In this document: one piece after another, positions 1 to 64,000 of the stretch | Layout of the letters: the number at the start of each line of letters is the position of its first letter | How positions within the stretch are numbered: position 1 is the first letter of the stretch | Source: an uncultured Candidatus Saccharibacteria bacterium | GTDB taxonomy: Bacteria; Patescibacteriota; Minisyncoccia; Phycocordibacterales; DATDWN01 | Assembly: GCA_964597675.1 (NCBI GenBank) | Contig: CAZQYV010000002.1 | Span: forward strand, 7,532-71,531 | Length of the DNA stretch: 64,000 bases | Direction: 5' to 3' | Notes under the pieces: model-generated | Databases searched by the model: none | The model's input: only the letters and a program-made list of their open reading frames with translations | What the model was told of the DNA's origin: nothing | Program-made: the position numbers and the translations under genes

Positions 1-31
1 TGTTACATCATCAAATGTAGCAGGTCACGCA

Positions 32-1015
32 ATGAAAGCAACACGGTCTGGTATGGTTATTGGTCAGGCGCTTGAAGATTATGATCCTGCAGTTTCATCA
101 TCAACACAGCCAATGATTATGGCATTGGTTAAACCGGGGTATCAGGTTATAGACAACACATTTGTTTTTGGTGAAGATGATACACAACTTGCAACCGCAA
201 CATCAACAGAAAATGCACTTGCAAATGGTGGTGCAGCAGGATTTTTGATTAACCAAAAGGGTAGTGGTAATATATTGCAGTTGCAACAAAATGGTGTTGA
301 TCGATTCTTGGTCAAAGCAACGGGCGCAATCTCTGTCATGGCAAATGCAACATCGACATCTGAAAGCATCTTTAACATCCGAAATGCAGCAAACGTGCTC
401 TTTGCAATCGATGCATCTGGTGACACACAATTTGGTGGACGAATCATGGTGGACAAAGATACATCGGGAACCGCAACGATCAAAGCGGGTGATAACCAAA
501 CTACTATCACATTTACACGACCATACATTGTTGCTCCAAAAGTTATTGTGACAGTAAACGGTGTGCCAGATTTCTTCTACGGTGTGACAACAAAAACACC
601 AACTGGATTTACAATCACAGCAAACAAGGCGGTTTCTGGAGATGTGACATTTGATTGGGTTGCTCTCGTTCAAACTACCGAGACACAATCAACATCATCA
701 CTCAATCTATCTTCCGGCGGATCTAATGTGGTGATTGTTCCTACACCACAAGATCCACCAGTTGGCGGAGATACTGGGACCACAACACCTCCAACCACAG
801 GGGACACTGGTACAACTACTCCATCTGATGGTGGTACAATACCACCAGTCGATGCTGGAGCGGGCACAACAGGTGATACAGGTTCCGGATCAACAACCCC
901 TCCTGCAACACCAGATACAGTAACTCCTGATCCAACACCTACACCAGAGCCAGCTCCCGCAACAACTCCAGAACCGGCACCTGCTCCAGCGCCAGAAGTA
1001 ACACCAGCATCATAA
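32..1015 (+). CDS. H-type lectin domain surface protein with C-terminal Pro/Thr-rich tail (possibly 5'-partial; no in-frame stop upstream to window edge)
   Basis: ORF track; motif ITFTRPYIVAPKVIVTVNG...TGFTITANKAVSGDVTFDWVAL matches H-type lectin fold pattern; C-term PT-rich low complexity (TPPTTGDTGTTTP...PEPAPAP). Confidence 0.55.
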   Translation: MKATRSGMVIGQALEDYDPAVSSSTQPMIMALVKPGYQVIDNTFVFGEDDTQLATATSTENALANGGAAGFLINQKGSGNILQLQQNGVDRFLVKATGAISVMANATSTSESIFNIRNAANVLFAIDASGDTQFGGRIMVDKDTSGTATIKAGDNQTTITFTRPYIVAPKVIVTVNGVPDFFYGVTTKTPTGFTITANKAVSGDVTFDWVALVQTTETQSTSSLNLSSGGSNVVIVPTPQDPPVGGDTGTTTPPTTGDTGTTTPSDGGTIPPVDAGAGTTGDTGSGSTTPPATPDTVTPDPTPTPEPAPATTPEPAPAPAPEVTPAS

Positions 1016-1025
1016 TAATATAAAC

Positions 1026-3299
1026 ATGAATACACGAACAAAAAAATTTTTCGGCATCTACCTACCAATTATTCTTATTATCGTAACTATTTTTGTTGCA
1101 AGTTTCTTTTTTCAAAAAGTCGATACGGTTGAGGCGGGTTGGTATAACACTGGTGGTACATGGGGGTACCGTAAGGGGATTACTATTGATCACACCAAAG
1201 TTGGAGTTGGTACAACAACACCATTATTAAATTTTCCAATGCTATTTTCTGTAACAGACTCAGATCTAAAATTCACAGGTAGTGGAGGAAAGGTAGCATC
1301 ATCAACTGGGCTAGATATATTATTCACATCATCTGATGGAACAACAAAACTAGATTATGAAATGGAAAGTTATTCCAGTACAACAGGACAAGTTATAGCA
1401 TGGGTTCGTATTCCATCATTATCACCATCAGTTGATACTACTATATATGTATATTTTGGTAATGCCAGTGCAACTGATCAATCAAATAAGACGGGCGTGT
1501 GGGATTCAAGTTATAAAGGTGTGTGGCATTTGCCTGACGGTACAACTTTAACGGCAAATGATTCCACCAGTAACGCCAACAATGGGACTATAGTTGGAGC
1601 AACTGTTGCCACTGGTAAAATTGATGGTTCTGCAAATTTTGATGGAGTAGATGATTGGATCATAAGTTCAAATACTGTAAATACTGGAGTATCTACCGTT
1701 TCTACATGGGTTAAATTAAATGCTATTCCATCAGGGGATTCGTTAATAACTGGTTTTGTTCAAGGAAATGGTAGTACCGTATACGATAAGGATATTAAAA
1801 TTGACTCTGGGGGTTTAGTTAGATTTTATGTATATGGTTCTGGAACTCAGAACACCACCCCTACATCAGCACTGACAACAGGAGTATGGTATTACCTTGT
1901 AGGTACACAGGATGGGACTAATTCTTATATCTATCGTAATGGTGTACAGGAGGGTTCAGCTACAGTTGGAACTAGTTATACTAGTTATTCAAGTCCAAAT
2001 TTTTTAATTGGAGGTCGTTCATATGGATTAGGTCACACTAATCAAGTTTTGGATGAGGTTAGGTTTTCAAATATTGCACGTTCGGCGGATTGGATTGCCA
2101 CAGAGTATAATAACCAATCAAGCCCAAACACTTTTTATGTGTATGGGTCAATTGTTTTGTCAAGCCGTCCGCCAGACATCGCTGGTGTTGCTGTTAAAAA
2201 TCAGGTTACCACAGCACCAGGTTGGTACTCGACTGGTGGTCCTTGGTTATATAGAAAACAAATCACAGTTGATCATTCAAAAGTTTCAACAACAACATCA
2301 CTCACAGATTTTCCTATGCTTTTTTCTGTCACAGATATGGATTTAAAATATGTTGGTAATGGAGGGAAGATTGCTAGTTCGACTGGGGGTGACATTGTCT
2401 TTACATCTTCTGATGGGATAACTAAACTTTCTCATGAAATAGAAAAGTATTCATCAACCACGGGAGAGACAGTGGTATGGGTTAAAATCCCTACATTGTC
2501 CGGCGTGTCGGATACTATTATATATGTGTACTTTGGAAATGGTGAGGCAAGTAACCAACAAGACCCAGCGAACGTATGGGATAGTAACTATAAAGGGGTA
2601 TATCATTTGAAAGATGGGACAACACTCAACTATAGTGATAGTACTAGCAATGCAAAAAATGGTACTGTCGGGGGAGGGTCTTTTAATCCTACTGCAACAA
2701 CAGGGAAAGTAGATGGGGCAGCATCTTTTGATAACAATAGTTATCAATACATCTCTTTGCCAGGTAGTACGTTTGGTTCCGGTAGTGTGACAGTTGAGTT
2801 GTGGACAAAATTTACAACCTTTACAGGTTACTGGCCGATGTTTTCCGCTTATACTAATGATAGTAATTCAATAGAAATATTTGTTAATAATAATACTAAT
2901 TTATTTGGCGGTAATTATAACAACGCTGCAATTACTGGTGGAACGTTGGTGACTAATAAATGGTATCACGTTGTGTTAACCGCCGTTTCTGGGGGGGTTA
3001 CCCAATTCTATATAGACGGAGAACTCAGTGGAACGACCGGCACCACAAATTTTAGTACTTATACTGTAGCTCCATATATCGGTCGTCGTGCTGGTTATTA
3101 CTACAATAATATTATTGATGAAGTTAGACTGTCCTCGGGTATTGCCAGATCACCATATTGGATTAGGACGACATACAACAACCAATCATCACCAAATACT
3201 TTTTATGCCTATGGAAAATTGGAAAGTTCTAGCAGGGTAAATTCGTCCGGCGCTTCTGCTCCGACAGTAAAAACAAGGGGTGGAGTTAAGTTTCGTTAA
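1026..3299 (+). CDS. membrane-anchored surface protein with two tandem DUF2341 + LamG/ConA-like lectin modules
   Basis: N-terminal TM helix; two ~340 aa internal repeats (GWYNTGGTWGYRKGITIDHTKV... / GWYSTGGPWLYRKQITVDHSKV...) each followed by jelly-roll-like segment (DEVRFSNIARSADWI / DEVRLSSGIARSPYWI). Confidence 0.6.
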   Translation: MNTRTKKFFGIYLPIILIIVTIFVASFFFQKVDTVEAGWYNTGGTWGYRKGITIDHTKVGVGTTTPLLNFPMLFSVTDSDLKFTGSGGKVASSTGLDILFTSSDGTTKLDYEMESYSSTTGQVIAWVRIPSLSPSVDTTIYVYFGNASATDQSNKTGVWDSSYKGVWHLPDGTTLTANDSTSNANNGTIVGATVATGKIDGSANFDGVDDWIISSNTVNTGVSTVSTWVKLNAIPSGDSLITGFVQGNGSTVYDKDIKIDSGGLVRFYVYGSGTQNTTPTSALTTGVWYYLVGTQDGTNSYIYRNGVQEGSATVGTSYTSYSSPNFLIGGRSYGLGHTNQVLDEVRFSNIARSADWIATEYNNQSSPNTFYVYGSIVLSSRPPDIAGVAVKNQVTTAPGWYSTGGPWLYRKQITVDHSKVSTTTSLTDFPMLFSVTDMDLKYVGNGGKIASSTGGDIVFTSSDGITKLSHEIEKYSSTTGETVVWVKIPTLSGVSDTIIYVYFGNGEASNQQDPANVWDSNYKGVYHLKDGTTLNYSDSTSNAKNGTVGGGSFNPTATTGKVDGAASFDNNSYQYISLPGSTFGSGSVTVELWTKFTTFTGYWPMFSAYTNDSNSIEIFVNNNTNLFGGNYNNAAITGGTLVTNKWYHVVLTAVSGGVTQFYIDGELSGTTGTTNFSTYTVAPYIGRRAGYYYNNIIDEVRLSSGIARSPYWIRTTYNNQSSPNTFYAYGKLESSSRVNSSGASAPTVKTRGGVKFR

Positions 3300-3341
3300 T
3301 TATTTTGAGTGTGAAATTTATTATGTTAAAATAGAAATATT

Positions 3342-3764
3342 ATGGACTACACTGAATCAAAAAAATTATCAATCGTGTCATGGGTTATTTTGTTAGTGCT
3401 TCTCGTCGGTGTGGCAAGCGTCGGATTTTATTTTCGTGATCGATTTTTCGGTGCTCGACCTGCGTCTCTTGGTGCATCTGAATATCAGGCGGTATTTCTG
3501 ACAAATGGTCAGGTATATTTTGGTAAGATCGCAGACACGAGTAAGGAATTTATAACACTAAAAAATATTTATTATTTACAGGCAGTCCAACCTCTCCAAG
3601 GTGCATCAGCAGAGAGCCAGCCGTTCTCGCTGGTAAAGCTTGGCAAAGAATTGCACGGTCCAACTGACGTGATGTATATCAGTCGTGCGCAGGTGCTTTT
3701 CTATGAGGATCTCAGAGAAGATAGTAGTGTAGTCAAAACGATAAAGGAAAATAAGACGCAGTAG
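3342..3764 (+). CDS. hypothetical membrane protein (single N-terminal TM)
   Basis: ORF with hydrophobic N-terminus; no recognisable family. Confidence 0.4.
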   Translation: MDYTESKKLSIVSWVILLVLLVGVASVGFYFRDRFFGARPASLGASEYQAVFLTNGQVYFGKIADTSKEFITLKNIYYLQAVQPLQGASAESQPFSLVKLGKELHGPTDVMYISRAQVLFYEDLREDSSVVKTIKENKTQ

Positions 3765-3790
3765 GTTTGATTAGACTTACAAAAAAGATG

Positions 3791-3821
3791 TTGGACGAGT
3801 AGGGTGGTTGTGTGGTATAAT
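3791..3821 (+). promoter_or_regulatory. sigma70-like promoter (TTGGAC ... TGgTATAAT extended -10) for rnpB
   Basis: TTGGAC at 3791, TG-n-TATAAT at 3813-3821, 7 nt before predicted P1 helix. Confidence 0.5.
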
Positions 3822-3827
3822 AGACGT

Positions 3828-4180
3828 GTTATGTTGGGTAATTGCTCCGACTTTGTTGGAGAGGAAAGTCCGAACATTCACTCGCGCATAATGCTTAGGT
3901 GTGATAGCGCGAGGAGAGTAGCGGGTAACGCCCGTCCGTGGCAACACGAGAGGTGCGAGCAGTGACGCCAAAGGCGAAAGCTAATGGGTTCCTTTGGGAA
4001 TAATCCAGTTGAAAGACTGGGGTGAAACGGCAAAATCCTTACTTGGATGCAAGGCCGTGTCTGTCTGTATAGACAGAAGTGCCGCTTGACCCTATAGGTA
4101 ACTATAGGGCTAGATAAATAGTTATCGTTCAGTATTATTTTGATACTGGATACAGAATTCGGCTTATAGGCATAACATTA
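3828..4180 (+). ncRNA. rnpB: RNase P RNA (bacterial type A)
   Basis: conserved GAGGAAAGUCCGAAC (P4 5' strand), GGGUAACGCC, and 3' ACAGAAUUCGGCUUAUAGG (P4 3' strand) matching M1 RNA ACAGAACCCGGCUUA; P1 pairing gttatg(3829)/cataac(4171). Confidence 0.8.
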
Positions 4181-4182
4181 TG

Positions 4183-4224
4183 AAAACCCTCTCTCAAAAA
4201 GAGAGGGTTTTCTCGTTATTTTGG
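4183..4224 (+). terminator. rho-independent terminator after rnpB
   Basis: aaaaccctctct-caaaaa-gagagggtttt hairpin followed by T-rich run. Confidence 0.7.
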
Positions 4225-4324
4225 CTTTACTTATCAACATTTTTTGGATTGAAATAAGGGGATAAAAGCATATAATAAAGGTATATAAGTAGGAGAGTTT
4301 ATTATTAGTTTTTATCTATATTTC

Positions 4325-6709
4325 ATGCAAGAAAATAATGATGTGCTAGTGCAGAATAATCGAAATATGTTTGAGAAAATTGCCTTTGGAATTCTCTTTC
4401 TGGTGGCGTTTCTCACCCCAATATTCTTTTTACCTGTTGCCTTTATCTCTACACAGTTTGCCACAAGTTTGCTGTTTGGCTTTGGGGTTATTGCTGCGAC
4501 AATCGTGTATGTCATTGCAGGTTTAGTTTCTGGTAAAATTGATATCCCACAACGAGGTAAATATATGTTGGGGGCACTTGCTATTGTGCCACTCATGTAC
4601 GTGCTCGCAGGTATATCCAATGGCTTTTCTCGCATGACTTTTCTAGGTTATACGTTTGATATAAGCACTGTTGGTTTTATACTACTTTCCTTCATCTTTT
4701 TGTTTCTAGTGTCGATGCTTTTCCGATCAAAAAAGCGCATGATCAGTTCGTACATTGCATTTATCATGGGCGCAATTCTTCTTGTAGTATTTATTTCTGT
4801 TCGATTAATCATGGGGGTAAAGGTTCTTTCATTTGGAATATTTACGGATCTTACAACAACGCCGATTGGTGCATGGAATAATCTCGGTATATTTTTTGGT
4901 ATAACAACTCTCCTTTCACTTATTTCTTTTGAAATGATTCCTGCAAGTAAGTTGACCAAGACTCTTCTTGCAATTGCACTTTTGGGATCACTTTTTTTTC
5001 TTGCTCTTATTAACTTTTCTACTATCTGGATCGTGGTTGCAGTCTGCTCCCTTTTGTTTGTTGTTTATCGTGTATTTAGTCAACCATCCGATGCGTTTGC
5101 TCCTCTTGATTGGAAGGTGCGTCTACGACGAATTCCGGTGTATTCAGTCATCGTATGTATTATAGCAGTTGTCTTTACGCTATGGGGTTCAACTCTCGGT
5201 GTATTTCTTGCAAATAAATTATCTATATCAAATGTTGATGTCCGACCATCACTTTCGGTCACTCTCGATATTGCACGTAACACGATTCAATCACGACCAT
5301 TGTTTGGATCTGGTCCAAATACGTTTGTGACACAGTGGCTGTCCTATAAGCCAAATGATATTACACAGGGCGTATTTTGGAATACAGATTTTGCTTATGG
5401 TATTGGACTTATTCCAACATTTGCTGTTACAACTGGTTTATTTGGTGTATTATCATGGCTTCTATTTTTTGCTTTCTTTATTTTTCTTGGAGTTAAATCT
5501 ATTTTTGCCCACATTGATGATGTGATATTAAAATATTTTGTTACATCGTCATTCTTTGTGTCACTATATCTGTGGATTATGACATGGGTCTATGTTCCAA
5601 GTGGTGTAATTTTTATTCTGACATTCTTTTTCACGGGACTCTTCTTTGCATCAGTTTTTGTTAGTGACATAATGCAGACAACAGAGCATACGTTTACTAT
5701 CAATCCAAGATCTGGATTCTTTACATCTCTTGTTCTCATGGCTATTTTGGTCGCGGTTGGTGGGCTCGGGTACGGCTTGTTCAAAAATTCAAAATCACTT
5801 TGGTACTTCCAAAAGAGTTCATACGCATTGAGCGTCAGTGGCGATTTAAATTCTGCTGAACAATTGATGGCACGCGCAATTGCTACTGTGCCGTATGACA
5901 CATACTACCGTGCACTTTCTGAAATAGAGCTTATCCGACTCGGTCAGGTTGTCAATCAGGATGCGACAAAAATAAAAGAAGAGGATTTGCAAAAACAGTT
6001 TATAGAAGTATTTACTGCTGCGGTAAATGCAGGTATTGGTGCACGAAATGCTGATCCTGTTAATTACTTGAACTGGATTGCTTTGGGGAAAATATATGAA
6101 TCAGTCATACCACTCAAGGTACAGCAGTCCTACGAAAGTGCACAGTTTGCTTATAACGAGGCGCTACGGCGTAACCCAAAGAATCCGGGTATTTATGTGT
6201 TGTTTGCCCGTCTTGAAATTGCACGTGGAGATCTAAAGAGTGCCCGCAATTATGTGTCACAAGCGATACAAGCAAAACAAAACTATACTGATGCATACTT
6301 CCTTCTATCTCAAATCGAGGTTGCGGACAAGAACGTAAAAGGTGCAATTGATTCTGTTACCACTGCGACGGTAATTGATCCAACAAATGCAAACACATTT
6401 TTCCAACTTGGTCTCCTAAAATATAATGCACAGGATATCACAGGGGCAATTACAGCACTTGAACAATCGTTAAAAATCGCACCAGATTACGCCAATGCAA
6501 AATATTTCCTTGGTCTGAGTTATGAGTCACAAGGACAACATGATAAAGCGATTGCCCTTTTTGAAGATCTTGCCAAGACAAATCCTGATAGTAAGGAGGT
6601 TGCAACGATTCTCGAGTCACTTAAGGCAGGGAAGCCAATCTTCACCAGTCAGCAGGATACAAAGCCGGAAAATCGAGCAACATTACCTGTTAAGGAAAAA
6701 ACACAATAG
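4325..6709 (+). CDS. polytopic membrane protein with C-terminal TPR repeats (Wzy/O-antigen ligase-like family, cell-envelope glycan assembly)
   Basis: >=10 predicted TM helices in first 450 aa; C-terminal TPR-like repeats (AYNEALRRNPKNPGIYVLFARLEIARGDLKSAR...); adjacent to murJ. Confidence 0.5.
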   Translation: MQENNDVLVQNNRNMFEKIAFGILFLVAFLTPIFFLPVAFISTQFATSLLFGFGVIAATIVYVIAGLVSGKIDIPQRGKYMLGALAIVPLMYVLAGISNGFSRMTFLGYTFDISTVGFILLSFIFLFLVSMLFRSKKRMISSYIAFIMGAILLVVFISVRLIMGVKVLSFGIFTDLTTTPIGAWNNLGIFFGITTLLSLISFEMIPASKLTKTLLAIALLGSLFFLALINFSTIWIVVAVCSLLFVVYRVFSQPSDAFAPLDWKVRLRRIPVYSVIVCIIAVVFTLWGSTLGVFLANKLSISNVDVRPSLSVTLDIARNTIQSRPLFGSGPNTFVTQWLSYKPNDITQGVFWNTDFAYGIGLIPTFAVTTGLFGVLSWLLFFAFFIFLGVKSIFAHIDDVILKYFVTSSFFVSLYLWIMTWVYVPSGVIFILTFFFTGLFFASVFVSDIMQTTEHTFTINPRSGFFTSLVLMAILVAVGGLGYGLFKNSKSLWYFQKSSYALSVSGDLNSAEQLMARAIATVPYDTYYRALSEIELIRLGQVVNQDATKIKEEDLQKQFIEVFTAAVNAGIGARNADPVNYLNWIALGKIYESVIPLKVQQSYESAQFAYNEALRRNPKNPGIYVLFARLEIARGDLKSARNYVSQAIQAKQNYTDAYFLLSQIEVADKNVKGAIDSVTTATVIDPTNANTFFQLGLLKYNAQDITGAITALEQSLKIAPDYANAKYFLGLSYESQGQHDKAIALFEDLAKTNPDSKEVATILESLKAGKPIFTSQQDTKPENRATLPVKEKTQ

Positions 6710-6715
6710 GTTTCT

Positions 6716-8392
6716 ATGGTAAAGCGTCTACTACATTTATTACATAAAGAGATATCCGGCCTTCACCAGGCCGCTTATCTTTTGGGTTTTTTTGCACTGT
6801 GCTCACAGTTTCTTGCATTAATCCGTGATCGCATGCTTGCGTCTAATTTTGGCGCAACAAATACTCTCGATTTATATTATGCCGCTTTCAGAATTCCTGA
6901 TATGCTTTTTGTTACAGCTGCATCTATTGTTTCCATATCGGTCATTATTCCATTTTTGGTTGAGCGATTTGAAAAAAGCGATGCAGCAGCAAAAGAGTTT
7001 CTTGATGATATTTTTACTTTTTTCTTTTGTTTTATTGTTGGTGTTGGATTGATTGCATTTATAACAGCACCTTATATTTTACTTTTGTTGTTTCCATCCT
7101 TTATTGCCACTGGCTCTTTCGATACCTTAGTTAGTCTTACTCGTATATTACTTTTGTCTCCAATTTTTCTGGGATTTTCAAATCTTTTGGCAAGTATTAC
7201 TCAGATACGTAAAAGATTTTTCGTGTATGCGATGTCTCCGGTTTTGTATAATATTGGCATTATATTTGGCATCATGTTTTTATATCCACTGTACGGATTG
7301 GTGGGCCTTGGGTGGGGTGTGGTTATTGGTGCATGTATGCATTTTGCTATTCAGTTACCTTTTGTTATCAGACAAGGATTATTGCCCAGTCTTTCTTTTC
7401 CGCTCCGATTCAATGCGATAAAACGTGTTATATATACATCAATACCTAGGACACTGACTGTTTCGTCAAACGAGATTGCAGAGTTGTTTCTTATTTCCTT
7501 TGCGTCATTTTTAATCCCCGGTTCTATTTCGATTTTTAATTTTTCTTTCAACCTTCAATCGGTACCATTTAGTATTATTGGTGTCAGTTATTCTCTGGCA
7601 GCATTCCCGACTCTTAGTCGTTTCTTTTCTCGAGGTGAGACGGGTGAATTTGTTCAGCAGATGATTACAACATCAAAACATATTATTTTTTGGTCTATTC
7701 CTATCTCGATTATGTTCATTGTTTTGAGGGCACAGATTGTTCGTACAATACTCGGGGCTGGACGTTTTAACTGGGATGATACACGACTGACTGCTGCAGC
7801 ACTGGCGATATTTACCATATCGCTAATTGCTCAAAATTTGATGACACTTTTTGTTCGCTCATACTATGCTAGAGGTAAGACACGAACGCCTTTGATTATG
7901 AATGTGATATCGGCCAGTGGTATTATTGCTATTAGTTTCGGTTTGGTTGAGTTATTTCAGCACAATCAATTTTTCAAAGATTTTGTGGAGTCATTACTCA
8001 AAGTTCAAGACATTTCTGGATCTGTCGTGCTTATGTTGCCACTCGGTTTTACTATAGGTGTAATATTAAACGTATGTATGCATTGGGTTGATTTTTCTCG
8101 AGAATTTCGTACATACTCACGAGAGGTTCTTTCCACATTGTTTCAGGTGCTTTCTGCATCTGTCATAATGGGTTACGTCACATACATTATGTTGAATGTT
8201 TTTGATGGTATATTTAATGTACATACTGGTTTAGGTATATTTATGCAAGGTTTTGTGTCCGGAATAGTCGGGATATGTGCCCTTGTTTTTGTACTATTTA
8301 TTCTAGGGAGTGTTGAACTTCGTATGGTATGGCAGACACTTCATCGTAAGATATGGAAGACAGAAGTCGTCCCTCCAGATGCTGAATTATAG
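6716..8392 (+). CDS. murJ: lipid II flippase MurJ/MviN
   Basis: 558 aa, ~14 TM, N-terminal LLGFFALCSQFLALIRDRMLASNFGATNTLDLYYAAFRIPDMLF signature. Confidence 0.8.
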   Translation: MVKRLLHLLHKEISGLHQAAYLLGFFALCSQFLALIRDRMLASNFGATNTLDLYYAAFRIPDMLFVTAASIVSISVIIPFLVERFEKSDAAAKEFLDDIFTFFFCFIVGVGLIAFITAPYILLLLFPSFIATGSFDTLVSLTRILLLSPIFLGFSNLLASITQIRKRFFVYAMSPVLYNIGIIFGIMFLYPLYGLVGLGWGVVIGACMHFAIQLPFVIRQGLLPSLSFPLRFNAIKRVIYTSIPRTLTVSSNEIAELFLISFASFLIPGSISIFNFSFNLQSVPFSIIGVSYSLAAFPTLSRFFSRGETGEFVQQMITTSKHIIFWSIPISIMFIVLRAQIVRTILGAGRFNWDDTRLTAAALAIFTISLIAQNLMTLFVRSYYARGKTRTPLIMNVISASGIIAISFGLVELFQHNQFFKDFVESLLKVQDISGSVVLMLPLGFTIGVILNVCMHWVDFSREFRTYSREVLSTLFQVLSASVIMGYVTYIMLNVFDGIFNVHTGLGIFMQGFVSGIVGICALVFVLFILGSVELRMVWQTLHRKIWKTEVVPPDAEL

Positions 8393-8415
8393 ATTTTGTG
8401 CTTTAATGGACAGAT

Positions 8416-10275
8416 ATGAAGCATATCCGTAATTTTAGTATTATCGCCCACATTGACCATGGTAAAAGTACCTTGGCTGATCGGATGTTGGAAATAACAG
8501 GCACAATCGAAAAACGAAAGATGCATGATCAGGTTCTTGACTCAATGGAGCTGGAGCGGGAAAGAGGGATTACGATCAAGATGCAGCCAGTCAGGATGAT
8601 GTATAAAATGCAAGATTCAGGAGAGAGGATTCAGGATTCAGGAATAGATGCAAGAAGTCAGAATACTCATCAATTAGAGTATGTCTTGAATCTGATCGAT
8701 ACTCCTGGGCATATTGATTTTTCCTATGAGGTCTCTCGGGCACTAAAGGCAGTGGAGGGCTCTATTTTGCTTGTTGATGCTACGCAGGGTGTACAGGCCC
8801 AAACATTAACTACGTTGGCTATGGCGCGAGAATCAGGTCTTACTATTATCCCTGTCTTGAGTAAAGTTGATTCACCTCTTGCTCGTGTAGAAGATGTAAA
8901 ATTGGAGATGGTTACTTTGTTGGGGTGTGAGAAAGAAGATATTATCGAGACATCCGGACGCACCGGATTTGGGGTCGATAGTCTCTTGCAGGAGATAATT
9001 AAAAAAGTTCCACCACCAGTCGCTCATGATAATACAAATCTGTTTCGTGCGCTTGTGTTTGATTTTAAATACTCTACACATCGTGGAGTGATTGTTTTTG
9101 TCCGTGTTATGAGTGGATCGATTTCACGTAATGTGCCACTTTCATTTAAGATTGCTAAAGAAACTTTTACAGGTATAGAGGTTGGGATATTTTCTCCAGA
9201 TGAAAAGCCAGTTGAAACTTTATCCGAGGGTGAAATAGGTTATATAGTAACTGGTATAAAACAACCGGGTATCGCATCCGTTGGAGACACAGTTGCTGTC
9301 ATTTCTGACACATTACCTCCTCTAGACGGTTATATGTCACCACGTCCAGTTGTTTGGGCTTCTGTGTATCCAGAGAGCCAAGATGATTTTGTGACACTCC
9401 GACAATCTCTTGGAAAATTAAAATTATCTGATTCATCATACACATACGAGGAGGAATCATCCGGCGTGTTGGGGCGCGGCTTTAGATGCGGATTTTTGGG
9501 GATGCTTCATCTGGAGATAATTACAGAGCGTCTTCGTCGCGAATTTAATCTCAATCTCGTGGTGACGATGCCGACAATTACATATGAAGTAGTCTACAAA
9601 AATGGGAGTGGGGAAAAAGCGGGGAAAAGAGAAATGATTTACTCACCTTCTCATTTTCCTGATGAAGGTGCTGTTTCAGAGATATATGAGCCATGGGTGA
9701 AAGTGGTTATAATCACACCGTCATCATATATGGGCAATATTATACAGTTGCTTTATGAGCATGAAGGGGAAGTTGGTAATTCAGAAAATTTTGGTGATGA
9801 TCGTACAGAGATGCATGTCATGATGCCATTACGTGAACTAATGCGTAATTTCTTTGATAAGTTAAAAAGTACTACATCTGGGTTTGGTTCTATTTCCTAC
9901 GAGATTGTAGGTATGCGAAAAGCAGAAGTGGTACGTATGGATATTTTGGTCGCAGACGAAGTTGTTCCTGCATTTTCTAGAGTTGTTTCGCGACGAATTG
10001 TCGAGGAGGAGGCAGAAAACGCAGTGGAAAAATTACATGGACTTTTGCCACGACAGATGTTTGTTATGAAGGTTCAAGCAAAGGCCCTCGGGCGAATTAT
10101 CTCTTCAAGAACAATTGCTGCATATAGTAAGGATGTCACCCAGCACATGTATGGTGGAGATATTACTAGAAAAATGAAGTTACGAGAAAAACAAAAGAAA
10201 GGTAAAAAGAAAATGCGTGCTCGTGGCACAGTAAATATACCACAAGACGTATTTATCAAAATGATGCGAAGCTAG
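8416..10275 (+). CDS. lepA: elongation factor 4 (LepA) with ~20 aa insertion in G domain
   Basis: [21 protein letters not shown]...MELERERGITIK...DTPGHIDF; C-term KQKKGKKKMRARGTVNIPQDVF. Confidence 0.85.
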   Translation: MKHIRNFSIIAHIDHGKSTLADRMLEITGTIEKRKMHDQVLDSMELERERGITIKMQPVRMMYKMQDSGERIQDSGIDARSQNTHQLEYVLNLIDTPGHIDFSYEVSRALKAVEGSILLVDATQGVQAQTLTTLAMARESGLTIIPVLSKVDSPLARVEDVKLEMVTLLGCEKEDIIETSGRTGFGVDSLLQEIIKKVPPPVAHDNTNLFRALVFDFKYSTHRGVIVFVRVMSGSISRNVPLSFKIAKETFTGIEVGIFSPDEKPVETLSEGEIGYIVTGIKQPGIASVGDTVAVISDTLPPLDGYMSPRPVVWASVYPESQDDFVTLRQSLGKLKLSDSSYTYEEESSGVLGRGFRCGFLGMLHLEIITERLRREFNLNLVVTMPTITYEVVYKNGSGEKAGKREMIYSPSHFPDEGAVSEIYEPWVKVVIITPSSYMGNIIQLLYEHEGEVGNSENFGDDRTEMHVMMPLRELMRNFFDKLKSTTSGFGSISYEIVGMRKAEVVRMDILVADEVVPAFSRVVSRRIVEEEAENAVEKLHGLLPRQMFVMKVQAKALGRIISSRTIAAYSKDVTQHMYGGDITRKMKLREKQKKGKKKMRARGTVNIPQDVFIKMMRS

Positions 10276-10276
10276 T

Positions 10277-10305
10277 TTTACCGAGGTCTTTCCTCGGTAA
10301 AATTA
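10277..10305 (+). terminator. hairpin terminator after lepA
   Basis: ttttaccgagg-tctttc-ctcggtaaaatt. Confidence 0.45.
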
Positions 10306-10447
10306 CATGAGGAGAGAAGGGATGTAGAGTAGGATCATACTAATAACAATCAATACGACAAGTATTTTCCATACAAACTGTATCTTTTTTTGGTGATTTT
10401 TCTGAAATAACATATATATAGTATAATGTATCTAATATATCTATACT

Positions 10448-10825
10448 ATGCTTGATTTCCAACAAAAACGCAAGGTTAAAGGGATTATGTATCATCGAAA
10501 TACGCTTATTTTCCTTACTTGTGTCGTACTGTTTGCTATTCACTCTACATGGACTGTCTACCAGAAAAAAAATGAAAGCGAGGAGGGGAGGGCTGTTGCC
10601 CAAAAGCGTGTCAGTGATTTTGAGGAAAGGCAGGGATATTTAGAGCAGAAAATACAAAGACTTGGCACGGCACAAGGGACAGAAGAGGAAATTAGAGCAA
10701 AATTCAGTGTGGCAAAGGAAAATGAAAATCTTGTAATTATTGTTGATGATGTCTCAGCTACTCACCCAACCGTCCCACAACGTACATTTTGGCAGAAATT
10801 ACGCTCATTTTTCGACAAGCAATAG
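10448..10825 (+). CDS. septum formation initiator family protein (FtsB/DivIC-like)
   Basis: N-terminal TM, coiled coil, C-terminal ...GTEEEIRAKFSVAKENENLVIIVDD typical of DivIC/FtsB. Confidence 0.55.
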   Translation: MLDFQQKRKVKGIMYHRNTLIFLTCVVLFAIHSTWTVYQKKNESEEGRAVAQKRVSDFEERQGYLEQKIQRLGTAQGTEEEIRAKFSVAKENENLVIIVDDVSATHPTVPQRTFWQKLRSFFDKQ

Positions 10826-10873
10826 GTTTTCATATATAATGATAGTCCATTTTAATCATAATCAATATAAATA

Positions 10874-11107
10874 ATGAAACAAGTAATAGTATATTCAACA
10901 CCAACATGTCATTTTTGCCATATGGCAAAGGAATATTTTGACCAGCAAAAAGTCGCCTATGAATCATTTGATGTTGCAAGTGATATGGAAAAGAGGAAGG
11001 AAATGATGGCGAAAAGTGGCCAACTTGGTGTACCGGTAATTCTAATTGGAGATCAGGTTATTGTCGGTTTTGATAAACCTAGGATTGATAAGGCGCTAGG
11101 TCTATAG
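10874..11107 (+). CDS. glutaredoxin-like protein (NrdH/YruB-type, CHFC active site)
   Basis: 77 aa, VYSTPTCHFCHMAKEYF...GVPVILIGDQVIVGFD. Confidence 0.75.
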   Translation: MKQVIVYSTPTCHFCHMAKEYFDQQKVAYESFDVASDMEKRKEMMAKSGQLGVPVILIGDQVIVGFDKPRIDKALGL

Positions 11108-11129
11108 TATTTTCTGGGAGTTCCCAGAT

Positions 11130-11201
11130 GCCCTCGTAGTTCAATGGATAGAACAACCCCGTCCTAAGGGGTAAATGTAAGTTCGATTCTCGCCGGGGGC
11201 A
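11130..11201 (+). tRNA. tRNA-Arg (anticodon CCT)
   Basis: acceptor GCCCTCG/CGGGGGC, D arm GTTC-AATGGATA-GAAC, anticodon arm ACCCC-gtCCTaa-GGGGT, TTCGATT T-loop (T-stem imperfect). Confidence 0.65.
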
Positions 11202-11336
11202 CAAAACACGTCAGTGTTTTTGACCTTGGTAAGAATCGAACAGGAAAGGGGTCGGGAAAACACTTGTTTTACCGTGGAGGAAGGATTGGGAAAACCGTGG
11301 GTTTCCCAGAGGTGAGATATCTCGCCGGGGGCACAG
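11202..11336 (+). repeat. tRNA-downstream module: hairpin, inverted T-arm copy (gaatcgaac 11234-11242), direct 16-nt copy of tRNA-Arg 3' end (tctcgccgggggcaca 11320-11336)
   Basis: direct sequence comparison with tRNA-Arg 11186-11203. Confidence 0.6.
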
Positions 11337-11373
11337 TCTTTTCTTTTTTATCAATTTTTGCTATTATCAAATT

Positions 11374-11655
11374 ATGTCCCCAGAAGAAAGAGAACTTTTA
11401 AAAAGAAGTATTGCACTGGCAGAGGAAAATAATGACATATTGAGATCGATTCAACGATCGATGAGATTGGCTCGTTTTATGTCTATACTCTACTGGGTCT
11501 TTATTATCGGTTCTGCGGTGGGGGCATACTACTTTATTCAGCCATATCTCGATACTCTAATGGGAGTCTATGGAGGTACAAAGGATCAAATAAATACAGC
11601 AGGGAGTAGTATGAGTGGCATTATTGATGCGTTAAAACAGGGGGTTGGCTATTAA
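11374..11655 (+). CDS. hypothetical small membrane protein
   Basis: 93 aa ORF with one TM segment. Confidence 0.35.
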   Translation: MSPEERELLKRSIALAEENNDILRSIQRSMRLARFMSILYWVFIIGSAVGAYYFIQPYLDTLMGVYGGTKDQINTAGSSMSGIIDALKQGVGY

Positions 11656-12026
11656 AATATAAGACTTTTGCCTCTATAGTTAGATGCCTCCTCAAGGAAA
11701 ATAATATTGTCTTTAGTACTGTGTTCAATCATATGGCAATTTGCACATAACAATGTGCATTTTTTAATTTCAAATTTTATCGAATCCCAACTTTTATTAG
11801 CGACATTTCCAATAGTGAAATCTTTTCCATTTGGATTTTTGTGGTGAAACTGCATCGCTGCTTGATTGCCTGACCAGCCGCAATGTTGACATTTACCTCC
11901 TAATAATTTTATAGCAGCTGCTTTTGCACGAAATCTTCTTATTTTTGTGTTGCAAGAGCCACACCTAATCCTGCATCTTTTTTGGTAGTCCTTAAATTCA
12001 TTATTACATAGTTTGCATACAGCCAT
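11652..12026 (-). CDS. HNH endonuclease (free-standing, homing-endonuclease-like)
   Basis: Cys-rich N-term zinc finger plus QFHHKNP...CTLLCANCHMIEH HNH motif. Confidence 0.7.
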   Translation of the reverse strand: MAVCKLCNNEFKDYQKRCRIRCGSCNTKIRRFRAKAAAIKLLGGKCQHCGWSGNQAAMQFHHKNPNGKDFTIGNVANKSWDSIKFEIKKCTLLCANCHMIEHSTKDNIIFLEEASNYRGKSLIF

Positions 12027-12113
12027 ATCATACAGTATAACATTTGATGCTCTACCAAATCAATATTGCTGTTGCAAAAAGGGGATAATTTTAGTATTAT
12101 TGTCTGTGTTAGC

Positions 12114-12186
12114 GCCGAGATAGCTCAGTTGGCAGAGCATTCGCCTGAAGAGCGAAGGGTCCCCAGTTCGACCCTGGGTCTCGGCA
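12114..12186 (+). tRNA. tRNA-Phe (anticodon GAA)
   Basis: GCCGAGA-TA-GCTC-AGTTGGCA-GAGC-A-TTCGC-ctGAAga-GCGAA-GGGTC-CCCAG-TTCGACC-CTGGG-TCTCGGC-A. Confidence 0.9.
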
Positions 12187-12344
12187 CAGAGAAGAAAACG
12201 AAGTTTTTTGGCCCAGGGTCGAACAGATTTTCGGTCTACGAGCCGAGCACGGCTTGTCGAAAATCTGGTGACCAGAATTATCTCGAGCGACGGCGAGAGA
12301 GAATTCGAGGGAGACATCCTGGGTCTCGGCACAGAGAAGAAAAA
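12187..12344 (+). repeat. tRNA-downstream module (best-preserved copy): AAAACGAAG box, inverted T-arm (gcccagggtcgaac), 10-bp hairpin, GAGCGACGGCGAG box (12285-12297), TTCGAGGGAGACAT box, 26-nt direct copy of tRNA-Phe 3' end (12318-12344)
   Basis: direct sequence comparison; same box order recurs at other tRNAs. Confidence 0.7.
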
Positions 12345-12383
12345 ACCACCCGTTCGACAAGCTCAGGGTGGCTTTTTTATTTT
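12345..12383 (+). terminator. rho-independent terminator
   Basis: ccaccc...gggtgg hairpin + TTTTTTATTTT. Confidence 0.6.
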
Positions 12384-12855
12384 ATCCTTTTACCTTGAGT
12401 CGTGTTTGCTTATGTTTGTCTATTTTCGGCATACGTATAATAAGAAGGCCGTGTTTTTCAACCGCATCAGATTCCTCGACATCAATTTCAGCTGGTAACA
12501 TAACAGTACGAGAAAATGTACCCCAATATAACTCTTGATGGTAGTAGTCTTCTTCACGAACAGTGCGCTCTGCTTCTCGTTTACCTCGAATAGTGACCAT
12601 ATCTCGAGTAATGGATATTTCTAGATCTTCTGGTCGTACACCAGCAACCATGGTTTTTATTATAATTTCAACAGGAGTTTGATATACATCTACAGCCAAC
12701 TCACCTTCTTCTGGTTCGTTTTCCATCCATGTATTAACTGTATTTGTTTGGGGAATCCGTGAAGTTGGAGGGGTTGGGACATGCGGACTATCCATGTCAG
12801 TATCGACACGGACTGCTCCGGTCAATTTCTCAAAGAACGATCGAGAGTCTTTCAT
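12382..12855 (-). CDS. Hsp20/alpha-crystallin small heat-shock protein
   Basis: GELAVDVYQT...EDLEISI..VTIRGKRE...GTFSRTVMLP...GLLII motif set. Confidence 0.8.
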   Translation of the reverse strand: MKDSRSFFEKLTGAVRVDTDMDSPHVPTPPTSRIPQTNTVNTWMENEPEEGELAVDVYQTPVEIIIKTMVAGVRPEDLEISITRDMVTIRGKREAERTVREEDYYHQELYWGTFSRTVMLPAEIDVEESDAVEKHGLLIIRMPKIDKHKQTRLKVKG

Positions 12856-12879
12856 AATATGTTTATAAAATTAAATGAT

Positions 12880-13578
12880 CTAAATAGGTTTGTGAATACG
12901 TTTTACTCTTTCAAAGAAGAGCATCACTATAATAATTGCAAACCAGACTGCACCAAAGACAAGAAATACACTTCCTTCTGCTTGCTTAATTATAAATAAA
13001 TTAAAGGATGTATGCAATAGGATTGCAAAGACTATACCGATGAGGAGATACATTTGCTTGAACCAAATTGAACGATAAAACGAAAGTGCCATACAAATAC
13101 CGATTGTTGCTGAAGACAATGTGTGTAGGAGACTTGCTCCCATAAAACGGAGATTACTTGTCATAATTATACCGGCAAAGTCACCAGTATGAACCATATC
13201 GACAAGGAAAAGTGCGTTTTCTAGTGCAACAAAACCAAGTGCAGAGACGATAAGGTAGATAATATTGTCCACAGGTTCGTCGGTGACCTTTCGTGACAGA
13301 GCAATATAGTAGACGATAACAAATTTTGCCAGCTCTTCTATGATTGCCCACAGTACAAATGAAGTATTTTGATCGGCAACTGTATCATATACGATACGTT
13401 GTAACGGGAGGGCCACGATGACAGCAAGCATACCACCAATAAATGATAGGGTGAGTATTTTTGCGGGCTCAGGATGAGCATCTTCTTTTAGCCAAAACCA
13501 CAACCAAATCAATGCTGGTATGATGCCTATTATAAATGAAAGAAAAAATGGGTATTGTTGTAATGTAGAGAGTAACAT
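12880..13578 (-). CDS. PrsW-family intramembrane metalloprotease
   Basis: multi-TM; IIEELAKF and ALGFVALEN motifs. Confidence 0.7.
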   Translation of the reverse strand: MLLSTLQQYPFFLSFIIGIIPALIWLWFWLKEDAHPEPAKILTLSFIGGMLAVIVALPLQRIVYDTVADQNTSFVLWAIIEELAKFVIVYYIALSRKVTDEPVDNIIYLIVSALGFVALENALFLVDMVHTGDFAGIIMTSNLRFMGASLLHTLSSATIGICMALSFYRSIWFKQMYLLIGIVFAILLHTSFNLFIIKQAEGSVFLVFGAVWFAIIIVMLFFERVKRIHKPI

Positions 13579-13584
13579 AATAGA

Positions 13585-13640
13585 GCAAATGATTCATGAT
13601 TCATGATTTAGGATTCACGATTCATGATGATTTTATATTT
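13585..13640. repeat. short tandem repeat (GATTCATG-like x5) in valS-prsW intergenic/promoter region
   Basis: atgattcatgattcatgatttaggattcacgattcatgatga. Confidence 0.6.
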
Positions 13641-13647
13641 ATCATAT

Positions 13648-15831
13648 CTATTTTGGCCACATAGTAACCATAAGTAGTTGTTTACCGGTTGGCTGCATAT
13701 GAGACCAGATTTCCTCTGTAATGAAAGGCATAAATGGGTGAAGGAGAATTAGTATTGTTTGTAGAATATAATGCAGAGTGTATTTTGTCGATGCAACAAT
13801 GCTTGGATCATCACTTTGTAAGCGTGGTTTTGATTCTTCTATAATTATATCAGCAAATCGATGCCATACGTAGTGGTATAGTTTTTCCGCAGCAAGATAA
13901 AAACGTAGGTTGTCCATATCGAGTGTAACATCGGCAATAATACTCTGCAGTTCATCTAGGTATACCTGATCATAATCTCTTAGTGCAGGCTCTTCGGATA
14001 TATCGTGCTCGGCTGTATTTGAAAGTACAAATCGGGTAATATTCCATATTTTATTACTAAAATGTTTATACGCCTTACATTTTTCGTCTGAAAACTTACT
14101 ATCATTGCCTGGGCCCGTACCAACCATAAGTGCCATGCGTATAGCATCAGCACCATATTTTTCTATCATTTCTACAGGATCAATATTATTGCCAAGAGAT
14201 TTGCTTATCTTTTTACCTTGGCTATCACGCACAAGTCCGTGCAAGTATACTTTTTCAAATGGAATTTGCCCGACAAGGTATGTGGACATAAGTATCATAC
14301 GAGCAACCCAAAAGAATAAAATATCATATCCAGTCTCTAAGACTGATGTTGGGTGGTATGTGATGAAATCATCAGTTTTTTTTGGCCAACCAAGTGTAGA
14401 AAACGTCCACAGCCCAGATGAAAACCATGTGTCTAGTGTATCGCTGTCCTGTATCCAGTCATCACCTTTTGGTGCGTCGATACCGCAGTATGTCTCATTT
14501 TCTTTGTACCAAACAGGTATCTGGTGACCATACCAAATTTGTCTACTAATGCACCAATCGTGAAGATTTTCAATCCAGTGTGTATATACCTTTTCAAATC
14601 TATCAGGAATAATATCTACATTTTTGTGTTCGATAACAGAAAGCATTAATTTTTTGAGTGTTACCAACTCTCCCTTTTTAACACTAGGAAGTGTATCAAA
14701 TGCATACGGAAATTCCTTGTTAACATCAATAAACCACTGGTGCATAATCTGTGGCTCAATAATTCCGCTTGTCCGTTCGGCAGTAGCAACATTGTGCGTA
14801 TAGTCCTCCTCTTTAACAAATAATCCTTTTGATTGTAATTTTTCGATTATTTTTGGACGTGCCTCTGCAATTTTCATGTGAGCAAACTCACCGCTTATTG
14901 GTAGCAGTTTTCCGTATTGGTCTATGATCTGTTCTTTATCAAGGTTGTGTCTTTCTGCGATTTCAAAGTCAACCATTGAGTGCCAAGGGGTGATTGTCAT
15001 AACACCAGTACCAAATTCCATGTCGATTGATTCATCCTTTATTATAGTTGCAGTAATCGGTCCGTTTATCCATTCGAGGTCTATTTTTTGGCCATCTGTA
15101 TATTCACGATAGCGGGTATCATCTGGATGCATGACCACGTATTTATCTCCAAATTTTGTTTCAGGTCGAGATGTACTAATGACAAAAGGTCCGTATTTGA
15201 AATAATACAATTTTGTTTTCTCCTCCATGTATACAATCTCATCATCAGAAATAGTCGTCTGACCTTTTGGATCCCAATTTACAATACGATGTCCACGATA
15301 AATAATGCCATCATCATACATTTGTTTGAATGCAGTCCGGACAGCAAGATTTCTTTCTTCATCAAGAGTGAACGCTTCTCGTGACCAATCAACAGAGCAT
15401 CCTATTTTTTTCATTTGACTTACAATTGTGTCGTGACTTTCACTGGCAAAAGTTTCAACTCGCTTTAAAAACTGTTCACGGCCAAGATCGTGTCTATTTT
15501 TACCCTCTGCTTTTTGCATCAGTTTTTCAACCTTTGATTGTGTGGCAATCGCAGCATGGTCTGTTCCTGGAAGCCATAATGTTTTTTTGCCAGACATACG
15601 ATTATATCTAACCATAGTGTCTTCGATGGCTAACATAAAAGCACTTCCCATATGGAGTGTTCCTGTAACATTTGGTGGGGGAAGTACACAAGAAAAACTT
15701 GGCGCATTATTTTTTGTCACGCCCTGTTTTATGCAAACATCAGGGTCAAAAAAACCACTTTGTAACCAGAGTGTATATATAGAATCCTCCGTTGCTTTGG
15801 AGTTGTATGGGGACAAAAAAATATCATCCAT
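13648..15831 (-). CDS. valS: valine--tRNA ligase (short form lacking C-terminal coiled coil; HIGH motif reads HMGS)
   Basis: PPPNVTGTLHMGSA, WLPGTDHAAIATQ, KISKSLGN (KMSKS); 727 aa. Confidence 0.8.
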   Translation of the reverse strand: MDDIFLSPYNSKATEDSIYTLWLQSGFFDPDVCIKQGVTKNNAPSFSCVLPPPNVTGTLHMGSAFMLAIEDTMVRYNRMSGKKTLWLPGTDHAAIATQSKVEKLMQKAEGKNRHDLGREQFLKRVETFASESHDTIVSQMKKIGCSVDWSREAFTLDEERNLAVRTAFKQMYDDGIIYRGHRIVNWDPKGQTTISDDEIVYMEEKTKLYYFKYGPFVISTSRPETKFGDKYVVMHPDDTRYREYTDGQKIDLEWINGPITATIIKDESIDMEFGTGVMTITPWHSMVDFEIAERHNLDKEQIIDQYGKLLPISGEFAHMKIAEARPKIIEKLQSKGLFVKEEDYTHNVATAERTSGIIEPQIMHQWFIDVNKEFPYAFDTLPSVKKGELVTLKKLMLSVIEHKNVDIIPDRFEKVYTHWIENLHDWCISRQIWYGHQIPVWYKENETYCGIDAPKGDDWIQDSDTLDTWFSSGLWTFSTLGWPKKTDDFITYHPTSVLETGYDILFFWVARMILMSTYLVGQIPFEKVYLHGLVRDSQGKKISKSLGNNIDPVEMIEKYGADAIRMALMVGTGPGNDSKFSDEKCKAYKHFSNKIWNITRFVLSNTAEHDISEEPALRDYDQVYLDELQSIIADVTLDMDNLRFYLAAEKLYHYVWHRFADIIIEESKPRLQSDDPSIVASTKYTLHYILQTILILLHPFMPFITEEIWSHMQPTGKQLLMVTMWPK

Positions 15832-16134
15832 TTATTTAGAATATCATATTTTCAAAACTGACGGTAGGGGACAAAATCAGGTCTTTTACTGGTATAAAGG
15901 ACATGTCTTATATAATTTCAATAAATGTCCTTTATAATATAAATCTATACGGTGTGTCTAATAAAGGGTATTAAAAAATATTAAGGACAGATTTTTAACA
16001 AAATTATAGGACATTATTATATGGCTATAAATATGGGTATTTGGTGTATCTGTTTTTATGGTGCCTATTGACAGATTTGTAAATTAAGTGTAGTCTATTG
16101 CATTATTACAAACGTGTAGAAAATCAGAAAAATT

Positions 16135-19100
16135 ATGAACAAAACAATCACCAATTCAACTAAATATGTAGGAGCATTCATTGCATTTTTGCTTATGATA
16201 GCTGCTCCGATAGGTATTTTGTTTGCTGATTCTACACTCTCAAACGAAATAGTTCAGGACCCTTCTGGTATTGGAGGTGAATCTGCTGTGTGCGGAAAGA
16301 CATCTACATGGTGGTTTAGAAATGGTGCCTCACAATTTAATCTATATCGTAATACACTCAATACTGCTGCCGGCGCACAAAAAATTCTTTCAAATGTCTC
16401 TTACACAGACCCAACATATGGCGGATATATTGATACTGTTCCAGCAGGAACATATTTTTATTGGGTAGAAAATGTTGGTGGCATAAATAAAGTTCCATCA
16501 TTCAACAATAGTACTGGAGGTATTGCAGTCAGCGCCTGTTTAAATAAACCACAAATAAGTATTATTGGTGATCGAATTGTAAATGTTCAGGTTGGAGGTA
16601 CTTACACAGATCTCGGAGCCACAGCAACAGATGCAGAGGATGGAAATATAACATCACAGATCGTAAAGACTGGGACAGTCAATACTGCGGTCGTTGGTAC
16701 ATATAAAATTTCATATTCAGTAACAGATACTACAGGATTGACTACATCAGTTTCTAGACGAGTTGTTGTTTCTGTAAACATGTGTGCACTTGATATCTGT
16801 GCGGGAGGAAATGGCCAACCAGCAATAAATCCTCCAACTTCATTTTCTGATGTGCCACAGTCTAACCCTCACTGGTCAGATGTAAACGAGGCATCATCAC
16901 TATGTCTTATGATTGGTTATGGTAATGATATTTTCGGTGTAGATACTGATTTGACACGTGGTGAGGTTACTAATGTGTTGACACGTATGCTTCATTGGGA
17001 TATTTCATCATCAAGTTCACCAACAGTTTCTATCTTTAGTGATGTGCCACTTGATCGATACAATAGATCTTCAATAGAAATGGCATACCAAAAAGGTATG
17101 GTAGATTCATGTGGTACAAATCCACTTCAGTTTTGTCCAGATGGAGCTACTACTCGCGGTAAATTAGCGATGTCCTTGACCAAGGCACTCGGTCTTTCCG
17201 TTACATCTGCTCCTGCGGCACCGTATTACACGGATGTTTCTTCAAACGACACGTATTTCCCATACATACAGCTTATGACTCAGCATGGCATCATGGGCTC
17301 ATGTCCAACTGGCGCATCTAATACATTTTGTCCTACATCTACTATAAAACGAGGAGATGCGGCACTGTATTTTGTAAAAGCATACGAATATCTTTTAAAT
17401 CATGACAATTCTTGTGTCATTCCAGTCAACACCCCACCAACTATCACTCTCGTGGGTAGTAACCCACTATCATGGACAGTCGGTACACCATTTACTGATC
17501 CAGGAGCCACAGCAACAGATGCAGAAGATGGAAATCTAACATCACATATTGTTTCAACAAGTACAGTCAATGCAAACATTGTCGGTACATACACAATCAT
17601 CTACTCTGTCACAGACAGTGGTGGACTCTCTGCTACAACAACACGTACAGTGAATGTGGTGGCGAAAATAAATACATATTGTCCAGATGGTTTGCCGATG
17701 ACATATGAAAAATTTGCAGAGGCGCGAAATGCTGGTTTAGTTAATTATGCTATTGAAATAAGTTCAACAACTAGTCGTGCAACTGTTCAAGTTACAAATC
17801 AGACAGGTTGTCAGATACCAATGAGTCTTTCGGTATATAAGATGTACGATGGAGTTTTGTCTAATCAGGTACTATTCGATGGGGATGGTGTTACAAATGC
17901 AACATCATCAACAGCATTTAAAGCAAATGTACCTCGATGTATGGCACAGGTTGATTTTTGGTATGGCCAATATCCGACAACACTTCTAGATTCAAATCCA
18001 TATGGTAATCCACCACCACCAGTAGTGCTTGCATGGTCAATACATAATCCAACAGGTCAGTATTGTTCTGACGCAATCCCAAACACTCCACCAACTATCA
18101 CTCTCGTGGGTAGTAACCCACTATCATGGACAGTCGGTACACCATTTACTGATCCAGGAGCCACAGCAACAGATGCAGAAGATGGAAATCTAACATCACA
18201 TATTGTTTCAACAAGTACAGTCAATGCAAACATTGTTGGTACATACTCAATCATCTACTCTGTCACAGACAGTGGTGGACTCTCTGCTACAACAACCAGA
18301 ACGGTCAATGTGGTTGCGAAGCCATACGAAGATCTACCTCCAGTACTAACAGTCATAGGTGCTAATCCAGCAAATATAAATGTCGGTGAGTCATATAATG
18401 ATCCTGGAGCAACTGCTTTGGACAAGGAAGACGGTGATATCACTGCTCAGATCGTCGCAACAAGTACTGTAAACACTTCAGTCGCAGGAACATACACTGT
18501 GACTTATCGAGTGACAGATTCTAAAGGACACACTGTATATGCATCAAGGACAGTAATCGTTTCTCCAGTGGTCCAACCACAAAAAGGGACGATAACGATA
18601 TGTTTGCTTGTTGCAGATACAAATAATTCACTAGCGACATCATCTCTAAACGTACCGCAGGGGACTATCGGTCTCTCTGTATTTGGTGCATCAACAACAA
18701 CCCCGATTCAGTCAAAGATGTGGAATACCAGTGCATTTGCTCCAAACCAAAAAATTATTTTGACAGCAAATGATGCTGATTGTGTTACATATAGTAATCT
18801 TGATATTCGATCATATATATACACACAGGCCACAACAACAGGCGTACAATGGAATCAGCCAAAATATAATAGTCAGGAGACACAACCGGTAAACAATGTG
18901 TTCGACTTCTTTACATTCTCAACTTCAACGGTTAATGCAAACGGTGTGATTAATCTCACAACAGAGCGACCAAACCGAACACTTGTATTATATGCGACAT
19001 ATAACCCTGCACCGCAGTGTATGATTCCAGTTATCACATCTGCACTTTCTGCCACTGGAACAGTAGGACAGTCATTTACTTACACAATCACTGCAACATC

Positions 19101-27115: not shown

Positions 27116-27123
27116 CCATGCTT

Positions 27124-27160
27124 AACCCCGCTCACCGGATATCCGGTCGGCGGGGTTTCA
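27124..27160 (+). terminator. rho-independent terminator
   Basis: aaccccgc...ccggatatccgg...gcggggttt. Confidence 0.6.
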
Positions 27161-27207
27161 CTATATTTACTTTTTATACCTATCCCTTTTTCTGCTATAA
27201 TCATTTC

Positions 27208-27819
27208 ATGAAGCACTCATACATCTATTGGATTTTTGGACTTCTTGTCATATTAGGATTTTATTCATATCAGCACACCGAGTATATCGTTAATTATCCA
27301 CCAAGAAATGAAACGATTGTGGCATTTGGTGATAGCCTCGTTCAAGGGGCTGGTTCTGTTAATGATGGAGATTTTGTATCAGTTCTTTCGAAGAAAATTG
27401 GCCGACCGATTGTGAATCTTGGTATTTATGGCAACACAACCGCACAAGGTCTGGCCAGAATCGATCAAGTCATTGCATATAATCCGGGGATCGTTCTCGT
27501 TCTTTTCGGAGGTAATGATTATCTACATGAGGTGCCTCGGACAGAAGCATTTGATAATCTTGATAAGATTGTCCAGAAATTGCAGGGGCAAGGTGCTGTT
27601 GTGGTTCTCCTTGGTATTCGAGGAGGAATTTTCTCTGACCCGTATGATCCAATGTTTCGAGTGCTCGCAAAAAAGCGCGGCACAGTTTATGTACCGGACG
27701 TCCTGAACGGTCTTATTGGAAACACACGATACATGTCTGATCCGGTCCATCCGAATAATCTCGGATATGAAATGATTGCCTCAAAAATCTATCCTGAATT
27801 GAAAAAAGTTCTTAAGTAG
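27208..27819 (+). CDS. SGNH/GDSL-family hydrolase (secreted/membrane-anchored)
   Basis: FGDSL, GGND, DxxHP blocks; N-terminal hydrophobic segment; TATAAT 6 nt before ATG (leaderless candidate). Confidence 0.65.
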   Translation: MKHSYIYWIFGLLVILGFYSYQHTEYIVNYPPRNETIVAFGDSLVQGAGSVNDGDFVSVLSKKIGRPIVNLGIYGNTTAQGLARIDQVIAYNPGIVLVLFGGNDYLHEVPRTEAFDNLDKIVQKLQGQGAVVVLLGIRGGIFSDPYDPMFRVLAKKRGTVYVPDVLNGLIGNTRYMSDPVHPNNLGYEMIASKIYPELKKVLK

Positions 27820-27826
27820 GGAAGTC

Positions 27827-28750
27827 TTATCGAGTCGTAAGTGACATGTAAATATCCTCGAGTGCCTTGACTGCATCTCCTGATGCAATGTTATTTTGGT
27901 GATACAACCCGTCTGTACAATCTCCTGCAGCCCATATGCCGTCTGTTTGTGTGCGTTGTGTACGTGGGTCGACAGGAATTTGTTCGATTGGGTTTAGTTC
28001 AATAACATCTTTCATAAAACTAGTTGCTGGCAAGAGACCTATTTCAACAAAGATAGCAGGAGTTTGTATTTCTGTAGTCTCATCACCTTTTTTGTACACA
28101 ATACCTGATACAAATGTATCACCTTTGATTTCAATAGGCACTGCGCCGGTAATTATTTCTAATTTAGGATTTTTTGAAAGTATTTCGATCGTGGAGGCGT
28201 CACCTTTGAGTGTTTCGCTACGATTGAGAATTGTGACTTTTGAACAGTAAGCGAGGAGCTGTGCTGCGGATTCGAGTGCCGCGTTACCGCCACCGATAAC
28301 TACAACATGCTGTCCAGCAAACATAGGGCCGTCACATGATGCACAGTAACTAATCCCCTTGTTATCAAATTCCTTTGCTCCAATGATATCTAGTTTTCGT
28401 CGAGTGCTACCTGTTGTGACTAGTATAGTTTTACTCTGATAGGTTTCATTATTGGTGGTGACAGAAAATCCACCATCATTTTTTGTAACAGCGCTTACCC
28501 ATTCATTTTCGCGTACAGAAACATAGTCGCCAGCATAGGCAAGGAGATGTGTCTTTAAATTTTCCGCCAAATCTTTTCCAGATATTTTTACAGTACCAAT
28601 CCAGTTTTCAATACCCTCTGATACGATACTCTGTCCTCCAAAGTCAGGTGTAATAAGCAGGGTTTTGAGTTGCTTTCGAGCAGCATAGACGCCGGCTGAT
28701 ACCCCCGCAGGTCCACCGCCAATGATGATTAAGTCAAAAAGTTGATTCAT
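27827..28750 (-). CDS. trxB: thioredoxin-disulfide reductase
   Basis: IIIGGGPAG, CASCDG redox centre, GGGNAAL NADPH site. Confidence 0.85.
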   Translation of the reverse strand: MNQLFDLIIIGGGPAGVSAGVYAARKQLKTLLITPDFGGQSIVSEGIENWIGTVKISGKDLAENLKTHLLAYAGDYVSVRENEWVSAVTKNDGGFSVTTNNETYQSKTILVTTGSTRRKLDIIGAKEFDNKGISYCASCDGPMFAGQHVVVIGGGNAALESAAQLLAYCSKVTILNRSETLKGDASTIEILSKNPKLEIITGAVPIEIKGDTFVSGIVYKKGDETTEIQTPAIFVEIGLLPATSFMKDVIELNPIEQIPVDPRTQRTQTDGIWAAGDCTDGLYHQNNIASGDAVKALEDIYMSLTTR

Positions 28751-28781
28751 AAATTAAGAATAATGAATTAAGAATAATGAA
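28751..28781. repeat. short direct repeat (taagaataatgaat x2)
   Basis: direct read. Confidence 0.6.
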
Positions 28782-29168
28782 TTAGGATTTAGGAACAATA
28801 AACGATTTTGATTTTTTGATCAGACTCTGTAAAAGTCTCTGACTAGACGTGATTTTTTCTAGAATCATTTCAAAATGTATACTATCAATATAACCTAAAT
28901 CTCTCGCTAATATCAACTGGTTTTTAACTTCAGTCAGAGAACCATGTGCAAGATAATAAAATTGAACCTTTTCTTTATAGGAATGTCTACTAAATCCTTC
29001 TGCTATATTCGATGTTATAGATACCGATGCTCTTTGTATCTGTGATGAAAGCCCAAATCTTTCAGATTGAGGAAATTTCTGCGAAAGTGAATAAATTGAG
29101 AGAACCAAATCATGACTTACTTTCCATGTCGTAAGATCTGTAAAATCATTAATTTTGGATTTCTCCAT
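28782..29168 (-). CDS. four-helix-bundle protein (TIGR02436 / 23S rRNA-intervening-sequence protein family)
   Basis: ITSNIAEGFSRHSYKEKVQFYYLAHGSLTEV motif. Confidence 0.7.
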   Translation of the reverse strand: MEKSKINDFTDLTTWKVSHDLVLSIYSLSQKFPQSERFGLSSQIQRASVSITSNIAEGFSRHSYKEKVQFYYLAHGSLTEVKNQLILARDLGYIDSIHFEMILEKITSSQRLLQSLIKKSKSFIVPKS

Positions 29169-29197
29169 ATTCTTTATTCAATATTCCTTATTCTATC

Positions 29198-30367
29198 TTA
29201 TTTTAGTTTTGATCTTCGGAGAAATGCAGGCACTGCACCCCATTCGTCATCATCATCTGCTGTAGTATCCGTCTTTTCTTCGACTCGGGGCTGTGCGGGA
29301 ATTGAATTAAATATTTTACCCTTTTCTTCGACAGTTGTTTCGCCATATGTACTGGTCGAAGTTGTTGTTGCAGATTGCTGTGTTGCTTGGAAAAGAGTTT
29401 TCTTTGTAAAGTTTTCAGGGAAATTTGAAGCGATAACGGTAATCTTGACCTCGCCCTTTTTGAGTTTCTCGTCGCGTACTGTACCAAAAATAATGCGAGC
29501 GTTTTGGTCAACAGATTCTGTGATGATTTTTGCGGCATCTTGAATCTCGAACATACCAAGATCGTCTCCACCGGCAATCGAGAATAGCACACCCTTTGCT
29601 CCATTGATTGAAACTTCCAAGAGAGGGGAATTGATTGCAGATTTTGCTGCTTCTTCGGCACGTTTTTCACCAGTTGCAGTTCCAATACCCATGAGCGCCG
29701 GTCCGGCGTTTTCCATGACTGCTTTGATATCGGCAAAGTCGATGTTGATAATACCCGGAGTGGTGATCAAGTCAGATATACCTTCGACAGCAGATTTCAA
29801 AACATCATCACACATTGCAAATGCACTGCGTGCTGTTGTTTCTTTTGTAATGGTCGAAAGGAGTCGGTCGTTTGGAATGACAATAATCGCGTCCACTGAT
29901 TGCCGCAGATCTTCTAGTCCAGTTTCAGCGATTTTCATACGCTGTTGGCCTTCAAAAAAGAATGGTTTTGTGACGACACCCACTGTCAGTGCTCCCATCT
30001 CCTTTGCGATCCGCGCAACAGTCGGAGCAGCACCTGTACAAGTACCTCCGCCAAGTCCTCCTGCGATAAACACCATGTCCGCACCCTTTAGTGCTTCTTG
30101 TATTTCTTCTTTTGTTTCCTCGACTGCACGTTTGCCAAGCTCGGGATTCATGCCTGCACCCAATCCGCGTGTTAGGTTTTTACCGATATGTATTTTTCTC
30201 TTTGCAAGAGAGTGATGCAAGTCTTGTGAATCGGTGTTGATCGCAATAAAGTCAACTCCTCTTACTTTTGAGTTGATCATGTGATTCAGCGCGTTTTTGC
30301 CAGACCCACCGATACCGAGGACTTTGATACGTGCAAATGCTTCTACTTCTGGTTTGATTTGGGGCAT
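29198..30367 (-). CDS. ftsZ: cell division protein FtsZ
   Basis: GIGGSGKNALNHM, GGGTCTGAAPTVA tubulin signature. Confidence 0.9.
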   Translation of the reverse strand: MPQIKPEVEAFARIKVLGIGGSGKNALNHMINSKVRGVDFIAINTDSQDLHHSLAKRKIHIGKNLTRGLGAGMNPELGKRAVEETKEEIQEALKGADMVFIAGGLGGGTCTGAAPTVARIAKEMGALTVGVVTKPFFFEGQQRMKIAETGLEDLRQSVDAIIVIPNDRLLSTITKETTARSAFAMCDDVLKSAVEGISDLITTPGIINIDFADIKAVMENAGPALMGIGTATGEKRAEEAAKSAINSPLLEVSINGAKGVLFSIAGGDDLGMFEIQDAAKIITESVDQNARIIFGTVRDEKLKKGEVKITVIASNFPENFTKKTLFQATQQSATTTSTSTYGETTVEEKGKIFNSIPAQPRVEEKTDTTADDDDEWGAVPAFLRRSKLK

Positions 30368-30612
30368 GATATGAGTGGTTATGACCGGTGTGTGATAATT
30401 GTATTAATAAAGAGATACATAAAAAAATGTCCGATACTGCCTTGAAATATGGTATAAAAGGACAATTCAAGGTTCTCGGAGATTCCCGCATATCATAGCA
30501 GAAAACGGGAAAAATAAAAACAATTGACAGACAAAAGGCAATTATGCTCTAATATATACAGAAACGTTCCTTGTACATAGGAACCATACCCACCACGAGA
30601 GGAAGTATTGAG

Positions 30613-31056
30613 ATGAGATCTCATCATGATCCGGTGAACACAAGAGTTCAGATGTTGACGACAGGAGCAATGTTGTCCCGAGGGATTGTCCCTCATGGTT
30701 CGTTCCAATTTTTGCCGGCAGATGTCAGAGAGGAGAGCGCCGATGTTTGGGATAGTCTCACACCCCATAATAAGAGACACCACGCGGTAGTGGATTTTGA
30801 TCAGTTTCTGGGGCAAGAGAACCCACAAGCAGAAGACAGAAGATTGATCTGTGGGCTTCTCCGTGATTGCACTTTTACGGAGAAAAAAATCCTAGTCCTG
30901 CTTTTTTACAAGGACTTCAATCTGTCAGAAGTGGCGAGATATCTCCATCTCACCTTCAGGGAGGCAGATAAGCTTCTCGAAAGAGCAAAAATGAAGATGT
31001 ACGAGCGTCTCGAGACCATGTTTCGTGAGGTTCTTGAGACCAACGAAATCAACTGA
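30613..31056 (+). CDS. sigma-70 region-4-like HTH protein (putative regulator), GC-enriched, inserted between ftsA and ftsZ on opposite strand
   Basis: C-term TEKKILVLLFYKDFNLSEVARYLHLTFREADKLLERAKMKMYERL resembles sigma70_r4/LuxR HTH. Confidence 0.4.
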   Translation: MRSHHDPVNTRVQMLTTGAMLSRGIVPHGSFQFLPADVREESADVWDSLTPHNKRHHAVVDFDQFLGQENPQAEDRRLICGLLRDCTFTEKKILVLLFYKDFNLSEVARYLHLTFREADKLLERAKMKMYERLETMFREVLETNEIN

Positions 31057-31064
31057 AATCATTC

Positions 31065-31092
31065 GAAAGCCGGCTCACAGGAGCCGGCTTCA
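31065..31092. terminator. bidirectional hairpin (ftsA / sigma-like gene)
   Basis: gaaagccggctc-acagga-gccggcttc. Confidence 0.5.
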
Positions 31093-31101
31093 TCTTGTAT
31101 A

Positions 31102-32283
31102 TTAGGGGAGAAATTGTTTAATCCATCCCATGATTTTGTCTGTCGTTTCACCCATGCGGGTTTTCAGTCCCAATTCTTTTTTGTCTTCTTTTGAAAAACC
31201 TAGCGTACAGAGGCCATATGCCACAGCCCAAGTAGAATCTTTGATACGATTTTTCTGATCACCGAGGTTTAGGGATGCGATCCGTGAAGGCAGTTTCAGT
31301 GCAACTTTTGCCAAGTCTTCTATTGTGCCGATACTGCCACCGCCACCGGTGATAAAGATGCCAGCAGGCAAGAGTCCGTTACGTCCTATTTTTTTCAAAT
31401 GGTTTTCAATCAGTTCAAACATATCCGAAAGTCTGGCGTGAATAATTTCATCCAATTTTTTCTTTGGATACGAGTTGCTACCAATACTGCCAATTTTTAT
31501 ATTTTCTGCTTCTTCCAGAGGAATTTTCAGACCGAGGGCAATGTCATTTGTAATATCGTTTGATCCAATTGGGAATATTTCTAGTGATATAGGGAGGTTG
31601 TTTTCAAAAACAACGATTGAAATAGTTTCTGCGCCGATGTTTGCCAATACACACCCTGCCATTTTTTGAGATTTGGATAGAGTGACAAAACTGGCAGCAA
31701 TAGGGGATGCCATAACATCTATCACATCTATACCTGCTTCATCTATTGCTTGCATCAGGTCATTTAGGTGAGGTTCCAAGCAGGTGATAAAGAGCATCCG
31801 TACTTCGAGTTTGGCACCCTTCATGCCAACCGGAGTTTTGGTTGGGATTATTTTTCCATCAATTTTATATGAAATAGGAATACTATGGAGGACCCGACGG
31901 TTTTGTATGAGTCCCACAGGAATATCTTGTTCACAGACATCTATTACTTTTGAGACGTCGAGGTCCATTATCTCTAGGTCTGCACGGCTAGTCATAATAC
32001 TACCGGTCGAAGTGACACCTTGGAGACCAATGCCACCAATAGCAATAAATGCTTTTCTAATTTTGACGCCAGATGTTTTTTCTGCATTTTCAACCGCCAC
32101 CCTAATACTTTGTGTGACGTCTTTTATATTTATTATGTAACCATGTCGGAGACCTTTTGATTCTGCAATACCGGTGCCAATAACACGAGGAGTTTGCTTG
32201 CCATTATCAGAGACAAGTTCAGCAACCACCACTTTGATCTGGTAGGTACCGATATCTATGCCGACTGTGATGTTGCGTAGCAT
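31102..32283 (-). CDS. ftsA: cell division protein FtsA
   Basis: actin-like ATPase: VGIDIGTYQIKVVVAEL, GGGG phosphate loops. Confidence 0.85.
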   Translation of the reverse strand: MLRNITVGIDIGTYQIKVVVAELVSDNGKQTPRVIGTGIAESKGLRHGYIINIKDVTQSIRVAVENAEKTSGVKIRKAFIAIGGIGLQGVTSTGSIMTSRADLEIMDLDVSKVIDVCEQDIPVGLIQNRRVLHSIPISYKIDGKIIPTKTPVGMKGAKLEVRMLFITCLEPHLNDLMQAIDEAGIDVIDVMASPIAASFVTLSKSQKMAGCVLANIGAETISIVVFENNLPISLEIFPIGSNDITNDIALGLKIPLEEAENIKIGSIGSNSYPKKKLDEIIHARLSDMFELIENHLKKIGRNGLLPAGIFITGGGGSIGTIEDLAKVALKLPSRIASLNLGDQKNRIKDSTWAVAYGLCTLGFSKEDKKELGLKTRMGETTDKIMGWIKQFLP

Positions 32284-32352
32284 TGAGTATAATTCGAAAT
32301 GAAAAAATCAATTACATAGACACTAAAAAATAATACAAGTGTCGTCTGTCAC

Positions 32353-32742
32353 TTAGATGCGAAATGCACGGCGCAGTTTTTCTTCTGCTTTCTCCATTGT
32401 ACTACCATGTTCCATTCCTTTCAAATGCATACAACCGTGGATAAATAGAAATGCGATAAAATTTTGAAATGTTCGGTCAAATTGTTTTGCCTCACGTTCT
32501 GCTTTTTTCAATGTGATAAAAATCTCACCTTCATTTTTGTCGAGTGTAAAACTTAAAATATTTGTTGGTTTGTCTTTGTCACGATATGCCCGGTTCAGTG
32601 TCCGTGATCTACGCTCACCAATAAATACGAGACTAAGATTATAGTTTTTTCCGAGGGCAATGTTTTTTATATCAGCAAAAGAAATACGGGGGAGTGTTGC
32701 CCTAGTTGTGTTGGTTATTGAAAATGTATCAGTGTCTTTCAT
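32353..32742 (-). CDS. ybeY: rRNA maturation endoribonuclease YbeY (start at internal Met; ORF extends to 32778)
   Basis: HGCMHLKGMEH zinc-binding motif. Confidence 0.7.
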   Translation of the reverse strand: MKDTDTFSITNTTRATLPRISFADIKNIALGKNYNLSLVFIGERRSRTLNRAYRDKDKPTNILSFTLDKNEGEIFITLKKAEREAKQFDRTFQNFIAFLFIHGCMHLKGMEHGSTMEKAEEKLRRAFRI

Positions 32743-32805
32743 ATTATATATACGACAAATGCATTGAAACCAATGCATTTTTTCTCTATTCCTATTATAT
32801 ATAGT

Positions 32806-33051
32806 TTATTTTTTTCCGCGAGGTGTATATTCACTCATTTTTCCCATTTTGATTAGTTCTGCTACTTCTTCTCGTCGTTTCAAAACCTTCAGTGTTTTTT
32901 TCTGCTTAACGTATTCTGACATTTTTCGAGTTGCGTATCGGATACTGCGGACACGTGGCAAAACACCCGAACCCTGTACCCGCTTGGTAAATCGTCGGAT
33001 GAGATTGAGGTTATTTTCGCTTCCTGTTTTAACTACTTCTGCATTTATCAT
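32806..33051 (-). CDS. rpsU: 30S ribosomal protein S21-like
   Basis: 81 aa basic protein, LIRRFTKRVQGSGVL..., RREEVAELIKMGK. Confidence 0.55.
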   Translation of the reverse strand: MINAEVVKTGSENNLNLIRRFTKRVQGSGVLPRVRSIRYATRKMSEYVKQKKTLKVLKRREEVAELIKMGKMSEYTPRGKK

Positions 33052-33290
33052 ATGGGCGTAATACTATCAAAAACGGGCTCTTTTGGCAAGGGGACCGTCC
33101 TCTATTCCACCTCACCACTAATGAAGCCCCCACAAAATCACTCTAGTACCAAGAAATCTACGGTGAAAGTGTACCTTTTTGAGGGACTTCGGAGCTCGAC
33201 GGAGCGAGATTGAGCGGTCGGCTAGCAAGCCGAACCGTGTGCCCTCGAAAAGGTATGCTGAGCCAAGAGATTTCTTGCTAATAGATATTA

Positions 33291-34493
33291 TTATTTCTTC
33301 CCCTTCCCCTGCATGTTCCTAAGAAAATCTACAAGACGGGACAGGGGAATTGTCTCTTGTTCACGAGTATTGACATCTCGGACGACGATACTGTTTTCTA
33401 TTGCCTCCTTTTGCCCGATAATCAAGACGTGGGTCGCGTGCATATATTCTGCACCAGTTAGCTGCCCGGTGATTTTATCTTTTGTTAGGGAATGGTAAAC
33501 AGGGATCTTATTTTTTCGGAGTAATTCGACTACATTAAGTGCTTTGAGTTTTGCAGATGGTCCGATCTGGACTAGGTAGTATAGTGGTTTTTTGATATTT
33601 TTAATAATCACCTTTTTGCTTGCTGTTGCACTTTTTTTGACAATAATTGTTGTACCAATACAGTGTATATCTTTCTTTCCTCCAATTTTTTTTGCGAGAT
33701 AGTTGTATCTGTATCCATATGCAAGCAATACACTGTCGTCACCTTTGCCTGTCGGCTGGCGAATTTCAAAGATAGTATTGGCACCAAATAATTTATTTGA
33801 AAAAATTGTTGGATTGATTTTGTAGGGGATGCCAAATGATTCAAGGTATTCCAACACTTCGGTTAGGTGAGTGCGACCAATATCAGAAAGAGCGGCAATT
33901 GTTTGAGGTGCTCCACAGCGAAATTCCTCAACATCTCGTTCTGAACTGCTTAAAACACTATAGTGATTCTTTTTAAACTCTGTTCGTGCCTTTGCTGGTA
34001 GTAAATGTATATTTTTTCGTGCATAACTAGTGAGTTCGCGTTCAAATTTTCCGATAGACTCTTTGTCACCAATACTGTTTATATCGAGGTAGAGGTTTTT
34101 GTATCCCAGATCACTCAAAATAGCGATCGCTGTTTTGATAGACAAGGCTTCACTAGTGCTCCGTCCGCTACCCATGATCTCTAGCCCGTACATTTCTTCT
34201 GTAGATTTCTTTTTTTGTGCACTACCGGTCAGAGGTTTTTTGTACAAGACCATAATCGGCTGGGCCAGTGACTGTAGATTATCACGCATGTACCACTGGG
34301 TAAGGGCAACTTTTTCATCTGCATCACTATACCAATCAAACTCTTTGAATTGTTTTGTCTTCTGAATATCGTCAGACGAGATATGTGGAGATTTGATAAC
34401 AGTAAAACCATATTGCAATGCAATTTCTCCAACTTTGTCACACTCGGTGGCAAGGTATGTTTTCTCTGCTTTTGATGCGTCTTTTTTGGACAT
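33291..34493 (-). CDS. divergent histidyl-tRNA synthetase-family protein (HisRS/HisZ-like)
   Basis: GYRYNYLAKKIGG (HisRS GGRYDxL block), C-terminal anticodon-binding-like domain; start taken at internal Met to avoid lepB overlap. Confidence 0.5.
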   Translation of the reverse strand: MSKKDASKAEKTYLATECDKVGEIALQYGFTVIKSPHISSDDIQKTKQFKEFDWYSDADEKVALTQWYMRDNLQSLAQPIMVLYKKPLTGSAQKKKSTEEMYGLEIMGSGRSTSEALSIKTAIAILSDLGYKNLYLDINSIGDKESIGKFERELTSYARKNIHLLPAKARTEFKKNHYSVLSSSERDVEEFRCGAPQTIAALSDIGRTHLTEVLEYLESFGIPYKINPTIFSNKLFGANTIFEIRQPTGKGDDSVLLAYGYRYNYLAKKIGGKKDIHCIGTTIIVKKSATASKKVIIKNIKKPLYYLVQIGPSAKLKALNVVELLRKNKIPVYHSLTKDKITGQLTGAEYMHATHVLIIGQKEAIENSIVVRDVNTREQETIPLSRLVDFLRNMQGKGKK

Positions 34494-34504
34494 AGTATGC
34501 TTTG

Positions 34505-35110
34505 TTATTGACCAATATGATTGCCGGGATAAATGGAAATTTTTGTAAAAGGAAAGAGTCGAACAAGCGGTGTGCCGATAATATATTTTCGTGGCAAGAT
34601 ACCCCATGAGCGGGAATCATAACTGACTGGGCGGTTGTCCCCAAGAACAAAGTATTCATCAGCGCCAAGGGTGACTGACATACTGGCAGGTGCGGTGTAG
34701 GTCAGAAATGACTCATCTAGACGGATGCCTTCAGGGTGCTCTGTATTGACAATCGTAACATTTGTGCCATTGAGCACCACAGTCTCTCCTGGGAGCCCTA
34801 CAATGCGTTTGATGAGGTTTTTACCCTCTTCTCCCTTGATGGGGAGGGGGAACTCAAAAATCACTACCTGACCTCGCTGGGGCTCTCCCATCCGATAGCC
34901 AATTTTGTTAACTACGAGATAGTCGCCTGTCTCAAATGTCGGATCCATAGAGCTTCCAGAGACGAGGTATGGCTCTGCAACATACATACGAAAAGGGAGA
35001 ACAACACCAACAGCAATAACCGCAAAGATCAAAACTTCACGAATAATTGTTTTCCAGAGCGGTTTTTTTGGCGGAAACTCTGCTGTAATAGGTGCTTGTT
35101 CTTCATTCAT
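34505..35110 (-). CDS. lepB: signal peptidase I
   Basis: SGSSMDPT, VLGDNRPVSYDSRSWG. Confidence 0.85.
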   Translation of the reverse strand: MNEEQAPITAEFPPKKPLWKTIIREVLIFAVIAVGVVLPFRMYVAEPYLVSGSSMDPTFETGDYLVVNKIGYRMGEPQRGQVVIFEFPLPIKGEEGKNLIKRIVGLPGETVVLNGTNVTIVNTEHPEGIRLDESFLTYTAPASMSVTLGADEYFVLGDNRPVSYDSRSWGILPRKYIIGTPLVRLFPFTKISIYPGNHIGQ

Positions 35111-35240
35111 TTATTTTTTAGTTAAAAGTAAAGCGTAGTATACCTTTAAAGGTGGTCTTGACACAATATGCGATTATGATTCATAATGTAATTATTGAAA
35201 ATAATAAAGGTATAGTAACAAATCTCTTTCTCAGCATATC

Positions 35241-35376
35241 ATTTTTGGAGTGAGAAGTGATGTTATCACTTCGCAAGACTCTGAACGTCAGTATTCTGAT
35301 GTGAAGAGTGTACAGTTCCTGTAAGGAACGGAGTTCCTCAAGTCTCGGCTACCCGCCTTGCGAAGTCTCCAAAAAT
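35241..35376. repeat. hairpin-forming repeat element (copy A of 41-nt core, inverted relative to copy at 39497)
   Basis: ttcctcaagtctcggctacccgccttgcgaagtctccaaaa (35335-35376) = rc of 39497-39537; partial direct copy at 35241-35286. Confidence 0.8.
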
Positions 35377-35443
35377 GATATCGCTTCAACGAGATTTGCT
35401 TATTTTTCAATTTTAATTTTTCATTTTCTATCTAATCTCAATT

Positions 35444-36031
35444 ATGTCATATATATTTGTGGGGCTTGGGAATCCTGGTGATGAATACAAGAATACTCGA
35501 CACAACACTGGCAGAATGATGCTAGAGTGGTATGCTCGTGCGTACGAAGCGGAATGGAAGTTTGATAAAAAAATCAACGCGCAGGTAGCAAAAATAAAAG
35601 TTGGCAAAAGCCCTGTGACACTTGTCCTGCCAGATACTTTTATGAACAATTCCGGCAAGACAGTAAAGTCCCTCGTTACAAGTGTTAAAGGCGCTGAAAA
35701 ACTGATGGTTATATATGATGATCTAGATATGGGATTTGGTGCACATAAAATTTCCTTCAACAAGTCATCGGGTGGGCATCGCGGGCTGGAGTCAATTATA
35801 AAATCACTCAAAACAGAAAAATTTGCGCGAATTCGTATCGGTATTTCCCCGACAACACCTAGTGGTAAAACAAAAAAACCAGTTGGGGAGGACAAAGTGA
35901 TGAAATTTATACTTGGGGAGTTTAAGCCAGAAGAAATAACCGCTCTCAAAAAGATATCAAAAAAAGTGACTCTGGCGCTTGATACATTTGTCACATCTGG
36001 CATCGAAAAAGCCCGCAACGAATTCAACTAG
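35444..36031 (+). CDS. pth: peptidyl-tRNA hydrolase
   Basis: MSYIFVGLGNPGDEYKNTRHNTG. Confidence 0.9.
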   Translation: MSYIFVGLGNPGDEYKNTRHNTGRMMLEWYARAYEAEWKFDKKINAQVAKIKVGKSPVTLVLPDTFMNNSGKTVKSLVTSVKGAEKLMVIYDDLDMGFGAHKISFNKSSGGHRGLESIIKSLKTEKFARIRIGISPTTPSGKTKKPVGEDKVMKFILGEFKPEEITALKKISKKVTLALDTFVTSGIEKARNEFN

Positions 36032-36086
36032 ATTCTTTGCTAATAACTGCATTTCGTGTTATTGTTTTTCCGGAAAGGGGTTCCCT

Positions 36087-36494
36087 ATGTGCTGTTTACC
36101 GATTCGACAGGTCCAGAAGAGTGTGGACATCACACTCAATAACAATCAGATTATCCCTGGCAGATTTGCTGGGTGGCTTGTATATTCCGCAGCACTTTGT
36201 GCTGGTTCAAGTGGGGAAGTTATCTTGTCATATGTTGACTTGGTACCATTTTTTGACCAAGAAAAACACCCACGGGTGCGTATCTATGAACGTTTTTATG
36301 ACGGGGTGGATATCACTGAACAGACAATGGTGGTACGCCGGAATATCCCGCTTGATACATCGGCATGGAGAGTTCCGTGCAAGTTATGTTTGGTGGGTAG
36401 TTGGAGATTTTCGATACCACCAGAAGGAAATCGTGTTTGCCATGCGTGTTTTAAAATGCTCGCAGAGTTTTACTCCTGCGTTGTATCAGGATAA
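36087..36494 (+). CDS. hypothetical Cys-rich protein with C-terminal zinc-ribbon (CKLC...CHAC); frame choice uncertain
   Basis: ORF 35979..36494 trimmed to Met after pth stop; overlapping alternative frame 36037..36618 judged less protein-like. Confidence 0.3.
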   Translation: MCCLPIRQVQKSVDITLNNNQIIPGRFAGWLVYSAALCAGSSGEVILSYVDLVPFFDQEKHPRVRIYERFYDGVDITEQTMVVRRNIPLDTSAWRVPCKLCLVGSWRFSIPPEGNRVCHACFKMLAEFYSCVVSG

Positions 36495-36607
36495 ATCACC
36501 CAGAAATGCCCAATTTACCACCAGTCTCCGGACCGGTGGTTTTATTTACCAAAAACTCATCGGGTACCCGATGAGTTTTGTATCTATTACTTTTTACCTT
36601 TTACTTC

Positions 36608-37753
36608 TTACTCTTTGACTTCTGCCTTCTTGTTTGGATCAACGTATGACAGAGTCATTTTTTGTTCCTTTGGATCAAATAGGGTAATCTTGAATTGGTA
36701 ACTTTTACCAAGCTCGAGTGTGTTGCGAAGTTTCTCTTCACTACCAAACTCTGAAATATGGACGAGACCTGCAATACCTTCTTCTATACTTGCAAGAGCA
36801 CCATGTTTGTTGAATTTAATCACAACACCTGGCACTACATCGTCTTTCTTGTATTTTTTTTCAGCCTCGTGCCATGGATTTTCCTTGAGGGCCTTGATAG
36901 AAAGAGAAATTTTGCCATCCTTGATTTCAATAATCTTGACCTTTACCTTTTCACCGATATGGAAGAGAAGTTTTGGATTTTCAACGAGTGCCCAATCGAT
37001 TTCTGAAATATGTACCAACCCTTCCAATCCTTCCTCGAGTTTAACAAAAACACCAAAGTCCACCATACCCGTTACTTCACCCAAGACTTCATCACCAAGT
37101 GTGTATTTACCAATGATTGAGTCTTTGTTTTTCTGCTCTGGATTTTTCTCCGAGAAGATCAACTTGCCTTCTTTTGGAGATGCACCGATGATTGCTACAG
37201 ATATTTTCTGTCCGACTAGTTTGCGGAGTTCCTCGAGAATTCGGTCTTTATCGCCATCTGCAACACGTGGGTAGTGTTCAGTTTTAAGTTGTGATGCGGG
37301 CAAAAATCCAGAAATACCCTGCCATGTGAGGATAAGTCCTCCCTTGTTTGCTTCTTGCACAGGCAATTCGTAGATTTTTTTGTCTCGAATAGCGTCTTCT
37401 GCTTCACTCCAAATAAGGGCTTGTCGAGCTTCCTTGAGGGAAATTTCGATATAACCGTCTTTGTTTGAAATTGATACGACCTTACCAGCAACACTGTCGC
37501 CAATGTTGATTTTCTTTATAATATCGCGGGCATTGATGTATTCACGACCATAAATAATACCCGTACCAAATGGTGGGATATCAATATAGACTGATGATTT
37601 CTCGATCCCGATTACTTTACCTTCAACCACGTCATCAATTGATGGGGGATTTGCGGTATCGTTCAGTAATTTTGACATTACTGTTTCTTTCTTTGCTCCG
37701 GCAGCAAGAGCAGTCTCTTCTGCAGTTTCAAGAATTTCTTCTTTTGTTGTCAT
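36608..37753 (-). CDS. rpsA: 30S ribosomal protein S1 (4 S1 domains)
   Basis: repeated S1 OB-fold motifs (GKVIGIEKSSVYIDI..., GKVVSISNKDGYIEISLK). Confidence 0.8.
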   Translation of the reverse strand: MTTKEEILETAEETALAAGAKKETVMSKLLNDTANPPSIDDVVEGKVIGIEKSSVYIDIPPFGTGIIYGREYINARDIIKKINIGDSVAGKVVSISNKDGYIEISLKEARQALIWSEAEDAIRDKKIYELPVQEANKGGLILTWQGISGFLPASQLKTEHYPRVADGDKDRILEELRKLVGQKISVAIIGASPKEGKLIFSEKNPEQKNKDSIIGKYTLGDEVLGEVTGMVDFGVFVKLEEGLEGLVHISEIDWALVENPKLLFHIGEKVKVKIIEIKDGKISLSIKALKENPWHEAEKKYKKDDVVPGVVIKFNKHGALASIEEGIAGLVHISEFGSEEKLRNTLELGKSYQFKITLFDPKEQKMTLSYVDPNKKAEVKE

Positions 37754-37829
37754 GTAGTATATGTGTGAAAGGTGGCGTGGCTTCCATTTGAAAATTCTTT
37801 TACAACACAACTTTTCTGGCGCAATCTAT

Positions 37830-37960
37830 CTCGCCCTGCTGGGCGAGCGAACTTCTCGGCCCGTCGGCCTTGTGAAAGGCGCCAGAAAAATTGCTGTTGT
37901 AACGAATTTTCAAATTTCCGAGACCACCTGTTTGGGTGGTTGGGAAGCCAAGTTTAGCAT
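37830..37960. other. GC-rich strongly structured ~130 nt segment in rpsA upstream region (candidate leader/ncRNA)
   Basis: nested inverted repeats ctggcgc...gcgccag, ctcgccc-tgct-gggcgag. Confidence 0.3.
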
Positions 37961-38064
37961 CTCTCACGGCTGTTAATATACAGATTGGTATTATACACTT
38001 TTTTAGCATTTGGGGTACTTGACATAAACACGTGATATGTGTTAGATATAGTATGGAGGAATGA

Positions 38065-38280
38065 ATGATAAAACCCGTAACGAATGTCTTTCCCAAGTAC
38101 ACGGAACCTGCGTTTCAAAACAGTTTTACGGTACCTTCCTGCAAAGGATGTAAGAAATCCTTTGTAGTAACATACAAGCCTGGCAATGGTATGTCGATGA
38201 GTGTGGCTCGACGACGAGTCTATTGTGAAAGTTGTAGACTCAAACAAAACATTGGCAACTGTTCTTTTGGAGAAGAATAA
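38065..38280 (+). CDS. small zinc-ribbon protein (two CxxC pairs)
   Basis: GGAGG RBS 6 nt upstream; CKGCKK ... CESCR; followed by terminator. Confidence 0.5.
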   Translation: MIKPVTNVFPKYTEPAFQNSFTVPSCKGCKKSFVVTYKPGNGMSMSVARRRVYCESCRLKQNIGNCSFGEE

Positions 38281-38296
38281 AAAATCGTTGCATCTT

Positions 38297-38328
38297 GATC
38301 GCCTCACACGGGGCGGTCTTTTTTTTGT
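38297..38328 (+). terminator. rho-independent terminator
   Basis: gatcgcc-tcacacgg-ggcggtc + T8. Confidence 0.7.
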
Positions 38329-38367
38329 CTATTTTGAATTATTTTTACATTCGTATATACTATCGGT

Positions 38368-39003
38368 ATGATTATCACACACCATGGAGCGGATTTTTTT
38401 AAGGTTTCATTTGGGGATACGACCCTAGCGGTTAATCCAATTTCAAAAGATTCGTCACTCAAGGGTGCTCGATTCGGCAGTGATATTACACTCATCTCTC
38501 TCAACAGTCCTGAACATAACGGCAGTGATGTAACTTCTCGTGGAGAAAAGGAGTCTTTTGTTATCAAAGGCCCTGGTGAATATGAAGTCTCTGGTATTTT
38601 TATCAAAGGTTTTCTTTCAAAATCCGGATATGGCGGAGAGGATCGTTTGAACACGATATATACTGTCCAGATGGAAGGCATGAACCTCTGTTTTCTTGGA
38701 GCTATCGGGGATGAGAAAATCGCCCCCGCAGTCAAGGAAGCTATTGATGGCGTGGATATTTTATTTGTCCCGATAGGTGGTAACGGTGTGCTTGACCCAG
38801 CCATTGCGTCAAAATTAGCTGTTCAATTTGAACCAAAACTGATTATTCCAAGTCACTATGGCGAAGTCGGTGATAAAAATGCTCTTAAAACATTTCTCAA
38901 AGAGATTGGCGCAGAAAATGTCTCTCCAGTTGATAAGCTGACAATAAAAAAGAAGGATTTGGATGGCAAAGAGGGCGATGTTGTTGTCTTGGAAGTCGTC
39001 TAG
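38368..39003 (+). CDS. MBL-fold metal-dependent hydrolase (UPF0173-like)
   Basis: MIITHHGADFFKV..., PSHYGEVGD motifs. Confidence 0.65.
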   Translation: MIITHHGADFFKVSFGDTTLAVNPISKDSSLKGARFGSDITLISLNSPEHNGSDVTSRGEKESFVIKGPGEYEVSGIFIKGFLSKSGYGGEDRLNTIYTVQMEGMNLCFLGAIGDEKIAPAVKEAIDGVDILFVPIGGNGVLDPAIASKLAVQFEPKLIIPSHYGEVGDKNALKTFLKEIGAENVSPVDKLTIKKKDLDGKEGDVVVLEVV

Positions 39004-39020
39004 CCACAAATCCCCTGATT

Positions 39021-39383
39021 TTGTGCATTTTTTACAACGCAATCATGATTGATTTTTTTGAACATTTACGTCAAAAACCGGTGCGAGTAAGAAAGCAAAT
39101 TGCATTTTTGTTTTCATTTTTTGTTGTCGGGATAATCGTAGTTGTTTGGTGGACAGTTTGGTATCCAGATATGCGTGATACGAGCACCCGCCAAGCAGTC
39201 GCCTCCGAAAAAACCCCAGGACCATTTTCAGCATTTTTCTCAAACATGTCAGCAGGTGTGGATGTTATTTCTGACCAAGTTAATTCGCTGAAAGATGGGA
39301 CGAAGGAGGTTTTTACAGCGGAACCTATCTATTACGTCGCTCCGACAAGTACACCCTCCACCTCGTCAGTCATTATTCGTTGA
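39021..39383 (+). CDS. hypothetical membrane protein
   Basis: ORF with one TM segment. Confidence 0.35.
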   Translation: MCIFYNAIMIDFFEHLRQKPVRVRKQIAFLFSFFVVGIIVVVWWTVWYPDMRDTSTRQAVASEKTPGPFSAFFSNMSAGVDVISDQVNSLKDGTKEVFTAEPIYYVAPTSTPSTSSVIIR

Positions 39384-39485
39384 ATAAGTTTTACCTCACC
39401 TCGTCTTTTCTAAGGACTATGAGGACACGGCGATAATGCACCTTTTTAGAGACTTCAACCAACCATCAAAAGGATTGTGTGGATA

Positions 39486-39586
39486 CGTCGAGGATGTCTC
39501 TCTTTTGGAGACTTCGCAAGGCGGGTAGCCGAGACTTGAGGAATTTTTCAGCAGAAAAATATCCGTGCTCCAAAAGAGAGACATCG
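39486..39586. repeat. hairpin-forming repeat element copy B (19-bp stem enclosing 41-nt core ttttggagacttcgcaaggcgggtagccgagacttgaggaa)
   Basis: arms cgaggatgtctctcttttggag / ctccaaaagagagacatcgag; core identical (inverted) to 35335-35376. Confidence 0.8.
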
Positions 39587-39670
39587 AGACAAGAGACACA
39601 CAATCCGCTCTTTTCCCCTTTGAATTCCCAACCACTTTATGATATAATAGGGCGTATTCATTAAACTCAA

Positions 39671-42127
39671 ATGGCAAAAAAAGAAATAGAAATTGTTGCT
39701 CCAGAGCGTGTATCAGTTCTCAATCGTGAGATCATGGATGAGATGCGAGAGTCATTTATTGACTACGCTATGTCGGTTATTACTGACCGCGCACTACCAA
39801 ATGTCCGTGATGGCCTAAAGCCAGTTCATCGTCGTATTCTCCATGCCATGAACGAGATGGGTCTTTCTGCTGGTGCCAAAACTCGAAAATCGGCGGCAGT
39901 TGTTGGAGAGGTTTTGGGAAACTACCATCCACATGGCGACGTCGCCGTGTATGATTCGATGGTCAAAATGGCACAGGACTTCACCATGCGTTATCCACTG
40001 ATTGTCGGTCAAGGAAACTTTGGCTCGATCGATGGGGACTCGCCTGCTGCTATGCGTTATACCGAGGCAAAAATGTCCAAACTTGCTGCTGAATTATTGC
40101 GTGATATAGACAAGGAAACAGTAGACTTTGGTCCAAACTATGACGGCACTCGAAAGGAACCAAAAGTATTGCCAACATCAGTACCAAATTTGCTGCTAAA
40201 CGGAACTCTTGGTATTGCTGTGGGTATGGCCACCAATATTCCACCACACAATCTTGGTGAAGTTATTGACGCGGTTGTCCATCTGGTGGACAACAAAGAT
40301 GCTACAACAGATGATCTTTTGCAATTCGTCAAAGGTCCTGATTTTCCTGTTGGAGGTATTGCTTTTAATCAAAAAGATATTGAACATGCATATGCTACTG
40401 GAAAAGGCCCTGTGGTTGTCCGTGGCGTGGCAGAAATTGTCGAAAATAAAGCTGGTCAATTTCAGATTGTCATTACTTCAATTCCATTTAGAGTAAACAA
40501 ATCGGAGTTGATTATTAAGATTGTTGATCTCATAAAAGATAAAAAACTAGAGGGGATCAAGGATATCCGTGATGAGTCCGCAAAAGATATTCGTGTGGTG
40601 ATTGATCTCAAGGGCACGGCTCACCCTCAGACAGTTCTCAATTATTTGTATAAACACACTCAACTCGAAGACACATTTCACTACAACATGGTTGCGCTGG
40701 TCAACGGTGTACCAGAGACGCTTTCACTAAAAGGCGTTTTAGAAGAGTTTATTCTCCACCGCAAGGAGGTCATTCGCCGACGGACAGAGTTTGATTTGAA
40801 AAAAGCACTCGAGCGTGAACATATTTTGCTTGGTTTGAAAAAAGCACTCGATCATATTGATCAGATAATTAAATTAATTCGAGCATCAAAAGATACCAGC
40901 GAGGCACATCGAAATTTAATGAAAGATTTCAAGTTTTCTGCCATTCAAGCAACAGCTATTTTGGAAATGAAACTCCAGCGACTGGCAGGTCTCGAGCGCA
41001 AGAAAATAGAGGATGAATTAAAATCCGTACAAGAACTGATCGAAGTCTTGAAGGCGATTTTGGCTAACCCAAAGAAACTTTTGAGTATTATTAAAGATGA
41101 GTGTAAAGAAATAAAAGAAAAATTTGGCGATGAGCGTCGGACTCGAATAATAAAAGGGGGCGCACAGGTGCTTTCTGTCGAGGATTTGATTCCAGATGAG
41201 GAAAATGCGTTAGTATTGACTGCCGGAGGGTATATAAAACGTACTAACCCGGATGAATTTCGTAAACAAAAACGTGGCGGAGTCGGCGTGGTGGATTTGG
41301 ATACAAAGGAGGAGGACTTTGTCACTCATCTTTTGATTGCCTCGACTCACAGTGATCTTTTGTTCTTTACGGACAAAGGCAAGGCATATCAAACCAAAAT
41401 GTATGATATTCCCGAGGGGCGCAGGGCGACTCGTGGTAAATCAGTCATGAACTTTTTGCCATTATCTGAAGGGGAGAAAATTACATCTATTTTGCCAATG
41501 ACAAAAGAGGTCAAAAAATCTGACTCTTCTCTAATGATGGTCACAAAACATGGCGTTGCCAAGAAATGTAGTGCTGCAAGTTTCCATGATGTTCGTATAT
41601 CAGGTATTATCGCTATAAAACTCGATGCGGGAGATTCTTTGATATCTGCATCATTTGTTACTAAAAAAGACACCATGATTGTGGTCACAGAGAAAGGTCA
41701 GTCTATTCATTTCAAAGAGACAGATATTCGTGAAATGGGACGTACTGCAATGGGTGTTCGTGGAATCAAACTTGGCAAAGGCGACGAGGTTATTGCTGCA
41801 GAGGCGGTACTAAACGCATGGGACAATGCGACACTTATGGTTATTTCTGAACATGGATATGGTAAACAGACCGATATAGACGAATATAAAATACAAAATC
41901 GCGGGGGATCCGGTATTAAAACAGCAAACGTGACCGCAAAGACCGGCAAACTCATTTCAGCAAAAGTTTTTGAAAGTGATGAAGCAGAAGTGGTGGCTAT
42001 TTCTAAAAAATCACAGGTCATTCGTGTAGACGCAAAAGAAATTCCAGTTCTCGGTCGGCAGACACAGGGCGTGCGTATTATGAAACTCCGCGAAGGTGAT
42101 TCAATTGCCTCCCTTATCTGTTTATAA
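39671..42127 (+). CDS. gyrA: DNA gyrase subunit A
   Basis: [32 protein letters not shown]-terminal beta-pinwheel repeats. Confidence 0.9.
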
Positions 42128-42132
42128 AAGGT

Positions 42133-42270
42133 ATTAAACCCCAGGGCAAGCTCTGGACACGTAAAGAACTCGCAGAGCTCGTCCTTTACCTCGGCAAGCC
42201 GAGGGGTTTTAAACCTTTTTTCGCTCTCCTCGGCTCGGTAGTGAAAGTGATTACACTTTCACTACTCTCA
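42133..42270 (+). terminator. compound hairpin/terminator region after gyrA
   Basis: aaacccc...ggggttttaaacc + T6; second 10-bp hairpin agtgaaagtg-attac-actttcact. Confidence 0.5.
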
Positions 42271-42343
42271 CTCTATGTCGGCGATAAATAGATTTCCACC
42301 ATTTCTATTTCCTAGTTTAGTTTTTTCATACTATAATATAAGT

Positions 42344-42871
42344 ATGTTTTCTGATCCTCAAAAAAATATCGAACAGTGTGGAATACAAGCAGGTATGGAA
42401 ATTGCTGATTTTGGTTCTGGATCCGGGCATTATACTATTGCAGCTGCCAAGGCGCTTGTTTCTACCGGACACGTCTACGCTATTGATGCTCAAAAGGATC
42501 TCCTAACAAAACTGAAAAATCACGTTACCCGTGATGGCCTCTACAATATAGAGGTTGTTTGGGGTGATATTGAAAAAGTAGGCGGAACACATCTTCATGA
42601 TGGTATGATCGATCTGGTTTTATTGTCCAACATTCTTTTTCAAGTCGAAAATAAGCAAGGGGTTTTGGAAGAAGTAAAACGAATATTAAAACCGGCTGGC
42701 CGAGTGCTAGTTGTCGATTGGTCAGAATCATTTGGTGGCATTGGTCCGCACGCGGATATGGTGGTCAAAAAAGACACAGTTATGGATTTGTTTGAACACA
42801 ACGGCTTTCACTTGGATCGAGAAATTTCGGCAGGGTCACACCACTATGGCATGATTTACAAAAAATTATGA
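42344..42871 (+). CDS. class I SAM-dependent methyltransferase
   Basis: EIADFGSGSGHYT motif I; ORF track start 42275, Met after TATAAT chosen. Confidence 0.65.
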   Translation: MFSDPQKNIEQCGIQAGMEIADFGSGSGHYTIAAAKALVSTGHVYAIDAQKDLLTKLKNHVTRDGLYNIEVVWGDIEKVGGTHLHDGMIDLVLLSNILFQVENKQGVLEEVKRILKPAGRVLVVDWSESFGGIGPHADMVVKKDTVMDLFEHNGFHLDREISAGSHHYGMIYKKL

Positions 42872-44151
42872 CAAATTTCAAAATTGCTATTGTAACGATT
42901 TTTACGCTTGGACTAGTTATTGGTATTGCTATTTTTGCCTTATCCAAGGCAAACAGTACACCGGTGGCACAGGTTGTGGTCTGGGGAACAATACCAGACG
43001 ATGCATTTTCTGTCGCATACAAAAATTCGACACTTCCAAAAAATAAATCTGTTTCAGTCCGATATGTTCGCAAGGATAAAGCAGATTTCGATGCAGATTT
43101 CGTCGAGGCATTGGCCTCTGGCACTGGACCAGACGTGGTTATATTGCGAGAAGACTCTATGTTCAAGCATCGTAACAAGTTTTTGATGATTCCGTACAAG
43201 AGTTATCCAGAGCGCAATTTTAAAGACACATTTATCGAAGGTGGTGAGATTTTTTTGAGTACCGATGGTATACAGGCCTTGCCTCTTATGATTGATCCGA
43301 TGGTTATGTATTGGAATCGAGACATGTTTACAACCAACCTTATTTCACAGCCACCACAGTATTGGGATGATGTGTTGCGTTTGGTACCTACACTGACACG
43401 CAAGGACAAAAGCGGAAATATTATGCAAAGCATGCTCTCTTTTGGTGAATGGCGAAATGTAGCAAATGCAAAGGAAATTCTGGCAACACTTTTGTTGCAA
43501 GGAGGTACGCCAATCATTTCATACAACAAGTCCTACTATACATCTGTACTTGATTCACAACTCAATTACCCAATTGCTCCCGGACAGTCTGCACTTAATT
43601 TTTATACTCAATTTTCCAATCCAACCGCTGCTATGTACACATGGAATCGCTCCTTACCTTCATCACTCAACTTTTTCCTATCCGGCAACTTGGCCACATA
43701 TTTTGGTTTTGCTAGCGAGTTGTTTTCAATCCAACAGAAAAATCCAAACCTCAATTTCGACGTGACATACATGCCACAGGCACGTCAGGCAACCAAGAAA
43801 ATCGTCTTTGCTCATATGTACGGACTGGCCATAACAAAGCAATCCAAGTCCATTGCAGGGGCATTTGCGACCATTTTGGGCTTGACTGAGCCATCGTCAC
43901 TTACTGCTCTCGAGACCATGACCAACCTGCCTCCTGTCCGTCGGGATCTGCTTGCTGCAAAGCCGACTGATGCATACCGAACCGTTTTCTATAATTCTGC
44001 GTTGTATGGCAAAGCATGGACCGATCCAGACCCACAAGCGACGTCAGAAATTTTCAAAGAAATGGTAGAGTCTGTAACAAGTGGTCGTGCGCGCGTGACA
44101 GAGGCACTCGGACGTGCGAGTCAATTGTTAAGTACGTTTTTAACACAATAA
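42868..44151 (+). CDS. membrane-anchored extracellular solute-binding-protein-like protein (SBP family 1 fold), orphan
   Basis: N-terminal TM; ASGTGPDVVIL, LMIDPMVMYWNRDMF blocks. Confidence 0.45.
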   Translation: MTNFKIAIVTIFTLGLVIGIAIFALSKANSTPVAQVVVWGTIPDDAFSVAYKNSTLPKNKSVSVRYVRKDKADFDADFVEALASGTGPDVVILREDSMFKHRNKFLMIPYKSYPERNFKDTFIEGGEIFLSTDGIQALPLMIDPMVMYWNRDMFTTNLISQPPQYWDDVLRLVPTLTRKDKSGNIMQSMLSFGEWRNVANAKEILATLLLQGGTPIISYNKSYYTSVLDSQLNYPIAPGQSALNFYTQFSNPTAAMYTWNRSLPSSLNFFLSGNLATYFGFASELFSIQQKNPNLNFDVTYMPQARQATKKIVFAHMYGLAITKQSKSIAGAFATILGLTEPSSLTALETMTNLPPVRRDLLAAKPTDAYRTVFYNSALYGKAWTDPDPQATSEIFKEMVESVTSGRARVTEALGRASQLLSTFLTQ

Positions 44152-44152
44152 T

Positions 44153-44599
44153 ATGATGAAACGAATCATGCGATATGTTGGGGTTACATTATTTATTTTT
44201 TTATTATTGGGTAGTTTTGCATCAGCACAAATAAATGATAATAATACAACATCAAGTACTATGTCAGATGGACCTCATACAAATGGTATCGTGACAACAT
44301 GTTGGAAAGGGGGGAAACCAATACCATGTGAGAAATTTAGTGATCTAATTATTGCAATACAAAATACAATCAATTTTGGAGTGAAATTTGCATTAGCATT
44401 TTCTGTAGTGCCGATTGCTATTGCCGGCTTTCTATACCTTCGATCGGGGGATAATCCGGGAGACAGAACAAAAGCAAACAATATGCTAAAAAATGTTGCA
44501 ATTGGTATTGTGGTCATGCTTGCGGCATGGCTTATAGTCAACTTGATTACAAATTCATTAGTTACAGATGAGGTTAAAAAAGGATTCTTTCCAATTTAA
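44153..44599 (+). CDS. VirB2/TrbC-like pilin paralog A (signal peptide, Cys pair, two hydrophobic helices)
   Basis: signal peptide ...SFASAQ; AQINDNNTT; helix-GDNPG loop-helix. Confidence 0.5.
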   Translation: MMKRIMRYVGVTLFIFLLLGSFASAQINDNNTTSSTMSDGPHTNGIVTTCWKGGKPIPCEKFSDLIIAIQNTINFGVKFALAFSVVPIAIAGFLYLRSGDNPGDRTKANNMLKNVAIGIVVMLAAWLIVNLITNSLVTDEVKKGFFPI

Positions 44600-44610
44600 T
44601 TTAACATTTT

Positions 44611-45012
44611 ATGAAGAAAATAATTATATTCAGTGTACTGCTCATATCTATAATGTTTCCGCTGTTTTCATATGCGCAGATAAATGATAACAATACAACA
44701 AATACAGGCACTAGTATTAATTTGAAAATACCCAATCCTCTCAAGTGTAATACAACAGACAACAGCAAATGTACCTTATTCGATCTTATTGCAACAATTC
44801 TCAATAAAATAGTTATGCCGATTATGGGTGTACTCGTTGTACTCTACATTATTTATGCAGGGTTTAAATACGTCCAAGCCCAAGGCAATCCAGCAGCAAT
44901 TTCAAAAGCAAATGATAATCTAAAATATGCACTGATAGGAGCAGGTATTCTTTTGGCTGCAGCAGGCATATCGCAGGTCGTTCAAAACACTGTTACTAAA
45001 CTTCTTGAATAA
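44611..45012 (+). CDS. VirB2/TrbC-like pilin paralog B
   Basis: SYAQINDNNTT shared with A; helix-QGNP loop-helix. Confidence 0.5.
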   Translation: MKKIIIFSVLLISIMFPLFSYAQINDNNTTNTGTSINLKIPNPLKCNTTDNSKCTLFDLIATILNKIVMPIMGVLVVLYIIYAGFKYVQAQGNPAAISKANDNLKYALIGAGILLAAAGISQVVQNTVTKLLE

Positions 45013-45418
45013 TATGTCACGCACCTCACGAATCATTATCACATCAATTTTTATACTGCCAATGGTAGTATATGGTCTTGAATTCAATCTATCCGCTTCG
45101 ACTTTTGCTGGCATTATTACGTATGTACTAAGTATACTCAATCTCCTTATCCCAATTCTCGTTGCGCTTGCTCTTATATTTTTCTTTTGGGGGTTATCCA
45201 GATTTGTTATTAGCGCCGGCAATGAATCCGAGTTAAAAAAAGGCAAAAACTATATGATGTGGGGGATTTTGGCACTTTTCATACTCTTTTCATACAGCGC
45301 GATCATTTCGATTTTTGCAAAAGATTTGGAGATTGGCGACACATCATCGTATCCATTTTTACCAGAAGGAGATGGTAGTAGTAACAGTCAAAAACCCGGT
45401 TTTCCTAGTTTAAATTAA
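45005..45418 (+). CDS. VirB2/TrbC-like pilin paralog C
   Basis: FFFWG...GNE...MWGILALFILFSY. Confidence 0.5.
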   Translation: MNNMSRTSRIIITSIFILPMVVYGLEFNLSASTFAGIITYVLSILNLLIPILVALALIFFFWGLSRFVISAGNESELKKGKNYMMWGILALFILFSYSAIISIFAKDLEIGDTSSYPFLPEGDGSSNSQKPGFPSLN

Positions 45419-45423
45419 TTAAT

Positions 45424-45843
45424 ATGAAAAAATATACATTATATACTTTATATGCGTCAGCTGTATTTCCACTCATTTCATTTGCAGCACTCGATGGAGT
45501 TCGTGGGTTTCTGACAAGTGCAAAAAGTCTCATTAATTTGTTACTTGGTGTTGTTTTTGGTCTTGCTGTACTTTTCTTTTTCTGGGGAATTGCACAATTT
45601 ATTCTCAATGATTCCGGTAACGAAAAGACGCGAGCAGAAGGGAAGACAAAGATAGTTTGGGGTATTATCGCATTGTTTATTATGGTTTCTATATACGGAA
45701 TCTTGGCTATGATTGGAGGATTACTTGGTGTCGAGACACGAGTTACACCAGGAAGTGGCACGGGTAGTAGCAGTGGTGGTGACAGTGCAGGCATTCCACC
45801 GCCTGCATTTACAACAGATTGTAACAGTCCAGAAGGGTGTTAG
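45424..45843 (+). CDS. VirB2/TrbC-like pilin paralog D (Gly/Ser-rich C-tail)
   Basis: FFFWG...GNE...IVWGIIALFIMVSIYG. Confidence 0.5.
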   Translation: MKKYTLYTLYASAVFPLISFAALDGVRGFLTSAKSLINLLLGVVFGLAVLFFFWGIAQFILNDSGNEKTRAEGKTKIVWGIIALFIMVSIYGILAMIGGLLGVETRVTPGSGTGSSSGGDSAGIPPPAFTTDCNSPEGC

Positions 45844-45926
45844 TATATCCACACCCTCTTTGCTTCAAAGCATTTTTATAGTATGATTTATGTATAGCAT
45901 TAATTTATAAGTAATTTAGTAACACA

Positions 45927-46280
45927 ATGAAAAAAGTTATTTACACAGCGTTATCTTTTGGTCCAGTACTCGCTCTTGCACAGACTGCTCCAAACCTTAG
46001 TGGTATTTCATCATTGATTACCAGTATCGGCAATATTATCAAGCAGTTGATACCTATATTTTTTGCAATCGCTATTGTCTATTTCTTCTGGGGACTTGTA
46101 CAGTACATACGTGCTGCAGGAGATCCAAAAGCTGCAGAACAAGGAAAGAGTCATATGATTTGGGGTTTGATTGCTCTCTTTATTATGGTATCAGTATACG
46201 GATTGATCGGTTGGATTGGTGGCGCACTTGGTGTAAATCAGGGCGGTACAGTTAACCTACCGACAGTTAATATTCAATAG
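45927..46280 (+). CDS. VirB2/TrbC-like pilin paralog E
   Basis: signal ALAQTA; YFFWG...GDP...MIWGLIALFIMVSVYG. Confidence 0.5.
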   Translation: MKKVIYTALSFGPVLALAQTAPNLSGISSLITSIGNIIKQLIPIFFAIAIVYFFWGLVQYIRAAGDPKAAEQGKSHMIWGLIALFIMVSVYGLIGWIGGALGVNQGGTVNLPTVNIQ

Positions 46281-46284
46281 GGTA

Positions 46285-46563
46285 ATGACCATCATTCCTT
46301 TTCTCAACAAATTTAATCGGCTGATTTTAAACCCACTGATTATCTTGTTGTTCACACTTGCGACCGTTTACTTTATTTACGGCATTGTTAAGTTTCTTTC
46401 TCTACAAGAAGGGGACCCTGCACGTAAAGAAGCAAAGAATGCGCTTCTGTGGGGGATGTTTGGAATGCTAATCATGTTTTCTGTTTACGGTCTTATCCGC
46501 TTTGTCCTCGCTACGTTCGGAGTATCAGGCGACCCGACAGGATACATATTTCCTAACGGTTAA
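46285..46563 (+). CDS. VirB2/TrbC-like pilin paralog F
   Basis: YFIYG...GDP...LLWGMFGMLIMFSVYG. Confidence 0.5.
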   Translation: MTIIPFLNKFNRLILNPLIILLFTLATVYFIYGIVKFLSLQEGDPARKEAKNALLWGMFGMLIMFSVYGLIRFVLATFGVSGDPTGYIFPNG

Positions 46564-46571
46564 ACAAAAAA

Positions 46572-46634
46572 CACTCTGCCTCGGCAGGGTGTTTTTGTAA
46601 CAAAAATCGCGGGGCCCATATGAGCCCCGCGAGG
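46572..46634. terminator. two convergent hairpin terminators (pilin array / transglycosylase)
   Basis: acactctgcc-tcgg-cagggtgttttt ; cgcggggc-ccatatga-gccccgcg. Confidence 0.6.
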
Positions 46635-46647
46635 GTGTGGAGTGACT

Positions 46648-47745
46648 TCACTCCAAAGAACACAAAATAGTGACGGTTTTCTTATCTGGTGATTGGAATC
46701 GCTTGGTTATGATTCCACCACCAAGATTTAATGGGGTCCCAGGAACGTATATCTCTTCCCACTCACCATTGACCAGAACCTTTACAGAAGTGTCTGGATC
46801 TGGTCTACATGTCATACTTCTGTCTTGCGGAGTGATGACGACATCACCCCACTTCCCGACAGGTGCCTCGACAATCCATGACTCCCGGAACTTTCGCTGA
46901 GTCCATGGAGCGAGACCGTACCGTGTTCGGAGGTGCAGCGCAGCTTGGAGGTTACCCTCGATGGTCGTAATATCCATCTGCGTCAGATCGATATCGAGGG
47001 CTTTTTGTTGGATGACCTCCTTGGCCCACCAGCCCTCGTTGATCTGCATGACGCCGACATCATCCTTGGCGCCATTTTGGTTGTGGTTTCTCACAACCGT
47101 TCCATCGTCGTTCCTCTGGTTACATCCAGATTCGTTTCTACAGATTATCACCATCTCTTCGACGGTGATATTGGGATGAGGATGACCATCCCAGAATTTC
47201 CTCACTGCCTCCGTGTCTTTTCCCTCTGCTTCCTTGGGTCGTAAGAGGGTAGGGTGCCAATTGCTTGGCAGAGGGGTGGCGTAGCGTGTCGGGCGGATAG
47301 TTTCTTTGACAATTGTTATTCCCTCATCACCACTAATCGTGTGGTAAAGAGATCTACCAACTGCAAATAGTCCAAGTGCGCAGAGAATTATCCCAATCTT
47401 TGATAGATATCCCTTTTGAGTACAGAGATAGAACCCAAGACCGAGAATGATCTGATACAACATGAACCATGGCTGTGACCACCACCTCACCCAGAACTCC
47501 GGGAACATCATCCACACAATCAAATGTATGGAGAAGATTCCAGCGAAGAGGAGTAGAAAGTTTTTCCATGCGTTCCACTTCTTTTTTATCCACTCCCTGG
47601 ATGCGGTTGGAGCAAGTGAGGTTTGTTGTCCGTTTTGCTGTCGTGGTTTCCTGATAAGCTTGTACCAAGCAACCACAAGTAGCAGTATAGTCGCACCAAC
47701 TGGTGCAACAATAAAGAGATAAAGCAGAATCGTTTTTATGTCCAC
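46648..47745 (-). CDS. membrane-anchored lytic transglycosylase (SLT domain; VirB1-like)
   Basis: N-terminal TM helices; NESGCN...VGVMQINEGW catalytic-Glu block. Confidence 0.6.
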   Translation of the reverse strand: MDIKTILLYLFIVAPVGATILLLVVAWYKLIRKPRQQNGQQTSLAPTASREWIKKKWNAWKNFLLLFAGIFSIHLIVWMMFPEFWVRWWSQPWFMLYQIILGLGFYLCTQKGYLSKIGIILCALGLFAVGRSLYHTISGDEGITIVKETIRPTRYATPLPSNWHPTLLRPKEAEGKDTEAVRKFWDGHPHPNITVEEMVIICRNESGCNQRNDDGTVVRNHNQNGAKDDVGVMQINEGWWAKEVIQQKALDIDLTQMDITTIEGNLQAALHLRTRYGLAPWTQRKFRESWIVEAPVGKWGDVVITPQDRSMTCRPDPDTSVKVLVNGEWEEIYVPGTPLNLGGGIITKRFQSPDKKTVTILCSLE

Positions 47746-49140
47746 CTACTCCTCCTTGTCAACACCAATCTGTACGCCACTACCACCGGCGACAAAAGTG
47801 CGCAATTTGCCGATTGCCTCGGCATCCTGCGAGTCCTTAATCGTCTCTTTTGCCATTGCGGCTGCGTCAGCAGCTGGAACGCCTTGTGTTGTATACATCT
47901 CAACCAACTCCTCGAACCGTTTCCGGTTGGCTTTGGCTAGACGCTCTGTGGCCTGTGCTTGCCCTTCAGCTCGAGTGATTGTGGCACGTTTTTCTCCATC
48001 TGCGGTGACTACAGCTGCTTCAGCGGTCTCCTTTGCGCTGACACGTTTTTCCATGATTGTCTGGATGGAGGAGTTAAGTTCCGGGTCACTCATGGTGAGT
48101 TGGATAAGATCTACACCGAGAATATCTAGTTCATGGTTGAATTTATCTAACTCAGCTTTTTCAAAGTCCTTCCCGGTTTCTTTATATTCCTCCCACGTTT
48201 TTGTTACCAATCGTTTTGACAGAAATCCTCCAATCAACTCACTCAGTGTCTGGAGGAAGTTGTCTTTATAGACGGTGAATGCCAGATTCGGGTCAAAGAC
48301 GCTGACGATCGCGTAGCTGATCACGCTGAATCTGACACCATCCTTAGTATCAAGGTCCTGGTGTAAAGTCGGTCGGTAGATCCGTCTATACAAGCCATAC
48401 CGCTTTACCACACTACCGACCAATTGCCCCATAATAGAGGTATTCTTGGAGGTCTGACTGTCGACATTTACCACACGGTCGATAAACAGTGGGCGTAGAG
48501 AACTGATGAGTGGTGGGCCAAAGCGACGCATACCAAACTTTTCCCTGATTTTTTTATAAAACAAGGTTTCATTTTCATATGGATTGGCTGCGTCATCGAT
48601 CCTTTTCGTGGCAGTGTTATATGTTGCATTAGGTAAGATGTATTCGACAATTGGTCCATTTTTTTCATCCCACCCAGTTACAACCGCACGAATGACATTA
48701 GGTGTGTCGGGAATAAATCCCAAAATTTGCCATATATTTTTCGGATCGTCACCCGAGTTTTCAGGTGGTTTGACCAGAAGTACCGCTAGGGTTGCCAGCA
48801 GTATTGCAAACGTCATCATGGCTGATATTACGCCAAGCATCGCCAACAACACAGTCGTGCCGTAGTTCATAAACAAAAGTACGACAAGCGAGATGATGAT
48901 TAGTACGACGACCACCAGAAGGATAGTGGGTAATAGGTTGACTATCACCGACACCCAAAGGTTGAGGGCGACGCTCCATGAGGTTGATTTTTTTTCTGGC
49001 TCATGGCTTACATTTTCCTCATATGGTATGAGGGAGAGATCATCCTCTTCCTTCTTTTTACCAGGACGGTAATAAAAGAAGAGCAACCCCATTGCAAGGG
49101 CAATCACAACCACTGCAATTAAAGACACAATTCCAAGCAT
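47746..49140 (-). CDS. SPFH/band-7 domain membrane protein
   Basis: C-terminal RVSAKETAEAAVVTADGEKRATITRAEGQAQA...GGSGVQIG; N-terminal TM region. Confidence 0.6.
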   Translation of the reverse strand: MLGIVSLIAVVVIALAMGLLFFYYRPGKKKEEDDLSLIPYEENVSHEPEKKSTSWSVALNLWVSVIVNLLPTILLVVVVLIIISLVVLLFMNYGTTVLLAMLGVISAMMTFAILLATLAVLLVKPPENSGDDPKNIWQILGFIPDTPNVIRAVVTGWDEKNGPIVEYILPNATYNTATKRIDDAANPYENETLFYKKIREKFGMRRFGPPLISSLRPLFIDRVVNVDSQTSKNTSIMGQLVGSVVKRYGLYRRIYRPTLHQDLDTKDGVRFSVISYAIVSVFDPNLAFTVYKDNFLQTLSELIGGFLSKRLVTKTWEEYKETGKDFEKAELDKFNHELDILGVDLIQLTMSDPELNSSIQTIMEKRVSAKETAEAAVVTADGEKRATITRAEGQAQATERLAKANRKRFEELVEMYTTQGVPAADAAAMAKETIKDSQDAEAIGKLRTFVAGGSGVQIGVDKEE

Positions 49141-49315
49141 TTTCGTCTCCCTTTCAAAGTTCTAGGGTGGGGAATGCCCACCTTTTGTTCCGTGTATATT
49201 CTATCATGAAATCATCCAAAAGTCAACTATTTTCGAGCGTCAAAATATGGCTTTACAGAGGGGGGGTGGAATTGTATATAAAATATAAAATTTTTTTTGT
49301 TATAATATTATGTAA

Positions 49316-49702
49316 ATGAAAAAAGATTTTCAGGAATGGCACAAAAGTAAAAGTGATATAGATGAACATAAAATACGTGCGTTTTTTCATGAACGAGAAA
49401 TTTGGTTTACGTCACTTGGTCTTAATGTTGGTTTTGAACAAGATGGAAGGGGAGATAAATTCTTGCGCCCTATAATTATATTGAAAAAATTTAATAATGA
49501 GGTGCTGTGGTGTATTCCACTCACTAAAAATCATAAAAAAGGAAAATATTACTTCTCCTTTCATCTTGAAGATAAAATTAGTACAGCAATTCTTTCCCAA
49601 ATTAGATTAGTTGATGCAAAACGCTTACAATACAAAATTGGTGATATTAGCGAAGAAAATTTTGATGAGTTAAAACAAAAACTCATACAATTGCTTGCAT
49701 GA
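49316..49702 (+). CDS. PemK/MazF-family toxin-like protein (mRNA interferase fold)
   Basis: RPIIILKKFNNEVLWCIPLTKN motif; no obvious antitoxin partner. Confidence 0.5.
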   Translation: MKKDFQEWHKSKSDIDEHKIRAFFHEREIWFTSLGLNVGFEQDGRGDKFLRPIIILKKFNNEVLWCIPLTKNHKKGKYYFSFHLEDKISTAILSQIRLVDAKRLQYKIGDISEENFDELKQKLIQLLA

Positions 49703-49784
49703 GTTTTTGATTATTTACCCCTTGCGGGGAGGGCCGAAGCCATTTGTAATACAAGTATAGCAGATGATTGATGCGTGTCAAGTT

Positions 49785-49951
49785 GTGGCGAGAGAGGAAT
49801 CTTGACCATTACATGGTCAGTACACCTTTTCTATTTTTTACTTCGCTCCACTCGTAAAAAATTATCAAAGGTTTTCAAGTCCTCACGAAAGCCGTGTCAA
49901 CGGCTTTCTTCTCGTCCCAAACAAAAAACAGCATAAAGCTGTTTTGTATTT
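49785..49951 (-). repeat. tRNA-Leu(TAG) downstream module: hairpins, inverted T-arm copy (ggacttgaa), degenerate direct copy of tRNA 3' end (49785-49807)
   Basis: gtggcgagagaggaatcttgacc vs tRNA gtgggcgagagaggacttgaacc. Confidence 0.55.
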
Positions 49952-50034
49952 GTGGGCGAGAGAGGACTTGAACCTCCACGGATTACTCCACCAGTTCCTA
50001 AGACTGGCGCGTTTACCAATTACGCCACTCGCCC
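49952..50034 (-). tRNA. tRNA-Leu (anticodon TAG)
   Basis: rc: GGGCGAG...CCAGT-ctTAGga-ACTGG, long variable arm, GGAGG-TTCAAGT-CCTCT, CTCGCCC-A. Confidence 0.85.
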
Positions 50035-50134
50035 AATACGTACACTCTACTGTATTTTGAGAAAAAAATAAAGAAGGCTGATATATAGCACTATTCCGCT
50101 TGTTTTGCAGTATCTTTGTGTCTTGGATATTTCG

Positions 50135-50260
50135 CTCGTCGTCACTCGCGAAATTCCTCCGACCCAGACCTCGCTGGTTTTGCCTACTGGCAAAACATAG
50201 CTCCGGTCTGCACATGTACGAGAAAGCCCCATGCAGATGGGGCTTTCTCGTACATGTGCA
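50135..50260 (-). repeat. tRNA-Lys downstream variant module: 23-bp perfect hairpin (50209-50260, overlaps last 4 nt of tRNA) and GAGTGACGACGAG box (rc at 50135-50147)
   Basis: tgcacatgtacgagaaagcccca-tgcaga-tggggctttctcgtacatgtgca. Confidence 0.7.
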
Positions 50261-50329
50261 CCCAGCAGGGATCGAACCTGCGACATTCTCCTTAAGAGGG
50301 AGCTACTCTACCAGCTGAGTTATGGGTGC
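50257..50329 (-). tRNA. tRNA-Lys (anticodon CTT)
   Basis: rc: GCACCCA-TA-ACTC-AGCTGGTA-GAGT-A-GCTCC-ctCTTaa-GGAGA-ATGTC-GCAGG-TTCGATC-CCTGC-TGGGTGC-A. Confidence 0.85.
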
Positions 50330-50392
50330 AAACTATTTCAAACAAATTTACAGTAACATAAAATGATATTTTTTAAAAATATAATTTTATTT

Positions 50393-50565
50393 GTGCCCGA
50401 GGTGGAAATCTTCCGCGATTCAAAACTCGCCGTCGCTCATTTTGGTCGTGTCCGCGACTCGCGACCAGTCGTGCTCGACTGGTACCCGCTCCGTCTTTCG
50501 ATTCCCAACGTAAAGTCGTAACACGACTTTACTCTCGTGCTCAAAAACTATATACATAGTTTTTG
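50393..50565 (-). repeat. tRNA-Leu(TAA) downstream module: inverted T-arm copy, 9-bp hairpin (50464-50485), GAGCGACGGCGAG box (rc 50426-50438), degenerate direct copy of tRNA 3' end (50393-50410)
   Basis: tgcccgaggtggaaatc vs tRNA tgcccggagtgggaatc. Confidence 0.6.
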
Positions 50566-50647
50566 TGCCCGGAGTGGGAATCGAACCCACATCCCTTGCG
50601 AGACACGATTTTAAGTCGTGCGCGTATACCAATTCCGCCATCCGGGC
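50566..50647 (-). tRNA. tRNA-Leu (anticodon TAA)
   Basis: rc: GCCCGGA...CACGA-ctTAAaa-TCGTG, long variable arm, GTGGG-TTCGATT-CCCAC, TCCGGGC-A. Confidence 0.85.
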
Positions 50648-50709
50648 AATATAATTATAAAAAACATTCCGTCGGTTCAATTCCGCTAGAAAAAGCGCTG
50701 CTTTTTCTG

Positions 50710-50781
50710 AGGCCTGGGGCGGAATTGAACCGCCGTATATTCCTTTTGCAGAGGAATGCCTTACCACTTGGCTACCAGGCC
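50710..50781 (-). tRNA. tRNA-Cys (anticodon GCA)
   Basis: rc: GGCCTGG-TA-GCCA-AGTGGTAA-GGCA-T-TCCTC-tGCAaaa... GGCGG-TTCAATT-CCGCC-CCAGGCC-T; downstream hairpin + inverted T-arm copy (50664-50709). Confidence 0.8.
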
Positions 50782-50785
50782 GTTA

Positions 50786-51109
50786 TTATTCTTGATTCAA
50801 TAAATTATCAATCTTTTGACGATTTTTTTCACCAAGATCAATCTCAAAGTCCATCTGAGGAATTCTACCTAATTTTGAATTATTTTGCACGTAGTGTTTG
50901 AATTCACTTCGCTTTCGTTTTGCAAATTCTAGTGCAGTTTTTTGAAATGTGTCAGGAAAAACTGTAAAGAAAATAGTGGCACGTTTGCCATCTGAAGACA
51001 GCACTGTACTTGTCACTGTGACTAGTGATGAGCCATTATTTTCCATTTCCAAAAACCGCGCTGCTAGGTCGTGTATGATTTCAGTGATTCTTTCTTTTCG
51101 TATACTCAT
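50786..51109 (-). CDS. rbfA: ribosome-binding factor A
   Basis: KRATIFFTVFPDT... RbfA KH-like motif; immediately downstream of infB. Confidence 0.75.
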   Translation of the reverse strand: MSIRKERITEIIHDLAARFLEMENNGSSLVTVTSTVLSSDGKRATIFFTVFPDTFQKTALEFAKRKRSEFKHYVQNNSKLGRIPQMDFEIDLGEKNRQKIDNLLNQE

Positions 51110-51110
51110 A

Positions 51111-52607
51111 TTATTTTTCTACAATAATGAAACTTTCAATATAGTCTCCGGGTGCAAGTTCAACTTTGGCTTCAATCATCGCTCCGCATTCCTTGCCCTC
51201 CGCCACCTCGTCACTACGGTTTTTTTGCTGCTGGAGTTCCTTTATTTTTCCTTCACCAATCTCTGCGTCTCGTCGCATTATTGTCACTAGCCCTCCAAGT
51301 TTTATCACACCACTTTCGACGCGTGCGCCAATAATTTGACGGTCTTTGATTTTACTAAATGTCTTTAATATCTTTGCTCGTCCAGTCGATTCTTTGGTTT
51401 GTATTTTAGGTGTTCGGTTTACAAGCACATCTGCTAGCCATTCGCTCAGTTTGTAAATAATATTAAATGTTTGGATCTCGATTTCTTGGCGTTCTGCAAG
51501 ATTGCGAGCTGAACTATCTATCTTTGTGTTGAATCCAATGACGATTGCATTTTTGCTTGCGCAGGCCAACTGAATATCACTGTCAGAGATTGCTCCAATG
51601 CTTGCAGACACCACATCGACACGAACACGATCTGATGTAAGTTTTTTGATCTCGTATAACACTGCCTCCAGACTTCCACCTGCATCAGCTTTTATAATAA
51701 CTGGGACTGCGTATGTGTTTGGATCAAATGTTGCATTTGTTTTTACTGCACGGTGTTCCTTTTCCTCTGTGACATATCCTTCTGCTTCGGTCCTAGTCAC
51801 ATATGTGTGGAAAGGGGACCCAACGATTGGTAAACTGTCCCAACCAATAATACGCACGGGGCTTGATGCACTCATTTCATTCATTTGCGATCCGAGATAG
51901 TTTTCCATGATGCGTACAGGCGCCGTACTTTCTCCAGCCGCAATAAACTCACCTTTTTTAATTGTGCCGTTTTTAATTATACATGTTGCAGTGATACCTT
52001 TTTTGACATCACGATTACTCTCTATTACTACACCACTACCGTGTGCCGTAGTGTCGGTAGTCAATTCTTGCATTTCAGCAACAAGCAGAATCATATCCAA
52101 TAGTTCTGGAATACCTTCACCTGTTTTCGATGAGAGTGAAACAACAGGAATATCCCCGCCATACCCTTCGATGTATATTTCATTTTCTGCTAGAGATTGT
52201 TTTGTGCGCTCGATATTTGCTTCTGGTTTATCAATTTTATTGATAGCAACAATGTAAGGTGTCTTGCTGTCTGTAATCGATTTCAGCGCCTCGATTGTCT
52301 GTGGTTTAACTCCGTCCTCTGCAGAAACGACGAGGATTGCAATATCGGCAACGTTTGCACCACGTCTTCGAATACCAGAAAACGCCTCGTGGCCGGGGGT
52401 GTCGATAAAAGTAATTTTGTGTGTTTTACCGTCGCTACTCTCGTGCTCTACCTCATAGGCAGAGACATGCTGGGTGATACCTCCAGCTTCGTTTAAAGGC
52501 TGGGTGCTTTTTCTAATATAGGCGAGGAGTGTTGATTTGCCATGGTCTATATGTCCCATGATTGCAATGACTGGCGCGCGTTCTGTAGTGTGTGTTTTTT
52601 CTGTCAT
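51111..52607 (-). CDS. infB: translation initiation factor IF-2 (short form, 498 aa)
   Basis: [28 protein letters not shown] GTPase motifs; C-terminal beta-barrel domains. Confidence 0.85.
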
Positions 52608-52639
52608 GGTGATGTGGGTTATATAGTGCGGGCATGAAA

Positions 52640-53125
52640 TTAATATTCCAAATGTTTTTTTGCTTCTTCAACAATTCCTTTTTCTTCGTCGGTTAGTTCG
52701 TATTCACTTTTAAATGCACCAAGTGGTTTTGCAAACATACTGATGCGATCTCGGGAATATAGACTAGACATGACCAAACCGTCACCATGTTCATCTACAA
52801 GTGTTGTCGAGAAACTTTGGCTCCCTCCGTCTCCTGTTCCTTTAAACGGATTAAAGCGGATAGTTTCAACTGCTTGGATACTGCGTCTCAACCGGAGTTC
52901 AACATTCTTAAAATATGAAATTGAATCCTTTTTAAATGTATCAAGTTCCTCCAATTTTGTATGTGCTTCTACTATCGAATCTTCCAGTGATCGAGCATTT
53001 TTTCCGATGAGCAGACGGTGTATTTTTATTTCAAGTCGTATAATCCATCCAATAAGCACCACAATAATGCCAATACCAGCATATGTTGCGATGAGTGGAT
53101 CTATAATCATTTCGTCATTATACAT
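52640..53125 (-). CDS. membrane-anchored DUF4446-like protein
   Basis: N-terminal TM; RFNPFKGTGDGGSQSFSTTLVDEHGDGLVMSSLYSRD block. Confidence 0.45.
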   Translation of the reverse strand: MYNDEMIIDPLIATYAGIGIIVVLIGWIIRLEIKIHRLLIGKNARSLEDSIVEAHTKLEELDTFKKDSISYFKNVELRLRRSIQAVETIRFNPFKGTGDGGSQSFSTTLVDEHGDGLVMSSLYSRDRISMFAKPLGAFKSEYELTDEEKGIVEEAKKHLEY

Positions 53126-53173
53126 AAAAATTTATCTTTTGCAAAATATATTGTGCAGTGTATAGTGTATAAT

Positions 53174-54340
53174 ATGTCATCATCTCATGAACGAATATTT
53201 CTCGACTACGCGTCACAGACACCGATTGATCCAAACGTACTCGAAAAAATGAATGCTTATGCATTGAGCAACTACGCAAATCCGTCTGCTCTGTATAGCG
53301 AGGCACTAGGGGCAAAAGAAGCCATGACTATTGCTCGTGGAGATTGTGCGCGGGTACTGGGCTGCCAGTCGAGTGAAATTATTTTTACGTCTGGTGGAAC
53401 AGAATCAAATAATCTTGCATTGTATGGTATCTGTCGTGCATATCAAAAAAAAGGCAAGACTCCCCATATTATTACATCCACGATCGAGCATTCATCTGTG
53501 CTAGAGGTGTGCAAGGATCTTGATGGATTAGGTGTATCTGTCACATATATTCCTGTCTCTACAGACGGTGTTATTTCTGTGACTGATATTGAAAAAGCAC
53601 TGACTCCGGACACAGTACTTGTCACTATCATGTCTGCTAATAATGAAATAGGTACGATACAGCCAATTCGTGAGATTGTACGTATGGTCAAGGCATATCG
53701 AGAAAAAAATAATACAGATTTTCCGTATGTGCATACAGATGCCTGTCAGAGTGCTCTTTATATGTCGCTCGATATGAATTCACTCGGTGTGGATCTCCTG
53801 ACTCTTGATGGCATAAAAATGTATGGCCCACGTGGTATGGGACTTTTGTATGTACGAAAAGGCGTTGATCTGGAACCCTTAGTCCAAGGTGGTGGACAAG
53901 AGGGTGGTCTACGGAGCGGTACAGAAAACGTCTCTGGAATGATTGGTCTTGCATATGCACTTGATATCGCTGATTCATATCGAGATATGGAAACAGAGAG
54001 ACTAATAGTACTTCGTGACTACGCAATTTCTGAAATACAAAAACAATTTCCAAATGCAACGCTCAATGGCTCACCGACTGATCGTTTACCAAACAATATT
54101 AATATTTGTTTTCCAGATCTCGATGCTGAATTTGCGGTGATTTCTCTTGATGTGCAGGGGATTGCGGTGTCGTATTCATCGGCATGTAGGACGCTCAAAG
54201 AAGATTCATCATCATATGTAATAGAGGCACTTGGTAAACAGGAATGTGCTTCATCGAGTCTGCGCATCACAATGGGTCGCGAAACAACTCGTGAACACAT
54301 AAACCGCCTAGTGCAAGCGCTCCAAAAAGTGGTGGCATAA
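53174..54340 (+). CDS. cysteine desulfurase (class V aminotransferase, NifS/IscS-like)
   Basis: PLP-fold blocks: FTSGGTESNNLA, HTDACQS, SSACRTLKEDSSSYVIEALG; start at Met53 of ORF 53018. Confidence 0.75.
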   Translation: MSSSHERIFLDYASQTPIDPNVLEKMNAYALSNYANPSALYSEALGAKEAMTIARGDCARVLGCQSSEIIFTSGGTESNNLALYGICRAYQKKGKTPHIITSTIEHSSVLEVCKDLDGLGVSVTYIPVSTDGVISVTDIEKALTPDTVLVTIMSANNEIGTIQPIREIVRMVKAYREKNNTDFPYVHTDACQSALYMSLDMNSLGVDLLTLDGIKMYGPRGMGLLYVRKGVDLEPLVQGGGQEGGLRSGTENVSGMIGLAYALDIADSYRDMETERLIVLRDYAISEIQKQFPNATLNGSPTDRLPNNINICFPDLDAEFAVISLDVQGIAVSYSSACRTLKEDSSSYVIEALGKQECASSSLRITMGRETTREHINRLVQALQKVVA

Positions 54341-54344
54341 AAAA

Positions 54345-54385
54345 AGAGGGGGTGAAGTTCATCACTTCTCCCCCTTTTTCGTTCG
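54345..54385 (+). terminator. rho-independent terminator
   Basis: agggggtgaagttcatcacttctccccc + TTTTTC. Confidence 0.55.
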
Positions 54386-54517
54386 GAGGATCTTTTTCAC
54401 CTTTTGGCGAAACTCATCCTCCTTCTCTTTGGCGACCTTGGCCGCTTGTACTGGGTCGGTTGGAGTGGTTTTTGCACCCAATCGCACTCCAGTAAAATTT
54501 TTGGTATTCATAACGTT
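54365..54517 (-). CDS. possible 50-aa Lys-rich small protein (GC-rich, below ORF-track cutoff)
   Basis: ATG...TGA reading MNTKNFTGVRLGAKTTPTDPVQAAKVAKEKEDEFRQKVKKILRTKKGEK with AAGGA upstream. Confidence 0.25.
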
Positions 54518-54550
54518 CCTTTTATATTAAATCATTAATTGAAATAAATG

Positions 54551-55690
54551 TCAATTGATTGTATCATACTTTATAATTTTACTCTTATTGGTATCACTTT
54601 GCTTTGACACAAGTGTTATTCGTTTAATCTCATTTTTTCCGACTGCAATCACTGAATCAATATTGTGAATAAAGGATAAATTACGTGGCAATCTTGTTTT
54701 AGTGACTAGTTTTGTTTCTGTTTCTCGTAATTTTGAAATAATCATTTCAGCATCTTCATTCCCAACATATCCTTCAGATATACCGATGTTTATCTCTTCC
54801 TCAAGGATTTTGAGATATTTCTTTAATAGCCATGCCTTTTGTTTATTATTCAAATCATCCAATCCAAGCCGACTTAAAAACAAATCAGGATTAAATCCTG
54901 CAGGATCGGTACACAGATCTTCCAGCACTTCGAGTACCTCGCTGATATTTCCAGTCATGTGCTCAATTGGTATTCCCTCCGCTAGTCCATATAGATATTC
55001 ACTTTCAAGATCCTCTATACCCATAACAGCAGAATCAATCCATTCTCGATGAGTTTTCGTAATTTCTTCCTGCTCATATTCTGGTGGTATGCTTGATTTA
55101 ATCTGAATGAGACTCATGGTTTCAATTGATTCATCCTCACCGTATATCATCTCAACCAGATCAATCTTGTAGTGTGCATCTAGCCCAGTTTCAAAATAAA
55201 AATCATAGGATTGTGCTGGTGACAGGTTTAAAATTGCTTTTCTGCCACGTATGAAATTCACAACACTTTTAATTCCGTTTGATCTAATGTCAATTTCACC
55301 ACGAGTTATTTTTTCAAATTGTTTTGGGGTGACATCAATTGCACCTCTCCTACTCATAATATATTTTTTGAAACCAGTATTAAACTGTCTCACGATACTA
55401 TCTATTTCATCATCAGATAAATTTTCAGCGTATTCAACAAATAGATTCTCGATATGAGCGAAACCACTCACATTACCATTTTCCTTTTTTTTCAGGGCAA
55501 TGAGTAGATTTTCATACATTGCGGCATTTCCCACAAGCTCATTTTGTGCCTCAGCAAGTGCTTCATTTCGGTTTATCTTGTCATGTGGTTTTGACACATC
55601 GAGCATATCAAGTCTTCTTTCACTATGATCTGGAATATTCTGTGCATTTGGCTTTGATTCGATGGTATATATGTGTGGAGGTCTTTCCAT
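54551..55690 (-). CDS. hypothetical protein (no recognisable domain)
   Basis: long acidic ORF; start taken at Met31 (TATATAAT upstream) to avoid overlap with divergent gene. Confidence 0.45.
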   Translation of the reverse strand: MERPPHIYTIESKPNAQNIPDHSERRLDMLDVSKPHDKINRNEALAEAQNELVGNAAMYENLLIALKKKENGNVSGFAHIENLFVEYAENLSDDEIDSIVRQFNTGFKKYIMSRRGAIDVTPKQFEKITRGEIDIRSNGIKSVVNFIRGRKAILNLSPAQSYDFYFETGLDAHYKIDLVEMIYGEDESIETMSLIQIKSSIPPEYEQEEITKTHREWIDSAVMGIEDLESEYLYGLAEGIPIEHMTGNISEVLEVLEDLCTDPAGFNPDLFLSRLGLDDLNNKQKAWLLKKYLKILEEEINIGISEGYVGNEDAEMIISKLRETETKLVTKTRLPRNLSFIHNIDSVIAVGKNEIKRITLVSKQSDTNKSKIIKYDTIN

Positions 55691-55756
55691 AATTTGTATT
55701 ATATAAAATATAACAGGATATTTACTCTCTAATCTGATGGTGATATTATACAGTGT

Positions 55757-56575
55757 ATGGAGGACCTCAACAAGAACCAAATTATATTACTGACATTATT
55801 GGTTAGTTTTGTTACATCTATTGCCACAGGCATCATGACAGTCTCTTTGCTCCAGCAGGCACCTATCGAGGTGACTCGAAACATAAATCGTGTTGTGGAA
55901 AAGACAATTGAAAAAGTCACTCCAGCAGATATTTTGGGTCCAAAAAATACAGAAGTTACGACGGTAGTGGTCAAGGAAGAGGATTTGGTTATTGATGCCA
56001 TAAACAAAAATGTTAAAAGTATTGTACGTATAAAGGAACGTGATGGATTAGGTGAAACTACATTTTATGGAATGGGACTTGTCGTTTCAAAAGATGGCTT
56101 GGTAATTGCCGACCGGCAGACAATTCATACAGACAGTGCTTACTTTGTTGTTATAGATGGAGTTGATGTTTATATCAATCCAGTCGGAGTGGACAAAAAA
56201 ACAGATTTCCTTTTGTTTAAGGCAGCACCTGCAAAAGATAAAAAATTTGATTTTGTTCCGGCTACTTTTGCTGGAGTGGATCCAAAATTAGGTCAGTCTG
56301 TCGTGGCACTTGGTGGCGATGCTTCCAACGCAGTGGCGGTCGGGCGAGTCATTTCATTTTCTATGCGAGAGTCTGGTACTGGATCAACTACAGTAAAATA
56401 TGTATCAGGCATTGATACCGATATTGTCAGTCGTGATTTGGTAGCAGGTAGCCCTATTTTTACATTAGCAGGGGATATTGTTGGCATGCACACATCAGGT
56501 GGGTCTGGGAAAATATTCACATCATCCCAGCTTCTAAAGAAGGATTTAGCGACTCTTTCAGAGCTCATTAAATAG
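55757..56575 (+). CDS. membrane-anchored trypsin-like serine peptidase (S1/HtrA-like core, no PDZ)
   Basis: N-terminal TM; GSPIFTLAGDIVGMHTSGGSG catalytic-Ser region. Confidence 0.55.
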   Translation: MEDLNKNQIILLTLLVSFVTSIATGIMTVSLLQQAPIEVTRNINRVVEKTIEKVTPADILGPKNTEVTTVVVKEEDLVIDAINKNVKSIVRIKERDGLGETTFYGMGLVVSKDGLVIADRQTIHTDSAYFVVIDGVDVYINPVGVDKKTDFLLFKAAPAKDKKFDFVPATFAGVDPKLGQSVVALGGDASNAVAVGRVISFSMRESGTGSTTVKYVSGIDTDIVSRDLVAGSPIFTLAGDIVGMHTSGGSGKIFTSSQLLKKDLATLSELIK

Positions 56576-56657
56576 TATTTTGTAGATAATAATGGTACTT
56601 TTACACATTGACTTTTGTGTTTTTTACCTATATAGTTAACATGTAAACTATCATCAT

Positions 56658-59333
56658 ATGCCACCATTTAATCAATTCACAACAAAAGCAAAAGAAGCAA
56701 TACGTAAGGCCCATGAGTTGGCAATAGAACGTGGTCAAAACCACGTTAATCCATTGCATCTTTTGGCCGCTTTAGTATTACAGGAAGACAGCATTGTGCC
56801 ATCTATTCTCGATCGACTGGAAATAGACACCATACTTTTGACTGATTCACTGCTCGATGCAATCGAAGGCAATGAGAGCGGGCAGACATTGTCTGCGTCA
56901 TATCAGATATATCTAACACCAGAATTAGCACAGACCATCGAGGCGTCCACCAAGGAGGCAACTGCTCTCGGAGATGAATTCGTCTCCACAGAACATTTGT
57001 TTATCGCAACAGTTGAAACACCCAGTCCAGCGCGTGATGTATTGATGAAATTTAAAATTGATAAAGCATCTATTTTGCAGGTTCTAGAGGAAATCAAAAG
57101 TAAAAAAATAACAGAGACAGACACACCGAAAAAATTTAAGGCACTTTCAAAATATACACGAAATCTAACCAAACTTGCACAGCAGAACAAACTCGATCCA
57201 GTGATCGGCCGTGATAGTGAAATATCTCGTATCATTCAGATTCTTTCTCGACGAACAAAAAACAATCCGATTTTGATTGGTGAAGCAGGGGTGGGTAAAA
57301 CTGCAATTGTTGAAGGTCTTGCAATCCGTATGTCACTTGGTGAAGTGCCAGAGTCCCTGAAAGACAAGGAGCTCGTTTCACTTGATTTGGGACTTTTGAT
57401 TGCCGGCACAAAATACCGTGGTGAATTCGAGGAGCGATTGAAAAATATTTTAAAAGAAATCGAAAAGGCAGACGGGAAGATTGTTCTCTTTGTCGATGAG
57501 ATTCACACTATTGTCGGTGCAGGTTCTGCCGAAGGTTCCCTAGATGCGTCAAACATGTTGAAACCCGCGCTTGCTCGTGGCGAGTTGCGTGCAATCGGTG
57601 CAACAACACTGAAGGAATATCAAAAATACATCGAAAAAGATCCAGCATTGACCCGACGTTTTCAGCCGGTGTATATCAATGAGCCGAATAACGAGGACGC
57701 GATTACCATTCTCCGTGGCCTGAAAGAAAAATATGAGTTATATCACGGTGTTCGAATTACAGACGAAGCCATTGTTGCTGCCGTCAATTTGTCTAGCCGG
57801 TATATTACTGATCGATTTTTGCCAGACAAGGCAGTAGACCTTATCGATGAATCTGCATCGTTTCTCAAGATTGCACTAGAAAACATGCCACCAGCGTTAC
57901 AAGAGACTCACTCAAAGGTGGTAAAGCTCGAGATTGAGCGCGAGGCGCTAAAAAAAGAGACAGATCCAAAATCAAAGAGCCGAGTCAAAGAGATTGAAAA
58001 GGCCATCGCTGACCTCAAAGAACAAACTTCTGAAATTGAGTTGAAGTGGAATAATGAAAAGGAAACTGTAGGGGACATCAAGACAATCAAGAAACAACTT
58101 GAGGAGTTTCGACGTGAGGCAGAGACTGCCGAGGCACGTGCCGATTTGTCGCGTGCAGCAGAGATTAGATATGGAACACTTCCTGCTCTTGAAAAAGATT
58201 TGGATACCAAGGTAAAGCGTCTGAAAAAATTACAAAGTTCTCGGAGGATTCTAAAAGAGGAAATTACAGAAAATGATATTGCCATGATTGTTTCCAAATG
58301 GACTGGTATTCCTGTCTCTCGTATGCTGGAAGAAGAGGCAGACAAGCTCCATCGTATGGAAGAGGTTTTGCATGGTCGTATTGTCGGACAAATAGAGGCA
58401 GTCAAAAAAATATCTGATACAGTCAAGCGCTCTCGTGCAGGTATTGCGGACCCAAACCGACCAATCGGATCTTTTCTCTTTCTCGGTCCTACTGGTGTTG
58501 GTAAAACAGAATTAACAAAAGCACTTGCACAATTCCTCTTTGATGATGACAAGGCACTGATTCGTGTCGACATGTCTGAGTTTATGGAAAAGCACAGTGT
58601 TTCCAAATTGATCGGTGCGCCAGCTGGATATGTTGGGTATGAAGAAGGAGGAAACTTGACCGAAATGGTTCGCCACCGTCCTTATTCCGTCGTCCTTTTC
58701 GATGAAATCGAAAAAGCACACCCAGAAGTGTTCAATATCTTGTTACAAGTATTGGACAATGGACGTCTGACGGATGCCAAGGGACGCGTGGTCAATTTCC
58801 GAAATACAGTTATTATTTTGACATCAAATATCGGCGCACAATACATTGATCGTATGGAAAAAATTGGTTTCGCACATGATAAAACTGAACAATCAAATTA
58901 CAATGACGCAAAGGCAAAAGTGATGGATGCACTGAAGGATCATTTTCGTCCAGAGTTTCTCAATCGTTTGGATGATATTATTGTTTTCGACATTTTGAGT
59001 CGAGAAGCCATTGTTGAAATTGTTAAAATTCAAGTCGCTATTGTGGTTGACCGATTGGCCCAAAAAGATATTACTCTTGAATTAACTCCTGCTGTTTTTG
59101 ATACTCTTGCACAAGAGGGTTACAACCCACAATATGGTGCACGACCACTGAAGCGTCTAATACAAAATAAAATATTAACACCGATTGCATCTCTCATTGT
59201 CAGCAAGGGGATTGTTAAGGGTGGCTCAATTGTTGTTGATTTCAAAGCAGGGGAATACGTACTTTCTGTTAAAAAAGGTAGACGTGGGTCACTAGTCAGT
59301 GAAAGTATCATCTCTCCTAAAGCAATGAAATAA
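56658..59333 (+). CDS. clpB: ATP-dependent chaperone ClpB
   Basis: two AAA+ modules (GEAGVGKT; GPTGVGKT), long coiled-coil M-domain, Clp N domain. Confidence 0.9.
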
Positions 59334-59385
59334 ATTTGAAAGAAAGTTGTATTAGATATAAAAATCTGATATTCTTTCTCTGAAT

Positions 59386-59467
59386 GCGTGGATCGTATAG
59401 TGGCAATTACTCGAGACTGTAAATCTCGCGGCTTCGGCCTTCGGGGGTTCGAGTCCCTCTCCACGCA
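59386..59467 (+). tRNA. tRNA-Tyr (anticodon GTA), long variable arm
   Basis: GCGTGGA...CGAGA-ctGTAaa-TCTCG-CGGCTTCGGCCTTC-GGGGG-TTCGAGT-CCCTC-TCCACGC-A. Confidence 0.85.
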
Positions 59468-59648
59468 CAAATTAAAAATACCCTTTTGGGTATTTTTAAT
59501 TTGTGGTGAGAGAAAGCCATATTATGGCTTTCGTAGGGACTCAAAACCTTTGATAGTTTTTTGTGATCCTGAGCTCGTCGAAGGAGATATAAAAAACAGA
59601 AAAGGTCTACTGATCCTGTAAGGATCGAATGTCCCTCTCCACGCACAA
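59468..59648 (+). repeat. tRNA-Tyr downstream module: terminator hairpin, inverted T-arm copy (gggactcaaaacc), TCGAAGGAGATAT box, direct 23-nt copy of tRNA 3' end (59626-59648)
   Basis: cgaatgtccctctccacgcacaa vs tRNA cgagtccctctccacgcacaa. Confidence 0.65.
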
Positions 59649-59702
59649 TCACCCTCTTATTATCCACAATAAGATATTTATATTGTCTACATATGATATT
59701 AT

Positions 59703-60011
59703 ATGTGTATGTCAGTTGAATTTGAAGAGCAAAAATGGTCACATCAGGGCTCATACCAACCAGGTACTGATCCTTCCAGTAGTATTGATAGCTATTTAGT
59801 ATCGTTGGGTATTGCAAAAAATAGTACTCAATCAAAATATATCTTGATTGTGAGCGCCACTATTATTACTGTTATATTTTTTATATTTATCTCCTCCTTT
59901 CTTTTAGATATGTCTGCTCGTAAGCCAAAATCGAATATAGTGGTGCCACAGGGAAATAAACTGATCAATATAAAAGGTGCGCCACCAAAATTGGAATCCC
60001 CCGTAAACTAA
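59703..60011 (+). CDS. hypothetical small membrane protein
   Basis: ORF with one TM segment; weak support. Confidence 0.25.
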   Translation: MCMSVEFEEQKWSHQGSYQPGTDPSSSIDSYLVSLGIAKNSTQSKYILIVSATIITVIFFIFISSFLLDMSARKPKSNIVVPQGNKLINIKGAPPKLESPVN

Positions 60012-60018
60012 AAATAAA

Positions 60019-60528
60019 ATGCATAGATTAAATAGAGGGTTTACATTGATCGAGCTTCTTGTTGTTATATCAATAATTTCACTTTTATCTTCAGTTGTAC
60101 TGTCTAGTGTCAATGCTGCAAAAATAAAAGCTCGTGATACATTACGAAAACAACAAATGGTCCAACTTCGGACTGCGCTTGAAATGTATTATGGTGATAA
60201 TGCATCATACCCTTTGCCATATGGTGGTGCCTGGGCAGGGTATGCAGGGACCGGTTGTAATGGAGTGCAAGGCGGTATTACAGGTGCAACTGGATACATA
60301 ATTAACCTCGCACCGACGTATATCGGAACCCTCCCGATCGATCCTAGTAGGGGTACTGCCTGGTGTACTGGATATGTGTATTACTCTGATGGTGCCAATT
60401 ATAAACTTGTCTCACATATAGTCTACGAGGGCACATATCCAACTGTCGGGCAACCTTTTTATGACCCTGCACGGCCAACATGGGGGCTTATGGTTTGTAG
60501 TGGTGAGCCGGCATGTACTAATTGGTGA
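60019..60528 (+). CDS. type IV pilin (prepilin-type N-terminal cleavage/methylation domain)
   Basis: MHRLNRG|FTLIELLVVISII class III signal peptide. Confidence 0.85.
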   Translation: MHRLNRGFTLIELLVVISIISLLSSVVLSSVNAAKIKARDTLRKQQMVQLRTALEMYYGDNASYPLPYGGAWAGYAGTGCNGVQGGITGATGYIINLAPTYIGTLPIDPSRGTAWCTGYVYYSDGANYKLVSHIVYEGTYPTVGQPFYDPARPTWGLMVCSGEPACTNW

Positions 60529-60793
60529 GCTGGTTGCATAAAGTCGCTTTCTTTGGTATGATGGTCAGTACATAATTTAAAATACGTATGTCACAAGATA
60601 GACTTATTCCAATACGAAACAAGCAAACCGGTGAGGTGTATTGGACAACTAAAAACAAAAAGAAAGTTGAGCGAAAAATTGAATTGAAAAAATTCAGTAA
60701 GAAACTTCGTAAGCGAGTTGCGTTCAAAGAGGCAAAGAAATAAGACGAAAATTCGCCAAAAAGGCGATTTTTTGTTATATTAATCTTCGTAAG

Positions 60794-60864
60794 GGCTTGT
60801 AGTTTCAATGGTAAAACAATCCTCTCCAAAAGGATCGTTCCGCGTTCGAGTCGCGGCGAGCCCG
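60794..60864 (+). tRNA. tRNA-Trp (anticodon CCA)
   Basis: GGGCTTG-TA-GTTT-CAATGGTAA-AAC-A-ATCCT-ctCCAaa-AGGAT-CGTT-CCGCG-TTCGAGT-CGCGG-CGAGCCC-G. Confidence 0.85.
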
Positions 60865-61080
60865 CAAAAAAATAAGTCCCGCGCGAGTGGCGCAGGACTT
60901 TGTTGTCGACTATCTGTGTAATGACCACAGGAAGCCGCCAAATATCAGGAGAACAGCTATGTTGGTGCCCCAGATGAGGCACGAGATGAGTCGACTTTTT
61001 TGCTCTTGGGAAAAAGGTTTCATACAAATCAGTTTCCCTTTCAAAAGAAGGATTGGTTGTTCGTCCATTCTTTCTTATTT

Positions 61081-61986
61081 TTACTCTTTTCCGTGTAGAA
61101 ATGCAACTACGATTTCTTCAATCTTCTCTGTATCTGTCGGTATAAACCACTGAATCTTAGTATCCCGTTTGAACCACGTTATCTGTCGTTTTGCATATTG
61201 TTCTATTTCCTTTGAAAGAGTCTGTATAAACTCTGACCGAGATATTTTACCGGTAAGAAAAAGTGCAAGATATCGATATTCGAGTCCAAGGGAGAGCATA
61301 CGCTTCCACGAGAGACCGCGCTCGTGTAGTCTCACTGCTTCACTTACCATGCCTGCTTTTAATCGCTTGAGGAGGCGAGTATGGATTTTTTCAGACAATC
61401 CCTCTTTTGAAAGTGTCAGTCCAATTTGCAGAATATCATACGGCGATGATTTTTTCTGAAGGGGAGGCACGCTACCAAGATGTTCTGCGATTTCAATTGC
61501 GCGTACGAGTCGGGCTGGATTTTTTGTATCGATAGTTTCTAGAACATGAGAGTCATATTTTTGTAGAATACCAACTAACTCTGTGGCAGTCTTATTTTCT
61601 AATTCTTGTCGGAGTTGCACATTGGGTGGCACTTCGGGCAAGACAATCCCATCAACAATTGATTGAATATAAAATCCTGTGCCCCCACAAATGATCGGTA
61701 ATTTTCCTCTATTCAAAATATCGGTGATACATTTTTCTGCTGATTTTTGCCAATCGAATACAGAATATATTTTTGTGGGTGAGACAACGTCAAGCATATG
61801 ATGGGGAATACCCCGCATCTCTTTTTTGGTTATTTTACCTGTACCAATGTCGAGGTGCTTGTAGACCTGTCGAGAATCAGCTGAAATAACTTCGCCATTG
61901 TGCTTTTTGGCGATAGTTACAGCTAAATCAGACTTGCCTGTGGCAGTTGGTCCTAGAATGACGATTATGCGTGGTTTAGTTGACAT
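61081..61986 (-). CDS. miaA: tRNA dimethylallyltransferase MiaA
   Basis: IVILGPTATGKSDLAV P-loop, DSRQVYKHLDIGTGK. Confidence 0.85.
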   Translation of the reverse strand: MSTKPRIIVILGPTATGKSDLAVTIAKKHNGEVISADSRQVYKHLDIGTGKITKKEMRGIPHHMLDVVSPTKIYSVFDWQKSAEKCITDILNRGKLPIICGGTGFYIQSIVDGIVLPEVPPNVQLRQELENKTATELVGILQKYDSHVLETIDTKNPARLVRAIEIAEHLGSVPPLQKKSSPYDILQIGLTLSKEGLSEKIHTRLLKRLKAGMVSEAVRLHERGLSWKRMLSLGLEYRYLALFLTGKISRSEFIQTLSKEIEQYAKRQITWFKRDTKIQWFIPTDTEKIEEIVVAFLHGKE

Positions 61987-62024
61987 AATATCCTTATTAT
62001 GGATAATTTTGAGCGGAGGTCAAG

Positions 62025-62267
62025 ATGACACTAACCATTATTGGTAAAGAGAAATTTCACTATAAGATTGTATTTCAGGTGAGAAAATCACCAAAAGATA
62101 CAATCGGGTCTGTGACATATGAATTCATTGGAACCCACACAAGATTCACAGAGTTCCTTGCAACTAAATATCAAGAGCTTTCAGCTGAATATTCAAATGT
62201 TGTGCAGGATAGTGTCACAGTGCTACCTGCAGACAGTCAGCTCATTTTTGGGGACAACAAGCTCTAA
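62025..62267 (+). CDS. hypothetical small protein
   Basis: 80 aa ORF followed by hairpin terminator (62283-62310). Confidence 0.4.
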   Translation: MTLTIIGKEKFHYKIVFQVRKSPKDTIGSVTYEFIGTHTRFTEFLATKYQELSAEYSNVVQDSVTVLPADSQLIFGDNKL

Positions 62268-62350
62268 TCAAGAATTTTTTCCAAACCGCGTGTGGTCCCC
62301 ACGCGGTTTTCGTTTGATTTTTCTCTTGTTTATAGTATGCTAGGAACGAA

Positions 62351-62432
62351 GCCGGAGTGGCGGAATTGGTATACGCGCACGACTCAAAATCGTGTCTCGC
62401 AAGGGATGAGGGTTCAAGTCCCTCCTCCGGCA
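62351..62432 (+). tRNA. tRNA-Leu (anticodon CAA)
   Basis: GCCGGAG...CACGA-ctCAAaa-TCGTG, long variable arm, GAGGG-TTCAAGT-CCCTC-CTCCGGC-A. Confidence 0.85.
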
Positions 62433-62606
62433 CAAAAAATCCCCCTTGTGGGGATTTTTTAGTCGGAGAACAAAACGAAGTTTTGTGCGAGGGGCTTGAA
62501 CGGATTTACGGTGTACGCTCGCAGCAGCGAGTGTCGTAAATCCGGCGACTAGGTTTTTTTGTGAGCGACGGCGAGCAAAAAATGTAGTCGAGATTCCCCC
62601 CTCCTT
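62433..62606 (+). repeat. tRNA-Leu(CAA) downstream module: terminator hairpin, AAAACGAAG box, inverted T-arm copy, 7-bp hairpin, GAGCGACGGCGAG box (62563-62575), partial 3' copy
   Basis: box order and sequences parallel tRNA-Phe module. Confidence 0.65.
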
Positions 62607-63767
62607 CTAAAAATCATTTAGCAGTTTGATATCAGCACCAATAGAATTTAGTCTCTCCGCGATATTTTCATATCCTCGATTGATTGCGTAAACATTTCGT
62701 AAAATAGACGTACCTTTTGCTCCTAGCATCGCCACGAGAATAATCATAGCGGGGCGGAGCGCTGGGGGACATACGATTTGATTTGCTTTAAGTGTTCGTG
62801 GACCATTTACAAAAACTCGATGTGGGTCAGCCAACACTATATCAGCACCGAGTCGGTTAAGCTCTGTAAAATAAATTGCACGGTTTTCCCACATCCAGTC
62901 ATGAATAAGTGTTGTGCCATGGGCAATATTTGCTATTGGAACAAAGAAGGGCAGGTTGTCGGTATTGATACCAGGGTATGCTGATGCATGGATTTTATCA
63001 TTTTGTGCTACAAGTTTTGAAGGCAAAATAGTAATATCACATAGTCGTGTCGATTCATTTTTAGCGAGATATATTTTTGATGAGGTGTATTTGAGCCCCA
63101 TCTTTTTCAGTTTTAGTAATTCAAGAGCCAGAAAGTCAATTGGACATCGGGTAATAGTTAATTTTGACCCTGTAACAATAGCAGCTGAGATAAACATCAT
63201 AGATTCGATTGGATCTTCGCTATTCCAATATTCGATTGGAGTGTTAATTTCTTTGACACCATGTATCACTAGTGTACTTGTTCCAACACCTTCAATCTTC
63301 ACACCGCATTTTTGTAAGAAGAAACACACTTCTTGCACTTGGTAGTTTGGAGGAGTAAAACGCAGTGTAGTCATACCTGGGATCAGTGCCGCTGCAATAA
63401 TCATGTTTTCTGTGGCTGTATCACTAGATTCATACATCACAATGTCCGCTGGGTGTAATTTTTTGTGTTTGATTTCGTAATAGTGCTCTTTGGTACTGAT
63501 TGATACACCAATTTCTTCAAATGCATATCTGTGTGCGGCAATAGTACGCCCACCCATTTTGCATCCTCCAGCGTGGGGGATAATGAATGACTGACCAGCA
63601 TGTATAAGCCCTCCAATCATCATAAGAATTGATCGAATTCGCGGAGTTTTTTCATGATCAAGACCTGCAAAATTAAATTTCTTTGGTGGTGTGATTTTGA
63701 CTGTATTATGTTCTAACCAATCAACTTTGACTCCAATAGATTCAAAAATTTCTATGATGCGAGCCAT
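62607..63767 (-). CDS. murA: UDP-N-acetylglucosamine 1-carboxyvinyltransferase MurA (true N-terminus lies upstream of the listed ATG; start codon unresolved)
   Basis: EPT-family blocks; in-frame upstream translation ...DDFQIVGGRKLSGTIETNTSKNGALGLFCAALL matches MurA residues ~2-40 but contains no ATG/GTG/TTG. Confidence 0.75.
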   Translation of the reverse strand: MARIIEIFESIGVKVDWLEHNTVKITPPKKFNFAGLDHEKTPRIRSILMMIGGLIHAGQSFIIPHAGGCKMGGRTIAAHRYAFEEIGVSISTKEHYYEIKHKKLHPADIVMYESSDTATENMIIAAALIPGMTTLRFTPPNYQVQEVCFFLQKCGVKIEGVGTSTLVIHGVKEINTPIEYWNSEDPIESMMFISAAIVTGSKLTITRCPIDFLALELLKLKKMGLKYTSSKIYLAKNESTRLCDITILPSKLVAQNDKIHASAYPGINTDNLPFFVPIANIAHGTTLIHDWMWENRAIYFTELNRLGADIVLADPHRVFVNGPRTLKANQIVCPPALRPAMIILVAMLGAKGTSILRNVYAINRGYENIAERLNSIGADIKLLNDF

Positions 63768-64000
63768 TTCTTCGATACGAGGGATTCCGTGAAATGTTGT
63801 ACTCTGTTTGTTAAGAAGTGCTGCACAAAAAAGTCCAAGAGCCCCATTTTTTGATGTGTTTGTTTCAATTGTGCCTGATAATTTCCTGCCACCAACAATT
63901 TGAAAATCATCAGTCGAGTTAGAAACTTTGACGAGCGAACGTTCGAGGAGGGAACTTATTTTGTATAGTTGCTCTGTACTTAGATTTTGCTCACCTTTTT

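Follow-up and report, generated by a model that had tools for sequence, protein, structure and literature searches.

What is the module that follows the tRNA-Phe gene, and most of the other tRNA genes, in this 64-kb window (the whole stretch of DNA that was analyzed)? An initial annotation had described the same order of parts behind at least 10 of the 12 tRNA genes: an inverted copy of the tRNA's own T-arm, a hairpin, a 13-nt box, a second shared box, and a direct copy of the tRNA 3' end. These were interpreted as attL/attR-type duplications left by integrative elements or, alternatively, as a lineage-specific 3' trailer. We called the 12 tRNA genes with ARAGORN and ran a covariance model (R1), built from the modules of relatives, on the whole window with filters off. 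There were eight significant matches, following tRNA-Glu, Leu-TAA, Phe, Leu-CAA, Ser, Lys, Leu-TAG and Tyr, and all eight were directly 3' of the tRNA and on the same strand. The alignment and covariance model show that the modules are a real family. They are non-coding cassettes of approximately 150-200 nt, with a uniform size of about 170 nt.

The order of parts that had been annotated was found at tRNA-Phe (12114-12343), and 10 of the 12 window tRNAs are occupied. The parts are less widely shared than had been proposed. The Arg cassette has another core, and the Cys copy is a truncated stub that has only the first 10 nt of P2 and is cut off by the promoter region of the next tRNA. The Lys cassette has neither tRNA-specific arm (no antisense T arm and no distal repeat), and Leu-TAG and Tyr have a second core type that lacks the 13-nt box. 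The CA noted after the discriminator is present in 11 of the 12 window tRNAs; in related loci it is present in 102 of 141, and C74 in 137 of 141. Coordinates are given in Table 1.

Table 1. Coordinates of the tRNA-Phe locus and of the other cassettes in the window.
Feature	Position	Strand	Remarks
tRNA-Arg(CCT) cassette	11203..11335	+	different core type; direct copy 15; unmatched by R1
Arg hairpin	11203-11220	+	
Arg antisense arm	11228-11241	+	GGTAAGAATCGAAC
Arg core	11242-11320	+	ends GAGGTGAGATAT
Arg distal repeat	11321-11335	+	CTCGCCGGGGGCACA
tRNA-Phe(GAA), host gene	12114..12187	+	ends N73-C74, then A75; ARAGORN; Rfam tRNA 66.7 bits
tRNA-Phe cassette	12188..12343	+	type A; R1 85.9 bits, E=1e-22
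Phe P0, small hairpin within trailer	12195-12207	+	
Phe antisense arm	12212-12224	+	CCCAGGGTCGAAC; complement of tRNA positions 53-65
Phe P2, long hairpin	12225-12266	+	
Phe junction	12267-12277	+	GGTGACCAGAA
Phe P3	12278-12303	+	loop box GAGCGACGGCGAG at 12285-12297
Phe junction box	12304-12317	+	TTCGAGGGAGACAT
Phe distal direct repeat	12318-12343	+	26 nt; positions 60-74 + 11 nt trailer
Terminator-like hairpin with T-run past Phe distal repeat	12340..12378	+	from sequence
tRNA-Ser(CGA) cassette	23481..23667	-	type A; P3 without 13-nt box; R1 66.4 bits
Ser terminator-like hairpin	23637-23668	-	
Ser anti-acceptor	23624-23632	-	
Ser P0	23607-23623	-	
Ser antisense T arm	23591-23601	-	
Ser P2	23549-23590	-	
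Ser P3	23512-23537	-	
Ser box	23498-23511	-	TTCGAGGGAGAAAC
Ser distal repeat	23481-23497	-	GCCA end
Cargo ORF between tRNA-Glu and its cassette	24010..24615	+	201 aa; no family match
tRNA-Glu(TTC) cassette	24655..24777	+	type A; R1 115 bits
Glu antisense arm	24662-24671	+	GGAGTCGAAC
Glu P2	24672-24712	+	
Glu P3 box	24730-24742	+	GAGTGACGACGAG; then GGCGAAGGAGACAT
Glu distal repeat	24763-24777	+	TCCGCGTAGGGTCAC
tRNA-Leu(TAG) cassette	49785..49951	-	type B core; R1 36 bits
Leu-TAG terminator-like hairpin	49922-49945	-	
Leu-TAG anti-acceptor	49910-49918	-	
Leu-TAG P0	49887-49908	-	
Leu-TAG antisense T arm	49874-49884	-	
Leu-TAG core	49798-49873	-	
Leu-TAG distal repeat	49785-49797	-	
tRNA-Lys(CTT) cassette	50126..50255	-	degenerate; R1 56 bits
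Lys long palindrome	50210-50255	-	takes in tRNA end
Lys P2	50167-50208	-	
Lys P3 box	50135-50147	-	GAGTGACGACGAG
tRNA-Leu(TAA) cassette	50393..50564	-	type A; junction variant GCGGACACGAC; R1 115 bits
Leu-TAA anti-acceptor	50534-50540	-	GCACGAG
Leu-TAA P0	50510-50532	-	
Leu-TAA antisense T arm	50496-50507	-	
Leu-TAA P2	50456-50495	-	
Leu-TAA P3 box	50426-50438	-	
Leu-TAA distal repeat	50393-50405	-	CCACCTCGGGCAC
tRNA-Cys(GCA) stub	50665..50708	-	45 nt; antisense arm 12/12
Cys hairpin	50688-50708	-	
Cys antisense arm	50675-50686	-	GCGGAATTGAAC; perfect, 12 nt
tRNA-Tyr(GTA) cassette	59469..59648	+	type B core; R1 21.7 bits; direct copy 16
Tyr terminator-like hairpin	59469-59502	+	
Tyr anti-acceptor	59503-59512	+	
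Tyr P0	59513-59531	+	
Tyr antisense T arm	59535-59545	+	
Tyr core	59546-59631	+	
Tyr distal repeat	59632-59648	+	
tRNA-Leu(CAA) cassette	62434..62607	+	type A; R1 71 bits
Leu-CAA terminator-like hairpin	62434-62460	+	
Leu-CAA anti-acceptor	62462-62468	+	
Leu-CAA P0	62470-62486	+	
Leu-CAA antisense T arm	62489-62501	+	
Leu-CAA P2	62502-62543	+	
Leu-CAA P3 box	62563-62575	+	
Leu-CAA distal repeat	62596-62607	+	degenerate

The cassettes do not correspond to a known RNA family, as assessed with Rfam at gathering and permissive thresholds. With Rfam 15 at the gathering threshold, only tRNAs and RNase P RNA were detected in the window. At permissive thresholds, the Phe cassette and a cassette of consensus type (locus L040) yielded noise, with generic long-hairpin (microRNA-precursor) matches to the trailer hairpin. 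Searches of the full-text literature, including the box sequences, found no description of the cassette; the nearest paper deals with group I introns in Patescibacteria tRNAs (PMC13011429).

The 13-nt box GAGYGACGRCGAG is present in five copies in the window, compared to 0.04 predicted by shuffles, and each copy belongs to a module behind a tRNA (Phe, Glu, Lys, Leu-TAA and Leu-CAA). The type A core is a three-way junction in which P2 is followed by P3, with GAGYGACGRCGAG in its loop, and the junction strands are GGUGCCYAG and AGUCGARGGAGA. Alternative core types (B, C and Arg-type) can replace it. All 33 modelled pairs had double changes, and there were 899 compensatory cells. Cells were paired in 95.3% of cases, compared to 62.7% in shuffles and 35-45% when the partners were slid. 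There were 82 G·U and 21 A·C combinations in the modelled pairs, an excess that places the fold on the tRNA-sense strand; this wobble bias fits RNA or sense-strand DNA alike. The shared boxes are the loop and junction strands of this covarying secondary structure, and not linear recombinase arm sites as had been suggested.

Box enrichment, covariation and the cognate-arm scores described below agree with the earlier statement that the modules are neither simple terminators nor random scars, and rule out chance. A terminator-like hairpin lies between the tRNA and the core in 27 of 56 cassettes, so transcription of the core is putative. An intrinsic terminator does not account for the whole cassette, because the hairpin is limited to those 27 and is upstream of a 100-nt conserved, covarying core. 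The three-way junction, with its invariant junction nucleotides, is compatible with a self-cleaving ribozyme; no known ribozyme model matched. T-box-like pairing of the junction GGUG with the NCCA end of the tRNA was also considered and was rejected because the discriminator base does not covary in the alignment.

The part annotated as an inverted T-arm copy is instead an antisense arm, the Watson-Crick complement of the tRNA 3' strand (positions 53-64 and 66-74, and the trailer). It runs from position 74 to 66, through the 9-bp hairpin P0 opposite position 65, and from 64 to 53, always with a GAAC end. Where the tRNA has wobble pairs, the arm follows the complement of the 3' strand at 16 of 21 positions; G3·U70 of Ala, for instance, is replaced by A-U. 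The trailer that follows the tRNA is new and usually a hairpin, and it often pairs back onto the acceptor 3' strand. In 28 of 31 cases, an uninterrupted hairpin joins the acceptor 3' strand and trailer to the anti-acceptor arm (median 18 bp, -25.8 kcal/mol). When the transcript of tRNA plus cassette is folded in silico, the predicted minimum-energy structure has the 3' half of the tRNA sequestered by the antisense arm and the 5' strand of the tRNA paired to the distal repeat. These folds raised the possibility of an intron in the T-loop, for which the distal repeat would be the genuine 3' exon. We rejected this, given that about 40% of copies have a degenerate or truncated distal repeat.

The distal direct repeat corresponds to tRNA positions 57/60 to approximately 75, starting at 57-61 and ending mostly at 74-77, and is variable in length. 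Formal scoring bore out its relationship to the neighboring tRNA: in 50 related loci the longest common substring was 13.5 nt with the cognate tRNA and 5.8 nt with non-cognate tRNAs. In the window, the direct duplicate is cognate at Arg (15), Phe (15+), Ser (17), Tyr (16), Leu-TAG (12) and Glu (10), degenerate at Leu-TAA and Leu-CAA, and absent at Lys, Cys, Val and Trp. The Leu-TAA repeat does not match its tRNA and pairs with the anti-acceptor of its own cassette. The inverted arm is cognate at Phe, Ser, Glu, Leu-TAG, Leu-TAA and Cys. At positions where repeat and tRNA differ, the antisense arm is complementary to the tRNA in 76 cases and to the repeat in 4, and arm identities to the tRNA were 0.92, 0.81 and 0.86. 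The arms decay independently and without compensation. A tRNA mimic (an acceptor/T minihelix for RNase P, aminoacyl-tRNA synthetases or the CCA enzyme) was the first reading considered and was rejected as the main one, given that the arm is a 3'-strand complement with an anti-T-loop and that pairing between arm and distal repeat is not kept by compensation. Similarly, the arm differs from tRNA-like structures of the tmRNA or viral TLS type in that wobble pairs become Watson-Crick pairs (16 of 21) and a T-loop complement takes the place of the T-loop.

The cassette family is found across Patescibacteria, after every sampled isotype and after tmRNA. The antisense arm was carried by 63 of 142 tRNAs (~44%) in Patescibacteria loci, compared to 0 of 13 in non-Patescibacteria loci. 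Among 89 matches in related loci, 69 begin ≤60 nt past a same-strand tRNA, and most of the remainder lie in arrays or cargo islands, behind tmRNA genes or at sequence edges. In relatives (18 contigs), one and the same tRNA-Gly-GCC 3' sequence precedes a type A cassette, a type B array or no cassette. Such presence/absence polymorphism at the same tRNA is characteristic of tRNA-targeting integrative elements. No clean empty site with exact boundaries was recovered; the spacers between tRNA-Gly and tRNA-Arg differ between occupied and empty relatives. In the synteny comparison for orthologous tRNA loci, gene order around IF-2 differed in relatives. Behind a tmRNA gene there are tandem identical units, and a different, unique trailer appears only past the last repeat. 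One tRNA-Trp has four stacked cassettes of different core types. In arrays, the most degenerate repeat is the one farthest from the tRNA.

Some loci have cargo genes between the tRNA and the module. The cargo ORF reported at tRNA-Glu is indeed located there, with a GC content of 26-29% compared to ~45% in the flanks, and a neighboring ORF matches phrog_36907. Cargo is also present at loci L100, L116, L120 and L022; the distance from tRNA to cassette at cargo loci is 0.6-7 kb, and GmrSD and GIY-YIG genes are found at some loci outside the window. One 6.7-kb island without an integrase has tRNA-Asn and a type C cassette on one side and a type A cassette on the other, and the arms of the type A cassette match the same tRNA-Asn. 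Neither the window loci nor islands L022, L100, L116 and L120 have an ORF with a recombinase domain, and no transposase or recombinase was in or adjoining any cassette or island examined (~90 copies). The box pattern in 2.9 million viral contigs gave only chance matches in GC-rich coding sequence, without tRNAs, and blastn of phage and plasmid collections gave zero cassette matches. A phage or plasmid origin was rejected on these results, and no free or circular form, phage copy or plasmid copy was found in the collections scanned.

We put at roughly one in two the probability that the module is a non-autonomous insertion cassette, specific for tRNA and tmRNA 3' ends, that encodes a structured RNA. 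The direct repeat of the 3' end, the arrays, the cargo and the presence/absence polymorphism support part of the initial attL/attR interpretation; the arm sites and a recombinase are not supported. The cassette would enter the tRNA 3' end and leave the tRNA intact by supplying a trailer. The second copy of the 3' segment would stay at the distal end as a repeat like that of an att site or target duplication, and would then decay. Newer insertions, either cassettes or gene cargo, would land beside the tRNA and displace older ones to more distal positions. A read-through transcript would make the conserved fold, and the antisense arm of this scaffold RNA may read the tRNA 3' segment by base pairing, with insertion catalyzed in trans by a host or helper enzyme. 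Arms could come to match a new tRNA by re-tailoring at insertion, or imported cores could replace those of resident cassettes by recombination.

Core comparisons bear on this model in both directions. A Saccharibacteria tRNA-Gln core is 93% identical to a Minisyncoccia tRNA-Val core, including the freely covarying P3 stem, and the median identity of cross-lineage core pairs is 62%. Such identity at different tRNAs probably reflects horizontal spread and a change of tRNA. A change of tRNA requires that approximately 40 nt of arm sequence be rewritten, which counts against insertion. Near-identical cores within a genome are flanked by diverged P0 and terminator stems, a pattern that fits gene conversion of cores between resident cassettes at least as well as recent transposition. 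In addition, loops that are very highly conserved across classes, and a streamlined genome in which 10 of 12 tRNAs are occupied, could point to a host function.

One such host function would be that of a resident, co-transcribed tRNA 3'-trailer RNA, lineage-specific and cis-acting. The arm would base-pair to the 3' half of the pre-tRNA in which it lies, and a conserved factor would be recruited by the core, for 3'-end maturation (e.g., an RNase III or RNase Z cut in the long acceptor-3'-strand helix), quality control or regulation; arrays and repeats would arise by unequal crossing-over and similar cores by gene conversion. Cassettes are always on the tRNA strand and directly downstream, yet cargo can put 0.6-7 kb between tRNA and cassette. 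The high occupancy in the window (10 of 12) contrasts with the many relatives that have the same tRNA sequence without any cassette, and with the antisense arm at only ~44% of related-locus tRNAs. The RNA-like fold with its sense-strand G·U excess, the continuous acceptor/anti-acceptor hairpin in 28 of 31 cases, and the predicted capture of the tRNA 3' half also favor this reading; against it, about half of the cassettes place a terminator-like hairpin ahead of the core, and decay of the arms is not compensated. Identity patches within single genomes resemble concerted evolution, but several unrelated core types have a common arm logic and are found stacked behind a single tRNA. We regard this account as rather unlikely. 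The trailer offered in the initial annotation, taken as obligatory, is weakened by the module-less relatives that share the tRNA sequence and by the hairpin that separates tRNA and core in about half of the cassettes.

The conserved fold could also act as DNA. In a single-stranded recombination site like integron attC or CTX-phage attP, the arm would anneal to the sense repeat (or to the tRNA 3' end) and so restore the 3' segment of the tRNA gene as a duplex copy, which a tyrosine recombinase supplied in trans, e.g., of the Xer type, would recombine with the chromosomal tRNA gene; cassettes would gather by the tRNA as integron cassettes do by attI. The arm is a perfect Watson-Crick complement and not a wobble-tolerant mimic, and the wobble strand bias would be the same for sense-strand DNA, but tandem G·A and tetraloop-like motifs are characteristic of RNA, and loops and junctions are far more conserved than in attC, where structure, not sequence, is kept. 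tRNA-proximal arrays, units with and without ORFs, and the lack of an own integrase all fit, except that ORF cargo units do not have an antisense arm and core of their own; no co-occurring recombinase was seen. The repeat boundaries, from T-loop to gene end, fit the identity blocks that T-loop-type tRNA integrases reportedly use. We consider such a site distinctly unlikely. Very improbable, in our estimation, is the reading closest to the initial annotation, in which conventional islands or prophages with an integrase gene decayed to leave the cassettes near their att sites, and the boxes are sites where the arms of the integrase bind. The direct repeat of the tRNA 3' end and the foreign genes at some loci (the low-GC Glu ORF, the phrog_36907 match, GmrSD and GIY-YIG) are what such remnants would leave. 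Against this stand a uniform size of ~170 nt, zero adjacent integrases in ~90 copies, boxes that compensatory covariation identifies as structural loops, and a box pattern missing from 2.9 million viral contigs and from phage and plasmid collections.

If the modules are insertion cassettes, then the very small genomes of Patescibacteria carry phylum-wide, multi-family non-coding elements that occupy up to most of the tRNA genes and mark sites where accessory and defense genes gather, and the annotation of tRNA flanks and genomic islands in this group would change. A scaffold with antisense and sense segments to a target of ~20 nt, rewritten for each isotype and for tmRNA, has the look of programmable recognition guided by base pairing. 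A more specific version of the insertion model, possible and in our view doubtful, is a new nucleic-acid-guided mobile element. In this version, an RNA or folded single strand of ~100 nt would read the last ~20 nt of the tRNA or tmRNA gene via a re-programmable antisense arm. It would direct insertion or excision at the T-loop/3' end, or catalyze it as a ribozyme, and bring a replacement trailer that keeps the tRNA functional; cores A, B, C and Arg-type would be alternative scaffolds. Identification of a protein partner, or proof that the RNA needs none, would establish a new way of inserting DNA at a specific site, and this might also provide a new tool. If the cassette is instead a trailer RNA, a major bacterial lineage would have an undescribed RNA that acts on the 3' halves of tRNAs.

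Among known systems, islands that target tRNA or tmRNA genes (tyrosine-integrase islands, integrase-less CIME-type islands and tycheposons) share with the cassettes the site at the 3' end, an intact tRNA, a direct repeat from T-loop to gene end, tandem accumulation and cargo genes. The attL/attR-like repeat of a tyrosine-integrase element is present (13.5 nt cognate, 5.8 nt non-cognate), and an integrase gene within the element is absent from the window loci and from L022, L100, L116 and L120. The cassettes are unlike these islands in their size (~170 nt), in having an integrase nowhere near, and in having a covarying fold, a target-antisense arm and several core families with shared arm logic. 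Integron cassettes with attC, and the folded attP of CTX phage, also form recombinase-less arrays of short units at a fixed site; integron cassettes have an imperfect palindrome read on one strand, and some lack ORFs. The cassettes described here differ in that the anchor is a tRNA gene and not an attI with intI, the loops are highly conserved, and the arms copy or complement the target itself. There is no R/L box consensus: the arm ends (TCGAAC/TTGAAC) and the T-loop GTTCGAA do not fit the attC core sites RYYYAAC ... GTTRRRY. No intI-like gene was found in any locus examined.

The bridge or seek RNAs of IS110/IS1111, the omega RNA of IS200/605 and the internal guide sequence of group I introns likewise combine a scaffold of 100-200 nt with target-complementary segments, and the target loop of bridge RNA has one segment antisense and one sense to the target. 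In contrast to these, the cassette has no recombinase, TnpB or IscB attached, and its segments flank the scaffold instead of lying in internal loops, both spanning the same stretch of target. Compared to an IS110 bridge RNA, there is no adjacent ORF, the variable segments are at the fold ends and the internal loops are invariant; the Rfam HEARO and IS605-orfB-type families did not match the cassettes. MITEs and palindromic repeats (Correia, REP/BIME and Rickettsia palindromic elements) are also small, non-coding, multi-copy hairpins that can terminate transcription, and Rickettsia palindromic elements also enter RNA genes, including tmRNA. Unlike MITEs, the cassettes have terminal arms that change with the neighboring tRNA in place of constant terminal inverted repeats, a variable repeat length, strict site specificity, and an internal three-way junction conserved across classes. 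Casposons resemble the cassettes in duplicating 14-19 nt of a tRNA gene 3' end, and CRISPR arrays in polarized insertion beside a leader-like sequence with a degenerate distal repeat. The cassettes differ from both in having no Cas1 or casposase and a variable repeat length, and in that the inserted unit is itself a conserved, structured sequence.

IF-2 homologues assign the window to the chromosome of a Parcubacteria/Paceibacteria-type member of Patescibacteria, the closest relative being 77% identical. Besides housekeeping genes it contains RNase P RNA and 12 tRNA genes. All of the parts that the initial annotation had described behind tRNA-Phe were present there in the claimed order, and the identical order recurred behind other tRNAs, each time on the strand of the tRNA. 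We call this non-coding unit of about 150-200 nt (trailer, antisense arm, folded core and distal repeat) a cassette. The 13-nt box reported as shared (GAGYGACGRCGAG) occurs five times in the window, always in a tRNA-downstream module, with 0.04 occurrences expected. Scoring of all modules against all tRNAs bore out the tRNA specificity of the direct and inverted copies. In 50 related loci, the longest common substring of the direct copy was 13.5 nt with the cognate tRNA versus 5.8 nt with non-cognate tRNAs, and in the window the direct copy is clearly cognate for Arg, Phe, Ser, Tyr, Leu-TAG and Glu. As had also been noticed, 11 of the 12 window tRNA genes encode N73-C74-A75 after the acceptor stem (Ser has CCA). 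This ending replaces CCA in 102 of 141 tRNAs of the Patescibacteria loci (L016-L136), with C74 in 137 of 141, and seems to be either a 3'-end signal shared by the whole lineage or a side effect of A-rich trailers.

What had been taken for an inverted T-arm copy is instead one half of a longer arm antisense to the tRNA 3' strand. The arm is split by P0, a 9-bp hairpin usually with a CUGC loop; the upstream half is the complement of the acceptor 3' strand, and the downstream half that of the T-stem 3' strand and T-loop, ending constantly at the complement of G53 (GAAC). At wobbles or mismatches of the tRNA, the arm is the Watson-Crick complement of the 3' strand at 16 of 21 positions (for example, G3·U70 of Ala gives A-U), which argues that the arm is antisense to the 3' strand and not a copy of the 5' strand. 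Complementarity usually extends across the trailer, so that the acceptor 3' strand and trailer fold with the anti-acceptor arm into a single long hairpin (closed in 28 of 31 cases; median 47 nt, 18 bp, -25.8 kcal/mol). The distal direct repeat begins in or just past the T-loop (position 57, 60 or 61). Of 48 copies, 22 reach to the gene end (positions 74-77) and 13 stop short of it (positions 66-69); in tandem cases the repeat extends into the trailer or a second unit. Identities of the arms to the tRNA were 0.92, 0.81 and 0.86. At sites of divergence between distal repeat and tRNA, the antisense arm remains complementary to the tRNA (76 positions) rather than the repeat (4 positions), and thus pairing between the two arms is not what is maintained. 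Leu-TAA in the window is the exception: its antisense arm and distal repeat agree with one another but differ from the tRNA, which is what an element coming from a host with a slightly diverged tRNA would show.

The boxes, proposed earlier to be linear recombinase arm sites, turned out to be parts of a covarying fold. In an alignment of 89 sequences, all 33 modelled pairs change on both sides (899 compensatory cells), and standard pairs make up 95.3% of cells versus 62.7% after shuffling and 35-45% with slid partners. The modelled stems contain 82 G·U pairs versus 21 A·C mismatches, indicating that the folded strand is the tRNA-sense strand. The core is a three-way junction that includes two hairpins, P2 and P3. 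P2 has a conserved internal loop (GGAGC/GCGAG), positions 4 and 9 of the P3 loop covary (C-G or U-A), and the CC and GG of the conserved junction strands GGUGCCYAG and AGUCGARGGAGA pair mutually. Three cassettes of one genome have UUUUUGACGAAAAA in place of the GAGCGACGGCGAG loop, keeping the GACG tetraloop and changing the tandem G·A to U-A pairs; from these sequences, the tetraloop alone may be the invariant element of the box.

Several core types exist beside type A, the one that our covariance model finds best. In the window, a second (type B) occurs at Leu-TAG and Tyr and a third at Arg, and the Phe, Ser and Leu-CAA cassettes have a lineage-specific P2 in common. Of the sub-variants, the junction GCGGACACGAC occurs at Gly, Ser and Leu tRNAs of differing lineages. 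A fourth, type C, is common in other genomes. Its antisense arm is contiguous (16-17 nt, no P0), it has a conserved hairpin (GAGTACTTATGAGCAAAGCGAATTAGTAACTC), and it is often placed before a type A unit in stacks. No Rfam family matched the cassette, even with permissive scoring.

The cassette family is large and confined to Patescibacteria. Scanning one genome per species for the exact pattern gave at least 122 matches. Among the matches listed, 50 are 100-330 nt behind a tRNA of the same strand, all but two of them in sequences with Patescibacteria or unspecific labels (among the lineages named are Saccharibacteria, Paceibacterota, Kaiser-, Taylor-, Yonath-, Zambryski-, Campbell-, Vogel-, Yanofsky- and Woesebacteria); the others listed are chance matches in GC-rich genomes, without a neighbouring tRNA. 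The two remaining contigs, labelled Draconibacterium orientale (L025) and Gammaproteobacteria (L033), carry typical cassettes behind tRNA-Ser and are probably mis-binned Patescibacteria. With the covariance model (32 copies as seed) and filters off, the window gave eight significant hits, all directly 3' of a same-strand tRNA (Glu, Leu-TAA, Phe, Leu-CAA, Ser, Lys, Leu-TAG, Tyr), and no further significant hit. Over 66 sources there were 89 hits, 69 of them starting within 60 nt downstream of a same-strand tRNA; the rest were mostly later array units or units behind cargo, at sequence edges or behind tmRNA. Cassettes were found behind every tRNA isotype sampled, and an antisense arm lay within 450 nt of 63 of 142 tRNAs in Patescibacteria loci and 0 of 13 in other loci.

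Coordinates of features in the window and in related loci (L-numbers)
Feature	Source	Position	Remark
tRNA-Phe	window	12114-12187	flagged site
269-aa ORF	window	24944-25753 (+)	past tRNA-Glu cassette
Promoter-like site	window	49781-49754 (-)	past Leu-TAG distal repeat
PemK/MazF-type toxin gene	window	49316-49702
CCA-adding enzyme gene	L067/L132	5701-7170	region with the tRNA-Gly/tRNA-Arg pair
tmRNA (ssrA) with cassettes	L111	5730-6534	two units
tmRNA (ssrA) with cassette	L059	7624-8000
Interrupted tRNA-Phe	L060	about 2990-3330	type A cassette follows
Interrupted tRNA-Phe	L122	about 7310-7640	type A cassette follows
Cassettes with variant P3 loop	L061	4176-4353, 4464-4641, 7803-7980	one genome
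Type C as first unit after tRNA	L038, L057, L063, L112, L022

In several respects the family behaves like an insertion element. Presence of the cassette is polymorphic. Fifteen metagenome contigs and three assembly loci share an identical 49-nt 3' part of tRNA-Gly-GCC, and what comes after it varies: one Zambryskibacteria species has a type A cassette, another organism has a type B cassette and two remnants, and ten contigs have no cassette there, among them close relatives that share a convergent tRNA-Arg. Around this gene, repeated DnaA-box-like motifs of the TGTGGATAA type follow soon after tRNA-Gly-GCC in several relatives (L137/L143, L139, L142, L148), which suggests that it adjoins the replication origin there. 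A CCA-adding enzyme gene adjoins the tRNA-Gly/tRNA-Arg pair in Zambryskibacteria and relatives, and the orientation of tRNA-Arg varies (L134 versus L132/L136).

Cassettes also form arrays. Four cassettes with differing core types are stacked behind one tRNA-Trp (L063), and the arms of all four fit that tRNA; degeneration of the repeat is greatest in the outermost copy, and accumulation may have been polar. Two tmRNAs, missed by ARAGORN and detected by Rfam, carry cassettes with arms matching the tmRNA T-arm and acceptor; the L111 units are identical and in tandem, with a differing, unique trailer after the last repeat only. Repeats of 55-57 nt, trailer hairpin included, occur in two loci (L079, L128). 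As a sign of spread, the cores behind a Saccharibacteria tRNA-Gln and a Minisyncoccia tRNA-Val are 93% identical, freely covarying stems included; the cross-lineage median is 62%. In two loci, a cassette follows a tRNA-Phe, missed by ARAGORN, whose anticodon loop contains an intron, about 250 nt long and probably of group I; group I introns in Patescibacteria tRNAs have been described (PMC13011429).

Some cassettes are separated from their tRNA by cargo. The cargo ORF reported at tRNA-Glu is indeed present (201 aa, 26-29% GC, between tRNA and cassette). A 269-aa ORF just past this cassette has a GC content of 52-54%, above its surroundings; its match is to the phage protein family phrog_36907 (E=1.5e-33), with none to Pfam or defence systems. 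The tRNA-Glu flank resembles a small mosaic island. At other loci, the interval between tRNA and cassette is taken by GIY-YIG, GmrSD, hydrolase and carbamoyltransferase genes. In L022, a 6.7-kb island, in which no integrase was found, separates tRNA-Asn and its type C cassette from a type A cassette with arms matching that tRNA-Asn. Directly past the distal repeat of the Leu-TAG cassette in the window, a near-consensus promoter-like site (TTGACA, 16 nt, TG-TATACT; 11/12) faces a hairpin-rich non-coding stretch that adjoins a toxin gene.

The best-supported reading, with a probability of about one half, is that the cassette is a non-autonomous insertion element specific for tRNA and tmRNA 3' ends. 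Such an element would supply its own trailer and leave the tRNA 3' segment duplicated; it would encode a structured RNA whose antisense arm would read the target by base pairing, with the insertion catalyst supplied in trans. There is a lesser but considerable chance that it represents a guided element or a ribozyme of a new kind. Several results call for caution. We found no recombinase or transposase inside any of the units and islands examined, nor next to one; searches of viral, phage and plasmid collections yielded no copy of the cassette, and comparison with relatives did not recover an exact empty site. Nearly identical cores in one genome can carry quite different P0 or terminator stems, as expected from gene conversion among resident units, and by such conversion an incoming core could replace a resident one without rewriting of the arms. 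A terminator-like hairpin lies between tRNA and core in 27 of 56 units, in which transcription of the core would depend on read-through.

It is unlikely that the cassette is a resident, cis-acting trailer RNA that acts in tRNA maturation or control; the polymorphism at tRNA-Gly-GCC speaks against this reading. A recombination site of the attC/CTX type, folded from single-stranded DNA, would also agree with the strand bias of the fold but seems quite unlikely; in the best-supported reading the fold would be that of an RNA. Leftovers of ordinary integrase islands, to which the direct repeats and cargo might point, are very improbable.

A full-text literature search found no description of the cassette family. 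The Patescibacteria cassette differs from tRNA-gene integrative elements, integron cassettes, bridge RNAs and intron guide sequences in the properties that define each of them; the first two are closest to it in their working, and the latter two likewise combine a scaffold with target-complementary segments.

Follow-up and report, generated by a model that had tools for sequence, protein, structure and literature searches.

The window (the whole stretch of 64,000 nucleotides that was analysed) contains an open reading frame (ORF) with an ATG start at 16135–20967 of the forward strand, which was taken from the ORF listing and encodes a protein of 1610 amino acids. The features of this gene and its immediate surroundings are as follows.

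16135–20967, + strand: whole ORF, single transcription unit; intact in the sister-strain contig L081 as a 1205-aa form
16135–16227, + strand: predicted Sec signal peptide, aa 1–31, with putative cleavage between ...GILFA and DS; hydropathy maximum 2.56
16228–16545, + strand: N domain, aa 32–137, probably a beta-sandwich; no Pfam family
16546–16779, + strand: Ig1, old PF16403 copy, aa 138–215; 70.8 bits, dS 1.33 versus Ig2
16810–17427, + strand: SLH triplet, aa 226–431; PF00395, 50.2 bits, motifs TRGE, TRGK, and KRGD
17428–17661, + strand: Ig2, repeat copy R2, aa 432–509; repeat comparison and PF16403
17662–18081, + strand: X1 domain, aa 510–649, helix and beta-sandwich, four conserved Cys; no Pfam family
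18082–18315, + strand: Ig3, repeat copy R3, aa 650–727; repeat comparison and PF16403
18337–18570, + strand: Ig4, old PF16403 copy, aa 735–812; 82.2 bits, dS 1.84 versus Ig2
18571–19059, + strand: X2 domain, aa 813–975, beta-sandwich, conserved Cys pair; no Pfam family
19060–19305, + strand: He_PIG domain 1, aa 976–1057; 38.8 bits
19306–19539, + strand: Ig5, repeat copy R5, aa 1058–1135; repeat comparison and PF16403
18315–19538, + strand: 1224-bp segment (one Ig copy, Ig4, X2, and He_PIG1) missing from L081; blastn and ORF comparison
19549–19818, + strand: He_PIG domain 2, aa 1139–1228, best stretch aa 1151–1225
about 19832–19878, + strand: poly-Gly linker, 15 Gly, aa 1234–1248, GGN repeat; repeat search and translation
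19879–20259, + strand: X3, FN3-like domain, aa 1249–1375, part of the C-terminal cassette; alignment A4
20260–20484, + strand: PG_binding_1 domain between two invariant Cys, aa 1376–1450; Pfam and alignment A4
20485–20844, + strand: Ser/Thr-rich low-complexity linker, aa 1451–1570; alignment A4
20845–20901, + strand: predicted C-terminal transmembrane (TM) helix, aa 1571–1589, followed by a 21-aa K/E-rich tail; hydropathy maximum 2.23
20971–21009, no strand: hairpin with a 17-bp stem and T/A runs on both sides, a bidirectional terminator that separates the surface-protein gene from tsaD, the two genes being convergent

In the case of the Ig-like domains, five matches to PF16403 (formerly DUF5011) were obtained with 322 bits in total, while the HYR model stayed below the Pfam threshold (E 0.05–0.8). 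An earlier note on this DNA had called the domain DUF5011/HYR-type; the first half of that name held and the second did not. The same note had described two He_PIG domains, a 15-residue poly-Gly linker encoded by a GGN repeat, a PG-binding-like motif, and a C-terminal TM anchor, and each of these was recovered. The He_PIG pair scored 59 bits in Pfam, and PG_binding_1 scored 28.7 bits when searched alone and 23.3 bits within the full-length protein, with the cutoff at 23. The Pfam searches that had been proposed, with DUF5011, SLH, and He_PIG models, supported all three families. Only two hydrophobic segments were detected by hydropathy, at aa ~13–31 (signal peptide) and ~1571–1589 (TM helix), and the signal peptide pattern is kept as ...VFAD in the relative P0121. 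The signal peptide, SLH triplet, PG_binding_1 domain, and C-terminal TM helix point to a single-chain surface protein that is anchored at its proximal end and bears a head at the distal end. A promoter scan gave no excess over the shuffled expectation. Three antisense ORFs (17400–17600, 18057–18254, and 19080–19478) share a common N-terminus and are by-products of the repeats, as was anticipated by the remark that the reverse strand of every repeat yields the same spurious ORF.

Searches of Pfam and PDB sequences produced no match above the threshold for the N domain, X1, X2, X3, or the C-terminal linker. The N domain had a marginal PDB sequence match to 4u49 (E 1.4e-3), and among the relatives searched it occurred outside the window protein only in P0121 and, as two copies, in P0122. 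Alignments of relatives were prepared for X1 (A2), X2 (A3), and the C-terminal cassette (A4). The AF2 model of X1 (pLDDT 86) returned only generic Ig/FN3-like matches in Foldseek, and that of X2 (pLDDT 93) returned 6n0a, 5u5o, and 2xtl at E of about 1e-3 and TMq of 0.37–0.45. The modelled fold of X2 weakly resembles the stalk domains of Gram-positive pilins and adhesins. An isopeptide- or ester-bond assignment for X2 was dropped after inspection by eye, as the candidate Lys and Thr are unconserved and the Cys pair is conserved. X3 showed a marginal sequence match to the FN3 chain 3b83 and is common to 105 of the 122 cassette representatives.

The C-terminal cassette, consisting of poly-Gly, FN3-like X3, PG_binding_1, and TM helix in that order, is the hallmark of a large Paceibacteria family. 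Its profile matched 9165, 4720, and 1017 cluster representatives at E ≤ 1e-3, 1e-10, and 1e-30, respectively, nearly always at the C-terminal end of the protein, and the cassette was C-terminal in 36 of the first relatives examined. Named members came from Paceibacterota, Parcubacteria, Zambryskibacteria, Gribaldobacteria, and Minisyncoccia. Alignment A4 contains 51 invariant columns, and the window protein carries the complete cassette at its extreme C-terminus. The PG_binding_1 part is about 50–81% identical to those of the relatives, and the TM segment and charged tail are kept across the family. In almost all relatives, the Gly run before X3 is shorter (4–9 residues versus 15–18 in the window protein and L081). 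As the protein belongs to this large family, its mixture of Ig and He_PIG domains is the family norm; the ectodomains of P0017, P0036, P0093, and P0222 are likewise mosaics of PF16403, He_PIG, and X2, with X1 in some. Thus, the domain mix that had been called unusual is ordinary with regard to PF16403, He_PIG, poly-Gly, PG_binding_1, and TM helix, whereas the SLH-bearing head is indeed rare. The combination of N domain, Ig domain, and SLH was found in none of 297 cassette-family relatives and otherwise only in L081 and the fragment P0121.

Comparison with sister genomes, also proposed in the earlier note, yielded the L081 variant but no whole-protein orthologue among the GTDB species representatives, where ValRS-based synteny identified only positional counterparts with different ectodomains. 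The ValRS neighbour itself was closest to Paceibacteria MAGs in this set, with at most 69% identity. A literature search on DUF5011 in Patescibacteria found nothing.

The SLH region matched Sap (3pyw and 6bt4) and SbsB (4aq1) in the PDB sequence search (E 2e-5 to 9e-5), and an in-house SLH profile reached E 2.4e-64 on the window protein. Two motifs pass PF00395 singly, and the third is visible in the alignment to Sap. At the sequence level, TRGE, TRGK, and KRGD align with the TRAE, DRVS, and TKAE positions of Sap; a TRAE-type motif with Arg comprises the ligand-binding residues known from work on Sap and SpaA. The three SLH motifs with Cys pairs that had been reported were therefore present as a triplet, with the SC...FCP pairs located in motifs 2 and 3 and absent from motif 1. 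Among the 30 ORFs scanned in the 64-kb window, no PS_pyruv_trans match that would indicate csaB (pyruvyl transferase) was obtained, and hence the SLH ligand is only putative. The triplet is located towards the far tip of a stalk that is predicted to be held in the membrane, a topology that would be odd if the triplet bound the cell's own wall.

The protein had also been described as S-layer-like. As an S-layer subunit, it would use the SLH triplet to anchor a self-assembling lattice to a pyruvylated secondary cell-wall polymer, and the matches to the Sap and SbsB SLH regions agree with such a role. Sap and EA1 of B. anthracis and SbsB of G. stearothermophilus likewise carry a run of three SLH motifs, each about 55 aa long. 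However, in the window protein an extra N domain and an Ig domain precede the triplet, motifs 2 and 3 contain Cys pairs, and the opposite end of the protein bears a TM anchor together with a PG-binding domain. SLH motifs are markers of attachment to the wall rather than of lattice formation, and canonical SLH-type S-layer subunits are bound to the wall only non-covalently, without a membrane-spanning anchor. The 19-residue hydrophobic segment at aa 1571–1589 and its charged tail depart from this anchor-free pattern, and with PG_binding_1 the predicted helix makes two further anchors that are foreign to canonical subunits. Moreover, no lattice or crystallisation domain was detected, nothing outside the SLH region matched a known S-layer protein, the remainder is a mosaic stalk typical of a family otherwise devoid of SLH, and the gene is missing from the same slot in many sister genomes. 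A link of SLH proteins with S-layers and with contact to the host has been described for other Patescibacteria (bioRxiv 10.1101/2024.03.08.584096), but the evidence from this locus makes the S-layer explanation highly unlikely, and the label "S-layer protein" is not established.

The three near-identical intragenic repeats noticed earlier were confirmed by a repeat search as 234-nt copies at 17427–17660, 18081–18314, and 19305–19538 with 96–99% identity (blastn E 1e-109 to 1e-121); no further copy was found by blastn elsewhere in the window. In codon register, the unit comprises 78 codons, which is exactly one PF16403 domain. R2, R3, and R5 share a run of 49 consecutive identical codons and differ pairwise by 3–9 nucleotides. 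The unit has 13 variable sites, which are mostly synonymous and show no adenine specificity, and the sole nonsynonymous site is a T/S exchange at aa 487/705/1113. The two divergent copies that had been noted were located at 16546–16779 and 18337–18570; these, Ig1 and Ig4, show 50–58% aa identity and dS of 1.3–1.8. The dS among the young copies is 0.07–0.12, compared with >1.3 to the old copies. This low dS and the mostly synonymous differences among near-identical copies bear out the earlier proposal of recent duplication or gene conversion. The dN/dS values of 0.04–0.08 suggest that the domains are under strong purifying selection.

From one young copy to the next, the start positions lie 654 and 1224 nt apart, with X1 between the first two copies and Ig4-X2-He_PIG1 between the last two. 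Ig3-Ig4, the only adjacent Ig pair, is about 50% identical. Because the flanks of R2, R3, and R5 are mutually unrelated, tandem duplication of a larger unit was ruled out. At site 55 of the repeat, the three window copies have C and the two L081 copies have T, and the T/S residue is exchanged between paralogous positions in the window strain and L081. Such mosaic sites between paralogues and strains indicate gene conversion, which probably caused the near-identity of the three young copies. Intraprotein homogenisation of Ig domains is frequent in the cassette family as well: a PF16403 pair with at least 90% identity was present in 17 of 120 relatives, and for 58 of 129 Ig domains in the family the nearest relative lies inside the same protein.

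Two other origins of the repeats were considered. If a single domain had been pasted three times during assembly, the copies would be an artefact; however, each has its own diagnostic differences and unique flanks with the frame kept, and the independent contig L081 reproduces R2, R3 with its upstream flank, and the downstream junction of R5. Relatives also carry Ig domains at the same architectural positions, with precedents for each (X1-Ig, Ig-X2-He, and He-Ig-He-X3), and the pasted-copy explanation is accordingly extremely improbable. The copies could alternatively serve as template and variable repeats of a diversity-generating retroelement (DGR) or another form of programmed hypervariation, as DGRs use near-identical repeat pairs and are frequent in CPR genomes. 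The 30 window ORFs scanned include no reverse transcriptase, every copy is an in-frame coding domain, and the variable sites lack the adenine bias and are mostly synonymous. The DGR assignment was thus rejected, and its probability is practically negligible.

The earlier note had further inferred that the gene is prone to recombination. This part stands in that L081 lacks 1224 bp between repeats 3 and 5, and it is weakened in that the length difference is known from a single metagenome contig (sample Ga0265292), which may be artefactual. L081 is a short-read contig that is 95–97% identical to the window and contains an intact 1205-aa ORF with two repeat copies. According to blastn, L081 1–5567 corresponds to window 12741–18314, and L081 5334–8301 to window 19305–22263. 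The deletion is clean and in frame, and shortens the protein by 408 codons; since both of its ends fall within the R3/R5 repeat, the junction cannot be placed exactly. In addition, the poly-Gly tract of L081 has 18 Gly instead of 15, corresponding to 9 bp or three codons more in the GGN tract. The divergence between window and L081 jumps at the repeat junction, from about 1% upstream to 4–11% beyond it (11% just downstream), whereas the left edge of the low-divergence block, at about 15741, is not at a repeat.

The switch in divergence fits a real inter-strain unequal crossover and a chimeric contig alike, and the short form could reflect either real length variation through recombination or an error of assembly. 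In the latter case, the repeats would be real and homogenised, a loop would have been skipped or two strains joined, and the near-identity would be a mere by-product of occasional gene conversion. The deletion borders coincide exactly with the repeat, and the divergence level changes at the same point, as if the contig crossed strains there. Genes of this family also assemble badly, as many members are partial proteins on short contigs and a Logan contig of the same strain, from SRR12762304, ends inside the gene. On the other hand, the short form is perfectly in frame with an intact ORF, and the independent GGN-tract indel shows repeat-mediated length change between the same two strains. As the left border of the low-divergence block lies off any repeat, a chimera driven simply by the repeat would require another switch that has no explanation. 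De Bruijn assemblers, moreover, generally break contigs at unresolved repeats more often than they skip loops. An artefactual short form was judged possible, although doubtful. Searches of the contig index gave no exact match to the 1610-aa protein or ValRS, and TsaD and Hsp20 were matched only on contigs of 1–2.6 kb, none spanning the repeats. No metagenome contig matched an exact 26-mer taken from the repeat core, since the sister strain carries differences in this stretch.

We consider it somewhat probable (roughly 55%) that the gene encodes a Sec-exported fibrillar surface protein of Paceibacteria (Parcubacteria, CPR), in which three Ig domains are homogenised by gene conversion and the stalk varies between strains through recombination. 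The C-terminal TM helix would hold the protein on the membrane, the disulfide-bracketed PG_binding_1 domain and FN3-like X3 would be seated in peptidoglycan, and poly-Gly would act as a hinge after this section. From there, nine beta-sandwich domains (five PF16403, two He_PIG, X1, and X2) would extend outward as a stalk, with a head of N domain, Ig1, and SLH triplet at its tip. Gene conversion would keep three non-adjacent PF16403 domains nearly identical in DNA, and these 234-bp identities would serve as substrates for homologous recombination, through which the intervening cassette may be lost or gained whole. The L081 form, minus Ig4-X2-He_PIG1, would be the product expected from a crossover between R3 and R5, and its GGN-tract difference may have arisen by slippage. 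Consequently, stalk length and composition would vary at the strain level.

The most likely role is that of an adhesin or spacer, as suggested solely by the domain types. A bolder possibility, speculative and unlikely, is that the SLH triplet and rare N domain form a grappling head for the pyruvylated wall polymer of a host, with recombination and Gly slippage tuning the tether. If true, this would be a host-attachment device of one Paceibacteria lineage and a dispersed-repeat form of the Periscope principle. Attachment of CPR/Patescibacteria to hosts and surfaces is little understood, except for a few Saccharibacteria in which type IV pili are implicated. The locus offers a concrete and testable attachment candidate that belongs to a very large unnamed family of stalk proteins anchored in membrane and peptidoglycan and that bears a rare SLH head. 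In addition, it draws attention to a widespread C-terminal anchor cassette and to two to four beta-sandwich domains, all lacking a family model, and provides direct but unverified evidence for the in-frame loss of a cassette between strains through dispersed identical domains.

Among known systems, SLH-domain proteins with a proposed host-contact role are encoded by Absconditicoccaceae (bioRxiv 10.1101/2024.03.08.584096). These are also CPR surface proteins, likened here by description and not by sequence, but belong to the Gracilibacteria/Absconditabacteria lineage and not to Paceibacteria. Periscope Proteins (SasG, Aap, Rib, and Sgo0707) are defined by identical repeats in tandem that form a uniform rod (PMC9704523). 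Similar to these, the window protein is predicted to be a single-chain surface stalk that is built from stable beta-sandwich domains, carries a head at the N-terminus, and is anchored to the envelope at the C-terminus; its repeat domains exceed 50 residues with very high DNA identity (three 78-codon copies, 96–99%). An apparent length difference between close strains, here from one contig, would likewise be explained by recombination between repeats. Unlike Periscope Proteins, it has just three identical copies, which are dispersed among unrelated domains and not in tandem; its anchor is a TM helix with PG_binding_1 instead of LPXTG/sortase; and it comes from a CPR bacterium. Because the copies are dispersed, a crossover would take out a heterogeneous cassette (Ig4-X2-He_PIG1), altering both composition and length. 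Confirmation of the length polymorphism would carry the Periscope idea from the tandem arrays of pathogens to repeats that are interspersed and occur in uncultured bacteria; without it, the locus is an ordinary mosaic surface protein. The protein would represent an uncommon variant of a well-known route to bacterial surface-protein variation.

Near-identical intragenic repeats were confirmed in the giant gene, which encodes a predicted stalk-like surface protein. A single family of direct repeats came out of the repeat search, with three copies of 234 nt at 17427-17660, 18081-18314 and 19305-19538 (identity 96-99%), and blastn gave E-values of 1e-109 or better. These searches bore out the three young and two divergent copies described in the earlier note. 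Blastn of the whole 64-kb window found no additional copy of the 234-nt repeat beyond the giant gene. The spurious antisense ORFs noted at the repeats were also present, being merely the reverse reading of the repeat. The features are as follows.

16135-20967, + strand: giant ORF, ATG start, 1610 aa
aa 432-509, 650-727 and 1058-1135: repeat unit in codon register (Ig2, Ig3 and Ig5), 78 codons, NTPPTITLVG to RTVNVV
16546-16779 and 18337-18570, + strand: older PF16403 copies (Ig1 and Ig4), 50-58% amino acid identity
19832-19877, + strand: GGN tract encoding 15 Gly
20971-21009: hairpin with a 17-bp stem, directly 3' of the giant-gene stop codon

The young copies differed pairwise by 3-9 nt, mostly near the 3' end, and shared a run of 49 identical codons, with only one nonsynonymous site in the repeat unit. 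The dS among them was 0.07-0.12, versus 1.3-1.8 against Ig1 and Ig4. Gene conversion homogenising pre-existing domains is favoured over recent insertion or tandem duplication, because the young copies are dispersed with flanks unrelated to each other and because relatives show precedents for the domain at each position (X1-Ig, Ig-X2-He and He-Ig-He-X3). Moreover, site 55 was T in both sister-strain copies and C in all three window copies, and a single T/S residue was swapped between paralogous positions across the two strains, which also argues for conversion. A PF16403 pair with at least 90% identity occurred in 17 of 120 relatives, and 58 of 129 Ig domains in proteins sharing the C-terminal cassette had their nearest relative within their own protein. 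Thus, homogenisation is not special to the giant gene.

The sister strain was represented by one metagenome contig, L081 (JGI Ga0265292_1003930, 8735 bp), 95-97% identical to window 12741-22263. L081 1-5567 aligned with window 12741-18314, and L081 5334-8301 with window 19305-22263, so that one hybrid repeat stood in place of the region from R3 to R5 (the copies at Ig3 and Ig5). The 1224 bp absent from L081 equal 408 codons and comprise one Ig copy, Ig4, X2 and He_PIG1. The ORF remained intact at 1205 aa, with 15 amino acid substitutions, three more Gly codons in the GGN tract and a dN/dS against the window gene of 0.04-0.08. As judged from the alignment, the short form fits the expected product of an R3 x R5 crossover. 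Divergence between the strains was 0-1% over 15741-18314 (L081 3001-5567), a block covering the intergenic region and the 5' 2.2 kb of the giant gene at 99-100% identity, with zero mismatches over 15741-16740. It was 4-11% on either side, in ValRS, the 3' half of the giant gene and TsaD. The right-hand switch in divergence coincides exactly with the repeat and deletion junction. Such a pattern would follow from one unequal recombination between the strains or from recent exchange of the block; a chimeric contig changing strain at the repeat fits too. Accordingly, the ortholog comparison proposed in the earlier note yielded the short form expected from repeat recombination, in a single contig that strain switching would also explain. 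The candidate strain-level cassette indel is among the most useful outputs of the analysis.

The gene neighborhood was compared between window 13648-22224 and loci L001-L010, L028, L036, L060 and L071. In many related Paceibacteria genomes, tsaD immediately precedes valS; in others, the window included, a large opposite-strand gene lies between or beside them. The ectodomains of these positional counterparts vary (PF16403, DUF642/CBM, DUF4114, PKD and Big_5), and thus the slot holds a fast-changing surface-protein gene. The PG-binding C-terminal cassette was common to the L005 and L010 counterparts.

Of the domains named in the earlier note, Pfam recovered five copies of PF16403 (Bact_surface_Ig-like, formerly DUF5011; 71-82 bits each), two of He_PIG, SLH (50 bits, aa 226-432) and PG_binding_1 (28.7 bits when that region was scanned alone; cutoff 23), while HYR fell below the Pfam threshold. 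By sequence, the SLH region matched the SLH of B. anthracis Sap and G. stearothermophilus SbsB (E 2e-5 to 9e-5), and the TRAE-type position in motifs 1-3 reads TRGE, TRGK and KRGD. The SC...FCP Cys pairs of motifs 2 and 3 were also present in the relative P0123. Hydropathy indicated two hydrophobic segments only, signal-peptide-like at aa 13-31 and TM-like at aa 1571-1589, the latter followed by a charged 21-residue tail.

Relatives in the whole-protein search were dominated by Ig repeats. When individual segments were mapped, 36 proteins carried the same C-terminal cassette, ordered as a Gly run, X3, PG_binding_1 between two invariant Cys, a linker, TM and a short K-rich tail, and most of them shared the Ig-X2-He_PIG core. 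At E<=1e-3, 1e-10 and 1e-30, respectively, the cassette profile matched 9165, 4720 and 1017 representatives of 50% clusters, nearly always C-terminally in proteins of 330-4000 aa, and named members belonged to Paceibacterota, Parcubacteria and related groups. The domain combination previously regarded as unusual (Ig and He_PIG together with polyGly, PG-binding and TM) is thus the norm of this family, and the SLH head alone is atypical. The SLH-region profile matched 0 of 297 Ig- or cassette-family proteins (the giant protein itself, E 2.4e-64), and the giant protein shared its head only with the L081 variant and with P0121, a fragment (N-Ig-SLH, 49% identity). SLH proteins have been reported previously in other Patescibacteria (bioRxiv 10.1101/2024.03.08.584096). 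The anchor-cassette family is large and unnamed and includes several unmodelled domains; its recognition is also among the most useful outputs.

Pfam gave no match for the N domain (aa 32-137), X1 (510-649), X2 (813-975), X3 (1249-1375) or the Ser/Thr linker; the cassette, which spans 19879-20964 of the window and recurs in proteins P0222-P0343, likewise has no family model, PG_binding_1 apart. X1 (nine homologous segments) was predicted as a helix plus beta-sandwich (pLDDT 86) with generic Ig/FN3-like structural neighbours only. The X2 model (twenty homologues, pLDDT 93) weakly resembles Gram-positive pilin/adhesin stalk domains (6n0a, 5u5o and 2xtl; E about 1e-3, TMq 0.37-0.45); its Cys pair is conserved, but isopeptide residues are not. 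X3 is marginally FN3-like.

The window is ordinary chromosome, encoding MurJ, LepA, Hsp20, PrsW, ValRS, TsaD, FtsZ, FtsA, signal peptidase, S1, GyrA, IF-2, ClpB, MiaA, MurA, RNase P RNA and eleven tRNAs. No GTDB species representative had a ValRS more than 69% identical to that of the window, and the good matches were all Patescibacteria of the Paceibacteria type, among them Nomura-, Taylor- and Lloydbacteria. Among the window ORFs scanned, no pyruvyl transferase and no reverse transcriptase were seen, and a DGR reading was excluded. The following were also observed.

1026-3299, + strand: likely a second surface protein, 757 aa, in which Laminin_G_3 (concanavalin-like) and DUF2341 domains occur twice each
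3826-4182, + strand: bacterial RNase P RNA, 101.7 bits against the Rfam gathering threshold of 100, a score barely over threshold that suggests a divergent or reduced RNA
4325-6706, + strand: 794-aa protein directly upstream of murJ, with C-terminal TPR repeats and no assignment for the N-terminal 570 residues
22320-23012, - strand: 230-aa ORF, also called in Logan contig L109, with an N-terminal HTH-like segment (weak Pfam hint, Xre/MbcA/ParS-like), ending about 10 nt within the tRNA gene 22258-22329 (- strand)
49953-50781, - strand: four tRNA genes in about 830 bp
32-1012, 24010-24612, 24944-25750, 46651-47745 and 54554-55780: five ORFs, 200-409 aa long, without a Pfam family (E<=1e-3)

The giant protein probably forms a stalk anchored in membrane and peptidoglycan, with N-Ig-SLH as its distal head. 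Recombination between dispersed identical domains would change stalk composition and length, and slippage in the Gly tract could be a second source of change. From its place at the stalk tip, the SLH triplet may fold back onto the wall of its own cell or, more speculatively, bind that of a partner. The interpretation in the earlier note was thus partly supported: SLH motifs are present, but S-layer formation is not supported, and the giant protein has a predicted TM anchor, unlike canonical S-layer subunits. It would work like the Periscope Proteins (PMC9704523), although that class is defined by tandem repeats and the copies here are dispersed. Sets of 97-100% identical domain copies were observed in other PF16403 proteins, the relatives P0092, P0058, P0030 and P0064. 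In P0092 and P0058 the copies recur within higher-order units of regular length, about 374 and 178 aa, respectively, which makes these two the better candidates among CPR proteins for true tandem Periscope behaviour.

Follow-up and report, generated by a model that had tools for sequence, protein, structure and literature searches.

A chromosomal array of six VirB2/TrbC-superfamily pilin-like genes adjoining an orphan SBP gene and a lysozyme-like gene in Paceibacteria

Layout and conservation of the locus

The original prediction described six tandem small genes with two further genes next to them, and all eight ORFs, A–H, are present in the ORF list of the window (the whole 64-kb stretch of DNA that was analyzed, from an ultra-small bacterium of the Patescibacteria/CPR) at the positions it gave. 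The six small genes lie on the plus strand: pilin A at 44153..44599 (148 aa), pilin B at 44611..45012 (133 aa), pilin C at 45014..45418 from an ATG or 45005..45418 from a TTG (134 or 137 aa), pilin D at 45424..45843 (139 aa), pilin E at 45927..46280 (117 aa), and pilin F at 46285..46563 (92 aa), which starts 4 nt past the E stop codon. For pilin C, the ATG at 45014 (134 aa) is the choice of gene callers in near-identical contigs (L005/L007). The array sits in an operon with the gene for an orphan, membrane-anchored solute-binding protein (SBP) of the MalE/oligosaccharide-binding type (42868..44151, plus strand, 427 aa); a single nucleotide separates its stop codon from the pilin A start. This protein matches PF13416 (SBP_bac_8) with E 6e-14 and PF01547 with E 2e-10, and among solved structures its best match is 4r9f, "MBP1" (E 7e-9); the window ORFs that were scanned include no ABC permease or ATPase. 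The first gene of this upstream operon encodes a class I SAM-dependent methyltransferase (42345..42871, plus strand; the longest ORF begins at 42275, and the ATG at 42345 gives 175 aa), with orthologs annotated Methyltransf_11/25/31. A TATAAT box precedes it at 42331–42336, and the methyltransferase stop and the SBP start share 4 nt.

The pilin operon is followed by a predicted intrinsic terminator at 46564..46598 (plus strand), a GC-rich hairpin and then a T run, with a fold energy of −19.8 kcal/mol (z-score −6.5; 0 of 200 shuffles as stable). A second one, at 46607..46632 on the minus strand, has an 11-bp stem with nine GC pairs ahead of its T run and belongs to the convergent H–G operon. 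The surroundings of the array are housekeeping genes, and phage genes are absent nearby.

The same locus is found in Zambryskibacteria and related Paceibacteria, about 80 species in all, from 489 confirmed matches, a recurrence far beyond chance. Its recurrent order is gyrA, methyltransferase (optional), orphan SBP, A, B, two to five genes of C, D, or E type, and F, then the convergent genes for G and the SPFH protein H; the ORFs are intact throughout. Of 71 species, 68 have the SBP gene as the direct upstream neighbor of the array, and in 53 of 70 relatives the methyltransferase gene precedes that of the SBP. Six is the commonest array size (40 of 72 arrays). The first position is held by an A-type gene in 66 of the 72, the second by a B-type gene in 58, and the last by an F-type gene in 65; exactly two Cys are present in 54 of the 72 first-position proteins, and last-position genes are short (median 94 aa across 72 species). 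The paralogs are of ancient origin and appear in the same order from species to species, and the fixed first, second, and last subfamilies indicate distinct fixed roles. Pilin E, with a median identity to orthologs of 49% as against 40–42% for A–D, and one other paralog are the best conserved of the six.

A promoter lies inside the array, at 45845..45887 on the plus strand between D and E. Its −35 element is TTGCTT (45860–45865) and its −10 element TATGAT (45882–45887); upstream of both, at 45845–45853, is the DnaA-box-like ATATCCACA, which agrees with the consensus TTATCCACA at eight of nine positions, a match not above chance when the window is taken alone. Across species, a perfect TTATCCACA is present in the gap before the penultimate gene in 30 of 72 and one with at most one mismatch in 45 of 72, and the spacing of the match to TTG and TAtAAT is fixed. 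The median length of this gap is 99.5 nt, as against 5–13 nt at the other junctions, and 51 of 72 arrays have their widest gap here. E and F have a conserved predicted promoter of their own.

Family membership and architecture of the six small proteins

All six small proteins match PF18895 (T4SS_pilin, VirB2/TrbC clan) above its Pfam gathering score of 26.6 bits, with 38.9 bits for A, 37.0 for B, 29.5 for C, 35.2 for D, 42.2 for E, the best of the six, and 26.8 for F, which is just over the cutoff. The top NCBIfam match of each is "pilin-like conjugal transfer protein," in every case under the family cutoff. In addition, pilin B matches PF04956 (TrbC) with E 0.069, and 15 of 28 pilin B homologs carry a precomputed PF04956 match, some bearing the JGI name VirB2, while the best solved match of the E-type profile is the pKM101 pilin TraM (8cw4, E 0.064). 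The likeness to experimentally proven pilins is weak at the sequence level (E 0.06–0.07). The pilin-profile search, which had been proposed as a check, thus supports the assignment of A–F as VirB2/TrbC-superfamily T4SS pilin-like proteins that the original prediction had made. No holin or bacteriocin family was matched by A–F in the Pfam and NCBIfam profile searches.

As predicted, every one of the six has two hydrophobic segments with a charged loop of the G(D/N)(P/E) type between them, and the proposed division into two subfamilies is equally clear. A and B, the TrbC-like pair with a disulfide-capable N-terminal extension, share AQINDNNTT and a Cys pair and are 36% identical; C–F share an FFWG...WG..ALFIM.S.YG pattern and are 27–40% identical to one another. 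Identity between the groups is 15–24%, and the mean over all six is 24.9%. Profile–profile comparison (hhalign) finds the two subfamilies homologous, with a probability of 97.5% and E 5e-12. In pilin A, a signal peptide (ASA↓Q) is followed by an N-terminal extension with the Cys pair and then the two-helix hairpin. In pilin B, the signal peptide (SYA↓Q) precedes an IPNPL motif, the Cys pair, and a hairpin with IIYAGF..AQGNP. Pilins C and D have C-terminal tails past the second helix, that of D being Gly/Ser-rich and ending in DCNxxxGC. When the window protein was aligned with those of near-identical strains (L005/L006), strain-to-strain variation was confined to this tail of pilin D.

A signal peptide with an AxA-type cleavage site had been expected in all six, and on inspection a clear site of this type is seen in A, B, and E only; the corresponding sequences in D (FAA) and C (VYG) do not clearly conform, and F has no signal peptide, aligning instead with the mature part of E. 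The expected helical hairpin was obtained in the AF2 model of pilin E (pLDDT 81.7; helices at 25–62 and 67–101), though a fold search with the hairpin gave no significant match.

The lysozyme-like protein G and the SPFH protein H

Gene G (46648..47745, minus strand, 365 aa) is convergent with the array and directly downstream of it in 49 of 72 species. It encodes a membrane protein, for which a low-confidence model outlines some four helices at the N terminus, then a lysozyme-like domain and a β-rich C-terminal domain. The original prediction took this protein for an SLT lytic transglycosylase equivalent to VirB1, an assignment that the searches do not bear out: Pfam SLT gave no significant match, the single Pfam match is C-type lysozyme (PF00062, E 0.079), and the best solved matches of the family profile are C-type lysozymes (E 4e-4). 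The lysozyme-like domain carries the motif E205-S-G-C-N ... D229-V-G-V-M-Q-I-N-E-G-W-W and retains the Glu35-like as well as the Asp52-like residue, which leaves the lytic transglycosylase reading unsupported. It shares with C-type lysozymes (GH22) and with SLT/VirB1 (GH23) the E-S-x-x-N catalytic-Glu motif and the D-x-G-(V/I)-(M/L/F)-Q-I-N...W motif; however, it falls under the curated cutoff of both families and differs from them in its putative membrane helices and its extra C-terminal domain. Relatives of G are few (64 among 1.84 billion representatives) and fast evolving (median identity 25%). Distant ones match SLT/SLT_3, and one relative weakly matches a holin family and another a bacteriocin family. 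G is best described as a lysozyme-superfamily protein with a profile closest to C-type lysozymes, linked to SLT only transitively through its distant relatives.

Gene H (47746..49140, minus strand, 464 aa) encodes an SPFH/Band_7 membrane protein (PF01145, E 6e-11), as had been proposed. The H stop codon abuts the G start codon, indicating that the two genes form one operon, and in 54 of 59 species the 3 kb downstream include a minus-strand relative.

Relation to known T4SSs and possible function

VirB2-like arrays, including a six-gene one, have been published for Patescibacteria (PMC10633639, PMC12102498, PMC12857230). In Candidatus Southlakia epibionticum ML1 (Saccharimonadia), six tandem PF18895 genes, SEML1_0014–0019, are all essential by Tn-seq (PMC10633639, Wang et al. 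2023 Cell). Like the genes described here, these are small and divergent, some also match PF04956, and a lysozyme-like gene lies in their neighborhood. In contrast, the Southlakia array is inside a T4SS cluster, beside VirB4, PrgI/VirB3, and a VirB6-like gene and near the start of the gene numbering (SEML1_0006–0019), whereas the present array, known from sequence alone, is beside gyrA, away from T4SS genes, and follows an orphan SBP. Quinonero-Coronel et al. (2025, PMC12102498) reported 441 patescibacterial arrays of 2–11 tandem pilin genes, likewise of the PF18895/PF04956 type and with a mean identity of 25%, close to the value found here. Their arrays are in VirB4-encoding, relaxase-poor genomes and are most abundant in Microgenomatia and Saccharimonadia, and the study focuses on components near virB4; a term search of it found no mention of the gyrA–SBP–array–lysozyme–SPFH locus of Zambryskibacteria-like Paceibacteria, of the paralog order, or of the DnaA-box promoter. 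The present array occupies a constant place in the chromosome, apart from the secretion ATPase and adjoining an orphan SBP and a lysozyme-like enzyme. New details here are the strict SBP linkage, the leaderless last paralog, and the conserved E–F promoter with its DnaA-box consensus.

As anticipated, no further T4SS parts (VirB4, VirB6, VirB3, VirD4) were found in the 64-kb window. Moreover, within ±10 kb of the array, no relative has VirB4, VirB6, or VirD4, nor a VirB4-sized ORF with a Walker A motif. VirB4 is listed for 8 of 11 array-bearing relatives matched by name and for 2,417 of 3,035 Patescibacteria overall (PMC12102498 Table S1); the co-occurrence is no higher than the phylum rate of about 80%, and thus dependence on VirB4 is not demonstrated by it.

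We favor, at a probability of roughly 60%, the reading that the six genes supply a fixed complement of VirB2/TrbC-superfamily pilin-like subunits for a chromosomal, monoderm-type T4SS encoded elsewhere in the genome. A–E would be Sec substrates processed by signal peptidase, and F would be inserted uncleaved; each of the six would be held in the membrane as a hairpin, its two ends facing outward and its basic loop facing the cytoplasm. From there, a VirB4/VirB3/VirB6 machine would extract the subunits and polymerize them into a heteromeric conduit, similar to a pilus, where the cell touches its host. Pilin E, a candidate major subunit, would make up the bulk of the filament, possibly with F, and A–D, perhaps with the SBP, would be low-abundance or tip components. 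G may open the peptidoglycan for the structure, and DnaA binding at the E–F promoter could tie subunit supply to replication or growth state. We infer the roles of the SBP, G, H, and DnaA from gene position and sequence motifs only. The confinement of strain-to-strain variation to the pilin D tail speaks in favor of surface exposure of the pilins.

Two other readings are less likely. They might serve a T4SS without an extended pilus, as a short stalk, a channel lining, or a translocon assembly platform in or just above the monoderm membrane. Gram-positive T4SSs are normally without pili (PMC12102498), and a pilus, termed a possibility in PMC12857230, has not been observed in any Patescibacterium; F lacks a signal peptide, and six fixed, noninterchangeable paralogs suit a complex of defined stoichiometry better than a homopolymer. 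Yet the homology is to filament-forming VirB2/TrbC, the separate, near-consensus E–F promoter suits high-copy subunits, and the presumably exposed tails vary between strains, and we regard this reading as unlikely. Unlikely to a similar degree, in our estimate, is a T4SS-independent envelope device, for example for host-glycan capture or uptake, in which the VirB2-like proteins would be the membrane or surface part alongside the SBP, the lysozyme-like enzyme, and an SPFH scaffold, with no need of VirB4. Indeed, the SBP is of an oligosaccharide-binding type, all but touches the array, recurs beside it, and lacks a transporter partner among the ORFs scanned; its neighbor resembles a glycan hydrolase; the array is never within 10 kb of virB4 in its clade; and PMC12102498 Table S1 lists no VirB4 for three draft genomes that carry the array. 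Those three, however, are small drafts of 444–603 kb, the whole gyrA-to-infB region is syntenic in the array-bearing clade such that the adjacency may partly reflect general synteny, the module encodes no energy source, and the sole experimentally studied array of PF18895 genes is part of a T4SS cluster.

A lysis or bacteriocin-type cassette, in which small secreted holin- or bacteriocin-like peptides would act with a muramidase, possibly of prophage origin, is very unlikely. Small tandem hydrophobic proteins beside a lysozyme-like gene would fit it, as would the two weak family matches among G relatives, but A–F themselves match no such family, the phage-free housekeeping setting is conserved in about 80 species, and G appears to be a polytopic membrane protein, its gene lying on the other strand and sharing an operon with that of the SPFH protein.

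Taken together, the original prediction is confirmed in part: its description stands for the ORFs and the pilin family and is not confirmed for the F signal peptide and the SLT domain of G, and its interpretation stands for pilin identity, the two subfamilies, and the SPFH protein, falls for a remnant, and is poorly supported for VirB1 and antigenic expansion. The whole locus, with intact ORFs in about 80 species, is neither a remnant nor a recent expansion. With Gram-negative VirB2/TrbC/TraM pilins (PF04956; pKM101 N-pilus, 8cw4), the proteins described here share a signal peptide (F apart), two hydrophobic helices, a short basic loop, and the Pfam clan; in contrast, sequence similarity is marginal, the host is monoderm, VirB5 and VirB7–10 are lacking, and six different paralogs take the place of one major pilin. 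The virB2 arrays of Bartonella and Anaplasma also consist of several tandem divergent copies and have been proposed to provide antigenic or host-range variation (summarized in PMC12102498). Antigenic diversification by paralog expansion fits poorly here, where ancient paralogs keep their positions across species and only the pilin D tail varies between strains.

Six tandem VirB2-like pilin genes

The array consists of six short open reading frames (ORFs) on the forward strand, designated A (44153-44599), B (44611-45012), C (45014-45418, counted from an ATG; the longest ORF begins at a TTG at 45005), D (45424-45843), E (45927-46280) and F (46285-46563). All six score above the 26.6-bit gathering cut-off of PF18895 (T4SS_pilin, VirB2/TrbC clan), with 38.9, 37.0, 29.5, 35.2, 42.2 and 26.8 bits for A to F, respectively, F being only marginally over it. 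In the NCBIfam collection the Mbov_0395 model, "pilin-like conjugal transfer protein," ranks first for all six, under its own cut-off. A hydropathy scan shows that each protein harbors two hydrophobic segments with an intervening G(D/N)(P/E) loop that is rich in basic residues. The six genes of the original prediction are therefore real, and the PF18895 scores together with the two-helix and loop architecture uphold their identification as VirB2-like pilins. Patescibacterial VirB2-like arrays are recognized as at least two tandem PF18895/PF04956 genes of low mutual identity; here there are six, with a mean identity of 24.9% over all pairs.

Structure prediction and comparison with solved pilins, proposed at the outset as a check, were applied to E. 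The AlphaFold2 (AF2) model of E, computed with 64 homologs, is a helical hairpin (helices 25-62 and 67-101, pLDDT 81.7), and a Foldseek search of the PDB with this model returned no match at E<=0.001. No conclusion is drawn from the fold search, because a two-helix hairpin is too simple to discriminate. The best solved match of the E-type profile is the pKM101 pilin TraM (8cw4), at a weak E of 0.064.

Signal peptides had been claimed for all six proteins. On inspection, A to E start with a hydrophobic stretch and then a site of small residues, a putative signal peptide; for F the claim is wrong, as this protein has no signal peptide and matches the mature portion of E. About 9 kb upstream of the array lies a gene for signal peptidase I (Peptidase_S26, E 1e-40; 34505-35110, reverse strand), whose product probably acts as the general enzyme that processes pilins A to E.

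The division into two subfamilies was also borne out. A and B (36% identity) have in common the sequence AQINDNNTT past the predicted cleavage site and a cysteine pair before the first helix; C to F (27-40% identity) share the pattern FFWG / WG..ALFIM.S.YG. Identity between the groups is 15-24%, and they are homologous by hhalign (probability 97.5%, E 5e-12). The profile search suggested at the outset, with PF04956 (TrbC/VirB2), left B itself under the cut-off (E 0.069), and a precomputed PF04956 match is present in 15 of 28 B-type homologs, some of which JGI has named "VirB2 component (pilin)." Judged by sequence, the A/B type is the nearer of the two to classical VirB2/TrbC.

Comparison of D with its counterparts in near-identical strains (L005:4102-4497 and L006:2174-2569) places all differences in the tail past the second helix. 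This Gly/Ser-rich tail (45730-45843) contains an 8-residue indel between strains, with the terminal DCNxxxGC cysteine pair retained, which suggests an exposed, fast-changing surface segment.

Arrays of this kind have been described. Southlakia contains six tandem PF18895 genes (SEML1_0014-0019) beside genes for VirB4, PrgI, a VirB6-like protein and a lysozyme (Wang et al., PMC10633639). When 3,035 genomes were searched with PF18895 and PF04956 (Quinonero-Coronel et al. 2025, PMC12102498), 441 arrays emerged; they comprise 2-11 pilin genes, and their mean identity of 25% is close to that of the present array, and a 2025 review (PMC12857230) highlights the six-pilin array and a possible pilus in a monoderm. 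Given these reports, the original prediction was right in kind and already published. A term search of the published array papers found nothing on several features described below: linkage to a solute-binding protein, the location beside gyrA, the constant order of the paralogs, a last gene that lacks a leader, and the promoter element. The locus adds a few new, testable details to a known kind of array.

A conserved locus and its neighboring genes

Genes A to D are tightly spaced (1-11 nt apart), E follows after 83 nt, and E and F are separated by 4 nt. Upstream, a SAM-methyltransferase gene (MT) follows gyrA and its stop overlaps the gene for a 427-aa solute-binding protein (SBP) by 4 nt, and the SBP stop lies 1 nt upstream of A. 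A strong hairpin and T run stand 3′ of F. Convergent to the array are G, a lysozyme-like gene (46648-47745, reverse strand), and H, an SPFH gene (47746-49140, reverse strand), whose stop codon abuts the G start codon; this operon has a second terminator of its own. The GC content is uneven, at 34.5% for A and B together, 47.9% for G and 46.3% for H against 40.7% for the window, for which amino-acid composition, expression level and gene origin are candidate causes. Directly past H lies a PemK/MazF-type toxin gene (49316-49702, forward strand; E 2e-10, 30% GC), for which no antitoxin was identified; it falls outside the conserved locus in both relatives with annotated neighborhoods (L001 and L003). 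Between this gene and rbfA-infB is a cluster of four tRNA genes (49952-50781, reverse strand: Leu-TAG, Lys-CTT, Leu-TAA and Cys-GCA).

Homologs of E and B are found in Paceibacteria, Zambryskibacteria and "Parcubacteria" metagenome-assembled genomes (MAGs), the close relatives all being Paceibacteria/Zambryskibacteria MAGs, in neighborhoods syntenic with the window. With a single genome taken per GTDB species, a pilin profile scan produced 489 confirmed hits. The best 80 loci among them were analyzed, and throughout these the order gyrA-(MT)-SBP-A-B-(C/D/E-type)-F recurs. SBP is directly upstream of the array in 68 of the 71 loci with enough sequence, and MT is present in 53 of 70. Directly downstream, 49 of 72 loci have a convergent G-like gene; in 54 of 59 an H-like gene is found no more than 3 kb away. 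Arrays range from four to eight genes, six being most frequent (40/72), and the number of middle genes differs between species; the first gene is of A type in 66 of 72, the second of B type in 58, and the last is short and of F type in 65. Among the paralogs, conservation is highest for E and F (median ortholog identity 49%, compared with 40-42% for A to D); G evolves fastest of the locus (~25%). On these sequence comparisons the array is an old, ordered kit under purifying selection. The remnant and the antigenic expansion raised in the original prediction are not supported, and we reject both a decaying locus and a recent expansion of the paralogs.

The protein encoded by SBP matches PF13416 (52.9 bits, E 6e-14) and PF01547 (41.5 bits), and its nearest solved relative is 4r9f (E 7e-9); it is a binding protein of the MalE/oligosaccharide type. 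No partner ABC permease or ATPase was found among the window ORFs scanned or in the annotated neighborhoods of its orthologs, and we therefore call it an orphan. H was correctly recognized as an SPFH membrane protein (SPFH/Band_7, PF01145; 43.1 bits against a cut-off of 23.6).

The case of G is less simple. It had been taken for a VirB1-like protein with an SLT domain, an identification that finds only partial support; no match of G to SLT (PF01464) was found at E<=1, only 2 of 22 orthologs reach it (E ~0.02), and the family profile instead prefers C-type lysozymes (E 4e-4). Relatives are few: an exhaustive search of 1.84 billion representatives found 64, compared with 2 proteins by a word-based search. 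Among them the distant relative P0142 matches SLT with 23.9 bits, and a few short relatives reach SLT/SLT_3. Alignment of 22 positional orthologs reveals the conserved signature E-S-(G/N)-F-N-Q ... D-x-G-V-M-Q-I-N ... W ... E-G-N-L ... P-W, in which E205-S206 and D229-V-G-V-M-Q-I-N236 of G align with Glu35 and Asp52...Asn59 of C-type lysozyme; the aspartic acid at the D229 position is kept in 18 of the 22. The signature, the C-type lysozyme profile match and the short relatives reaching SLT/SLT_3 place G in the lysozyme superfamily, somewhere between GH22 and GH23; it may act as a hydrolase or as a lytic transglycosylase. The protein also has membrane helices near its N terminus and an additional domain at the C terminus. 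Its AF2 model, computed from the window protein and one 78%-identical homolog, has a pLDDT of 44.6 and is unusable.

A conserved promoter before the last two array genes

The only long gap in the arrays precedes the penultimate gene, with a median of 99.5 nt compared with 5-13 nt elsewhere; in 51 of 72 arrays no other gap exceeds it. In the homologous gaps of the related loci (L001-L089) it contains a conserved promoter of the form TTATCCACA - N5-6 - TTG - ~17 nt - TAtAAT, which in the window spans 45845-45887 on the forward strand. The element directly upstream of the −35 box, TTATCCACA, is the near-universal DnaA-box consensus. Of 72 species, 30 have a perfect copy on the coding strand, at a fixed spacing to the −35 box, and 45 have one with at most one mismatch, inverted in 4 of these. 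Over both strands of 1.25 Mb of loci there are 58 perfect boxes, and 30 of the 58 fall within these 9.6 kb of gaps. The window copy, ATATCCACA at 45845-45853, matches at 8 of 9 positions and alone is not above chance, so its significance is comparative. A promoter/terminator consensus scan of the region returned 26 promoter-like sites, barely above the shuffle expectation of 18.8, and the internal promoter therefore rests on cross-species conservation.

In a more distant subclade whose loci have no MT gene (L028, L032, L046, L050, L060, L066, L067 and L071), the same gap carries an element of the GGGGATAAC / GTGGATAAC type that looks like an inverted and degenerate box. This suggests that the site can work in either orientation.

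From this conserved promoter we infer that E and F form a separately controlled unit, possibly under DnaA, the assignment to DnaA coming from the box consensus. Separate control fits a role for E, with or without F, as the abundant subunit; A to D, co-transcribed with SBP, would then be minor or tip components.

Relation to a T4SS

Patescibacteria, which rely on host cells, account for much of bacterial diversity. In the sole species tested, the T4SS and the pilin array are essential. The original prediction had placed any further T4SS parts outside the window, and indeed no other T4SS family, VirB3, VirB4 and VirB6 included, was found among the window ORFs scanned against Pfam. In none of the relatives do the 10 kb on either side of the array contain a VirB4-sized ORF with a Walker-A motif, and the array is thus detached from virB4 in this clade. 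Eleven array-bearing relatives were matched by name to entries in Table S1 of PMC12102498; 8 of the 11 are scored "Yes" for VirB4, including the closest named relative, Zambryskibacteria RIFOXYD1_FULL_40_13; the three scored "No" are small drafts of 444-603 kb. The same paper reports VirB4 in 2,417 of 3,035 genomes phylum-wide and virB4 near dnaA/dnaN in Paceibacteria. As 8 of 11 equals the phylum-wide rate, it indicates compatibility with a T4SS and not dependence on one.

The reading that we favor, with a probability of about 0.6, is that A to F would form a heteromeric pilin set serving a chromosomal T4SS encoded elsewhere. The PF18895 assignment and the VirB4-positive relatives are consistent with it. 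The subunits may instead have a membrane role within the T4SS and build no filament, which we consider unlikely; reports of a filament are so far lacking for all Patescibacteria (PMC12857230), and the separate E-F promoter sits more easily with high-copy subunits. The near-constant linkage to SBP and the distance from virB4 could also point to a T4SS-independent module centered on SBP, which we consider improbable. The lysozyme-like G next to small two-helix proteins led us to consider a lysis or bacteriocin cassette, including one of the holin/endolysin type; this was rejected as very improbable, since A to F match no holin or bacteriocin family and the locus is conserved among housekeeping genes. 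Current views are not overturned by the locus, which refines a recently published picture. It shows a second large class in which the pilin genes have long been kept as an ordered kit of six fixed parts; on the chromosome this kit is separate from virB4 and linked to the genes for a sugar-binding protein, a muramidase-like enzyme and an SPFH protein. Testable leads that follow concern the identity of the major subunit among the paralogs, a possible place of SBP in the structure and possible control of the E-F promoter by DnaA.

More speculatively, and in our estimate doubtful, the gyrA-linked module of SBP, six ordered VirB2-like subunits, membrane-bound lysozyme-like enzyme and SPFH scaffold might constitute a dedicated host-interface organelle of Zambryskibacteria-like Paceibacteria. 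Its heteromeric VirB2-type filament or conduit would carry or aid SBP, which would harvest host cell-wall glycans freed by the muramidase, and DnaA would act as a switch for the supply of the main subunits, E and F, coupling it to replication or nutritional state. If true, a T4SS pilus would have been repurposed for nutrient acquisition under a new regulatory input.

Other genes of the window were also noted. A T4P pilin-like protein with an N-terminal methylation motif (60019-60528, forward strand; PF07963, E 1.5e-8) belongs to a pilus system other than the VirB2-like array. Two sizeable ORFs, of 409 aa (54551-55780, reverse strand) and 327 aa (32-1015, forward strand) have no Pfam match. A 1,610-aa surface protein (16135-20967, forward strand) contains SLH, five bacterial Ig-like, He_PIG and peptidoglycan-binding domains, and a 757-aa surface protein (1026-3299, forward strand) is of the LamG/DUF2341 type; both are possible host-adhesion factors.
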